Shown piece by piece: positions 1 to 64,000 of a DNA stretch of 64,000 bases. Both the position numbers and the translations under genes were made by a program. Within the stretch, counting starts at the first letter, position 1; each line of letters opens with the position of its first letter. The notes under the pieces were generated by a model that was not told the origin of the DNA, ran no database searches, and worked only from the letters and a program-made list of their open reading frames with translations. Location of the stretch: positions 5,178,741 through 5,242,740 of the forward strand of contig OZ037768.1 in assembly GCA_964035545.1 (NCBI GenBank), read 5' to 3'. This DNA is from Bugula neritina. Its lineage: Eukaryota; Animalia; Bryozoa.

Positions 1-1739
1 ATGGACGAAAATTTTTATTACAAAAATATTTTTGCTGTTACTAATAATTAGTATTTTATGGCTTTTCATTTAAAGATTAAGAAGCAGTATAAATTCTGCA
101 AACATAGCGCAATCAATGTTTTCACTTTCACCTGTAGTGGTCAATTACCAAATAATAGCACACTGTTGATTGCTGTGACTAGCACCCATTTGATGACTAC
201 CCATAATAGTTTGGTTATTATGAAGCAAATTGGTTTTTAAAATACTGCATACTAGAAGTTTGTATTAATTGAACTTATACTTATAAATTTATATTGTTTA
301 AAAGCTGCATTTAGATGTTTTTCCTCATTTAGGAGCTTCAACTTTTAGCAAACAACCACTTTGGTGACTCGCATCATCTCGTGATTTTTAGCAACCCGGA
401 AATTTTCTGTAGGATAAAGCAATGAGTAGAAAATGTTAGCTGATAGTACGCTTTCATTTTCTAATCAGCCAAATAGAGCAATCATAGAGCTATGTGATTG
501 GCCGAGTATTTTGGAGCTATTTTTTGCAGAAGTAATATTGCCAAAATCTCCAGTTTTCCTGGAGTATTATCTAAAGTTTTCACCAAGGATAAGCACGCTG
601 TTTTGAATTACTGTGAAACTGTATAGATATTTCTTAGTGTTTGAAAAATTTGAAGTTATAAAATTTGTAAGATTGTATGCTATATATGGAGTAATAAAGT
701 ACCTATCTAATAAAATGGAAACCTTATTCAAGTAAGTTCCAAATAATGTTATAAGACATGTACAGAAATAAGGGGCAATACTTTAAATAATATTTCCTTG
801 CAACATAATGTTGACGTATATTCTGGGGCTTTCTAATTATAACTGCACATCACTTCATAACTAGTACACATTTTACAACTTTGATTATCTCAGATTTTTT
901 GTTGGTTGGAAATGATTTGTTCTTATTGTTTGTTACCTGGCTCAACTGCTTATGACATTTAAAACCTATTTATTTGTTTTGTATCCACCGGAATGGAACA
1001 AACCAATTATTCCATTTCTGTAGCTGCACCCATAAGCTGGGTAATAATTACCTTCGGCAAATCATGGACACACAAGAATTATCTTCTTTTCTTGTCTCTT
1101 ATTGCTGTATTTGACTTGTCATTCCTGCTAATTTTGTAAGTTCTACATTATCGTGACGAAGCCTACTTTGTTATAGAAGCGATAATGACCACTCTCACAT
1201 AGCAAGTTGACCGTCACTATGTTATAAATAGCTTGACATTTATTATGGATTAACACTGCTTGCATTATGTAATTTCCATGTAGTTGGTCCACTCAAATCA
1301 TTTCAAAGAGTTAAATGAAGGCAAAGGAGTATAAATGAATAAAAAAATAGAGCAAATATAGTATATTACACTCTAATAAAATTAGCTACGGGTAGCAAAC
1401 AGTATTAATATTGCTAGTTTTGTTGTAGAGTTTTTATGTGTTTATGATTTATACGTGTGTTTGGTATGTATGTATTTTATAGCAATAATCAGTGTTAGTT
1501 GTTGATATGCATGTAATTAAGATACATTTAGGCGTAATAATTTCGTAGCGGAAAAGATGTATATGCAGACCAGAGTGTGTTGAGAAAACTGAAAAAGTCA
1601 TGCAAAATAACATTATTTCAGTATATTGACCTAAAATCCTCTTATGAAGTTCAAAGTAGAATAACTAGTGCAATTTTGGTGTCAAGTTAAATTAATGTTG
1701 CTACTGGGGCTAATAGTATATGTTCTGCTCTCAAGTAGA

Positions 1740-4700
1740 ATGCCTGCCAGGACCAGAACAAGTCCATGTGCTGTAGAGCCAGTTAGTCTCACCAATGTTC
1801 AAGAACCTCGGAATGTCTTGTTTGACACACTGCATCACAAAGCTCACCAGGTAAGCCCCGCCAACTCTGCTTTCTGTTTTGTGACTGTCTGAAAAATTTA
1901 TTTAATTTACAAACAATTGTAGTATTAGCTCGGTGCTCTGTAATTGAACATTTTAGTTTATTGTTTCTATATGTTATTTTTTTGCAATAAATTGCTAGTA
2001 CTAGTTTTAAATCATTACATTTATTTCCAACATTTGTAAAAATGTTTTATAATTGGCAGAATTGTATTGTTTTCTTGTAAATTTTCAGTAGTTATATTAA
2101 ATTTTTCTAATTGTTTCTCAAAAAGGACTATTTTAGTATCACAATATGTTATATAAAATTCGATGCACATATATTTTCGTAATAGGTAGACATGACTTCC
2201 ATGCATTATCAGGAAGTAGTTTCACTAATTTGATTGGTTTGTCAATCCTAACTTTTGATATGCATCTTATCTACTCTATACATACGCAAATTTTAAAAAG
2301 TTGTGTTCTGTGGCCTACTGCATGTTTTATATAATGATTGATGGCATAATTACTTGAAAATCCAATAGCCTGTTATTTCACACTAAATGGTAACAGCCTA
2401 ACTTCACCTAATTGTAATAAAATGCTAACAATTTTTCATTTTTTCCTGTGTAGAAAAAGATGTGCAAGTAACATGCAGCACAGTTTATAGAAATAAACTA
2501 AATTGGTAAAATGTTTAGCCTGCAGGTAAATTTTTTTTCTGTGTTCACATAAATACAACCAGGAGATTGACCTGCTGGTGGTATGTTTTAAGGCTGGAGC
2601 AGTCTGCTCAAACTCTGTCTGCCAAGGCTCCGTCTTACAACCAAAATCAGATACCAGCTCTCAGTTTGATGAGAAAGTAAACTTTGCAGACGTTCAGGAT
2701 TTCTATAATCAATATTTCACCTCCAGAAGCATCAGGTTTGCTATTGTTGTTGTATCACAAACTGTATGGCATAGAATTGGGGCCTGCTATGCCTAATCTT
2801 TGAACATAGAAGTAACATATGTGATGGTGATGAATTTTTTAAATTTTTAGTCACTTTAAAACCAAACTGTTTTACTGTTTCTCTAGAGGCCTTTGAGAAA
2901 TGCTGTACTAAAATGTACAAGTTTTGAACCTTACAAGAAAGACTTCTGCTTACTTATTATATATCTCCAAGCACTATTAAAAAGTTCTGTTCTAAACTTT
3001 TCAAGTTCTGATGTTTTCATATTAATTTTAAGTGAGGAAGATCAGATTAAAAGACTGGATGAAGTGATTGCATCAATAAAATCAAACAATCAATATGATA
3101 TGACCAAAGATGAGTTGGAGTTTGGAGTTACGACTGCTTGGAGGAATGCACCTAGATGTATTGGTAGAATTCAGTGGTCTAAATTAAAGGTCAGCTGTCT
3201 AATAACTGGGTATTAGAGAATTTAGCTTGTATTTAATTGAAAAGATTATTAGTTTTCAAAATGTGCTGAAAATTAGCATATATCCAGCTTTTTCTCCAAA
3301 AAGTAAATTGCAAGCTTCACAATTATTTAATTTTTTTTGTTACAACTGATGAAATATAATAAATATAATTTAAATCGTCACTATATTGCCATGTAATGAG
3401 AAACCTCTGTTTTTGCTCTGAATAGAAAAACAGTAAACGATGCTTCCTAACTTTACAATTCATTTTCAGCTTTTTGATGGCAGATGGATTCAGTCAACAA
3501 GAGAAATGTTTGAATTGATATGTGAGCATATAGAATATGCCACAAACTATGGAAACATCAGGTAAGCTATTCTGTGCAAAAATATAAACAAACTAAAATA
3601 AATGCAAAAAATGACTTGAAACCTTCAAAAAATAATACCTTTACTACTCCTGTTATATATCATCAAAATAATGTTTATGCACAGCTCAAGTGCACCATGT
3701 TTATTTTAGTGTTAATATATAATACTGATATTATGATATAATAGGGAAATTGTTTGCGGTGGAGTTATTTATATGTTTTATTTTAATTACAGAGCATATT
3801 ATAATGTAGTACAACATAATATTATATAGCATACTATTCACAGTTGTTTACTTTAGAATACTCTTGCCTTCTAGTTCTTGTTATACTATTAAAACTTAGT
3901 GTGTCAACACAGAAAATTCAAGCTTAGCCGGTTTTATCATTTTATGATATGTAATTCTATAAAATATTTTCTTACAATGGTTCCACAGTATTTTCTCCCC
4001 ATATGCAGTTTTAATTGTCCAAGGAAATACCTTCAATGAATATTTGCATACATATATTTAGATCTGCCATAGTTGTGTTCCCATCCGGACAATCTGGAGT
4101 AGAGTGTAGAATCTGGAATGGTGAATATATAAGCTATGCTGGATTTGAAGTCTCCCCTGGAGTAGTAGTTGGTGATCCTAACCATGTTGAGTTTACTAAG
4201 ATCTGCATACGACTGGGCTGGAATCCTCCAGTTTCAAGGTATTAACAACTCAGTCCTTGCAACTAACATTAATTAAAGAAGTAGGTCATTTTTCATTTCC
4301 TGGTTCTTACGCTATAATATCTGTGGCTACATTATTCATCTTTTAACCATATGCTGATATATTGCCCAGTAGTAAAATTAAATTGTTAAGGATAGCAAAT
4401 TTATGATTTATATATTGCCCAAACTCATCTATAGCTATATCTTTGCTATTTATGGGGGATTAGGTTGTGGTTGCATTATTTATAGCTTGGTCATATACTA
4501 AGAGTAGAACACTATACACTGCTAAGAGTTATACTATGATGGTCCAATGTTGAATTATAACTTGTTGAAAACTTTAGGGCCTTCACAGTTATCTGTCTTC
4601 TGCTATGGGCTAAAGTATGCTTCGAATGGGCAGTCATGATGAGACTAAAATATGTACTGAATTAGCAGTGCTTTGCAATTGCTAGTATTCAATATACATA

Positions 4701-7700
4701 CTAGCATACATAATTTATATAAGAAACTGTTCATAGTTGAAAATGTGTAAAGAAGTCACCTCTAAACACAGCCACTGTTATATGGCTGCAGAATTATTTG
4801 TTTACCACATAGGACAGACAATTCCATAACATAACTTTATAAATCAGTTCACCTCTAGCCAAACTTCACCTGTCTCATAACAATTCTTTTATTTATTTAT
4901 ATTTCTAACCTGGGCTAAATTAGTCTTCTGCATATTACATAAAAAATATACTAAATTGTGAAGTTTTATTGACCAACTCTGGAATTGTTAGAGTTGTCCA
5001 TAAGATTTTAAGTTGTCTATATTTTTGTTGAAAGATTCCAAGTTCTGCCTCTGGTACTACAGTATGGAGACAACAATCCAGACCTGTATGAAATCCCTAA
5101 GTCTTTGGTACTGGAGGTACAAATCTCTCACTCAAAGTAAGTTCATGTATTTGTTAAAGTGAACTGACCAATGATATATAATACTTAGTGTTATATGTCT
5201 ACATTAGTGTAGCTAAGTTTAATACAATCATTTCCATGAACAGATATCCAAAGTTTGATCAGCTGGGATTAAAATGGTTTGCTGTCCCTGCTGTGTGTAA
5301 CATGAGTTTAGACTGTGGAGGACAGATATATCCTGCCACGGGGTTTAATGGATGGTACATGTCTACAGAGATAGTGAGAGACTTCTGTGATTCAGGACGT
5401 TATAACCTTCTCAAGGTCAGTTGGTTGATGCCGAGTTATGTCTATGTTTTGTTTAAAAAAAGGGCATGTTTTAATGTCAAGGTCATTTATTTGCAGGCAG
5501 TTGCCACTAGCATGGAGATGGATACTTCCCAACCAGATATGTTTTGGAAAGACTTCTCAGCCACAGAACTGAATGTGGCAGTTGTTACTAGTTTTCAGGT
5601 GAAGAAAGCCACCAGATATTGAAACTAATTACCATAATATAATTCATGTAGTTCAACTAGCTGAAGCAACAGTTGGTAGCAGAAATAAATTAAGTTTATT
5701 TTTATTTATGTTTTCGAAAGTACAGGTATTAGAGAAGTGCCTTAATCACATGCATTATTCTTGTTTATAGAAATCAAACGTGACTATAACAGATCACCAC
5801 ACTGCCTCAGAAACATTCATGCATCATATTGAGAATGAGCAAATGTTACGAGGTGGTTGTCCAGCTGATTGGGTTTGGATTGTTCCACCACTAGGGGGCT
5901 CTTTACTACCGGTCTTTCACCAGGAAATGCTCAACTATAAGTTGAAACCCAGTTATGAATATCAGGTAAGGTTTGTGGAGCGCTGCATTCTATAATAAGT
6001 TATTTCAATATAATAACATGATTCTTTATGTTGCCAACTGAACCTAGTTTTCTAGTTCCTATTTATAAAACAGATTTATGGATTTAGGAAAAGGCATGGG
6101 TTGGATTCAATTGGAAAGGTGATCTGCGAAAAGGAAATCTTCGAAGAGAGAAGCTCACTTTCCGAAGTGTTGTGCGGTATTTATTTTTTATTTATTTTTT
6201 CTGAAGGTTTGGCTAAACTTTAAACGTGGTACTAAATATATTTCCCTTATAGATGTTTTGATCTACTTATTTTATTTTCATTGAAATACTAAGTTGTAAT
6301 TTTATTTTTAAGGAATAAAGTGCTATCTTCAGGAACTGAAGGTTTTCTTGCCAATGGTTTTTAAATCTCGATCTCTCGAAAACTTAACAGTTGATTTTAA
6401 TCTATACTCATTGGAACTGTTTAATTACAACAAACCTAATTCTTAAAAGCTTATGTGTAGTCCAACATCAGTTGTAGAGTTTTCTCTTTATACAATGAAA
6501 TGTGTAACAGCTGTTGTTGCATTTGATTTTCTAGATTGTTCTTTAAAGGCTCACATGCTGCAAATTCAACTTCAACATTCTTATTTTAAACAGAGTTGTT
6601 ATTTCCATAGTCAAAAATAATACTTATACTTTTCAGTGCAATGGTTGTTTGTTACATTCTGATGAAAAGCTCTTTAAAGGAGAGGAAACGTTGCACTATT
6701 ATTTATGCCACTGAAACTGGCAAATCAGAACGTTATGCATACAAGTTGCATCGTCAGTTCCATCAAGAATTCAATGTAGAGGTAGGCTGTGGTATTCTAA
6801 TACTGATTTAAATGCAGAATGTTAATATCTTGTTGGTTGAATGACCCGTTTGTTCTGTACTTCAGGTGAAATTAAAGTAAAAGCTGACACTCAATTTAAA
6901 GAGGTGATTTGTATAATCACTAAGAAAATTTGGGAAACTATTAGCATATCTTTATTGTGCGGTTCCCAAAGTGCTTTTAACTAGATTTAAATTAATAATA
7001 GCGTTTCATTTATTAATCTAGTAGAATAAATTTATTTATACTATAAGATCTAATAAAGTAACATTTTACATTATATCACTTCTTATACATTGTTGGACAG
7101 ATTTTAGTATATTATTATATTATATTAATACTAGAATACCCACATTCACAGTAACTATCCAGTTCAACATTCTGCCTATATTTTAGCTATTTAGTCATTG
7201 GAGTTGTCGTACTAATTTCTCGATATATACCACTGCTGAGTTGAAGCAGTATTATTATGCTGAGTTGAAGCAGTATTATTATGCTGAGCATATATTTACA
7301 GAGAGTAAACGTTCAGCAATGCATTGTAGGTATTCTCCATGGACAAGTATGATCTGACAAGGTTAGCATCTGAAACACTCCTCATTATTGTGACCAGTAC
7401 TTTTGGCAATGGAGAACCTCCTGCTAATGGAAAGGTATTATAAACTGTGCCAAGCATTGCGATTATAAATGTATTTAGGTATTTTCCTAGCTTTTGAGAC
7501 ATATTCACACTTGAGCTGAGCACTAACACTGAACCCCAATTGGTATATTTTATCTTTTACAGAAATTTGAGAAAATGTTAACAGATTTGACCAATAAGAG
7601 AATGTCTGGCTCCAGAGCACTTGCCCCACAGTAAGCTATTGGCATTATTTAACTTATCTAAATGAAGTATTATAATATTTTTGTTCAATTATTTATTGTT

Positions 7701-10700
7701 ATAAAAGGGCTAAAACGGCTACAGTGTGCTTGATGGTTATAAATTTATATTTTACAGATCATCAAATTGCAGGTAATGCTTTGTGCTATATTTTTTTGTG
7801 TATGAAGATGCGCTTGCAGCTAACACTTTTTCTATTTTGAAATATTCTAATGAGTTTTGCACTGCTAGAATGCTTTTGCTAGGCTCAATAATATTTTAGC
7901 TTTCTTAATATTAAAAATGTTGAAGCACAGGTGAAGGGGTTATTTTAATGGTAAAGGATTTTGAAGCATGCGAATTTATGTTAGAAACCTACAGTTTATT
8001 TACATGTTGTCCTTTTCCAGATACTCAGTGTTTGGACTTGGCTCTAGTGCGTATCCCAACTTCTGTGCCTTTGCTAAAAGAGTTGATGATTTACTCAATA
8101 AAATTGGTTTCAAGAGACTGTTGGAGCTGTACACTGCAGATGAGAAGAAGAACCAAGACCTGGCATTCAGAGAGTGGTCATTGGAAGCTTACTCAGTGAG
8201 TCTGTATTCCGTGTTTCGTCTCATACCATCCGCAGAGAGAGAACAATTTCTGCATACTTTACTTTATAGCTGTTATATTTATCTTCAGAGTGTGGTTGAG
8301 AATTTACTTCTTTAGTAAAAGGGTCCTTTTTGGTGCAAAAATCTTTCATGGATATGTCCGCACCTCTCTTGTTCTATTCTCTATTTTTTATATTAATGTG
8401 TTTATAGAAAACTTGTGCATATTTTGGAACATCAGGGAAAAAAGATGTCAATGGAAATGGGTTTAATGGCAGAGAAGTGGAAGGATACAGTCTTTGCCCA
8501 TCCATAGACTCCAGTTCAGTTGTGAAAGGTTGGGAGAGTTTGCTGAATGTTTTCATTTGTTACCTCTACTGTTAACTGGTTGTGTATTAATGCAGAATAA
8601 TGATTTGTTTACAGGTTTACAGCACATACACAAGAAGCTGATTTCTACTTGTAAAGCTGTATCTGTGGAATCTTTAGTATCTCCATATGCCAGGTAACTA
8701 TGGTTGTGTCATGTGGGAAGTAATAGAATACATTGATTCTGGTTTAGTATCTCCATATGCCAGGTAGCTATGGTTGTGTTAAAATAATAGAATACATTGA
8801 TTCTGGCGTAAAACTAATAAAATTAATAAATTAGCTTAGTATATTTATTTATTTTAAACTGATGGTGCGGAGATCGAAAATTTGCCTTTAGCAGTTTATG
8901 TTAGCATAGCAAATTTACTATAGGCCTACCATGTGATTTTCTTTAGCAAAGTTGTTTAACTGTTTTTACTCATTTTGAATAGCTCTGACGCCGTACTGGT
9001 GAAGTTCCAACACGACCAGTTGTTGTACTCTCCCGGAGACCATCTTGCCATTTTCCCAACAAATAGTAAAGACAAAGTTGAGAAATTATGTCAGAGTTGC
9101 ATCTTTGAAGACGGGATAGATTCCTATACCCCAGTATCAGTTACTTCTACTGAGAATGGTAAGTTACTTCTGTTATAATTATAACATAAATCATATAATA
9201 ACTTATGTTTGCCAACTCCTCTGCTATGTAGCTCACCAAATACTGTCTCTTTTAGTATCATCAAAACCTTAAGATTTTTTTAATCAATAGTAATATAATT
9301 GGTTCTGGTAGAATAGCTTTTGTGATATTGAGGTGTGAAACTGTCTAATAAAAATTGTGCTGTAAATGTATAAATTCTTATCTTCATGCTACCTTTCCCT
9401 TCCCCTATGTTGTAGCATCTGCTTATGCTGTACACATAACATTATATTAGTCTAAGTTAATGAGCTACTGTAATACTTACACAAGTTTATAGATCTGAAA
9501 TTTTTACTTTTTTCAAATCTGAATTCAATTTGTAGGCAATAAACATTATGTTCTCACCAGGTGTAATGTTAAGCAGCTATCTATATATATATGCTATTGT
9601 AGGTGTGATGTCAAGAATTCCACCAGCTACGATGTTCACTGCTTTGACTAACTACTTGGATATAGAGTGCACACCCAGACAGTGTGACCTGGAAGCCCTG
9701 CTACCTGTGTGTGAATGTGACGAGGATGAACGTCAGAAGCTTACTCACCTTTTGTTGGTATGTGCAACTGTAATAAGTGTTTTACATAAATTTGAGTTGT
9801 CTTCTAATAATTTCTTTCATAAAGCCACAAATAAAGTCATCTATAACATGTATGCTGTGGTTACTTCTTGTTTTTAAATCACACGGTTCATATGAAAGTA
9901 TTGCCATAACTTGATGTGTAGACATGGAAATTGTTTTTCACTCGGTGTATAATTTTACTGATTCAGTTAGTATAAAATGCTGCTTTTATTCCATTAACTA
10001 TCTATTTAGACATCATTTACCTCTATAGCTAAACAATATTGTGTTGTGATACACAAATCTGTAAAAAAATACTGGCAAGCCATACAAAATTACCCTACAT
10101 ATACTGACTTGCAAAGTAAACCATATTTAAAGTGTATTGCATTCGTAATTCCTAATGTCGTCGACTAGTGTAACAGCCTGAGCTAGATTGTTATTTGGGT
10201 TCAATGATGTCATGCTTCTATTCCTAGTAAAATTGACTATCACAAAAAAGTGCTCGAATTTTTCTTCTTTGTCTTTTCCAGGATTCAAATGTATACAACG
10301 CATGGGCCGAGCTAAAGCCATCTTGGGTAGACTTTGTCACAGAGTTCAGCAGTGTTCGTATTCCTGCAGGTTTCTATTTAACAGAACTACCAGTTCTCCA
10401 GCCTCGTTACTACAGTATCAGTAACTCTCCTTCTATGTATCCTGATCAAGTTCATCTCACTGTCGGTGTCCTGGAGTATCAAGTTGGTACAGGTAATTTC
10501 AACTGCCTTTTTATAACTAACCATTCAAACATGGTTTTTGCGTATTACATTATTTACAGCTATAATTTACAAAGCGTGAAGTTAATTCTTTGATTTGTGT
10601 TCGTTATATTGCAGTCTTAAGTGAGGTTTGTCTTTTTTCATTGTTGTCCGAGGTAGAAAACTTCATAATGATTTTATATATCATATTACTAGAACTATCA

Positions 10701-13164
10701 AATGTTTATACTTGATGGTGTTTTTATTTATTCGGTAGAGGTTTATAATATTCCTATATAATTGCTTTATTTTATCTTAGAATAGTTTCACAATGCATCT
10801 TCCAGTGATGTGTGCTATTCATTATTTTCAGCCTTCAACTTCTAGGGCAGTGTATTTTAGTTGGCATATGTGAAATGGTATGCATGTGCTGATTGTTAAC
10901 AGATTAAAAAGTCAAGAAACAGTGTTATTTCTAATCTAAAACATTCAACTATTACAGAAAATAGTGGAAGAATAAAGTTTGGGCTTTGTTCTACCATGTT
11001 GCAAAACCTGGCTGCAGGGGAGCAAGTTCACGCTTACGTTAACAGGTGAGCCAGGCTCCAGATACACCCACACAATGCATGTTAATCTCGTTAGCTTTAA
11101 ATTATTTTCTGCCATCATAACTAGATACATATGAGTATATTAAAGAAGTATAAAATAACACTTAGGACTCAATCATCGTATATAGACATGCCTGCTCTGA
11201 ATTTAATTATGACTTGAAAACGCATTTTGAATATTGCATGTTTGTTTATGGAATACTAAGAATTATATATCAAAAAATCTAGTCAATTTTTTACCGATGT
11301 TCATACTAATTTTTTATGTTTTGAGCACGAGTAATGTTTCTATGATGGTGTTTTATCTTTTATAAAAGCTTTAGGGTGGTTTGAAAGTTGAAGATTTTCA
11401 TTTAAGTTGCAGCTTCAACTTGTTGAAGTAGTACAATACACTCATCATATGTGTTTATAAGTTCTATTATATGTTGTGTCTATGCTATAAATAACCGGGT
11501 ATGCTATAATTAGTCTGGTATGCTATAATTAGCCTGGGGTGTTATAATTAGTCTGGTATATGATTTGCTCATATTTAGATCTCCAGGGTTTCACCTTCCA
11601 TCTTCTCTCTCTCATCATGTAATAATGGTAGGAGCTGGTAGCGGTATGGCACCATTTAGAGGTTTCTGGCAGCACAGAGGTTCCATGAAGGGAACATATG
11701 GTAAGCCAACCATACCGGTTCAATGCAGTTGTTCTATTCAACTATCATACAAATAAACATATAGAAATACACTATGCTTAATGTAATGTCATGGCGCAAT
11801 CTGGTGTCTCAAAATTTGAAACTCCCTATAATGAGCAATTCTCACCAGCCTGGGTTACTTTTCACAATTTTCGTAAATTTTCATTTAGGATGTAGTACAG
11901 CTCTCTGATTCAGTCAATCTTTCTATAAATTAGAAGTTTAATGATGGAGATTCCGTTGGTAACTTATGAATTAGTTGCGGGTATTTTGGTCTAAAAAAAT
12001 AAGGCTGTATTTAGGGGCAGGAGAACTACATCTCTTCCAAGGATGCAGAACAAAGTCTTCACTTCTACATGCTGAAGAAATCAACGGAGCTGTGAATTCT
12101 AAAGTCATCACTTCTAGTGTGACAGCTTTCTCCAGAGAGAAGCACCTTGCAAAGGTGAAAATCATTTTTGTATCTGATTAAATTAAATTTTTCCGGGACA
12201 AACTAGCTTCCACTTCATGTATCTCAATAGAAATTGAAATATTTCATGCATGAGAAAACAACTATGAGGTTATTATCCTTGTAGTTCTTTTATAGTTGTC
12301 AGTTGTCCTAATTCTAGTTATGCCTTAGACTTTAGAGCATATTTATGCTTTGGATTTATAAGCAGTAATCTGCAACCTTTATATATGCTATCCCAGTGAC
12401 CCTGAAGTTTATTTAGTTTATAATAGCCTTGGCTTTCATTACATATTTTGGTTTGGGGTACGGGTTGAAATTCTGACGAAAAAATATGTTCTTTTACTAC
12501 ATTTTCTATTTAGAACACAGGTTTTCCCAATTCCATTACTACACCTTCCTCATCTAACTGCAGGTTAACACACTAAACTAAACCAATGTGATTGTAGCAT
12601 CATATTAACCTCCAATTGTTAAGTAACCTAAGGTTCTGATGAGTTTGCTCGGGCTACTTCGGATGTACCTGCAATGTGCTTAGGTGTCAAACTAGAAGTT
12701 TGACCACAACGCATATTCATTAGTCAATGGCTTACACAAGAAATGACTTGCAAATAAAACACGGCTATAAAACCTCAATATTCACATTTCAAATAATTAA
12801 AACTAAATTACAGGATTTCATCTGATTTGAATTTCTAATTTCTACTTTATGTACGATCTAAACAATATACCCTTGACTTTGCTCTAAACTTTAACAAGTA
12901 CTTTCTCCAACACAGGCCTATGTCCAAGATAAACTACTGGAGTGTAGAGAGTTAATAGAGGAACTGCTTTTAAAAAAGAAAGCTCATTTCTATGTGTGTG
13001 GAGATATCAAGATGGCTATCGGTGTGTCAAAGGCAGTGAGCACTATACTAGCTGGCAGCACTAGAAATGGTGATATGACAGCATCTGATGGAGAACTGGA
13101 TTATGTGGAAATAATGAAACAAGAAGGACGTTATCATGAAGATATATTTGCTGTACTCGTTTAG
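1740..13164 (+). CDS. NOS: Nitric oxide synthase, tandem copy A (about 1062 aa with the micro-exon)
   Basis: Hand-spliced exons: 1740-1850, 2593-2735, 3033-3189, 3470-3561, 4062-4238, 5035-5136, 5244-5415, 5497-5598, 5771-5965, 6088-6176, 6637-6781, 7330-7434, 7563-7630, [7758-7772 candidate micro-exon], 8021-8195, 8408-8528, 8615-8693, 8983-9158, 9603-9757, 10282-10492, 10958-11045, 11579-11700, 12015-12154, 12916-13164. All introns are GT-AG with matching phases. Motifs: DTLHHK, Zn CSNSVC, heme [116 protein letters not shown]. Confidence 0.96.
7235..7288. repeat. Short tandem duplication (about 23-bp unit TGCTGAGTTGAAGCAGTATTATTA, 2+ copies)
   Basis: Read directly in intron 11 of copy A. 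Confidence 0.85.
7758..7772 (+). CDS. Candidate 15-nt micro-exon of NOS copy A
   Basis: ttttacag|ATCATCAAATTGCAG|gtaatg. It is symmetric phase 2-2 and yields ...[15 protein letters not shown], restoring the usual Arg before Y/F-S-V-F-G. 68+15 = 83 nt equals the length of the equivalent single exon in copy B. Confidence 0.6.
8673..8806 (+). repeat. 70-bp tandem duplication spanning the exon 16 end and donor of NOS copy A
   Basis: TTTAGTATCTCCATATGCCAGGTA.CTATGGTTGTGT...TAATAGAATACATTGATTCTGG occurs at 8673 and again at 8743. Confidence 0.93.
11481..11558. repeat. Degenerate tandem repeat (about 20-bp unit ATGCTATAATTAGTCTGGT, 4 copies)
   Basis: Read directly, just upstream of the exon 21 acceptor of copy A. 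Confidence 0.8.
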
Positions 13165-16100
13165 TCTGTTTCTTTGGCCAGTATTTCTAATCATCTTCAT
13201 GGTTTACCATGTACATGGTATTTATATGGCCTTTAAAACTTCAGGTAGAAACTTGATGCCTTTGACAAGTTTATTTGATAAACAAGAATTTAGTGGCGGT
13301 TGAAAACAATACACTCGAGTGTTTAATAGTTATAGCAAAACTATTTCTATTTTTTATTTTCTTTACAAACGAGCTTGCTGCAACAAATTTTTATTCTCAA
13401 TATTTCAATATCTTTTATAACCGCAACTTGTTTCCCAAACAACTATAGAACTACGGCTAAAAGTGTTCTTAGTATCAATGTTGCTTTTGTCTGTTCTTTT
13501 CGTTATTTTCTTAGTTTATTCGATATTATTTGTGCAACAACTGTTTTATTTTGATATTATATGACAGTCTTGGTGAATTATATACTGTCTGTCACTATCT
13601 TATCACTCTTATATACAATAGTGAAGTAATGCATAATATGTTTTATTTGAAATAGTTCATCAATTATATTCAGTTAATGTATATATCTATATTTATTGTA
13701 ATTCTCAAACATGGATCAAATCTTGACTATGGTTACTATTGTGATAAGCAAATAATGTATATTTTATTTTTATATGGTAAATGCATATATGTCACTACAC
13801 TTTTTTGTTGCTTCGAATCATATTAAGAAATATTTTATAATTTTTTACTAATAAAGCATTATTATTATCTTCATTTTATATGAAAACATAGTTGGGTCAT
13901 TAAAACATTCCAATACGTTCTACAATCTATTTACTGTTCTATGCCATGTAATTCTTAGCATTTCAGTTCATATAGATGTCTTACTGTACAAGGGTATATA
14001 TATTGGTATTATGAAGTTGTCTTCTCATTTGCATAGGAAACAACTTCACATACTCCTTAACAGTGTTAGATGGCAGTTTAGGCGATCTGTGTGTTTAAAC
14101 TTTAAACTAGAATCAGATAATGTTTGGAGATTTATTACAGTTTCTTCTACTCGCTGCATTTAGCCAACACCTCTGTAATTTAATTTTAAACATTTAAAAC
14201 AAATTTTCCCACATTTGGATATAATTATATGTAGAAACCAACTAGCCAAATTTATCCCACAAGCAGTTTATTTGCAAGACGCAAATATAAAAGCCTATTG
14301 TATCATCCTTTGACCTTGGTGGTATGCATGTATGGTCAGTGATTGTACAGTGAATGGGAATGATTAAAGAACAATATTTGCTTGCAGTTGTGAATGTGTG
14401 GGCTGCAAATTGCTTGCATGTAAATGCCCCAGATTGAGACATTTCTGGTTAATGGTATATATTATGATTTCGGCTAAGATTGTAACTTAAAAACTGTTTT
14501 TCTTTGCCTATGAATTTGTAAAATATGCTACAAAGGCTTTGCTTTATAGTCAAATGTTTGATCTGAACATTACGGCATTCCTGATCATAGCATCCCATAG
14601 CATAACATATCATAGCAAGGAACAGAAATTCACCTTGTATACAAAATACTTGTTGGAATCTCGTAATACATCGAAGCAGTAAAAAGTAATGTGACAGAGA
14701 AAGTTGTGATATGCATTTGGAAAAGCTCTATTATGCCACGGTAAGGTTTGAACCTCACTGCTTGCATAATAGCACCGAAAAAGTTGAACTTATCTTCACT
14801 TCCAAGAATTGTCCTTTTTTCCTTTTCAAATAAAGTATAGCATCACAAATTAGATTTGGTATATAAGTAAAACTTTCGTTTGCTAACTAAGTGCTAAAAT
14901 GATGAAAATAATCTAATTTTGATGTAAGCTCTGATTTAATATTATAAGCAGCTTTTTCAAGGTCAACATTTTGGTTTAGACAACTTATAGCAAATGTCTT
15001 CAACTGACTAGTTTCAACCTTCTAGTAATTTTGGTCTAGAAGCAGATGTAGGCAATTAAATTACATGACATCTTCAACTGGGAATAATTTGCTTTGAATG
15101 AGATGTATTTGCTATTAATAAAAATATAAAGACTATCTAATTAAATTCTATAAACAAATTTAGTGCTACATATGAAGAGTTAGAGCTAATGTTTAAACCT
15201 CACCCACTGGTGGGAAAAGTTACATGAAGCCTCTTGGCAAAATTTAAACTTCAACTTTATTAATGAGGAGCAGACTGGTTTTAGATTTTATTCTCTCAGA
15301 GTTACAGAGAGAGGCTGTTGCTTTTTTAATCTGAGCAGCTTTAATGCAGAGTTTACTAACTTGTCAATCACTTGTCACTAAACAATAATGATTTGTCTCT
15401 TGAAATAGATGACCTAGGCTGCAGTGATTCCTATAATTAGTATGTATACTGATCAGCACTGTCTGTGTAATATTGCCACATAGCAATGCAGGTATTCTTC
15501 TTGCCTTTAATTTCTTTTAGCTAAAAGTATGCAGGAATTTATACCTGCTTTTCTGCATAAGCATTGCTTATAGTGCGGTTTTGCTTTCAATATTACTTGA
15601 CGGCACATCTTAACAATATTAATGGCTTCAGGCTTGTGATTTTTGAGCTTAGTACAATTAGCTTTATTTATTAGAGTTACGAAAAATCTTGCATTTAACT
15701 TCCACTTAAAGTAAAACATAGCTATAGAATTTTCATTAACCTAACTGTAAAAGATGCAAAATTTATTACCTCTGCTTTTTAAAGTTTGGCTACATTATTT
15801 ATCTGCTTGTAGAATCTTTAACAAAATAGATAGATGAGTGATTTCCTTTAATCCTGTAGTATAACAATTATAACACCATTAGAGTTACAGCAAGGCTAGC
15901 TGTATTGGCCGTAAAGTTATAAAAGCTGCCAGCAATGGCTGTGGAAAATTACCAACATTGCAACACTTAAAACTGGGTTAAAAGACAGCAACACATCTGT
16001 TATTATTGTCTCATTCACATCAAGTGTCAATCTTTCAATGAACTTCTGTGGAGGCTGGGAATACAGAACATAACAATATGTGGTTTAGAACTTGTGGAAA

Positions 16101-19100
16101 GAGTTGTATTAATTCTCATTCAAAGGTTAATGGTAACATCATAACAAAATTACATGTGAGTGTATTTTAACAGCAAGACCACAAATTTTACAAAGTATCA
16201 AAACTTTAAACTCTACTTGCCATATCTTCATGAGAAATTGAATTATTTCATCACAATCTAAAAGGATTTAATGGCATAAAAGGTGGTATAAAAATGTTTT
16301 TCTAATAAAAAATGTCAAAATACTCATAAAACTGCTGCATATAAGATCGATGTTTTCAATGAATTAAAATAAATGAGAAATAGTATGCTTCAATAGCATC
16401 TTGACCTAAAGTTCAAATCAGGTATTAGAATAAACACCTTTGCATGTGTGTGATTAAAGAAAGCAGCTGCTGAATTCACTAGACTCTAGAGTCTAGACTC
16501 TAGTCAAGTGTGAAGGCATGTTAAATAGAGTAGAGCATTAAGGTGTTTGGTAGTTCATCGGCATATATAACTGAAATAGAAGGCATCATATAATATAATC
16601 ATATATTGATATAATAATATATATAATAATATATTCAGGTTAGACAGTGCCGGCATTATAGACTGCACAATGTTATTCTAATAGAAGCTGAAGTAAAGCA
16701 TGTCTGATAAAGCCACCAATGTTAAAATACAGTTAGTATTCTTATGGTTTTAGCAGCCAACAAAAAATGAGTCTGACATATCAGTTATAGTGTTATACTG
16801 TTACGAAGTTAGCATGCATGCAACTGATGCAAATGGCAAGCCGGTGGTTTGCCGGCTGCTCTCTACACTCTATATTATAGTCCTACTTATTATGGCCTGA
16901 TGATAGACAAATCAAAACTAACTCTGAAGACCAAACTGCTAGTACTAAAACAGCTTTAGTGCTAACTTCAATGTTTGAAAAATGAATAAAAATTTAATAG
17001 TTTCTAGTATTACTAACAGTTGATGGATGCTTGCACAGCACTTGAAGAAAAGACATTCAGTATTCTCTTTCAGTTGATATCATGAAGTATAGTAGCAGGT
17101 TTGGTGAAAAAATCTTGTCAACTTTAATAAAGCACTATCTTCAGAAACTCCAGCAGACTATCTTGCAGCAGCTGAGATAAGGACTAGTCACATACAATAG
17201 TTAATTGCAATTTATTAACTTCACTGGAATCAAGATAATATATTTACTATTAACATTAGTGAAACCTAGCACCATCGTTAGAGAGTAAATCAGAAAGTTG
17301 GTAAAACCTTTCATTTACCTGGGAGATAATACAAAACTTGATCACAATGTTGGTCAAAGTATTGACACTGTTTCTATAAATAAGTTATAATATGCTTATA
17401 GTTCTATTTTTTGCCAATAACCTATTTGTCTGTCACTCAAGTATTTGCCTGGACTAACATTTTATGAAGCCATCACTCATTCCAAGGGCTTCCAATCTAC
17501 CCTGGGCTACATAACTTCTTATCAAATCATAAATCTGTTCCGATCAAAGCTCATTCTCAATTAAGCTAATTCTCCTGGTCCACCCTCTTTTAGCAGGGCG
17601 GTGGGGTTGACGAGTTTTCCAAATTTTTCTGAAAGTACTTTACAATGTAGCGATTAAATACATAGATTAAGTCTACATGAAAATTTTTTAATGAAGATAT
17701 AATTTTTGCTATTTAGTTTTTAAGCAATACAAGAATAAGGTCATAAAATACTGGTTACTAATTGGCTACCATACAGTTTGTAGTCAGAGGATCCCCCTGG
17801 TGAGCAGACAGCAATAAGTGATATTTTGCGCCTCTTTTCTGGCCTAGCTGTTTCTCCAGAAGTACCAGTGCATGAATAAAGCTTAAGTTGTTTATATCAA
17901 CAGAATCTGCTGCCTAATAATCGTCTTTCAGATTATTATGTATGTTAGGGATGTCGCCTATAGTTTAGAGTTTGAGTTCCATTTTTCTGTTTTTATGTGA
18001 TTTAGTATTTGCCTTGAAGTAGTAGAGAACTACAGATGTTGGTAAAAGGTGCTGTCTAACTTGCAAAAGATGAAAAAGTCAGGTACTTATTTTTAAAAAT
18101 ATGGGCAATATTTTAATACATAAATAAAGCTGCAGCATATTTCTAGAGGTAAGATCTAACAAGCTGGAGCTATTTACTAGGTAGCCATGAACTAACAGCC
18201 AAGGGTCAAGGTACAGCATGACATATAGGATAAAACGGGAAGCTGGAAAGGGTGGACTATTCATCATTCAGTCTGGTAAGCATGAAATAGTCAACGGCTT
18301 TTTAATTATTTGTCAGGGAAGGTTGTGCCAGGACTGCAGTATTTGTGCAGGATTTTCTTGATTAATTATCATTTTAATTCCACTAAGGTATTATTTAGAC
18401 CGAGTTTTAGTCATTTATATGATTTATTGGAACAAATTTAACCTACTCTTCATACATAATAGCTTTAAAGCTAGTGAAGAACATGGTCCTTCACCTGTAA
18501 ACAGCTGGCGTGTCTATAGAGTTATAATTAACAGGGAGTAGTTGTTTTTTGTCAAGTATCTGAACAACCCAATTATGAGACTTAATTGTCTGGGCTTCAT
18601 AATGCATTTTATTATACTATTGTATTGTATGGAGTCAATTTACTCAAATAATTTGCATGTTCCTTCTTATAGCATCTATATATTTCTATCCTACCTGTAA
18701 CTTTCCGGTGGTTATTTTGTCATGTCTTCAAGTTAACAATTTGTAAGTTTATAAACTTTATACAACATGATTCTAGAAAAAATACCAACTTTTCTTCTGT
18801 CATAAATTCATTTACTGGCCAAAATAATGTCAAATTTGTTAACAGTTATTAAAATCTATTATAAATGATGCCATAGGAAACCTCTGTTAGATTTATCTAT
18901 TGTATTCCGATTTTGATGATTTCTCATTTTCCAGCAAATTATATTATCAATAATTCATGTCATAATCTGTACAATAATTCAGGTTTAACTATTTGATACT
19001 TGGTCTCTGGGAGGACTGAAGAGCTGTAAAGTAGGTCAAACATCTGCAGAAGTTGCATTTCAAGGTCAGCCAATTGAATAAGATATATTCCTATGAATGA

Positions 19101-19332
19101 CTTCAGCATTATCTATGAAAATTGCTTTGGCTGGTTTGTATGCCACAATATAACAGATATGATAAGAAAACTAATGATAATATCAATAACTGATTTAGTA
19201 TTGTAATTTTAACTTCCAATTTGGATTTAGCTTTAATCTATTAAACATGTTGGGAACTTTGCTTGGCTGAGAAGTTTTCCAGCCAGTGAACCTTGTATAC
19301 CACAATCTATAGCTACCGCTTATACAATGCAT

Positions 19333-19597
19333 GCACGTGTAGCTGTGTCACACTCACTCCCAAATGTCTGCCATCTCTATGCGCGCCTCAAATGCATGAT
19401 TGGGCCAGGCACCAGTTGTACAAATTCAAGTTTGAAAATACTGGACTGTGAGTGGCTGAAACATAAGTTATAGATTATAATGGTATTCTTTAGCAAGTTT
19501 TTCTATCCTTGAAGACATTTTGCAGATAAACATCGTAGCCTCTTCACAAGAACTGCTGCAAGACACGGCCTAACGCAAATCTCCTTCAAAAGTAAGT
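19333..19597 (+). promoter_or_regulatory. Putative promoter and non-coding first exon of NOS copy B
   Basis: Locally GC/CpG-richer patch with GCACGTG (19333), AAATGCATG, a 29-bp block shared with copy C (19436-19464) and a consensus donor |GTAAGT at 19592. The ATG exon starts at an acceptor 1 nt before the ATG, so an upstream exon is expected. Confidence 0.55.
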
Positions 19598-21742
19598 AAC
19601 GGTATTTGTCATCTAATTTTATCACAGTGTTGACTTTTACAGTAAATTAAAGATAAATTTTATATTTCTCTTGTTATCTAATTGTTAAAATTAAATACCA
19701 AATGGTAACATGAAATTGAATACTGAATTAGACAAAATAAATACCGATTAATTGTAATTGAAAGAGTTAAGATCAGCTGACAGAATATGTTGCTGGTGAT
19801 GTGAAATATAAATATTTCTGCCATTCTGATGCACTAAAAATTTACAAATTTTATCTGGTGCAGCAAAAATCACAGAATTGTAGATAAATTTGATGCAGTA
19901 ACCTCTCATTTGGAGTATAATTTTTTTACTGTCTAATATAAATATGCACTTTTCAAGACACAAATGTGCTTATTGTTATATTAGATTCCATTTTATTTTC
20001 TTAAATTTCTGATTAAAAACGTATTGTTCTACTTGCATATTATATTAATCATTATGAAGGTTTTAAATTTATTTATTTAGTTTTTAGTATTTTTATATTT
20101 GTTATATTCTGCAAGTTAATACACTGTATTTATTAAAATTAAGAAAATATATTTTATACTTTGATTAAGCTAATTAAATCTACGCATTAAAACATAGTGC
20201 AAAATATATACAACAGGTAGGATAATAATATCGTAATGTTAAAATAGCTATTACAAACGCAGCAGATCAATCCCAAGTACCAGGAAGCAATATTTTTATT
20301 TATTGCCAGTATAATAACAATACATATGTAAAATAATAAATAATTTAAACTCAAACTATTGACTCAAGAATAATCGTCCACATAGTTTCAATCATTAGGT
20401 ACAACATTTTTTCAACAGGTATGAGACCATTTTTTTTAATTTAATTGTTTTTGAAATTTTCATTGTTTTCAGAGTTGTGTATGCAAGCATAGCACTTATT
20501 CAATGATACATTTGCACACTGTTATACTGTTATAGCCATATTTCCTTTTGGCATCAAAGCTATTCATATGACAATTTTGACTTTAAAGGCAAGGTCATGT
20601 TAATGAGCTACCCATTGACATGGGCAAAAAACAAGATCACCGAGTAGGTTGAATTTTAAATATTTATAAATTATTTATTCAGTAGATTTTCAATGGTGGA
20701 ATATTTGGTAGATAAATGTTTAGATGATATGTCAACAACCACAGTGCCTGTAGGTGGTCATAAATGGGTAGAGCCATGATCTGTTATTGCACCTGCAATG
20801 TTGCTATCCAAATGACCGTATCTCCATGCATGTATCAAATAACATGTACAAAACACACAGCATGAGTCTGGACAATATGGTTTTGGTTAATATAAATAAT
20901 ACTGTTAGTCTGTTGTAAGTTACTTGCTGCGACAGCACTGCAGTGACGGCATCATTAAATCAGCAGGGCATGTCACAAGGCTGCATAACTTGCTAACCTA
21001 GTGGCTGATAAGGTTTCACGTGTGTGTGGTGGTTGACCTATATGTCGTTCAACGACCTTCATATCAAAGGACCGCAATACCAGTAGATTCGCGTAGCCCA
21101 TTTGGATAGCTCATGGCACATTCACAACCATGCAGTCTGATGACCCCAATACTGCCCTTATTATCATGCTGCTACATTATAGTATATTATAGTATTATTA
21201 TGTTATGCAATATTATAACCATTCATTTTATAAACATATGGTAAAGGTACCTGCATAGGTATCTTAAGATTACACAAATTAAGATAACACTGAAATTAAT
21301 AAAATAAGTATTGCAAATAGTAATAGTATATTGCCATAAATTTGTTCAAATAAAAATTCACACTATATGAAAAAGTTGATTTTTAATAAACTTATTTGAG
21401 TAGCAGAATATGGGTCTTTCAGTTAAATTGTTTTATAAAGAAGATAGTGGCATGTACCATGATTAACAAAATCAACTTCATTTCATTATTATAACACACC
21501 TAGTGAAGTTCTAAAATTTAGTAGTTCTGTCCTAGTTTATACCTTTTGTATTTCTCACTTAATTTTTTTTAAAAAGGTGCAAATTTACAATAAATTAAGT
21601 AGGTCATGCAGTAAAAATTAATGCTATACACTATGCCATGGGTGTATATACTACTCTCTTATATATAGACACACTGTAACAGTTGCATACACACAGAAAT
21701 AGAGAATTTATACACTATTAAATATATTTAAGTTATTTTAGG

Positions 21743-24700
21743 ATGGCGACTGAGCTCAAGTCAGACAAGATTGCCCGAGAGCCGGTGCTGCTCACCAACG
21801 TGCAGGATTCTAACCTCGTGCTATTCGACACTCTGCATCATAAGGGACACCAGGTGAGTCAGCGTCTTCTTTAAAAGTAGATATATTTATGTATATTATA
21901 CATATATGCATATACGTATACATATGCTACATATACATATACGTATACATATGCTACGTATACGTATACATATACATAAAAATTATAAGAATCAAATTTT
22001 TAGGTGAATTATTATGTACATAATATAATTACAGTTACACTGATGGTGTAGTATATGCTAGTATACTGCATGTATATTATGTATTCTCTGCATCTCTTGT
22101 AGGTAGATGATACCTGCTGTCAAACCTCTCTGTGCCAAGGCTCCATCATGCAACCTAAAGCTATGATACGACCTCAGCCAGGCATTGGTGTGAATATGGG
22201 AGAAGTTGAAGATTTCTACAAGCAATATTTCACTGCCAAGGATGTTAAGTAAGTATTGCACAGGCTCCTGCAGGATGATCTACTGGATGATTGTGATGAA
22301 AGATGTAGTACTAAGTTAGCTTGTATGCTCATGTGTCAACGAGTAGTATATAATTTGACTGATATAGAGTATATAATAGCATGCAGAGCTAATTTCACCT
22401 GCTTAGTTGCTATCTACATAATTTCAACAAAGTTATTACATGACTAATAAATATATTTTAAGTTGAATAAGCATTATAAAAAACCATTTCTGTATGTTTC
22501 AAGTGAGGAAGACCAAGCTAAGAGAATGGCAGAAGTGGAGGCGTCAATCAAGTCAAGCAATAAATATGACATGACGGCCGATGAACTAGAATTCGGCTCT
22601 AGAACTGCCTGGAGGAATGCACCACGTTGCATTGGACGAATCCAGTGGTCTAGACTTAAAGTACAAAAACTTATTTCAATTTGTCTGAACCAAATTTACT
22701 GACACGAAATCTTAATTCAAAAATAGCATAATTTATATAGCGATATATGCATAATTAATCATCAAGTTATATCTTAGCTATGTTTCATTTGATTTTCATA
22801 ATTGTCTCCTCTTTAGTTCTTTGATGGGCGAGATGTGAAGTCAACCAAGGACATGTTCGACAAGATCTGTGAGCAAATAGAGTATGGCACCAATAATGGA
22901 AACATCAGGCATGTACAGACAATCTTACTGGTTTGCAACATAACATAATGGATCTGGTACTAGTACTGGTACTGGTACTGGTATCTGGTACTCGGCAATT
23001 TGATTGTTGTCTTTTTTTAATACAAGTTCATTATTCAGAAAATAAGAAATATTCCAAATTTACTATTTTTAAAATATAATAACAGTTTGAGAAAATTCCA
23101 GATAAGAATATAATAGAGATGGTGGTTTCGTAAACTAATAGTTGCACTGAAATACTTATTGCAATTTTGAACAATAAAGTACTTGTTTCATAAAAAGTTT
23201 TGTTGGTGATTGCTTTAAATAGTATAAACTGTCACTTTAAATTGTATAGTGCGGCAGTTTTATAGTATATTAACCATTTCCAACTCACTTGTCACAACAA
23301 AATTATTTTTTCCCACCCTGTAATTTACCATAATTATTGTCATTTGTTATTCAACATTGTTTAATAGGTCTGCCATAGTTGTGTTCCCATCCAGACAATC
23401 TGGGGTAGAGTGTAGAATCTGGAACGGTGAATATATAAGCTATGCTGGATTTGAAGTCTCACCTGGAGTAGTAGTTGGTGATCCTAACCATGTTGAGTTT
23501 ACTAAGATCTGCATACGACTGGGCTGGAATCCTCCAGTTTCAAGGTTTGTAAACAAGTTTCCTTCGAGTTAATCATTCAGATTTCTTAGTTTAGATTCCA
23601 GTTTAGTCGACTTCTTTTACTTGTCAGGGTTGTGTTTTCTTACGTAATCAGCATTGTTAAATTTGTAATGTAATAATTAATCAGATGGTTTAAAAGTTAG
23701 CAAAAGTATTAAATAAAATAATATGCTTCTCTATTCGTCTCAAAAGTTGATAGTTGCTCTCACAGTGCTTACTAGTGTGGTACAAGAGCAAGCTGTCCAC
23801 TTTACAGTTTGCAATTCAGCCATTGGTTTTACTTACTAAGCTACAATGGCTTCTTTTTTGCCATTCCACTTTTTTTTCTATTTGAAAGAAATGTGTGCAC
23901 TTTACAATTTTGAAGGTTCCAAGTGCTGCCTCTGGTACTACAGTATGGAGACAACAATCCCGACTTGTATGAAATTCCAGAGTCTTTAGTACTGGAGGTA
24001 CAAATCTCTCACTCAAAGTAAGCTTATTTATTTGTTGAAGTAAAGTATTAACCAATGATCTTGGAATATGCATGCTTTAAAATGCCTCATATTTAGTTTA
24101 ATGAAATTGTTTGTATGGACAGATATCCAAAGTTTGATCGACTGGGATTAAAATGGTTTGCTGTCCCTGCTGTGTGCAACATGGGTATGGACTGTGGGGG
24201 TCAGTATTATCCTGCTACGGGGTTTAATGGATGGTACATGTCTACAGAGATAGTGAGAGACTTCTGCGATCCTGCCCGTTATGACCTTCTCAAGGTCAGC
24301 CAGTTCTGTTGCTTCTTATTTTTCAACTTTCCACCATATAGCACAATTCAATTAACAACATTCATAGTGACTGATAAAACTCTTTCATAAAATAATATAC
24401 AGTTGCATAATGATCGCTGAGCAAACCAATTAGAAGGTCTGATGCATTCAGAATGGTTAACTTGGTTAGAGTTCAGCAAGACTAAGAATGTCTAAATACT
24501 ACTTTCAGGATATCGCCACTAGCATGGATATGGACACCACAAAACCTGCTATCTTTTGGAAAGAGTTTGCAGCTACTGAGTTGAACGTGGCAGTGGTTAC
24601 AAGTTTTCAGGTAATGGCTGAACAACGACAGCAGTTTTATAAATTTTTTAAGCTTTATGAACACCTGAATTGCTGATTATAGTATTTTTAATGTTCAGAA

Positions 24701-27700
24701 AACTACTTGCTGAATGCTATAGCAAGTTTTGCATATCTTGATGTGATAATATAGGTCTCAGTGTTTAGTATAGATATTACCTTGAAGAAAGAGAATTTAC
24801 CATTTCCTGCCTTTAAGATGCTAACTAGATGACTTCTTTGCAAAAAAGTGTTTTTCACATATTATGTTGATCTAAAATAAAGTACCATATTATAGAAATC
24901 AAACGTGACTATAACAGATCACCACACCGCCTCAGAAACATTCATGCATCATATTGAGAATGAGCAAATGTTACGAGGGGGTTGTCCAGCTGACTGGGTC
25001 TGGGTTGTTCCACCACTAGGGGGTTCTTTGCTACCCGTCTTTCACCAGGAAATGCTCAACTATAAGTTGAAACCAAGCTACGAATATCAGGTAAAGAATA
25101 CATTTGACAACACTGTATTATTTTGGTGTACACGCAGCAGACACTAATAACTTTATTGCATGATTGTATAGATGGCAGGAATCTGTAGGTAATTAAACTA
25201 ATAATGTGTTTGTAGACTAAGGCGTGGGTGAGGTTCATGTGGAAAGGTTCTGTACAAGGGAAGGCGAGACCAAAGATGCTTTCATTTCGAAGTATCAACA
25301 GGTTTGATGGTTTTGTGTATGACATACATGCTGACATATATGCTGACACATATACTGACACTTATATTGACATACATGCTGACATATATACTGAATAATA
25401 ATCAATATTTATTAAGTTATTTTTGAACCTGCAGTCCTGTTTTTATATAGCAATAGCCGTGTATACTTACAGAGCAATGATGCTTTGCGGGGGTATAATG
25501 AAAGCTGCCCTAAGCAAGAGAAGATACTGCACCATCCTGTATGCCACGGAGACGGGCATCTCTGAAGGCTACGCTAACAAACTTCAACGTATATTTGGCC
25601 AGGCTTTTCATGTTGAGGTGAATCTAACGCTGTTCATGATTTTTTGTGTAGTTATATGCTATACTATGTACATTATTTACATGCAAAGTTGATGTCTAAA
25701 AATTTTAGAAAATATTTTATCTATTATTTAGTGTGCACACGCTTACACAAAATTAGCTATTTCAATTTTTCTCAAATATTTAGGATTATTTTTAACTGCT
25801 CATGCCATGTTAACACACTTTTAAGGAAAATGATTTATTTAGCCAATGTGTCAAAAACATTGATTCTTAACAAAATTCACTTCCCAATGGCTGTCTTATT
25901 AAACCCTCATGCACATACATGTAATATATAAGTATTGTCTTCAGGGTAAAATTCTTTTTTATTCAGAAGTTTAGAATATCTTGCTGGTGCTAATAATGTG
26001 TAGTTGCTGTCTTTAACTGGTCCCATTAATTTGTAGGTGCTGTCTATGGACATGTATGACGTGTCAAGGTTGGGAGCCGAGGAGCTGCTGTTCATTGTAA
26101 CCAGTACATTTGGTAATGGTGAAGCTCCAGAGAACGGAAAGGTATTGTATTCGGAGAGTGAAATTTCAAGTGATTTATTTTTCTGTAGTACTGCTCTATC
26201 TATAGCACAAGACTTTACATCTGTGAAATAAAGCAAAACCAAATTCCACTTTAGAATTGAAACCCAAATTAAGCCAGAGTTCACTCATTTACATGGTAGA
26301 GCTATGTTTAATTGTTTTATATAAAATCATGACATTTTACTTTTTGATATGTTGCTCCTAGTATTAAATTACACTTGGATAAAACATATCATTGCTGCTT
26401 TGAATAGTAGTTTTGTTTGCATTTTATTTGTATGTCTAAACGTTTTATAATGGCAAAAGTTAGTTATGCTTCGACTATATATACGCCATACAGATTATAT
26501 ACATGTAAATAACTAACTTTACTTTCATCTTATAGTCATTTGAGAAGAACTTGATCAAGTTTGTTGAAAAAATCACTTCTGGGAGCAAAGATTCAAACGA
26601 AACTGAAAATGGACCCTTGTGAGTTTCTTTAAAAAAACTGTTTATAATGATCTTTTGGATTTTTTGTCTCATCTTCACCAGAGGAAATATCACATTTCAT
26701 GCCTAGCTGTAGATTGGCAAAAATAGGGTTATTAGAGTGACACAGTTATCAATATTAGTCAGTGCAAAAACTAGTGGTTTTAAGCTGAGTACAATGTGAT
26801 GTGTGATAAATTATTTTTCAAGTGCGAGGGGGTGTCTAAATCTGGAAAAGTATGCCCATTGTGACATACCAGAGTACATGGGTGTTGCTGTATTTACCAT
26901 TGTAATCATCATAGCAGACCACTGATGCTTTTTAATGTAATGAGCATGATTTAGAATAATATGAAAAACTCATAGTTTATGCAGACACTTGCTGACAGCT
27001 GTCACAATGGTGTTTTGCAGGTTTTCAGTGTTTGGACTTGGCTCCAGTGCATATCCCAACTTCTGTGCCTTTGCTAAAAGAGTTGATGATTTGCTGAACA
27101 AACTTGGGATGAAAAGGTTATCGGACATACAAACTGCAGATGAGAAGAAGAACCAAGACCTGGCATTTAGAGAATGGTCAACTAAAGTGTACACGGTTTG
27201 TCATCAGTTCAACGCTTCTGCATTTATGAGTAGTAGAAGTAGTCAAACATTATGTATAAAAAGAGGCAAAGCATTGTTTAGCAAATTCAATAGGCGTGTT
27301 AAAAAACTATCCACAGTTCTCATACTTGGTGACTACTCTAACTGAAAACAGATACAGTGTTGGGCACTCCTAGAATTTCGAAATTATTTAGTAAAGGGTG
27401 ATGGTAGAGTAATATATACAGTATAATACATATAATCTTCTTGCAAATGTTTAGCAACCATGGTTCATATAAAGGCAGGTTGCATAACACTAAAAAAATG
27501 TCTGCTATCAAATATTTGCAATGGCAACACACATGAAAAGTTTTTATATTGGCAATTTATTTAAAGCTGTGATATTTCTGCAGAAGGTTTTCTTGTTGCA
27601 TACAGGCTACAAGTTATGGCATTTGCAAAGAAACTGTCTAACATTGTGCTTACCTTTGAGAGTCTGATATTCCCTGAGGGAGAATGATATCCTCAGAAAA

Positions 27701-30700
27701 GTTTTGAATTCTTATATTAGTGTTTCTCAACAACTAATATCTTGCCTCCTTGCAGAAAGCATGTTCATCTTTCGGGATGCAAGCAAAGAGTGCTGCAAAC
27801 GGAGCATCTGTACAAGATTTCAAAGTATCCTCAGCAACCGAATCAGTTTCTGTAATCAAAGGTTTGTAGAAATTGATCTCAATATAAAACCACTTCCCTG
27901 GAAAATATTTTCTAACGGTATAAACTTTAAAGCACTTACTATAAATGATATGAAACAACCATGACATAATTCTGATATGTTATTCCTATATTCTGCAGGG
28001 TTGCAGCACATTCACAAGAAGCTGATATCTACATGTGAAGTTCTGTCAGTCGAGTCTCTCGTATCTGCAGATGCCAAGTAAGTGATATTTCTTTAGTAGT
28101 AGATATATGCAATGATTAACACACAGCTCATTATAATGCACATTGTTTTGTACAGGTGGAGTTATGTTGAGAAGTTTTCTTTTCAAATGTAATCGGTAAG
28201 ATAATTCCAAATAATTGTCTCTTTCGTACAGTTGTAGCACCGTACTGGTGAAGTTCCAACACGACCAGTTGTTGTACTCTCCTGGTGACCATCTTGCCAT
28301 TTTCCCAACAAACAGTAAAGACAAAGTTGAGAAATTATGTCAGAGTTGCATCTTTGAAGATGAGGTGAACATGGACACTCCAGTCTCACTCATTGATGCC
28401 CCGGAGAATGAAGGTGAGAGTTGCTGAAGCAGTGATTGTACAGATTCAAATAAAGAATGGGAAGCATTTTTGTTCCTTTTTTTTACACTTATAAAGCTTG
28501 CCAGGGTCAAATTTGAATTTCCATGGTCTGAAGCAGATTCTTAACTTTTTCACATTTTACCCTTAGTAACTGCTAACTAGTTACTAACCAGTTGCTAATT
28601 AGCGGTTAGTTACTAGTTACCAGTTAGTAGTTACTAAAACTTAGTTGCTATTATTAAAAACTCTTTTTCTCAAACTTTCCCTTATTTTAAAAAGTAATAG
28701 AGCAGTGTGGCTTTATCTGCTAGTTTTAAAAAATAACCCAAGTCCCAATCTGAAATATATTTTGTAATTCTTCTATATAAGAGACCTACTTGGTTAACCA
28801 GCAATCTATATATGTTATTGTAGGTGTGATGTCAAGAATTCCACCAGCTACGATGTTCACTGCTTTGACTAACTACTTGGATATAGAGTGCACACCCAGA
28901 CAGTGTGACCTGGAAGCCCTGCTACCTGTGTGTGAATGTGACGAGGACCAGCGCCAGAAACTCACTCAACTTTCAACGGTTAGCTTTGGTGTAGTTTTCT
29001 CTCATTCTCACATGTAGGGTAACAGTGCCAACAGAATAACACAAATGATATATCAAGGCCATACAAATTTTTACTAGCAAAATGTTCTTTGTTCACATGA
29101 ATAATTTCAATTCTGAATAGTAAAATAGCAAAGCTGTAGTTTACCCAACATAATTGGACATAAAAACATTATAATATTCACTATCACCTTTTACTCTTAT
29201 AATAAACAATTCTAAATGGAATGGAGCAAAAGTTGTAGCTGAAGTTGTACTGCATTTAAAATCAGTGAGTTTGTGGGTTTTATGTTAACCAACTTCATTG
29301 CACACCATGTAAGCAGGCTTGACTTGATGTTTGAGATTTGAGCCGAAGGAGATAAGAAATAAAAAATCATCAAGTTGTGTCTTAATAATAAAATGACTAC
29401 TTTACCAACTTTATTTCAAAGTGTTGCCTTGAAAAGAAGTGTTTATCACTTTTATGTTTCTCTTTTCCAGGATTCAAACGTATACAACGCATGGGCTGAG
29501 TTGAAGCCATCTTGGGTGGACTTTGTCACAGAGTTCAGCAGTGTTCGTATTCCTGCAGGTTTCTATTTAACAGAACTACCAGTTCTCCAGCCTCGTTACT
29601 ACAGTATCAGTAACTCTCCTTCTATGTATCCTGATCAAGTTCATCTCACTGTCGGTGTCTTGGAGTATCAAGTGAAATCAGGTATTTATATATTCCAGTA
29701 GAATATTTATTTCTCAATAATTAACCTCCATTCCTGTATTTTCTGGTATCAAATTTGAGTAGTTTTATAGGTTATGGGTCTGTAGAACTAACTAATATAA
29801 TTATGCTATGTGCAGTATTGCTGGTTATTTTAGAAAATGGAGAAAGGCAGAAGTTTGGCCATTGTTCCAAGCTGCTGGAGACAATAGTGCCAGGAACAAA
29901 GATCTATGCATTTGTTCGAAGGTAAGGCTTGTGTGCTTCTCATTATAATATTGTTCTAAAAAGCACGAAACTAATTAGTCAAATTATACTGCCTGAAGAC
30001 AAAGTCTGATACAATATTTATTGATTTCTTGTTACAGATTTCCAGATTTCCAGCTTCCTTCTGCTATTAAGTCTGACATCATTATGGTAGGAGCTGGCAG
30101 TGGTCTGGCACCATTTAGAAGTTTCTGGCAAGAAAGGACTGAACTTGCATCAGAATCTGGTTAGTTAATGCAACTTGTGCAGTTGACAAGTTTCTTAGTA
30201 TATGACACGCAGGCACGCAATAATATGTTGCCGTGTACTTTTTCTCTTGTAAAAGTTAGAGAAGTTAAAAGTTTTGTACACTTGAGTTAAAAAGCCACTT
30301 AGATTTATCCTATACTTTCGCTGCTCTGACACTTGATACTTAATGCTACTAACTGCTTGTTCTACATTTTGTTTAACTTTTCAGTCTGTAATAATAATGT
30401 GCTGTACACAGGAACAGGAGAACTACATCTCTTCCAAGGATGCCGAACAAAGTCTTCACTTTTACATGCTGAAGAAATCAACGGAGCTGTGAATTCTAAA
30501 GTCATCACTTCTAGTGTGACGGCTTTCTCCAGAGAAAAGGATATGCCAAAGGTATGAACAACATTTTACATTTTAAGCAGAGTTTTTACACGTGAAAATA
30601 ATACTTTATAAACGTTTTTCCTATGTTAAACTTCAACAAGTATTTTCTCCAACACAGGCCTATGTCCAAGATAAGCTGTTAGAGTGTAGAGAGTTGATAG

Positions 30701-30906
30701 AGGAACTGCTTTTGAAAAAGAAAGCTCATTTCTATGTGTGTGGAGATATCAAGATGGCTATCGGTGTGTCAAAGGCAGTGAGCACTATACTAGCTGGCAG
30801 CACTAGAAATGGTGATATGACAGCATCTGATGGAGAACTGGATTATGTGGAAATAATGAAACAAGAAGGACGTTATCATGAAGATATATTTGCTGTACTC
30901 GTTTAG
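21743..30906 (+). CDS. NOS: Nitric oxide synthase, tandem copy B (about 1059 aa)
   Basis: Exons: 21743-21853, 22103-22248, 22504-22660, 22817-22908 (GC donor), 23368-23544, 23916-24017, 24123-24294, 24509-24610, 24896-25090, 25216-25301, 25473-25617, 26037-26141, 26536-26618, 27021-27195, 27756-27861, 27999-28077, 28232-28413, 28824-28978, 29471-29681, 29834-29921, 30038-30159, 30412-30551, 30658-30906. Phases match copy A and most exon lengths are identical. Same motif set (Zn CQTSLC). No frameshift seen. Confidence 0.96.
25320..25394. repeat. 12-bp tandem repeat (TGACATAYATRC, about 6 copies)
   Basis: Read directly in intron 10 of copy B. Confidence 0.85.
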
Positions 30907-33900
30907 TTTCATTTTTTGGCCAGCGTTTCTAATCATCTTCATGGTTTACCATGTGCATGGTATTTATATGGCCTTTAACTTCAGGTGGGAAATTAATATG
31001 CTCATTGGGTTTTAAGTGATGAAACAACTTTTTGTTGCGAAAACTTTTAAAACAACCAATGACACACATTTTAAACAGCAGCTCAAACTAATGTTGAATA
31101 ATTATATGAACACTTATGCAAGTTTTTTCACAATCTTCACAAGCCAGTTGCATTTGTAGCACATTTCTATAGTCAATATTTTATCGATACCATTTATTAC
31201 TAAACAAATTATAAAACTGAAGTTTTTAATGTTGGCTTTTCGCTTTTATTCATTATGTTATATCATTCAACATTATTTTGCAAAGCTTGTTTGATTTTTA
31301 TACTTAATGTTTTTATATAATGTATTATATATATTACAGAGTATATGCTACATATATTATTATATACTATGCAACTGATTGCATGAATGCAAATGTTATT
31401 CATGTTTTGCTGCTAGCAAGGTATGATTTTTGGCATGACCATGACCAAAAGTTCTAGTTTTTGATCTTTAACCTGCAGACATCAGATAACAATTTGACAT
31501 ATGAGGGACAGGTTTTATGGCACGCATGAAACTTCTAGTCAAACACTATTATTACAGTTTCAAAGTTCATTTGAAACTTGACATTCTTAATTGCTGTCCA
31601 CTAGATAATGCTAAAAAATAATGGATGCAAGATTTGAATTTAAAGAATGGAAATAGTTATTTTAAAAAAAAAGGAATTTTTTATCTGAGATACATAATTT
31701 GCTTGACTATCCACTCACCTGAACTAGGATGTTTCTAATTATCACAGTTCACTTCACTGGTGACTGTGCTGGGTTAGTGAAGAGGAGAAACGTACCCAGG
31801 ATAGCATTAGCTAACACTTAGTAATAACACTTGACCACCATTGAAATCACAAGTATGAAATAACTCCTGAATATTTGAGAGGAGGTGCTAAGCTGTGATG
31901 AGCAGGACTCCAATCTATATTCGTAATATCTAAAAGATCTCGACTTTAGAGTAAAATAAGCTGTATAAATCTTTTAGTAGAATTGTCTTTAACTGCACAT
32001 AATTAGTATGCCTCATGCTTGACATCATGGATTTTTCATTCGATGCATGGGAACGCAGTCAGCATCTATACCTAATTTGAAATAATTATGTTGTAATAGA
32101 GACTACCCAGGTAAGACACGCATAGCCTGAGCTAGCAGGTGTTTGCTATTGTCTGTGTATAATGCTAGCTAAATAAATGCTAGAGCTGCGCTCATAAATA
32201 GCATTTGCTACTTTTAAATCTTCATTTTGATTGCATAACAGCACAAACATTGAAATCCGTTCTATAAGTTTCAAGCAGATTAATTAGTTTAAAAAATATC
32301 AAAATATCGCAGCAATAAAGTTATGCAAGAAAATGTATCACTTGTTTATGCAGTAAAGCTTGAGTTACAGAAGTCTGCATGCTGCATGGATATGCTTGAA
32401 TCTTTATCATTGGTTAATGTTATTCTCCTTCCATTTCAGTAACAGTAAACCCGCCATCAAACATGGGCCATAATTTATAGGGTCATTATCAAGGTTATGC
32501 ACTAATGGAAAATTCTTATAAGTTTCAATACACCAATAAAATCTTAATCAATTCAGTAAGGTAGCTCACACATGTACAGCAAAGATGTAGTGATGGATGA
32601 TACACACTTGTCTGAAATTCACTCAACAGTTCTGCTATGTATTTGAATAAAAGCAAGTGAAGTTTGCTTAGGCTCTGCTGTAAGATGCATATGTCTATAA
32701 TATTCACCATTAAAATTTTCCATAAAGCAATTACACTTGCCGAATAAATCAGTGAAGTGTACCACTTTGCAGGCTTTGGCATACAAATTTTATGCAAGTA
32801 ATAAATAAAAATGTTGCGCTGATAAGCAGCTAAATATAGTTTGGGTGGCATTAGATTGCTAATTCTTGCCACTTTGAATAATATATTTCTAGCCATAATC
32901 TTTTTATTGCCAGTTTCTCCACTTTTTGGTAAAAGTTATTAAATATTTAACATAAATATACATTATACTGACACAGGAATTCCACCATTAAAAAGTCAAA
33001 CGATTAATGAAGCCATTGGTTATTTGAACCAGGATCTTGTTTAACTCTGCCGTAAGTTGAATTTAGAATAACCTAGTAACTCTATTTGCTGCTTTTGCAA
33101 AGGAATAATTTATGTAACAGTGAGCTATTTATATATGGCTCCACTTTATCACATTTTATTTGTTCTTAAAAGTAATAAAATCCATAAACTTTAAAAAAAT
33201 TCGTAATTGGCTCATTCAATGATGGATAGCTGCTGTCAAAAATCAAACATGAGAAAAATTACCTAAATTTTGATAAATAATTCGAATGGATTTTAAATAA
33301 TTTGTAATCAATCTTTAACTTGGGCTCTTCTGAAAAGTTTAGATTCGTTTATATACAGTATATAACTATATTATGACATAAGAATTTCATATTTATGGTT
33401 GCATTTATATAACAAACTGTATAAAAATATGAAAATCAATCAAATTGCTATGCCAACAAAAACACATCAACTGCCATCTTGAGATTTATTCACAGTTGCC
33501 CAAAAATAATGGCATACCTCATAATATACGTTATTTATATATTAGTTTATCATACACATGTAGGCCTATATTGTATAGGCACCGGCACTTAAACCGTGTA
33601 TATATAGTACTTTGACTGCCATCTCTATTGCAGTGTTTACTTTTCATATATCTTTTTTTAAGTTGTTAAAACATGTAGGGTAGTTCTTATGGAATTTTCA
33701 TCTCTTGTTGACTTCCACATCTATTATAGCTATTACTTATTCCAATTTTTCAACTCGCTTATTTAAAAAGGTAATAACTGCAAAATATGGTTGTAAGTAT
33801 TCAAAATATTTGAAATAAACATGAATTTGAAGTTATATGGGTTGTAAAAGCCAACCTTAAGCTCAGTTATTCTCTTACTGTCATCTTAGTACCCCCTCCT

Positions 33901-34591
33901 ACTGTAGTATCTAATCTTGCTCATGTCTCCAGCATAGAGAAAGTTCTTACACTAAATTACCACCATGATATTCACATACAACTCTCAGTTTGCAAATATT
34001 ATTCAACCAGAGTATATATTCGATAACCAACATTTTAAGATGGATAGTTCAAGCCTTGTGATGAGAACATAATCTCTAATTATATCTGAAACAACACACA
34101 ATATTTATAAATAAACACTGTAATATTAACAAACATGTCATTGTAAGTTATACTATTCAATGGCACCCATTTCAGTGAAAGTTTCTGCATGTCAAAACTG
34201 TAAACAAACAAATGCCACTAACATAGGAGTTGTTGGGCCAGTTGTACAGTTTGCTTGACTTTGGGGTGGGCACACAAACCATACAACCCTTTGTCTGATG
34301 ATAACAAGAAATGCATGCTATTCATGGCCACCTTATAAACTATAATATAAACATAACTAAACATTTGCAATCACATTGCCTAGGCTTCATGCTCAGTCCA
34401 TTTTATTCAATCATCATTATATATTTTTTCAGACTTGCTACTCATAATAGGGTATGCTTGAGATATGATATGATGCTTCACTCCAGAGTAAAGCAATGTT
34501 TCTAACAAGCCTTTGCAACATGGAGAGTTGTCTGTTCTTAAAAATCAAATATATGCACAAAATTGCACATTTCTTCATTATATTTCAAAAG

Positions 34592-36056
34592 GTTTGTTTG
34601 TTTGTTTTATTTTGTCGTAGACGGAAAAAATACATACAGTAGAGGAAAATAAACAAAATGACAAGGCCCATGGCGCAATAGCACTGCAGCTAATCGAGGC
34701 ACCGAGCCGTGAATGGTTGACAGTCAGCGTATTATTTTCTGTTATATAAGATTTTTATAGTTTTTTGTAAAGCTTTAGCAACTCAAAGAGTATTATTTTT
34801 TATCTGTTAATTGGAAATTTGCCATTAAGTGGTCTCTTAAGGCAAGTTTAAAACCAGCCTCCCTCTCCACAGCACGAATCGAACTTGGCAATTTATTCCA
34901 CAGTGACGAACATTGGAATTCTACTCTTCGTTGACCTGCAGCAGTTGATGATGGAGGAGTTTGTAGGCTGAACTCTGAAAATCTTGTGGGATAGTTATGT
35001 GTGAGATGTGTTAGTTGAGAATAGTAAAGTTTATGTGAGAGCAGTAATAGTTTGAATCTGTGTAGAGTGTGAATAGGCATGATTGAAGAACTAAGAAACA
35101 GTGGTTTAGATGGGGAAAGGTAATGCTTTTTATATATAATTCTCAGTATTTTCTTTTGTAGTAAATGTAATGGTTCAAGATAAATGTTTGCTGCATTACC
35201 CCACGATTCTAGACAATAATATGTTAATTTAGAATTTACAAAAGAGTTATTTATTTGTATTAAAATTTTTCTAGGTAGGTGATGGGAACATTTACTTATC
35301 AAGCCTACTAAAGGCCTTAGGTTTTAACAAAGTTTACTGCAATGTTGTTGCCAAGAAAGGTGTGAATCTATTATAATACCTAAGAAGGTAGTTCATTTTA
35401 CCTCAAATAATTTTTTGTTGAACATTTCTAAGGCAAAGCCATTTAAATCTTGTTTATTTTGCGCTGTTTTGATTATCATATAATTTGTTTTACTCATGTT
35501 TACAGTTAATTTATTTTTATTGCACCAAGTTTCAATTTTCTTTAATTCACAGTTTATGATGTTCATATTGTTTATTAGATTTTTTAATTCAAAGAAGAGG
35601 TTCGTATCGTAGGCAAATAATATAGGGTCTAAATGCATAGTTACATCTGGAAGATCATTTATATAAATTAGGAATAGTGTGGGACCAAGTATGGATCCTT
35701 GTGGTACTCCACATGTGATGTGAATAAAGTCAGAATATGTGTTGTTGATAATAGTGGACTGTTGAGATAGGCCAGATAATTTTTAATTAGTTTCACACTG
35801 TAACTTGAAAAGTGGAGCATTTTTAATTTAGCTAATAAGATTTCATGATTTATTGTGTCAAATTAGGCCTTACTAAAATCGAGGAAAATTCCCAGCTACA
35901 GAATTACCATTGTTCATAGCATTTAAAACCCTATTTGTTAGATTAATTAAGGCAATATTTGTGCTTCTATTTCGTCTGAAGCAGCACTGCTTATCAGTTA
36001 AATAATTGTTGCTTTCTAGAAAATCTACTATTTGCTTATTTAAAATCTTTTCGGCT
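34592..36056 (-). mobile_element. 5'-truncated, decayed non-LTR retrotransposon (L2/CR1-group reverse transcriptase)
   Basis: The minus strand reads LGIFLDFSKA*FDTINHE, TCGVPQGSILGPTLFLIYINDLP, LFAYDTN (FADD mutated), WCNKNKLTVNMSKT, ESWG..LQKKILRII and SLWNKLPSSIR, with stops and frameshifts. It ends in a (CAAA)n short-repeat tail near 34592-34610. Confidence 0.9.
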
Positions 36057-36106
36057 ATCTTACTGAAAGAAGGTATTTAATAACTTCACTGCGAGCAAAA
36101 GTTATA

Positions 36107-36426
36107 GTTAGCAACCACCTGTCTATAGCTAGCAACCACCTGTCTATAGCTAGCAACCACCTGCCTATATCTAGCAACCACCTGCCTATAGCTAACAACC
36201 ACCTGTCTATAGCTAGCAACCACCTGTCTAGAGCTAGCAATCACCTGTCTATATCTAGCAACCACCTGTCTATAGCTAGCAACCACCTGTCTATATCTAG
36301 CAACCACCTGTCTATAGCTAACAACCACCTGTCTAGAGCTAGCAATCACCTGTCTATATCTAGCAACCACCTGTCTATAGCTAGCAACCACCTGTCTATA
36401 TCTAGCAACCACCTGTCTATAGCTAG
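36107..36426. repeat. 21-bp minisatellite, about 15 copies (AGCTAGCAACCACCTGTCTAT)
   Basis: The tandem units can be read directly. Variant units 7-10 recur as units 12-15. Confidence 0.97.
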
Positions 36427-37727
36427 TAATTTTCTCTCTCCCCATACTTTTTTATAACAATAGAATAAATTCACGTTTCATAGCCAAACTTGTTTTATTA
36501 ATGCAGAATATTTCTTAGGTTAATAGGTAAGCACCCTAGTAGCGAAAAGTTATCGGAGTATAGTTGTTTGAATTTCTTTTCACCAAATTGTAGTCACAAG
36601 ACTGTACATGTGTACTTAGAGTACAGCAATAAACTGGTAGAGTTAAATAGTTTCAATAGGGTTTTTTCATACAGTTTCTTTATGCTCATGAAAAAAGAGA
36701 TAATAGCAACTTTGTTTGGAGTTGTCTCAAGCTAAAATTTGTAGGTGAAGTACAATGAAAGGCTGTGCATGTTTTCTTATACAGTGGCTTGTACCTACAG
36801 CATATGTCTTTGTGCAATGATTACAGTAGCTCTCATATGCTGTAGGATCACTGACCTTGGGGATATGTAACCTCACTTACTTGTAAATACTCCGTCTTCT
36901 ACAATTTGATATCTCTCCCAGATGCAAACATTCAAGCAAAAGAATTATAGTCTTATTGTCAGGTTAATAATTGATCATGCATACTATGATGAAACTAGTA
37001 TATAATATGTACATATATATTAAGGTCTTATGCTTTCTAATGTCTATCTATATACATGTTATATGAAGTTCCACATGTTTACATGCAACGTTGATCAGAC
37101 AGTCAATATCCTGTAAAATTGCAGGCCTCTATAAGTCACTGTATAATCCAGGCTGTGTAGCTTCTCTTGTAAAAGCATTAAAAAAGATTAGCAAAAGATT
37201 TTCTTGGTTGATTTGCTAAACTGTATTGATACAAAATAAAACTCACATAATTTCTTTATAGCTGGAAACTTTTGAAAACCTGAGGTTATGATTTTTCTGT
37301 CTAACTATAAATGCTTCGTCTCAAAACATGCTGCCAACATGCTGGCAGCATGGCTTGAAGGTTTGAGGCGCGGCAGCTGATGTTTATCATGACGTCATTT
37401 CTATTAGATTAGATTCAACAAGCCTGATGCTTGACAAGGTCACTTTGGAGTTGATTAGTTCCTTTCCTCCACTGTTAGAGTCAAGCAAATATACATCTCA
37501 GAAAGAGGCCATAGTTCCAAGATGGTTTTAGATTAATGTTCAAATAATACTTTGCAGAGGTGGGGAGTAAAGAAGTTGAAGATGAAATATTTATCTTAAC
37601 TCCCAAAACTTATTTGATACAGTTTTCTACTTTCAGTGCGAAGCTACATACAGAGTATTGTGTAAAGCGAATTTCTGCGCTTGATTAGGTCTACAATCAA
37701 TTGCAGGAAGTTGAAAACTGTCTAAAA

Positions 37728-38056
37728 CAGAGTTGTCCAACATTTTCAGACCGAGGGCCATTGAAAGAGAATATTTCATGGCGAGGGCCACATAGAAAGC
37801 TTGAGCTTGAGCTAGGGGCCACAGCATCGGTACCTTTTAAATTACGTTATTCCAAATTCTCATGAAACATTACACAATAAGGTCCAAATAGTTACTGCTT
37901 TGTAGCATGTATAGAAATAAGACATTTAAAAGGTGTTTTTTTACTCTAATTCACGTATGCATGTGAAAACTAATTGTAGTTTTATGCTTTGGAGGGCTAC
38001 ATAGATGTGGGCTGGGGGCCACATTCGGCCCTGGGGCCGCCTGTTGGATCGCCCTA
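37728..38056. mobile_element. hAT (Charlie-like) non-autonomous element / MITE, 329 bp
   Basis: Exact 8-bp target-site duplication GTCTAAAA at 37720-37727 and 38057-38064, close to the Charlie NTCTAGAN preference. Degenerate TIRs CAGAGTTGTCCAAC / GTTGGATCGCCCTA. Subterminal GGGCC motifs. Confidence 0.8.
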
Positions 38057-40167
38057 GTCTAAAATTATAGCCTTACTAGTGGGATAAACAGCCTAATAGA
38101 AAATTTTGTGTGGCAAAATTGCGTACTTTAGCTACAAATCAGTGGCAAGGTGTCAATGAGAAAGTGTCAGCAGTAAGGTATCAGCAATAAGGTATCAGCA
38201 ATAAGGTGTCAGCAGTTTGGAGTTCTATCATTAGGAACTTTACAAGAATAAATGCTGTATATTAGAGTGTAATATTGAACTTAGAGCAAACTTCTGGAGA
38301 GAACAGCAGTTGCATTAATTAAGATGAGTGAAATGTGAAACATATTTGAGCCATTATCAGATGTTTCAGATTAGCTTCACTAAACTTTTAGATTTTATCG
38401 TTACTGCTGCCATTACATCAATTGCATTTTACACAGTTGAGAATATTTGTTAAAGTTGTTGAAAGAGCATATAGCTACAGGTTTCTTTGTTATATTTCTC
38501 ATCTAAAATGAAGGCTTTCCCTTTACTGCCCTTCCCTCCACATTGCTAATGGAGCTGAAGCTCTGACACGCCATATTCTGCTAATGAGTTGTAACATTGC
38601 CTGTGGCCTCCATTAGTTTGTATCAACATTGAGATATAAACAAGCTACTTTTTGAATGATTTCCCAGTGCAGCTCCTACGGGGAATAGGGACCGTGTGGG
38701 TTTTGTTATGAGGCGTTGATGACTTCTCAGCTAAGGTCATTCCCTTATCAGCCACTACACAATTTATACCAATCACATGACTTCCTATTTGTGGTGGTAT
38801 TAATAAATAAAACATTTCATGGCTATCAAGCTGTTATCATGTCATGACTAGATAGTTTGGCAAGAATAAGGTCATGCAACAAACTTAATTTAGACACAGT
38901 TACTGTATTTTGAGCTGATGAAACTATAATACATAGCTGATCTGTCCCTTAGCAGACTATCCTCAAATACCTATTCATGAAAGATTACTAAATATGCTAT
39001 GCTGTACAACAGTACTTTATTGAACAATTGTGAATATCAAATTATGTGAATATATTATAATTGTTGTCTAAAATGCAAAAAACTTCAAATGATTTAGAAA
39101 ATGTATATCGTTTAGTAATAAATTTACTTGAAGTTTATAACACATTGAAATGAAGAATCATAAATGGCCAAGCCCAATGCCAATTTATGTTTCAAAAATG
39201 CATCCCAAATATTCAAGTTTTGAATTTTGGCATACTAAATTACCCTCAATCTTTCCATGTATATCAGCCTAAAAGGATATGGTTGAATTAGGATCCAGAA
39301 ATCATACATATTCTGCTATATCTATGCATATTTTATACAAATAAATCCCACTTCATCCATCTAGCTTTGTCATATAGGGCAACAATCATAATTAATGAGT
39401 TTTATTTTGAGCTCTGGCTTTAAGTTTAGGATGTATGCTTTACTTCTTGATGCAATAATCATTTAACCACTCAACTTTACACAACTTGGTGTGAGTTATT
39501 GCATTGTTATACTAGTTCTCTGAATGTACCAAATGAAGATTTGGATAAGTTTATTATCAGGTAGCAAACTAAATCTCTGAATACAGTAACAGTAGAGTAG
39601 CCGGTCCATTAACTCATGGCATGTCTAGGAACTATAACAGTACAACTTGCAGTGAAGAAACTTATCTATGTAGCAGTGCATTTCATATATATTACTTGCT
39701 CTATATGCAGAGCACATTCAAAACTGTCATCTTAACTCATGTGTGCTTCCCATATTTGCATGAACAATTTTTAAAAGGTATAGATTTTATATATTTCAGT
39801 TGGAATACATGGATTATATTTCTATTCTTCTATTAATGTGCACAAGTTTCAATTAGTATGAATTATGAAGTATTTTTGCACTATATACAATCAGTTGCAT
39901 TTAGCATTGGTTTTAGACTTATGAAAAGTAAGTGTAAAAATTCTCGAGTTCTTCGAAACTTTTGGAGTAGGGCATTCTAAGGTATAATTAGATTCAGTGG
40001 TCACTGTTTTGCTGAGAGCACCATAGGATCACATTTCTCTAATGAGAATGCTAATAAAACTTAATAGAATCCATGCATTTGATTTACAAGAGTATGAAAA
40101 ACCTACGAGTCATTCCCGGCTGCAGTATGTTAGCATGCAGTGTGCTAGGATGCCCGGCACCACGATA

Positions 40168-40378
40168 GCACGTGGAGAAATGCATGCTTACATTCTACAG
40201 AACTTTCTAGAAATACTGGAAGCTGAATGGCTGAGCCATGTTCTGCTGTACGTATTATGTTATAGTGAGCCTGTCAAGGCACTTCAAATGTGAACACGCA
40301 GTGTTCACAGTGTTGACAATTTACTTTTAAATTACATGCAGACAGATATCTATGACTCCAACACTCTGTAAGGTATGT
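40168..40378 (+). promoter_or_regulatory. Putative promoter and non-coding first exon of NOS copy C
   Basis: GCACGTG (40168), AAATGCATG, the shared 29-bp block (40211-40239) and donor AG|GTATGT at 40373. Order matches copy B, and block-to-donor spacing is similar. Confidence 0.55.
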
Positions 40379-41731
40379 AGTTCCATTTATTAGCATCAAT
40401 ATATTTGTGTTGATAAAATAGGAAAAAGTTTTTTCAGTTGGTGTGTTTTATCTCTGGTGTCAGATCAAAATTAAAGATTCAAGTTTTATTTTTTTGTTAA
40501 ATATTGCCATTATCATTATCATTATGCTCTTGAGCTAAAAGTAAAAATAACCTTCACAATACTTGACAAACTTGATAATTTGTTATTTAGCAATTATCAC
40601 TTGATACACATGATTAGTGTATTAAACTAGGTGTGAAAACAAAGATACTTTAAAAATGTCTATTATTTGACACTACGGTTGATGTTAGGTAAAATGTGTC
40701 TGGGCTGCAAGTAGTTTTTAAAGGCCAGAACTTGGGTCTTTCGTCTCAAGTCTGTAAGTTTAACTCTAAAGGCAAGAGTAAAATACTTAAATTATTTGCT
40801 ATTACTTTTCAGTTATTTGCTGCATAGTATTAGTATAGTTTCACAGGTACAGAGCAGGTAGAATGTATGTTAATTAGCTAAAACTGAGACAGATGTTGAG
40901 CTCTTTTATTCTTATGTGTCAAAATGATATTCTATAACCTGTATTGATATAATACTATTGTCACACTGGATTTTTATAAAGAAGCACATTTGCATAAGTA
41001 TTCCATATTTCAACATGATATTTCTTGCAAGATGTCATCCAAATGTATAGTTGAAAGGCATCTAGTTCTGTTTAACTTTGGCATCTCTTTAAAGTTTCAA
41101 CGTGGCCATGTTGCAATAGCCATTTGCAGTTTTCAACACCCGTATGACCAATAAAAACGTGGTCAGCTCTAGGCATAATTACAAATTCAGATGAATGACA
41201 GACTTGGCTCATGCAGTGACAACCTTTAGTTTCTGTTTAAACAACTTTTTGAGCTCTAAAAACAGATACCTATAAATGATAGTAATGTCAGTGTTGGGGT
41301 CAACAATGCTGAATTTATAAAAGATCTTCTATACCAAAGAAGTGCATGTGAACTAGTGAAAAAAACTAATAAAAAACTCACATTGTCACTGGCTCTGTGA
41401 AAAACCCTGAAATAAATGACTTTTAAAACAGGTTAAAAAATTTTCATAACGTGACACAGGAGCAATTGTGACTGCATGTATGCTCTCCCTGACACCACCG
41501 TGGTATTTGGGGTGTTTGGACGCTGTTTATTAGACCAGTACTTTAACCATATTGCACCACCAAAAAAGGATGAAATCTGATGAATGTCACAATTGATATT
41601 TAGGCTGCTGTATTGTGCCCTAAAAGCTCTCAGCTGTTGAGTAACTCAAAACTCAAACTTTTTAACCTCCAAAATTTTTGTCTAAAAAGTTGTTTTTGTA
41701 TTTAATGAAACCATACATTTTTCAAACAAGT

Positions 41732-41778
41732 TTCTGGTCACACAAAGTGTTCTGGTCACACAAAGTGTTCTGGTCACA
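41732..41778. repeat. 18-bp tandem repeat (TTCTGGTCACACAAAGTG, about 2.6 copies)
   Basis: Read directly. Confidence 0.85.
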
Positions 41779-42347
41779 TGCAAAAGATATGCAGAAATTC
41801 GTTCATTCTGCACTACAAATCCAGCTGAGTGGGCTGATGGTATAGTAAAGTACTAATTTAATCAGAATGTACCCAGTTTCTCACACTCTGCATAATAATG
41901 TTCACATAACATATTGAAAAAATGTAATAGGACTTTGATAGCCTTGTTTTTAAGTATTTGAAATAATTGTTGAAGTCAATCACTTTGCTGTCAACAGTCA
42001 TGAATTGGTGATCATTTTTGCATTAAGGACACTTTCGGATTCTCTAGGATTCCCGTGAATTGCGTGGAATGAAGTTTGATGAAGTATTTCTGTATCCCAT
42101 TTTATAGTGGATCAATGAATTGATTTATTTAAATATATTCATACTGTCCGAAAACTACATTTTATATGAGTGAAAAGAAAATTGCTAATTTATTAAATTT
42201 AAATTGTAGCTGAAGCTACCCTAGATATTAATTTTCATATGTTCTGTTTACTTGAACTTTTAAATTTATTGCATTAGAAATAGAAATGCTATTCATTCAA
42301 ACCATACGAGACAGTAAATGTTGACAGTGTATATATTATATTTTAGA

Positions 42348-45300
42348 ATGGCTTCCACAGGAAACGCTATTAAGAGTGTTCGAGAGCCAGTGCTGCTCAC
42401 CAATGTACAGGATTCTAACCTCGTGCTATTCGACACGCTGCATCATAAGAGCCGTCAGGTATAGTCACCATTCTACAAAATTAAACAGTACTCTAAAATA
42501 TAGGATTCCAATTTTATTTCAGTGTATTCTTAATTGCTTAATTATATAACATGTGAGATGAAGTCTAGTACTGCAACTGTTATACAGCTTAGACCTTAGT
42601 CTTATATTGTATATTAATGCATTGACCTATGAAAATTTAGAGTCTATTTTTAGCAATAATTCCGCATACTTTGCCATTTCAGGAGTCAGTTTTAAAGTCA
42701 TAATATATTTCATTTCAATAACATCAGTAATGCATGGATAATGTATGGAATAGGAATTTTTATGCTGCAAATAACGGCCACTGAAAGTCATTGTGTACTA
42801 GCGAGTGCTAGCTCTGTGTGTACTAAGAGTCAGTTCATGTGTTTGTATGGTTTCAGCATGAGTCCCAGTGCTGCCAGGTTGCCCTTTGCCAAGGCTCTAT
42901 CATGCAGCCCAAGGAGATGGTGATGCCTCCAGTTAACTTTGACGTGAATATGACAGACGTTGAGGACTTTTACAGTCAATATTACGCTGCCAAAAACATA
43001 AAGTATGTTCCATTCAATTATGCAGATGTCTAGTATTTGACTGCATAAAGTTAATGAGTTCAGACGTGGTCTTTCCATCATATATTAGACCGATGTGGTT
43101 TGTGTCTTATGCTTGTATTTTAGAAAAATCAATTGCTACATTTAGGTGCAGTAACAGAAGAAGCTAAAATAGCCTAGTTTTTTAATTTTATTTGACAAAA
43201 TGTGGTTGGGGCACAGCTAAGTTGAGAATATAACTTCTTTCGATACATTTTACACGAGAATTTTTACATCACTGCACCTCCCTCTCTAGCTATAGATTAT
43301 TATAGATATTACTGGATGCTAACGTTGAGATAACGCACTCTGGAATTTCTTAAATTTATATTGGGCTTTTTAATCTCATGGAATTCTCATTAAACCTTTA
43401 ATTTATTGAATGAAACTTTTTGCACAAGTCTTTTATGTGCACCATTATAAAAATTGTTTAAAATTGGCAATAGCTTTCAGTCACGTACACTTTGAACTCT
43501 GTTGAATCAAAGTTGCAGAAGTGTAAAAGTGTGAATTTTTTGAGATCTAAAAATGTCAAACTGACAAGAAAAATGTCAGGGACTGATTGATTTCTTATCA
43601 ACATTACATATTTTCTTTTTGATTACATAAACTAAAACTGTAGGCCACTCCCAGCATCTGCCAAATAGAGACAAGCTTGATTAGTAAAACTTTGATTTTG
43701 AGAGTCAAAAACTCAGTGGGACAGCTACTTACGCCAATAATAGCTTTTTAAGAGAAAAATGATTATGTTGAAACTTGAATTGCACTTTTCAATGTTGTTT
43801 GATCTAGGTCTCTGCCTCTTAGACAAGTTAAATGGTCAGCCTTGAACCAATGATACCAGCTGCACTACTTAAAATCAATTACAAGTTAAAAGTATAGCTT
43901 TTCTGCTGTTAGTTAGCATGCATTTTTTCATCTGTCTAGGTTATAGACAGCCTCATTTATTGGTGAGTTCTAAAACTCCACAACTTTATGTGAAAAGGTT
44001 CCGAATAAAGGGGTGAAAATAAACAAGCTAACTTTTTTATCTAAATAATTGTGTATATGATTGAAATTTGCTTTTCAAGCTGTGCTAGTCACCATCGCTA
44101 TTCCAAGACTTGCAGCAATAAACTATAATGATAGTTAGCTTCTTTCTCAGGTTGCAGTGAGAGTACTGGTGTAATGGCTGCGTGATTACTCCTTATGTTT
44201 CCTAGTCACCCTCAAAATGCAAAAATTAAAAGAATTTGTATCATTCTTTTTCAATTATATTTTGCATGCAAAATAATGTTCAGTTGCTGATACAATGTGC
44301 ACATGTTCAGTTTTAGTACTGATTAGTAACAGCTTTTGAATGATTGTGACCCAGTAGATATAATTTGAGTGGGTGGATTTTTTGAGTTGATTTAGCATCC
44401 TTGTAAATTTTAATTTCATATTCTAATTGTTTTGTTCTAAGAGCTTATAGTACAACATATATATTACCAAATTACTGACCATCCCCAAAACTTTACAAGA
44501 AAGAATTTCTGGTCACTCATTATAACATATCTCCAAACACTATTCAGAAATTCTGTTCTGAACTTTTCAAATTCTGATGTTTTAATAATGATTTCAAGTG
44601 AGGAAGAGCAGACCAAAAGACTGAATGAAGTGACTGCATCAATAAAATCAACCAATCAATATGATATGACAAGAGATGAGTTGGAGTTTGCAGTTACGAC
44701 TGCTTGGAGGAATGCACCTCGGTGTATTGGTAGAATTCAGTGGTCTAAATTGAAGGTCAGCTGCATCATGGCTACAACAATCAACATCATAAACAATCTA
44801 AAACTTTGTAATTTACATTCAGTTTATCTAGAAGATATTACATATTACTGCCATTACATTTGCAATACAATTGAGGCATTCAAAGTTAATCTTAAAAGTT
44901 TCGTTTTAGTTTTTTGATGGTAGAGGAGTTCAGTCTACAAAAGAGATGTTTGAGATGATATGCAAACACATAGAATATGGCACCAACAATGGAAACATTA
45001 GGTGGGCATGAGTATTGCAGAGTTTGCTCTACTTACGGCATTACTACTGAAGCTTACCATTGTAATAAAAATCGTTTGTATTTATAATAGGTTTCCTTAA
45101 ATAATTTCAAACTTATAAGTTTTATTTTATGTTATGAACTGAATTGAACAAAGTGTTCAAAACATTGGAGAGCTAAACTAACGCTGAATATACTATTTAT
45201 ATTTAGATCAGCCATAACAGTGTTCCCATCCAGACAATCTGGTGTAGAGTGTAGAATCTGGAATGGTGAATATGTAAGCTATGCTGGATTTGAAGTCTCC

Positions 45301-48300
45301 CCTGGAGTAGTAGTTGGTGATCCTAACCATGTTGAGTTTACTAAGATTTGCATACGATTGGGCTGGAATCCTCCAGTTTCAAGGTATTAACAACTCAGTA
45401 CATGCTGGTACTAACAACCTAGTCTTTGCTGAGGTCAGGGAAGCTAGCAAACATACTTCAAAGTTAAATTAAAATATAGAAAGAAAATAAACTTTTGTGG
45501 AACAAAATTATAATGTTGGAAAAATGTAAGATTGTGGTACACTACATAGCTGATAAAATTCCTGCTGCCCTGCTAATGTGCAGTTTTGGACATTGACTTG
45601 TATTTGCTATAAATTATTTACATTTAAATACCACCGTGCTGCAATATATGTTCACTATTCAATTTCTTTTCTTTGGGCTAAAATATGCTTTGAATGGGCA
45701 GTCATGATGAGACTAAAATATTATTAAATTAGGAGTGCATTGCAATAGCTAGTATTCAATATACAAGGTTTATATCATTGAACTATAACCCCCTTATCTA
45801 TAAGAAACTGTTTATAGCTGAAAATGTGTAAAGAAGTCACCTCTAAACACAGCCACTGTTGTATGGCTGCAGAATTACTTGTTTACCACATAGGACAGGC
45901 AACTCTGGTATATAACCTAATGAAGCAAAGCTTGTGTCTTTTAGTCATGTTTTTTATTTGCTTTCATTTTTATGCTTATAACTGAAAATCTGATATTGGT
46001 TAACTCAACTTTTAAATTCAAAAGTTAACCATTAAATTTACAGTTATTTATTTTTTTTGCAAGGTTCCAAGTTCTGCCTCTGGTACTACAGTATGGAGAC
46101 AACAATCCAGACCTGTATGAAATCCCTAAGTCTTTGGTACTGGAGGTACAAATCTCCCATTCAAGGTAAGTTTATGCACTTGTTGAGGTAAACTGACCAG
46201 TACAATATGTCTACATTAGTATAGCTTAATCAGTTCAATACAATCATTTCCATGAACAGATATCCAAAGTTTGATCAGCTGGGGTTGAAATGGTTTGCTG
46301 TCCCTGCTGTGTGTAACATGAGTTTAGACTGTGGAGGACAGATATATCCTGCTACGGGGTTTAATGGATGGTACATGTCTACAGAGATAGTGAGAGACTT
46401 TTGTGATTCAGGACGTTATAACCTTCTCAAGGTCAGTCGGCTGATGCAGTTGTTTGAGGTTGAGTTATTTCTAATTCTAAGTAAGAATAGTTGGCAAATA
46501 ATTACCAGCACATGCTGTGTCTAAATTGTACAGTTACTTTCGAGTTTAATTTTGTGAGGCTATAACTTTATGTCTAGGAAAAGTGACGCTGATACTGACT
46601 GCCACCAGTGACTGAATGCGTAAACAGTTTATTCTGCTGGGTAAATCCATGTTTCTGTTTTAGAAAATCGCTTCCAGCATGAATATGGACACCAGTCAGC
46701 CGCCAATCTTATGGAAAGATTTTACAGCTTCAGAACTGAATATTGCAGTTATATCTAGCTTTCAGGTATGGTAATAATCATGTAGTTACTATGAATTTAG
46801 CTAAGTAAACACAATGAGCTATGTAACCATTGTGGACTGTTCATTCTAAACTTACTTTCTACACATTTTAATAACTTGTGTTTCCCTGTATTTTATTATA
46901 GAAATCAAACGTGACTATAACGGATCACCACACTGCCTCCGAAACTTTCATGCATCATATGGAGAATGAGCAAATGTTACGAGGGGGTTGTCCAGCTGAT
47001 TGGGTTTGGGTTGTTCCACCGTTAAGTGGCTCTTTACTACCTGTCTTTCACCAGGAAATGCTTAACTATAAGTTGAAACCCAGCTACGAATATCAGGTAC
47101 TGCAAAACATTATTAATACAATTACCTCCTTTTTAAGTTCTTGTTTTTAGGATTACACACAGCGTAGCATTTATATTGAAAGACATTTTACAAAAATGAT
47201 CAACAAACATATGTACAAGTTGGGAAAAATTTTGTATCAAATAAACCATGCAATATTTTCAGACAAAAGCATGGATGCGATTTAAATGGAAAGGTGTGAT
47301 CCATGAAAAACTTCGGGATAAGCGCCTTTCTTTCAAAAGTGTCAATCGGTAAGCACTTTTTATCTTTTTCTTGTTGTCACAATTTTATTTATTGCATTTA
47401 CTTGAGTATAAGCTACACCTCATACTAGAACACAGAGATTTATGTATCATGGAACTTAAATTGTAAGTTGTAACTTACAATGGCAGAACCTGTGAGCTCT
47501 TCAAGGCAAGCGAGACCTATTTTAGTTGGGAAATTAGAATGAACAAATAAATTATATTTTCCAGCTCTATAATGCTCTGTGGAGATATGATGAGAACCGC
47601 CCTGCGTAAACGAAAGCACTGCACCATCTTGTATGCCACAGAGACGGGCATCTCAGAGGGCTTTGCTAACAAACTCCAGCGTATGTTTGGCCAAGCTTTC
47701 AACGTAGAGGTAATATATAATGTCCCGTTTAAATTACAGCATAAGTGAGTGTTTCTCACTGTTTTAAATGATTTGTTCATCACTCATTACATCACATTAA
47801 TATGACTTTATACCGTAGTTTTATAGTGATCTAGTTTTAGCAGTGCGTTAGAGTTGTTACATTACTTCCATACATAACACAGTATTTGTCTTAGCTTGAA
47901 AATAGTAGTGTTTAGAACACAGGCAATGCCTTAATTGTCATAATATAGAATATTTATATTGTTGTAATATTTTAAGAATCTTTTGTCAAGCAGTGCTAAA
48001 GTATGCTTCCGAAAAAACTTTACTGCTTTTGTATATTAGAAAGAAATGATTCGTAGGTGCTGTCTATGGACATGTATGACGTGTCAAGGTTGGGAGGTGA
48101 GGAGCTGCTGTTCATTGTAACCAGTACATTTGGTAACGGTGAAGCTCCAGAGAATGGAAAGGTATTGCATTGTCTTACCCATTATTTCATTACAAAATAT
48201 TTAGTGTGAATGATGCCCTTTTAATAAATTGGACTCATGACCATCTTTCAATATGTTCTTAACACTGTCAGCCTTTAAGCACTGCACCAGCTTTCTCACA

Positions 48301-51300
48301 GCCCAAAATAGAGAGGTAACCTCACTAATTAATTGATGCTGTTATACCTTATATTTACAAATGTTTTTTAATTTAATTTTTTACTCTTCAACTACTCACA
48401 ACTAAATGCAAAGTATTTTCGTTGGACTTTGGTTTAAATAAGAGTAATATTTAGTAAATGTTTAGCAGAGCAAACACATTTAGCCAGCTTAAAGCTTTCT
48501 AAATCTTATAATTTGGTTTTTATTTTACAGACATTTGAGAAGAACTTGACAGCCTTAGCCAGTAAAATTGCACATATAAACATGTCAGGAGCAGAGCGAT
48601 TCTCTCCTTTGTAAGTACAACTGAAATATGCAACATCAACTAATAGGTAGCCATGTAGGCTAACTGCAATATTGTAGCTGTATCCTGAATAATTCTCACC
48701 CAATACACACCTTTGTTATTTTAGAAAAAGAGAAAATATGAATTTGTCAACTGTATTTCTCGCTGAATTGCGTAATAAGAATATCACATCAATAAAATTC
48801 ATAAAACTTTTATTGAATTATGTTTCCTAGGTATATATAATTGTGTACAACATAAGATAAACAGTGTTAGTTGTGATTATGTATATTTCTGAAGTGTTGA
48901 GTTTACCCAGTAGACCTTGTGGTGTAATGGTTATTGCCTCTGCCTGCAAGATGGAGGTCTCCGGCTCAAATCCCAGTCGGGGCAAAACTTTAATTCCAGT
49001 CAGAACTTAATATTGTTGTGATATATAAGTGCTCAGAAAAAATTAATAGTTCCATGTCTTTCTCTTTGCATTATTATTCCATTTTCTGAATATTATTATA
49101 ATTATTAACAGCATAATTATTTCAGATACTCAGTGTTTGGACTTGGCTCCAGTGCGTATCCCAACTTCTGTGCCTTTGCTAAAAGAGTTGATGATTTACT
49201 GAATAAAATTGGTTTCAAGAGGCTATTGGAGTTGTACACTGCAGATGAGAAGAAGAACCAAGACCTGGCATTCAGAGAGTGGTCAACTAAAGTTTATCCA
49301 GTAAGAAAATTTTATTAGAAAAAGTGAAGTCTTGGATGCTGTGAGTTTAACCTCTGCACCTAGATCTATACAAAATCAAAATTTAATAATGTTATATTAA
49401 GATGTTACAAATACTGAGAGGGAGCTAGTTAAAAAATCTGAAGGCTAAAGTATTCAAGTTGAAGCTGCAATCAAGTGTTTTCCAGAGTTTAGCCAACTCA
49501 TGTATGTGGTATCAACAACAACGCTCCAAAAGCTTATACTTGTATAAATGTTAAACTTTTACACCTTCAGAACTAAAGAGAGTGGTGGCCATAGTGATGG
49601 AGTCTTCTTACTATGTGACATCAGAGAGTCTCAAGTCTCTGTATCTCACTAAAGTTAATGTCTGACACAAAGAGTTGATTACTTTGTTTCATGATTTAAA
49701 CCACCTGCTTTGACCTGTCAAATTCAGCATCTATAAAAAATAGTTACAGAATCAACTTCACTGTTTAAAGTTGACTGCATAATTTTACAGAAGGCTTGTT
49801 CGTCAACAGGGGTGCAGATACTGAATGAAATGAATAGCAATACCAAGAGTTCAGATGCTGAGTACAGTATTTGTCTGGCGAGAGAATCACCTGTTATCAA
49901 AGGTAGCTTTCCAGTTCATGTTTGGAGGGAGAAAATGCTTTTTTTTACTTGCAGTGTCTACAGCAGGGATAACTTTTATGCAACAGTCTATTAAAAAGTC
50001 ACATGTCTTTGCATGTATAATAATATACATAATTCTTATATTCTGCAGGGCTGCAGCATATTCACAAGAAGCTGATATCTACATGTGAAGTTCTGTCAGT
50101 CGAGTCTCTTGTGTCTGCAGATGCCAAGTAAGTGATATTTCTTTAGTTGTAGATATATGCAATAATTAACACAGCTCATTATAATGCACATTGTTTTGTA
50201 CAGGTGGGGTTATATTGAGAAGCTTTACAATTGTAATTGGTGAGACAATTCCAAATAATTGTCTATTTCTTACAGTTGTAGCACTGTACTGGTGAAGTTC
50301 CAACACGATCAGTTATTGTACTCTCCTGGTGACCATCTTGCTATTTTCCCAACAAACAGTAAAGACAAAGTTGGGAAATTATGTCAGAGTTGCATATTTG
50401 ACAATAGATCAGATGCCAACACTCCAATATCCGCTGTTGATGCTCCTGAAAATGAAGGTGAAGGTTTTTAACAAACTGCATAAAAAGTTCCAGGCAGAAA
50501 TAAATCATTAATTGAATGCACTCAGCTGAACAATATTTTAGTGAAATTGTATTAAATTATTGTAACTAGTGATCGAAACTAGAATTTTCAGTTTTTTTAA
50601 ATCTCTAAGCTGATTTTTTTTTAAAGTTGTTTTAGCTCAAGCTCTAAATTTCTTAATTAGAGTCTGATATCTTGTCTTTTGCAAGCTATAAAGTCACTCA
50701 CTTGTGCCTGCACTAAGGCTATGTAAAACTTTATTTGTATACAATTTACAAATACTTTAAAAAGTTAGGCTTTAGTTATTAAACCAAGCAGGAATGCAAT
50801 AACAGCTCTTAGCTTCTGTAGATTTCAATATCGCCACTTTAAACTTGTAGGTGTGATGTCAAGAATTCCACCAGCTACAATGTTCACTGCTTTGACTAAC
50901 TACTTGGATATAGAATGCACACCCAGACAGTGTGACCTGGAAGCCCTGCTACCTGTGTGTGAATGTGATGAGGATGAACGTCAGAAACTTACTCACCTGT
51001 CATTGGTATACTCTTGCCGCAAGTTAATAAAAAATTTTGTCCGGGTTTTTTATTTTCGTCGTTTTCATCTTCAGACCATTTTACCAGCATAGTTTAAAGC
51101 AATTAAGCAATGCAGTAAAAAGTCTTCTATGCACTAAAGTCAGTAAATATGCAGTTTTAGCAATGTGACTTAAATTCCAACCAGATTATTACTGATAAAT
51201 ACTTAGCAAAACTATATTGTTGAAATTTCTAGCAACGTATTTTCCTTAACTTATTCAACTGCTTTTATAGAACTCAGATGCATACGGTAAATGGGTGGAG

Positions 51301-53042
51301 ACGAAGCCATCTTGGGTGGACTTTGTCACAGAGTTCAGCAGTGTTCGCATTCCTGCAGGTTTCTATTTAACAGAACTACCAGTTCTTCAGCCTCGTTACT
51401 ACAGCATCAGTAACTCTCCTTCTATGTATCCTGATCAAGTTCACCTCACTGTCGGTGTCTTGGAGTATCAAGTGAAATCAGGTAAAACTCGCAGAAATTT
51501 TTAATCATATTGACATTAGTATTTGTAGTTTGCTTATATAGAGGCTTTCAAACTTTACATACAAAATTGTATAACATATTATACTAACTAGTGTAGCAGT
51601 ATTACTTTTATTATTTAAGAAATTGACGTGAGGCAAAAGTTTGGTGTTTGCTCCAAGCTGTTAGAAACAATAGCGCCAGGGGAAAAGATCTATGCATTTG
51701 TTCGAAGGTAATGCTTGTCCATTTCGAGCTAGTTTGCTTTGAAAATATTTAGATGATGTATATAAAAGTTTGTTTTGATGTCAGCAAACACACATACAGG
51801 TCATTTTACAAACAATAACTTGTAGATTTCCAGACTTCCAGCTTCCTTCTGTTGAGTCTGACATCATAATGGTAGGAGCTGGCAGTGGTCTGGCGCCATT
51901 TAGAAGTTTCTGGCAGGAAAGAGCTCAAGCTAAGGAGGGTTCAAGTTAGTTGCTCAAGTTCTTTGTTTTTGTATATGAAGAGTTTTATGGTGGCCTACAC
52001 ATAGATTTTTCAATTGAAAAACATATCAGCTCCTACTTGTTGATTACAAATTCTACAGGAACAGGAGAAATACATCTCTTCCAAGGATGCAGAACAAAGT
52101 CTTCACTTCTACATGCTGAAGAGATCAGTAAGGCTATAGATTCTAAAGTCATCACTTCTAGTGTGACAGCTTTCTCTAGAGAGAAGGATATGCCAAAGGT
52201 GAACATCCTTCTTATATCTGTGTCAGCATGATCCAGATTTTATTGCTTATCATTTCAAGTATAAATCTGATATTCATTTAGACATGACAACCCTACCAAT
52301 ACATGGCCATCATTTTATAGTTTAGCTTATTCATTATAGTCTCATAAAACATTCAATCGTGGAAAACGGCAAACTAAAAACAGATAGTAGACAATTAAAA
52401 CTGGAGCAAGCATCAAACTAGATAACAGTTTTGTTAAAGCTGAGTTAAAATTTTGCCCTTATATAAGTAGCTTCTCAAACATAACATTATATTATCTAAT
52501 GAATAAACTGCTAAATATTGTGAATAGGGAAAGGGGACTCTTATGGCAAAAGAATTCAAAAAACTATCGAAAAATTGTTCAACAAAATTAGATGGCAGCA
52601 ATATTTCTATTTTATAGACTTCCAGCAAAGCTTTATTCTTAAGACGAATTGCCAATGTTTACATGATTATGTGCAGGAATTTACAAGTATAACTCTTACA
52701 TAAACTGTTCCAATTTAACATAGATACTAAAGCCATATTCAAACAACATATGCACTAATAATTAAGCTTTAACTAGTATTTTCTCCAACACAGGCCTATG
52801 TCCAAGATAAGCTATTGGAGTGTAGAGAGTTGATAGAGGAACTGCTTTTGAAAAAGAAAGCTCATTTCTATGTGTGTGGAGATATCAAGATGGCTATCGG
52901 TGTGTCGAAGGCAGTGAGCACTATACTAGCTGGCAGCACTAGAAATGGTGATATGACAGCATCTGATGGAGAACTGGATTATGTGGAGATAATGAAACAA
53001 GAAGGACGTTATCATGAAGATATATTTGCTGTACTCGTTTAG
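42348..53042 (+). CDS. NOS: Nitric oxide synthase, tandem copy C (about 1059 aa)
   Basis: Exons: 42348-42458, 42857-43002, 44599-44755, 44910-45001, 45207-45383, 46064-46165, 46260-46431, 46664-46765, 46902-47096, 47263-47348, 47565-47709, 48057-48161, 48531-48610, 49126-49300, 49791-49902, 50049-50127, 50276-50457, 50851-51005, 51271-51481, 51620-51707, 51826-51944, 52059-52198, 52794-53042. GT-AG introns with consistent phases. Same motif set (Zn CQVALC). Confidence 0.96.
48913..48984 (+). mobile_element. tRNA-derived SINE head or tRNA pseudogene in intron 13 of NOS copy C
   Basis: A-box TGGTGTAATGG and B-box-like GGCTCAAATCC at tRNA spacing over about 72 nt. Acceptor, anticodon and T stems are mismatched, so it is not a functional tRNA. 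Confidence 0.7.
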
Positions 53043-53224
53043 TGTGTTTCTTCTATGCATTTACTCCTAAGGAAAATACTATTTTAGTTATTTTATTTTA
53101 ATCTACTAACATTTAATAATCACCCGGTAGTGGGAATTAGAAATAGCTCACAGCTGACATATTCTTCCTAATTTACTTACAATACTAGACAAAGTTATAA
53201 TATTATGATTCTAGATGCTGAATA

Positions 53225-53426
53225 CAGTGCCCCTCCATATTGCACTGAGTTGCTGGTCCAGAAACATTTATTTGAGGCATAGTATCAGATTTAACTCATG
53301 AATTCATTGAATTCCGTCATTTTGTCCCTATACACACATATAAGTCACAAGACGGGGGTCCAAGCTCTTCTCGTGACTTATAGAATTTCGTGAGCACTGG
53401 ATCCATGTGATATAGAGGGAACACTG
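53225..53426. mobile_element. Tc1/mariner superfamily (Tigger/pogo-like) MITE, 202 bp
   Basis: TA|CAGTGCCCCTCCATAT ... ATATAGAGGGAACACTG|TA gives imperfect TIRs starting CAGT with a TA duplication. There is an internal inverted repeat ATAAGTCAC...GTGACTTAT. Confidence 0.75.
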
Positions 53427-54129
53427 TACATACGGCTCCAAGTAGAACTAATGGCTTTTCTTGTTACATTTCTGTAACATATATTTATAGCAATATATTA
53501 GTACATTATATAGTTTATTAGTATCAAATGCATGAAAATTATATATTGTTCACCTCTTGGTTGATGGAGTCGTGTTTTCTTATGCAGTCTTGCCTTATAA
53601 GTTGTAGAGAGAAGATAACTAGTAAAAAGTGTTACATAGCTACCTTTAGTGACTGCTGCTATAACTACTCTATACTATGCATTTTATACTCTATGTCTCA
53701 CTGTGTTATGTTTACTGCACTATAATATTATATATTTTATAGCAATAAACCACCTCTACAGCTCTATAATATAAGCTTGACTATTGTTATGGTAAATTAT
53801 AATGAAACTGTTGAAATTCTACTTCTTGGTTTCATTTATCTGCACCATACACAGATATCACATGAAAATAAATATTGTCTTTAATTTCCCCTGTGCTTGT
53901 GTGGATGATGAATGTTTTTTTTCTAAAATGAAAACTACTTTTGCAGAAGTAAATAGAATAGTAAATAGCCTGCTTAGCACAAGCTACAGTTGCTGAACAT
54001 AAATTGATCTCAGCATATGATTGAATACAAACATAGGATACATTGACCTTGAAGTGATATTACCAACATTAGCTGATGTATTAATAAATCGTTTACAATA
54101 ATAATTATAGCTCATCAATACTAAGTTAG

Positions 54130-54310
54130 ATCACGTGACAACTGCTCCAGCCAATAGCTTTCCAGATGTCTAGTTCTATAATATACTATTATCTATCTAA
54201 AATGAGTACATTGTCTTATTGAGAGCCATAGACAGGTGTTTGGCTTGCTGTGGGATTCTTGAGTAATGTCTGCAGGTGCTTGTGAGATGCCACATTCACT
54301 AGAAGTAAGT
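54130..54310 (+). promoter_or_regulatory. Possible promoter / 5' UTR exon of the GPCR
   Basis: TCACGTGA and CCAAT are followed by a GC-richer stretch ending at a consensus donor |GTAAGT at 54305. The GPCR coding exon has an acceptor at 56740 that needs an upstream partner. Confidence 0.35.
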
Positions 54311-55162
54311 TTTAAAGAAATTTAATTCAATATTTTTCAACAAAAAGTTGAACTATCAGATTTTAAGTCAAGTACAGATATTTATGAGGACCTACCATTA
54401 AGATTATATAAAATTCTATTTTACCCAAATAATTTATAATTTCTTTTAGCGGTGAAGTTGACCATTTTCAAAATATTATAATAAAAAATATGTTAAAAAC
54501 ATAAATGCCATTTTTAAAAGTAAATTTAAGGTATTAGACAGTTGCATAATAACAACCTATGTTTACAGTCAATTATTTTAACTCTTAATAGAATTTGGCT
54601 GCAAGCAATTTCATTTTTAAATAATGTTGTCCAAAATCACAATTTTATATAAAGATGTATTTAATAATGAAAACATTTTAATAAACATCTCATAATACAC
54701 TTTTCTGCCACACCAGTACATAAACAAATTAACGGGTAATAATATTTTGCTTGTTAATGCACGAAAAAATAAAATAATTGTAGAAAATATTAAGGTGCAA
54801 TATCAATATGGCTGATCCAATCACTCAGTCGCTACAGGAATAATTATTAGACTTCATTTATCCTTAAACAATTTCTGATATTTATAAAAAGTAATGAAAG
54901 TTGAACTATTGATGAATTATAAATATAATCCTTTGTAACATTTCAGGCATTCATATTTCCAGTAAGTTGAATATAACATACATGTAATATCATGATGCCA
55001 TGAAAGCAAATAATTGTGAATAAATGTTTATGTTAATCCATACTTATAGGTTAGATTTATTTTGTAATAGCTCACATATGTATACAAATATTACTGTAGC
55101 ATGTTTATATAACTCATCTTTATACTTGTACATAGTATATAGTTATAGATGTAACAAGTTCA

Positions 55163-55292
55163 AATATATACATAATGTATATATGTAATGTATATATATA
55201 ATGTGTATATATAATGTGTATATATATAATAGGTATATATATAATGTATATATATATAATATATTTTATATATATGTATAATGCGATATCAT
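55163..55292. repeat. (TA)n-rich low-complexity / compound microsatellite
   Basis: Runs of ATAATGTATATATAT variants. A similar TAYA-rich tract lies at 21890-21976. Confidence 0.85.
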
Positions 55293-56793
55293 ATAAATCC
55301 CCATGCATGTATTTCACATTTGTGTTTGGTAGATTCTAGTTCATTTCGTACACTTGTTGCTATGAAAGCATTAACTGATATACAACTAGGCTAAAGTAAC
55401 TTATTACAATAGATACAATTTTATCACAATTCCCAGATAAGAGCAGAATAAAACTCAGAATACAATTAGCTGATGCATGTAATTATGTATCTACGTACAG
55501 AGTACTAACATTTTCTTTCAGTTTCTCCCTTCGCTAACACACTTGCATGACAAGCTACATACCCTGAATATATTTATCTCTAGTTTCACAAAAGCAATCT
55601 CAAATATTATATTGTGTATGAGTTAGAATAAAAGATACAAGAGGTAAAAATATAATTGCTTCAGCTACGTGTGAGTGCTTTTCAAAGCCATAGGCAAGTT
55701 GCATACTGAAAAATGAGTCATGGTTCACTGATGCAAAGTGTACATGCTCTAATGATATCTCAAGCTAATAAACAATGAGTCTATTTTCAACATTTTCAAT
55801 TTTTCACCTCTCAATTTCATAGCATGCAACAGCCATTCAGGGAGGAGATAAATACAAACACCAATTACCGCTTTTGTTGAGTTAAACTATGATTGACTGG
55901 TGGTTAATGTGAGCTTTATAACATAATGTAATATTTATTTTACCAACACTCTTCAATACCAGGTATTATGATAGCTTAATAACTACCAATAACATAAATA
56001 ACCATGATGCATTGCATATAATTGTAGGTGTATACCAGTCAAGGCCATGTTATATTATTGTCTTATTGATAAGTTGCACTTAGCAAAAGCCTGGATGAAA
56101 TGAGTAGCTTTAATTCTACTGCAAAGATAAAACCTAGACTATGGTCTGGAACTTGTAGAATTATTTCTTTGGGGAGATAACTTTTTTATTAGAGATAGTT
56201 TCTATTTTTAGATTGCAACTGTGTGTCTCACTTTCATTTAATCGTACAATATAAAACATGGATATTTTTTTCATTAAATTGCCAGTAAGTTTCAGCAGAT
56301 GAGAAGGCAGCAGCCTAATGTATTGAGTAGTTGATTATCAATCTCAAAGTGAACAGTTGATGTCAACTTGCTCCACATTTCTAATCTCTGTACTGATGAC
56401 TGATACACAGTTTATAAGCATTCAACTTGATGATCGAAGTGTAGCCTATAGCAAGTCAAACCTTTTATTTTCATACGAAAACTATAAGCAGAGTTAGGGT
56501 TATGCAGTCGTGAAAAAACTCATTGTTTGAAGTATGTCTACATAGTTAAAACATTTTTTTAAATGAAGTTTGCAGCACACTAAAAAATTTAGCTATTGGC
56601 ACATATTTATAAGTTTTTCTATTTCACCATCACCATCATTTTACTTATATTCAACTCTATTTTTGGTGTGAAAAGTCAAGAACTGACATTTCTGGCTGTT
56701 TTCCTTGTCAATTTTCTACCCATTCTTGATATATTTTCAGGTTTTGGACTAAAGAGAACTATATTTCGAGCTGAGATACAAAGCTATTTCAAC

Positions 56794-57873
56794 ATGTCTT
56801 CAACAGTCTTCCTGGACTACAACAATGTTACGGAAACAACACCCCGTCCCCTGAACCTACCCCCCAAATATTTGTGGGCGTGTGGAGGAATATTAATACT
56901 GCTTATAGGAACAGTTGGGCACATTCTAGCTATTGCTGTAACACTAATTAACAAAAACATGAGAGCACAATCCTCTAGTGTCTACATCATCGCAATGTCT
57001 GTCACAGGAATTATCACACTGTATTCAGGTTTAATAAGATACATAATATTTATTGGCTTTTCCGATTGGCGCAATGATATCAGAGAAAGCTCTGAGACAT
57101 TTTGTAAAATTCACATGGTTACTACTTACGTTGCATTACAGTATTTTGCGTGGCTACAAGCAACTGTGGCGGTTGATAGACTCATCTCGGTCAAGTGGCC
57201 ATATGTCTATATGAATAATGGGAAATGGAAGATGGCCTTGATTGCCATAGTGGTAGAACTAATTATAGTAACCTGTATTAATATTCCTTTAGCAATGCAT
57301 ATTCGCCAGGATGAGCAAGGCTACTGTGTAACAGCTGACAATTTCTATGAGAAGATTTGGGGATATATCGATTTGGCCAGCTACTCCCTAGTACCGATGT
57401 TTGTAATGGTTCTATGTAATTCATTTATATTATACTTGTTGAGTAAAAGCAAATTTAGAACCGGAAACAACAACTCAGCATTGGCTCGTTCCTTGACTAT
57501 TATGCTCATGTCTTTGAACGTGTTATTTGTCATTACGACACTGCCAATTTCAGTTGTGTTCTTTCTTTACTGGGGAGAATACTACACTAAGCGATATCTA
57601 GCAATGGAGGTTTGCTGGTCGGTATTCAGTCTGATGCAATATGCTGGATGTGCCGGAACATTCTTTGTTTACTGCGTTACTGGCTCAAAGTTTAGAGAAG
57701 AACTGCGTGAACTGTACAAGCGGTGCTGTCCTTGTAAAGAAAAAAAGAAAAGTATAGCAAACCAAATAAATACGAAAAACACAAGTCCGGCTTTACAGAG
57801 CTGTTCTGCAGACTACAAAGCTCTGAAAGTAAGTGTTGACAATGAGGAGCTGTCACTGTCAACTTCTGTATAA
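56794..57873 (+). CDS. Class A (rhodopsin-like) GPCR, orphan neuropeptide-receptor-like, 359 aa, single coding exon
   Basis: The long ORF has seven hydrophobic segments, an N-terminal NVT sequon, TM3 Cys (FCK), DRL in place of DRY, an ECL2 Cys (GYCV), TM5 Pro, TM6 FVITTLP, TM7 TFFVYC, helix 8 GSKFREEL and a CCPC cluster. The track ORF starts at TTG 56596 in probable intron. A splice acceptor (ttttcag|) ends at 56740 and the first ATG is at 56794. Confidence 0.92.
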   Translation: MSSTVFLDYNNVTETTPRPLNLPPKYLWACGGILILLIGTVGHILAIAVTLINKNMRAQSSSVYIIAMSVTGIITLYSGLIRYIIFIGFSDWRNDIRESSETFCKIHMVTTYVALQYFAWLQATVAVDRLISVKWPYVYMNNGKWKMALIAIVVELIIVTCINIPLAMHIRQDEQGYCVTADNFYEKIWGYIDLASYSLVPMFVMVLCNSFILYLLSKSKFRTGNNNSALARSLTIMLMSLNVLFVITTLPISVVFFLYWGEYYTKRYLAMEVCWSVFSLMQYAGCAGTFFVYCVTGSKFREELRELYKRCCPCKEKKKSIANQINTKNTSPALQSCSADYKALKVSVDNEELSLSTSV

Positions 57874-60694
57874 ATTAAACTACATCTGAACAACATCAGC
57901 GACTAATATTTATGACATGTTTGTGTTTTAGAAAGTTTCACAATTTAACCAAAAACCAGTTTGACTGTTTCAGGTATGAACATCTTAACTGATAATACCC
58001 AATAACCTATTCTACAATTAATGTTGAAACCCTTTTGTATGTTTTAACAACGTTGTCAACTTATTGTTTAGTCAAAATGTTTTAGTTTAGTGCCCCAACA
58101 CCCACCTTTATATTGTGCAAAAATATTGTTTTGTACTTTTAGATATAAAATATAGAGACTAGTTTTGACAGTCTGTGTAGTGTATATATGAACATACATC
58201 GTAGCAGTTATTTGCTTGACTGAAATAAAATTTATTGTTTTTAGCATGAAGAAATAGTAAAGACTAATTTAGTTTTACCTGTCACCTGTCTTTATTTGTT
58301 AATATGAAATAAAACTTAATAAAGTGTTCAACATCATTGTCATGGTTATGGAATACCAGAATTCATGGCATGTTTTCATTTCTAGCCTCAGTAGAATAAA
58401 CAATTGTAGAAATAAGTGAGCTTCAGTAATGAGTAAAATTTATTTTTGTATTTTTTGTATAATATGAGTTGTTACTAAGTGGTATTTTAAAGAGTTGAAC
58501 AACTTAAATGCACAAAATACACAATATGATAATAATTGTTGCATAACATATTAATTAATCTAAATAGGATTTATAAAAAGCATCTTGAACAAAATACAAG
58601 TTGCTAAGTTTGAAGAGCTTCAATAAAATTTAGTTCATCTAAATACTTATACTTCAAACCAATGATAGCAAATAGTTCCTAAAGTGCAAGCTATTGGGTT
58701 CAGAAGCAAAAAGTAAGTTTTTAAAAACTTTGAGTAGTTACATGAAAGCAAAGGAAAAAGATCATCTATATAAATATATATTATAAATTATTTATTATAC
58801 AGAATATAATGATTTAGAAATTATGCTTGCAATGAATGCAGAACAACAAGGAGCTTGATGACATATAAGCACTGTAAATGCTTTACTAAGCTGTAATGAG
58901 AAATTGATTAATTTCTGCAGTATTGATTTCGTAAAGTCTTGACCTGCTTTAAATCTTTTTAATACTTAATTGATATGCATGCATTATTCAGTCTCGGAAG
59001 TCCAATAATACAATATTCAACATAAATTGTTTATTGAAGTAGCCCTTTGCTTATTCGGATCAAAATGTCACCTTTGCAGTAACATAAGACTCATGTTAAC
59101 TAGCAATAATTTTTTACATTATTTTTTTTAAAATTCCTAAGAATAAAAGTTTTAAATAAATTTTGATTAGAAGTTCATACCATAATGTAGACTAATAGAG
59201 CATTTACATTAAATAACATTGACTATACGGTGTATATTGTTATTTATATGTAATATACAGTAGCCTATATACTGTACATACTATATATACGCCATGATTA
59301 TAAATATAACTTGTAAAATAAATACAAGTTGTAAAAGTTTATTTTTTGCTTCTTGGTTATTAGAAAGTTGTGCTTGTCTACCCTATTATATCCAAGTACA
59401 ATATATTATGTATATACTGTACCATGTTATCTGCAGAACAGTTGAGTACTGGAAAAAAAACTCAGTATTTCAAAAATTACGAAATACTGTTTTTCATTTT
59501 TAGTTTGTTCACACGCATAAAACTATTATGCAATCTTCTATTATATTATGATGACCACAGCTGAAAGATATGATCATAAAACCATTCACTGCAAATGTCA
59601 TTACCTCTTTAATCTTGTTAAAATAGAAGAGCTCCTAGCTTGTATTATAGACATTAGATGCCTGTTTTATAACCGCATCCTCTATAGTCCATAAACAACA
59701 ATTAGCATTGTAGGCCAGAGAAAGTCATCACTCTTTAATAGAAGTTTCTTTTCTAAATTTATCTGTATATTTTAAAATCGTATTTATTTACAAGCTTCTA
59801 TGCTGTCAATTATATATACCCATGTATCTCTACAGCTGAATCATATAATAAGTCAACAATGTTTTTGTACCTGGTTAGGAGATCATGGATAGTTTACAGC
59901 AAAACCTGGTTTCTAGCTGATTCTTTCTAGCCAACCAGTCAGAATCATTGGCTAGTTGAAAACTTAACAGAGAAGTGAGGTTGGTGCATAGGAGTATGAG
60001 GATAAGAAATGCTGGTCAACACTAATACTTTACCTATAAATAATTGTTACAGCCCTTAATGTAACATCCATTGTGATGTCTATATTTTAAAATCTAATTA
60101 TTATGTGTAACTTTACATGAGGCTCAGAATTTTTTTGTGGTTCCAAGAGGCTATTGATATTATTTGCAATTAACTAGTTTTTATTTTTTATGGATTGAAA
60201 AATAAAATAGATTTTCGTTATAAATCTATAGCTGAATAATTCTTTCATCAATATCATCTTGAAGTCAGTGGTCTTTATATATGAAACATATACTGTACCT
60301 ATAGTAACAACAAAGGAAGAAAACAAACATATGCATTTCATGTAAGTTTATTCACAGGGATGGATATTTTAAACAAGGTAAAACAAGCATTAGTTTAGAA
60401 ATTATTTGAAAAACAATGAGAGGAAACTAGCAAATTACTTTAGTAACAAAAATAATCACCCGAGAATTCTGAGAATGCATAAGAACCTGACTCTATTTTT
60501 GTTAAAATCCGTGGTGGGAGTAATTATTAAAAGCTATTAGAATTCAGCTACATCTTATTCAAGTATTTAAGAACAAATAACTGTACAAAATTCAATTTCT
60601 ATTATCCTCGACAGCTTTGGGTATCAGCGCAGTCATTCTAACAACTAATAGTTTTGAGTGTAAAAAATTATACTCACACAAGTTTATAGTCACT

Positions 60695-60880
60695 ATCCCT
60701 GTGAGAAACCCCTGATAGAAAGGGTTTTTGTTAAAGTGGGCTAAGGACATATTATTTAAATGGGGCACAGGAACAATTATGACTGGATGCTCTTCCTGAC
60801 ATCACCAATGGCCTTTGTCTGGGCTCGAGCCCATGACCTTCGTGTTTACTAGGCAAACACTCTAACCCCTAGAATACGCT
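60695..60880 (-). mobile_element. tRNA-derived SINE with a conserved central-domain-like motif
   Basis: Minus-strand tRNA-like head (60811-60880; B-box-like GGCTCGAGCCC) followed by TGGTGATGTCAGGAAGAGCATCCAGTC. This resembles the GTCAGGAAGGGCATCC motif I recall from widespread metazoan SINEs. The 3' boundary is approximate. Confidence 0.62.
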
Positions 60881-62434
60881 TACACATTACGTGGAAAACA
60901 AATTCAGTTTAATTTTAATTTTCTTTTCTATGTAAGTTAAGAATTATATACTGTTTAGGTTTTAGAAGGTATGGACACCAGCTTTCAAGTTACTGGTTAG
61001 TGTAGCGTGACTAACTTTTAAAAACTGTAAAAATTTAATAGAGTTCTATGAAGTCATCAATTTAACAGACACAGTATTGTACACATTGCTGTGAAAACTT
61101 ATTAAGATTTCTTTGCAATCAGAGTTCAAATTTGAAGCAGCGGTTGATAAGTTTTAGCTACAATAATTTCACCTCTAAGAACTGATGATTACTAGAAAGA
61201 AAACTATTAGCATATCAGGAAGAAGTTGACCAAGTATTTTCTGTAAGTCCTTCCGGCAAGTTCTTTATTTCAAAAAGTTATTAAAAATATACACTATGCT
61301 TAAAACTTTCCTTTATATTACAGTAAGAGTTAATTATGTATTTTGATGAAGTATTTTTGAAGACCAGAAACAAAGCTATGCAAAACTTTAACGAATCTTC
61401 TATGAGCTCTCATATATAATATATTTATATATAAACCTTGAAAAACATTTTTTAATGGAAAACGGTCCTTGAAAACCAAAGTAATTAAACCCATGAAATG
61501 TACAGTTGAACCAAACTAATTGCTTAAAAACAGCTAAAGACTGCTTGGTCTTTGATTAATGTGAATGCAGCTGATGGATCTCTTAGAAAAAACGGTCAAG
61601 TATAAAGAAAATATGCCGCTTTATTATAACTAAATGCAACTTAGTTCAGTACTATTTAGATTTTAGACCTTAGCAATGCATATGAACCAATCAACTATGC
61701 TATCTACCCCAGATACTACTTATAATTATAGATTACAATGGAATGACAAACAATAATTAATTATTATTAGCAAATTAACAACCGGTTTATCATGAACTGC
61801 CAGGATTAAATTCTCCAAAGAGCCATAAAAACAAAGACATGTTATTCAGTTATTACAGTTAATTTATTTGTTATGATTTCTGTACATGCAGCTGAGAATG
61901 ATACTTAGTGAAATCAGGTGAGGGCTATAATACAATGTTATTAAACTATATAGGTTGTGTAGGTAATCCAAGGGAGACCGTAGTCTAGGTTTTGGCAGGT
62001 AACTAGAGTGTAGTCTGAGAACTTACTAGCCTTAAAATAAACCAAGGGGACTACCAATTGGGACTAGGGATACTTATCAATGTCAAATCAAATGGGAAGA
62101 ATTGCAGGTTAACAAAGATATCATTGCAAGCTATTCAGTAATTCAGTAGCCAACTCTTAACACTATGCTGTAGATAATTGTAAATCAAATGTCAGAGTGA
62201 ATATTCCCAGTTAAGTTATGCCCAAATATTCTTAGTTTATTATACCTAAATGTTAAATAAATTAGCTAAGAGTAAAAAAACAATATAGCAAAGCAAGTTA
62301 TTTATGTATAAGAATATTTTTATTTAATATATAAATATCAAAATAATTTTAGAGATACTCTTTTTAAATCAGCCAACTATTTTAATTTAAAGTTTCGTGA
62401 AAATTATTTTGTATATAATTCGAGTTGATGAAAT

Positions 62435-62585
62435 CTAGCTGTCAGTAGTCAGGGGGTCAATAACCAGGTTCAACATGTCCTCGTGTTTCTCATCGAATGA
62501 GCCTGTTCCCATTACTGTGATAGTTAATGGATCTTCTCCCAGCACACCACTAATGGTATATTGAGCTTTATAATCCCGTTCTTCT
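62435..62585 (-). CDS. DLEC1: Terminal exon of the DLEC1/CFAP81-like gene
   Basis: ttttgttacag| acceptor, then EERDYKAQYTISGVLGEDPLTITVMGTGSFDEKHEDMLNLVIDPLTTDS*. It resembles the recalled DLEC1 end GVLGE....L.G.GSYDE. It is too short to appear in the ORF track. Confidence 0.7.
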
Positions 62586-63724
62586 CTGTAACAAAATACA
62601 ACCAATACAAGCAGGGAGAAGTAGCCTGAAATTTTTATTATAAGACAGTTTCAACATCTCAGGTAGATTTCCAAACAATTCAAGACAGTCATGCTTAACT
62701 CAGATACAATAAAACAATTATTTCTTTAAGAAAATAAAAAATTTTTGCTGGCAACAAGCGTTGTTGGTGTGATTATTAGAATAATTCTTATACAAAAACC
62801 ACCATCTCCTTTAAAATTCATTGGTCTCTAAGTCCATTTGAAGCAATGGTGAAATTCAGCTTAGAGTTTTGCAACATATTGAAGTGGAGGATATAATGAA
62901 TTGTAAGGCATAGTATGAACAGTCTAGAATCTAAATCATCTATACTGCTCATACTACATGTTACTACTCATGTTAAATGAAGGCTGCTTTAACCAACATC
63001 AATACAAACCCCACTACTGTCAAGATAGGTTAAGGATTACCATAGCCTACTTATTACATTTTTAATAGCATTATTGATCATATCTATTCACCAACAGAAA
63101 AATTAATTGTTTCAAGAAATGGTTATTCTAAAAATTTAATGACCAATATGCTAATTGAAACAATAATTAGGCAGCTAGATTGATTCTAAGGGGTCATTCT
63201 AGATTCTATGATTGATGTTAGCAGAATCTAGCTGTCTAGCAATATACATGACACTTTCCTGCAGGTGTGCTAGTAGCAGTATTTTCTAATTTGAGAATTT
63301 CATTTCAATTTGTTAAAGCTATATACTTCAATAGTCATTGTAAATCTTGTATTACAAAAACTATCGAGTAAAAGCAGTTTTCCTTGCATATTAAATGAAA
63401 TTTAGTATTATATTGAGTTAATAAAGTATTGTACTAGTACTTTCTTGTACTAAAGACAGCAAATTAGGGGGATGAAAGTAAACTCTATAAAACTGCACAA
63501 GAATGAAGTCAAGTACCACACAAGTACCAAACAACATTGTCAACACTTTATAGATCATTGATCTATTGAACTCTCTTTGCCTCTTCCATCAAAATTAAAA
63601 GCAGGTGTTCTTAAAAATATTAGTTTTAGCAATCAGTGATGTTTAGACAACTTTCTCTGTTGAACTTCTAACATAATAACCTTCAACTAGCTTTGTATCA
63701 TAAGCTATATCAATAAGCACTGAC

Positions 63725-63874
63725 CTTGCTAGAAAACTAACGGCAATGAGTACATCGCTTTTAGTAACATGAGTAATGTGAGCGTCTAAATGGCCGTAGC
63801 TGGGCTCCATCACAAAGGTGTCGGTTGGACAGGCAGAATGGAAAGTAATCTTACTGCTCCACATGCTGTGTGAC
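63725..63874 (-). CDS. DLEC1: Penultimate exon of a DLEC1/CFAP81-like ciliary protein gene (gene continues beyond the window)
   Basis: Minus-strand ttgcag|...GCA AG|gtcagt, 150 nt, encoding SHSMWSSKITFHSACPTDTFVMEPSYGHLDAHITHVTKSDVLIAVSFLAR. It resembles the recalled DLEC1 C-terminal F.V.P.SG.L.A...V.F.AR segment and is in phase with the exon at 62585. The family call is from memory. Confidence 0.68.
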
Positions 63875-64000
63875 CTGCAATTGTCATACAAACCTATACG
63901 TCTCACTATACTTATTTTATCCATATTCTTGCACCTTTTTCAAGGCAAGGAACTCATTTTAGCAGCCTAAGAAAACTAATTTATTATTTTGCAAAACATC

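What the first reader, a model, noticed from the sequence alone, without database searches (positions are those of the whole stretch)
4062..5415. Remodelled substrate pocket in all three NOS copies: possibly not a standard L-arginine enzyme
Seen: exon 5 reads WNGEY(I/V)SYAGF and exon 7 reads KWFAVPAV in all copies (B 23368-24294, C 45207-46431). Established: canonical NOS has WNSQL(I)RYAGY and KWY(A/G)LPAV. Mouse iNOS Gln257, Tyr341, Tyr367 and Asp376 form the network around the L-Arg carboxylate, with Arg260 in the second shell. Here Q257 becomes E, L258 Y, R260 S and Y341 F. The guanidinium anchors E371/W366, V346, the heme Cys and the pterin residues R375/W455/W457/F470 are kept. R260S alone occurs in other invertebrate NOS; the combination with Q-to-E and Y-to-F is the odd part. 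Inference: the carboxylate subsite has become more acidic and lost H-bond donors. That could favour a guanidine without a free carboxylate (agmatine, Arg-amide or peptidyl Arg, an alkylguanidine metabolite), pointing to a NOS repurposed for a different NO source or for natural-product N-oxidation.
Basis: partly seen in the sequence, partly recalled or inferred. Interest (0 to 1): 0.85.

Follow-up and report, generated by a model that had tools for sequence, protein, structure and literature searches.

The report
Bryozoan nitric oxide synthase pocket variant
The three tandem nitric oxide synthase genes of the bryozoan Bugula neritina have a glutamate where almost every other such enzyme has a substrate-contacting glutamine, but a reverse acid-to-amide change sits nearby and the rest of the arginine site is intact, so they most likely still make NO from arginine.

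Summary
All three copies read WNGEY(I/V)SYAGF and KWFAVPAV.

Only one of the four "odd" residues is unusual.
- R260S is the commonest state in my sample (S 63, R 55 of 165).
- Y341F is common (46 of 264 other proteins), for example in all Hymenoptera, Mytilus, Haliotis, Sepia and Owenia.
- Q257E is unique. Q is found in 163 of 165 proteins and in 77 of 79 metagenome loci. E occurs only here and in three other bryozoan-like lineages.

New result: E257 always comes with a reverse change. The Asp/Glu of the "RFD" motif (mouse D297) is present in 151 of 151 proteins but is Gln in every E257 lineage in which that exon was recovered.

The other residues that bind the alpha-amino-acid end (Y367, E371, D376, R382) are kept. 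Omega is about 0.14. These are the only NOS genes found in the 216-Mb assembly. Published B. neritina "NOS" qPCR primers map to copy B.

Best reading: a lineage-specific variant of an ordinary L-arginine NOS. A change of substrate is not excluded (about 0.1). The scan did not find this on other DNA. The neighbouring one-residue deletion is a separate note on this window.

The parts
1665..13161 (+). NOS copy A: full-length gene with oxygenase, FMN, FAD and NADPH domains
   Evidence: Exon-by-exon tblastn to Owenia NOS P0190. Pfam PF02898, PF00258 and PF00667 on single exons. All signature motifs present.
21722..30903 (+). NOS copy B: full-length gene and the transcribed copy measured as 'NOS' in the literature
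   Evidence: The qPCR primers of PMC13191283 Table S1 map to 21832-21851 (1 mismatch) and 22176-22195 (0 mismatches), across an intron.
42318..53039 (+). NOS copy C: full-length gene
4062..4238 (+). Copy A exon 5. E257 codon GAA at 4123-4125, Y258 at 4126-4128, S260 at 4132-4134, F264 at 4144-4146, P268 at 4156-4158
   Evidence: PF02898 positions 107-163.
5035..5136 (+). Copy A exon 6. Q at the position of the near-invariant RFD aspartate (mouse D297), codon CAA at 5039-5041
5244..5415 (+). Copy A exon 7. F341 codon TTT at 5278-5280. Y367, E371, R375, D376 and R382 are kept. One residue is missing in TEI-VRD
23368..23544 (+). Copy B exon 5 (E257 codon at 23429-23431)
23914..24018 (+). Copy B exon 6 coding block (Q297 codon at 23920-23922)
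24123..24294 (+). Copy B exon 7 (F341 codon at 24157-24159)
45207..45383 (+). Copy C exon 5 (E257 codon at 45268-45270)
46062..46166 (+). Copy C exon 6 coding block (Q297 codon at 46068-46070)
46260..46431 (+). Copy C exon 7 (F341 codon at 46294-46296)

Best explanation
These are three functional, tandemly duplicated, full-length nitric oxide synthases of the bryozoan Bugula neritina. They belong to a lineage-specific 'E-type' NOS clade. In that clade the near-invariant Gln257 has become Glu, and the near-invariant acidic residue of the RFD motif (mouse iNOS Asp297) has become Gln. I read this as a compensated amide/acid exchange that keeps the polar network and net charge of the carboxylate end of the substrate pocket (inferred). 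I therefore expect the enzymes still to bind L-arginine through Glu371/Trp366 at the guanidinium and Tyr367/Asp376/Arg382 at the amino-acid end, and to make NO for the NO/cGMP pathway that controls larval settlement. Y341F and R260S are ordinary invertebrate states and add nothing unusual. What is shown: the residues, their rarity, their co-occurrence, purifying selection, sole-NOS status, and transcription of copy B. What is inferred: that residues 257 and 297 interact, and that L-arginine remains the substrate.
For: 1. Family membership and intact catalytic apparatus.
2. Position 257 is Q in 163 of 165 proteins and never E, and Q in 77 of 79 metagenome loci.
3. E257 is conserved in four distinct lineages: Bugula A/B/C, P0267 (= L026/L104), P0268 (= L114) and P0269 (= L115).
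4. Position 297 is D or E in 151 of 151 proteins that cover both sites, and D in all six Q-type relatives (L001, L002, L003, L028, L029, L034). It is Q in Bugula A/B/C, L026/L104 and L114.
5. Y367, E371, D376 and R382 are invariant in the E-type sequences. PMC6120233 states that the Tyr588 (= Tyr367) hydroxyl H-bonds the alpha-COOH of L-Arg and matters for substrate recognition.
6. Precedent for an acid/amide exchange at this carboxylate: nNOS Asp597 (protonated) and eNOS Asn368 both H-bond the L-Arg alpha-carboxylate in identical networks (PMC10343299).
7. Omega is 0.13-0.16 for all pairs of copies.
8. Every PF02898 match in the 216-Mb assembly lies in this window. An sGC-type HNOB domain is present elsewhere in the genome.
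9. In B. neritina the NOS inhibitors SMIS and aminoguanidine and the sGC inhibitor ODQ change larval settlement, and the 'NOS' transcript measured there is copy B (PMC13191283).
10. Y341F and R260S are common.
Against: - No biochemical data exist for any E-type NOS.
- Spatial contact between residues 257 and 297 was not tested; no coordinates or model were available here.
- If they do interact, Glu257 would have no N-H to donate to the substrate carboxylate, so some loss of L-Arg affinity is plausible.
- The inhibitors used on Bugula larvae (SMIS, aminoguanidine) are small guanidinium-site ligands and say nothing about the carboxylate subsite.
- The clade also carries other rare changes near the site (Y264F, D268P, L356Q, the missing residue after Ile372). 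The pocket as a whole may therefore behave differently.
Confidence: 0.6

Rival explanations
1. L-arginine is still the substrate, but Q257E, together with Y341F and the loss of Arg260, weakens binding of the carboxylate. That would raise Km or change analogue and inhibitor selectivity. The change could be tolerated, or used, because marine invertebrates hold large free arginine pools. On this reading the variant is a kinetic tuning and not a neutral swap.
For: Gln257 is almost invariant, which implies a functional cost for most replacements. Three H-bond donors at the carboxylate end differ from mammalian NOS. The state has been held by selection in four lineages. High free arginine in marine invertebrates is general knowledge and was not tested here.
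Against: The reciprocal D297Q change could compensate. Y341F and R260S occur in many ordinary NOS. There are no kinetic data.
Confidence: 0.2
2. One reading: the E-type pocket prefers a guanidine without a free alpha-carboxylate (agmatine, arginine amide, peptidyl-Arg or an alkylguanidine). The enzyme would have been repurposed for another NO source or for N-oxidation of a metabolite.
For: A carboxylate side chain at 257 would repel a substrate carboxylate unless it is protonated or paired. E257 is unique to this clade. Mammalian NOS can accommodate alkylguanidines, whose tails curl toward Gln478 and Val567 (PMC6120233).
Against: - Y367, D376 and R382, which bind the amino-acid end, stay invariant.
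- D297Q could offset the added charge.
- These are the only NOS genes found in an animal with NO/cGMP signalling that is sensitive to NOS inhibitors (PMC13191283).
- The neighbours are a GPCR and a retroelement fragment, not biosynthetic genes.
- F341, part of the argument, is ordinary.
Confidence: 0.12
3. The copies are decaying or are assembly artefacts (haplotigs), and the odd residues reflect relaxed constraint.
For: Many otherwise conserved positions differ in these genes.
Against: - The reading frames are open through all recognised exons, with ag/gt borders at the exons examined (5 and 7).
- Omega is 0.13-0.16.
- Synonymous divergence is saturated in several exons, so the copies are old paralogues and not haplotigs.
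- Copy B is transcribed.
- The same states are kept in other species.
Confidence: 0.03

Closest known systems
Canonical metazoan NOS (mouse iNOS, rat nNOS, bovine eNOS oxygenase domains, e.g. PDB 1NOD, 1OM4)
   Same: Same Pfam domain and the same order of oxygenase, FMN, FAD and NADPH domains. Heme Cys, V346, W366, Y367, E371, R375, D376, R382, W455, W457 and F470 are present.
   Different: Q257E, L258Y, Y264F, D268P and D297Q, plus one residue missing after Ile372. R260S and Y341F also differ from mammals, but not from many invertebrates.
Invertebrate NOS with Ser260 and Phe341 (Hymenoptera such as Apis and Bombus; Mytilus, Haliotis, Sepia, Lottia, Owenia, Tubulanus)
   Same: They share KWF..PAV and, in many cases, S at position 260. 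M. coruscus larvae raise NO on L-arginine treatment (abstract of PMC9957169). That is organism-level evidence only.
   Different: All of them keep Gln257 and Asp297.
Q-type relatives from marine metagenomes (L001, L028, L029, L034, L042/L043; probably other bryozoans)
   Same: They form the sister clade in a distance tree (E plus Q clade in 299 of 300 resamplings). They share the missing residue (TEI-MRD), Cys before RIWN, Gly before FNGW, and an aromatic residue at 258.
   Different: They keep Q257, Y264, D297 and Y341, and mostly D268 (E in L001). This shows that the E-type states arose inside this lineage.
The nNOS Asp597 / eNOS Asn368 isoform difference
   Same: This is a natural acid/amide alternation at a residue that H-bonds the L-Arg alpha-carboxylate. 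L-Arg binding networks are described as identical in both isoforms (PMC10343299). It is a precedent for Gln-to-Glu being compatible with L-Arg.
   Different: It concerns a different residue (376 in iNOS numbering, which is Asp here). It changes the selectivity of cationic dipeptide inhibitors, so an effect of E257 on analogue selectivity is possible.

Membership tests
Nitric oxide synthase, oxygenase domain (Pfam PF02898) | Significant match to the family profile over the whole domain | tested here: met
   Exon-wise matches cover profile positions 22-360 of 362 in each of the three copies, all over the curated cut-off. Single exons score 52-90 bits.
Nitric oxide synthase, oxygenase domain (Pfam PF02898) | Proximal heme thiolate Cys in [10 protein letters not shown] | tested here: met
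   WRNAPRC at 3139-3159, 22610-22630 and 44705-44725.
Nitric oxide synthase, oxygenase domain (Pfam PF02898) | Guanidinium anchors Glu371 and Trp366, and Val346 over the heme | tested here: met
   GWYMSTEI and KWFAVPAV in all copies.
Nitric oxide synthase, oxygenase domain (Pfam PF02898) | Residues binding the alpha-amino-acid end: Tyr367, Asp376 (or Asn), Arg382, Gln257 | tested here: inconclusive
   Tyr367, Asp376 and Arg382 are present. Gln257 is replaced by Glu (0 of 165 in the reference set) and is paired with D297Q.
Nitric oxide synthase, oxygenase domain (Pfam PF02898) | Pterin-site residues Arg375, Trp455, Trp457, Phe470 | tested here: met
   All are present. Arg375 lies one residue closer to Glu371 because of the missing residue.
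Full-length eukaryotic NOS (oxygenase fused to a P450-reductase-like domain) | Flavodoxin-like FMN, FAD-binding and NADPH-binding modules downstream in the same gene | tested here: met
   PF00258 (48.7 bits) and PF00667 (62.1 bits) on single exons. PF00175 gave only a weak match, 17 bits and below its cut-off, on the last exon alone. Collinear alignment to Owenia NOS runs through residue about 1115.
Full-length eukaryotic NOS | Catalysis of L-arginine to citrulline plus NO | not testable with these tools
   Indirect evidence only: these are the only NOS genes found in the genome, copy B is the transcript assayed as NOS, and NOS and sGC inhibitors affect larvae (PMC13191283).

The most novel reading that the evidence does not exclude
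The bryozoan E-type NOS clade has a rebuilt carboxylate subsite (E257/Q297/F264/F341 plus a shortened Glu371-Arg375 segment) that shifts specificity away from free L-arginine. The preferred substrate would be a guanidine without a free alpha-carboxylate or with extra positive charge. That would make it the first animal NOS with a different physiological substrate.
Probability: 0.12. Interest if true: 0.8.

Novelty: new variant of a known kind. Interest (0 to 1): 0.45.

Why it matters
Gln257 (Gln478 in nNOS) is treated as an invariant first-shell residue in NOS enzymology and inhibitor design. Here nature has replaced it with Glu, kept the replacement under selection in several species, and changed a second near-invariant residue in the opposite direction. 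In Bugula this variant is also the only NOS found in the genome.

This gives a ready-made experiment on what the Gln does. It asks whether an acid/amide pair exchange is neutral for L-Arg, or whether it changes affinity and analogue selectivity. It also flags Asp297 as a possible hidden partner of the substrate pocket.

There is a practical side too. B. neritina is a model fouling organism whose settlement is studied with NOS inhibitors. Arginine-analogue inhibitors that rely on the carboxylate subsite may behave differently on this enzyme.

Tried and rejected
- **No structural model.** The oxygenase domain was therefore not folded, no dimer with heme, BH4 or ligand was modelled, and no full-length query of the Bugula protein was sent. 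All searches were by single exon reference. One query (window:5245-5598) was an unaltered stop-free stretch that reads through the short intron between exons 7 and 8.
- **Blank search.** The search for homologous proteins with exon 5 alone found nothing. That tool sees only proteins of similar length, so this says nothing.
- **No read-level RNA evidence.** Expression evidence comes from published primers only.
- **Literature not available.**
  - The PNAS 2001 paper on the exon 8/9 subdomain of iNOS (PMC56971) and Yang et al. 2018 (doi 10.1242/jeb.167478) are not held.
  - A text search for Asp297, Asp303, Asp518 or Asp289 in NOS papers found nothing relevant.
  - A search for the ENA assembly accessions found no paper.
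- **Rejected: pseudogenes or relaxed constraint.** Omega is 0.13-0.16 and the frames are intact.
- **Rejected: haplotig artefact.** dS is saturated in several exons.
- **Rejected: a hidden canonical NOS elsewhere in the genome.** No PF02898 match lies outside the window.
- **Rejected: a natural-product gene cluster.** The neighbours are a GPCR and a retroelement fragment.
Full report
**What is there.** The window holds three co-oriented, full-length NOS genes on the + strand. Copy A runs from about 1665 to 13161, copy B from about 21722 to 30903 and copy C from about 42318 to 53039. Each has the heme-Cys motif, the oxygenase core and the FMN, FAD and NADPH modules. The genome is that of the bryozoan Bugula neritina. 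Earlier scan notes say so. I checked it independently: the published B. neritina NOS qPCR primers (PMC13191283, Table S1) match copy B at 21832-21851 (one mismatch) and 22176-22195 (no mismatch), in two different exons. Copy B is therefore transcribed and spliced, and it is the gene reported as "NOS" in that paper.

**Observation.** Exon 5 of copy A (4062-4238) reads ...[20 protein letters not shown]... and exon 7 (5244-5415) reads ...[14 protein letters not shown]...[14 protein letters not shown].... Alignment to solved iNOS chains confirms the equivalences Q257E, L258Y, R260S and Y341F.

The three copies are not independent, however. Synonymous divergence is a mosaic. It is 0.08-0.19 in exon 5 and 0.12-0.40 in exons 6, 7 and 9, but above 1 or saturated in exons 3 (A/C versus B), 4, 8 and the first FMN exon. 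This is the pattern of old paralogues whose core exons are homogenised by gene conversion. Summed over 14 coding blocks, omega is 0.13-0.16 for every pair, so all three are under purifying selection.

**How unusual are the four residues?** I collected NOS proteins in two ways. One was a full HMMER scan of 1.84 billion representatives, queried with the exon 7-8 stretch. The other was a search with the Mytilus NOS P0006 found by that scan. I then aligned every protein to exon 5 and exon 7 separately.

| Position | Counts | Verdict |
|---|---|---|
| 257 | Q 163, L 1 (a Ptychodera paralogue), K 1, E 0, of 165 | E is unique |
| 260 | S 63, R 55, G 17 and others | S is the modal state |
| 341 | Y 202, F 47 (one is the Bugula-like fragment P0001), H 10, of 265 | F is common |
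| 264 | Y 163, H 2, F 1 | F is rare |
| 258 | L 150, F 8, I 4, V 2, M 1, Y 1 | Y is rare |

The F341 proteins include every hymenopteran NOS in the set (Apis, Bombus, ants, wasps), Mytilus, Haliotis, Lottia, Sepia, Stramonita, Owenia and Tubulanus. All of them have Q257. Q257E is the real rarity.

**Relatives.** A pattern scan of metagenome contigs with an exon-5 alignment gave 78 loci. Of the 79 exon-5 matches in all fetched loci, 77 have Q257. The two exceptions, L026 and L027, encode the same NOS. It is 60-83% identical to copy A exon by exon. It reads [24 protein letters not shown] and TEIVRD, and it has no intron between exons 4 and 5.

A search with that open frame found two more lineages. 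P0268 reads [16 protein letters not shown] and P0269 reads [16 protein letters not shown].

P0267 (the L026 type) occurs on 17 contigs. Many are labelled BRYA16-1, from samples SAMN048497xx and runs SRR34014xx. I take BRYA16-1 to be the plastic-debris metagenomes of Bryant et al. 2016, in which 30-90% of eukaryotic rRNA reads were bryozoan (PMC5069773). That link is an inference from the label.

Other contigs (L001, L002, L003, L028, L029, L034, L042/L043) share several derived features with Bugula: the missing residue after Ile372, Cys before RIWN, and Gly before FNGW. They nevertheless keep Q257 and Y341.

I built a distance tree from 150 sites of exons 5, 6 and 7, summed per exon with no joined sequence. 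It groups Bugula A/B/C with L026 in 300 of 300 resamplings. It groups that "E-type" clade with the "Q-type" contigs L001 and L029 in 299 of 300. E257 is therefore a derived state, fixed inside a bryozoan-like lineage and kept in at least four members.

I looked for positions that are at least 85% conserved in the reference set but differ in Bugula, and then asked which of these are shared by L026 but not by the Q-type relatives. Besides Q257E, Y264F and D268P, one position stands out. The acidic residue of the RFD(V/I)LP motif in exon 6 is mouse iNOS Asp297 by my count, anchored on Q257 and Y341.
- It is D in 148 and E in 3 of the 151 proteins that cover both sites.
- It is D in all six Q-type relatives.
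- It is Q in Bugula A/B/C (codons at 5039, 23920 and 46068), in L026/L104 and in L114.

The state is thus (Gln257, Asp/Glu297) everywhere except this clade, where it is (Glu257, Gln297), with no intermediate seen. This looks like a compensated exchange of an interacting amide/acid pair, and on that reading the summed charge of the two residues does not change. That weakens the premise that the subsite became more acidic. I could not test whether the two side chains are close in space.

**What it most likely does.** The guanidinium site (E371, W366, V346) is unchanged in all E-type sequences. So are three of the four residues that hold the amino-acid end (Y367, D376, R382). PMC6120233 notes that the Tyr588 (= Tyr367) hydroxyl H-bonds the alpha-COOH of L-Arg and that mutating it strongly alters substrate binding. 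Strict retention of these residues argues that an alpha-amino-acid end is still bound. An acid at this carboxylate is not unprecedented either. nNOS Asp597 (protonated) and eNOS Asn368 make the same H-bond to the L-Arg carboxylate (PMC10343299).

All PF02898 matches in the 216-Mb assembly fall inside this window, so Bugula appears to have no other NOS. An sGC-type HNOB domain exists elsewhere in the genome. NOS inhibitors (SMIS, aminoguanidine) and the sGC inhibitor ODQ alter B. neritina larval settlement (PMC13191283). Those inhibitors bind the guanidinium site, so they do not probe the carboxylate subsite. The gene neighbours are a rhodopsin-type GPCR and a reverse-transcriptase fragment, which is not a biosynthetic context.

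I therefore put the odds as follows:

| Reading | Probability |
|---|---|
| Ordinary L-Arg NOS with a compensated pocket swap | about 0.6 |
| L-Arg NOS with altered affinity or selectivity | about 0.2 |
| Changed physiological substrate | about 0.12 |

**Limits.**
- There is no enzymology for this clade.
- The organisms behind the metagenome contigs are inferred, not identified.
- Residue numbers for mouse iNOS and the structural roles of Gln257, Tyr341, Arg260 and the other pocket residues rest on established literature recalled from memory, apart from what PMC6120233 and PMC10343299 state.

Noticed in passing
window 3049-13161 vs 22520-30903 vs 44615-53039: Synonymous divergence between the three NOS copies is a mosaic. 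It is near saturation in exons 3, 4, 8 and the first FMN exon, but 0.08-0.4 in exons 5-7 and 9, the FAD exons and the last exon (which is 100% identical in protein). This is the pattern expected from repeated gene conversion of the catalytic core among old tandem paralogues. A groups with C in some exons, and B groups with C in others (FMN exons).
   Followed up: partly
window 5365-5385 (and copies B, C); proteins P0127, P0098, P0126, P0019, P0099, P0084: The one-residue shortening between Glu371 and Arg375 (TEI-xRD) is not confined to bryozoans. It also occurs in several long (530-1176 aa) NOS proteins of other, unidentified lineages and in many fragments (28 of 257 sequences scored). The Q-type relatives L001 and L029 also have it, so it predates Q257E.
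   Followed up: partly
window 4087-4089: Copy A alone has Gly (FPSG) where copies B and C and 142 of 150 reference NOS have Arg (FPQR/FPSR). Copies A and B have Val where copy C and 146 of 147 references have Thr (SAITVF).
   Followed up: no
window 56593-57870 (+): A single-exon open frame of 426 aa downstream of copy C matches rhodopsin-family GPCRs (PF00001, E 3.7e-12).
   Followed up: no
window 35396-35782 (-) and 36044-36477: A reverse-transcriptase fragment (PF00078, E 3.3e-11) lies between copies B and C. Next to it are internally repeated open frames on both strands (36058-36240 and 36349-36477).
   Followed up: no
L026:1084-1347 (also L104, L107): In the E-type NOS from the plastic-debris metagenomes, exons 4 and 5 are fused into one open frame (no intron). 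In L104 part of exon 9 appears twice (2592-2666 and 2768-2938).
   Followed up: no
protein P0203 (Ptychodera flava NOS1-like) and P0117: These are the only other departures from Gln257 in 165 proteins. The hemichordate paralogue reads WNALMIRYAGY (Leu). A 419-aa protein of unknown origin reads WNSKLVRYAGY (Lys). P0203 keeps Asp297; P0117 did not align over exon 6, so its residue there is unknown.
   Followed up: no
L004 (JGI 3300002729), 729-1113: A 1.4-kb metagenome contig carries exons 6-7 that are 97-98% identical in protein to copy A, with differences (RYSLLK for RYNLLK; LPLILQ for LPLVLQ). It is probably a sibling species or strain of B. neritina sequenced along with a symbiont metagenome.
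   Followed up: no
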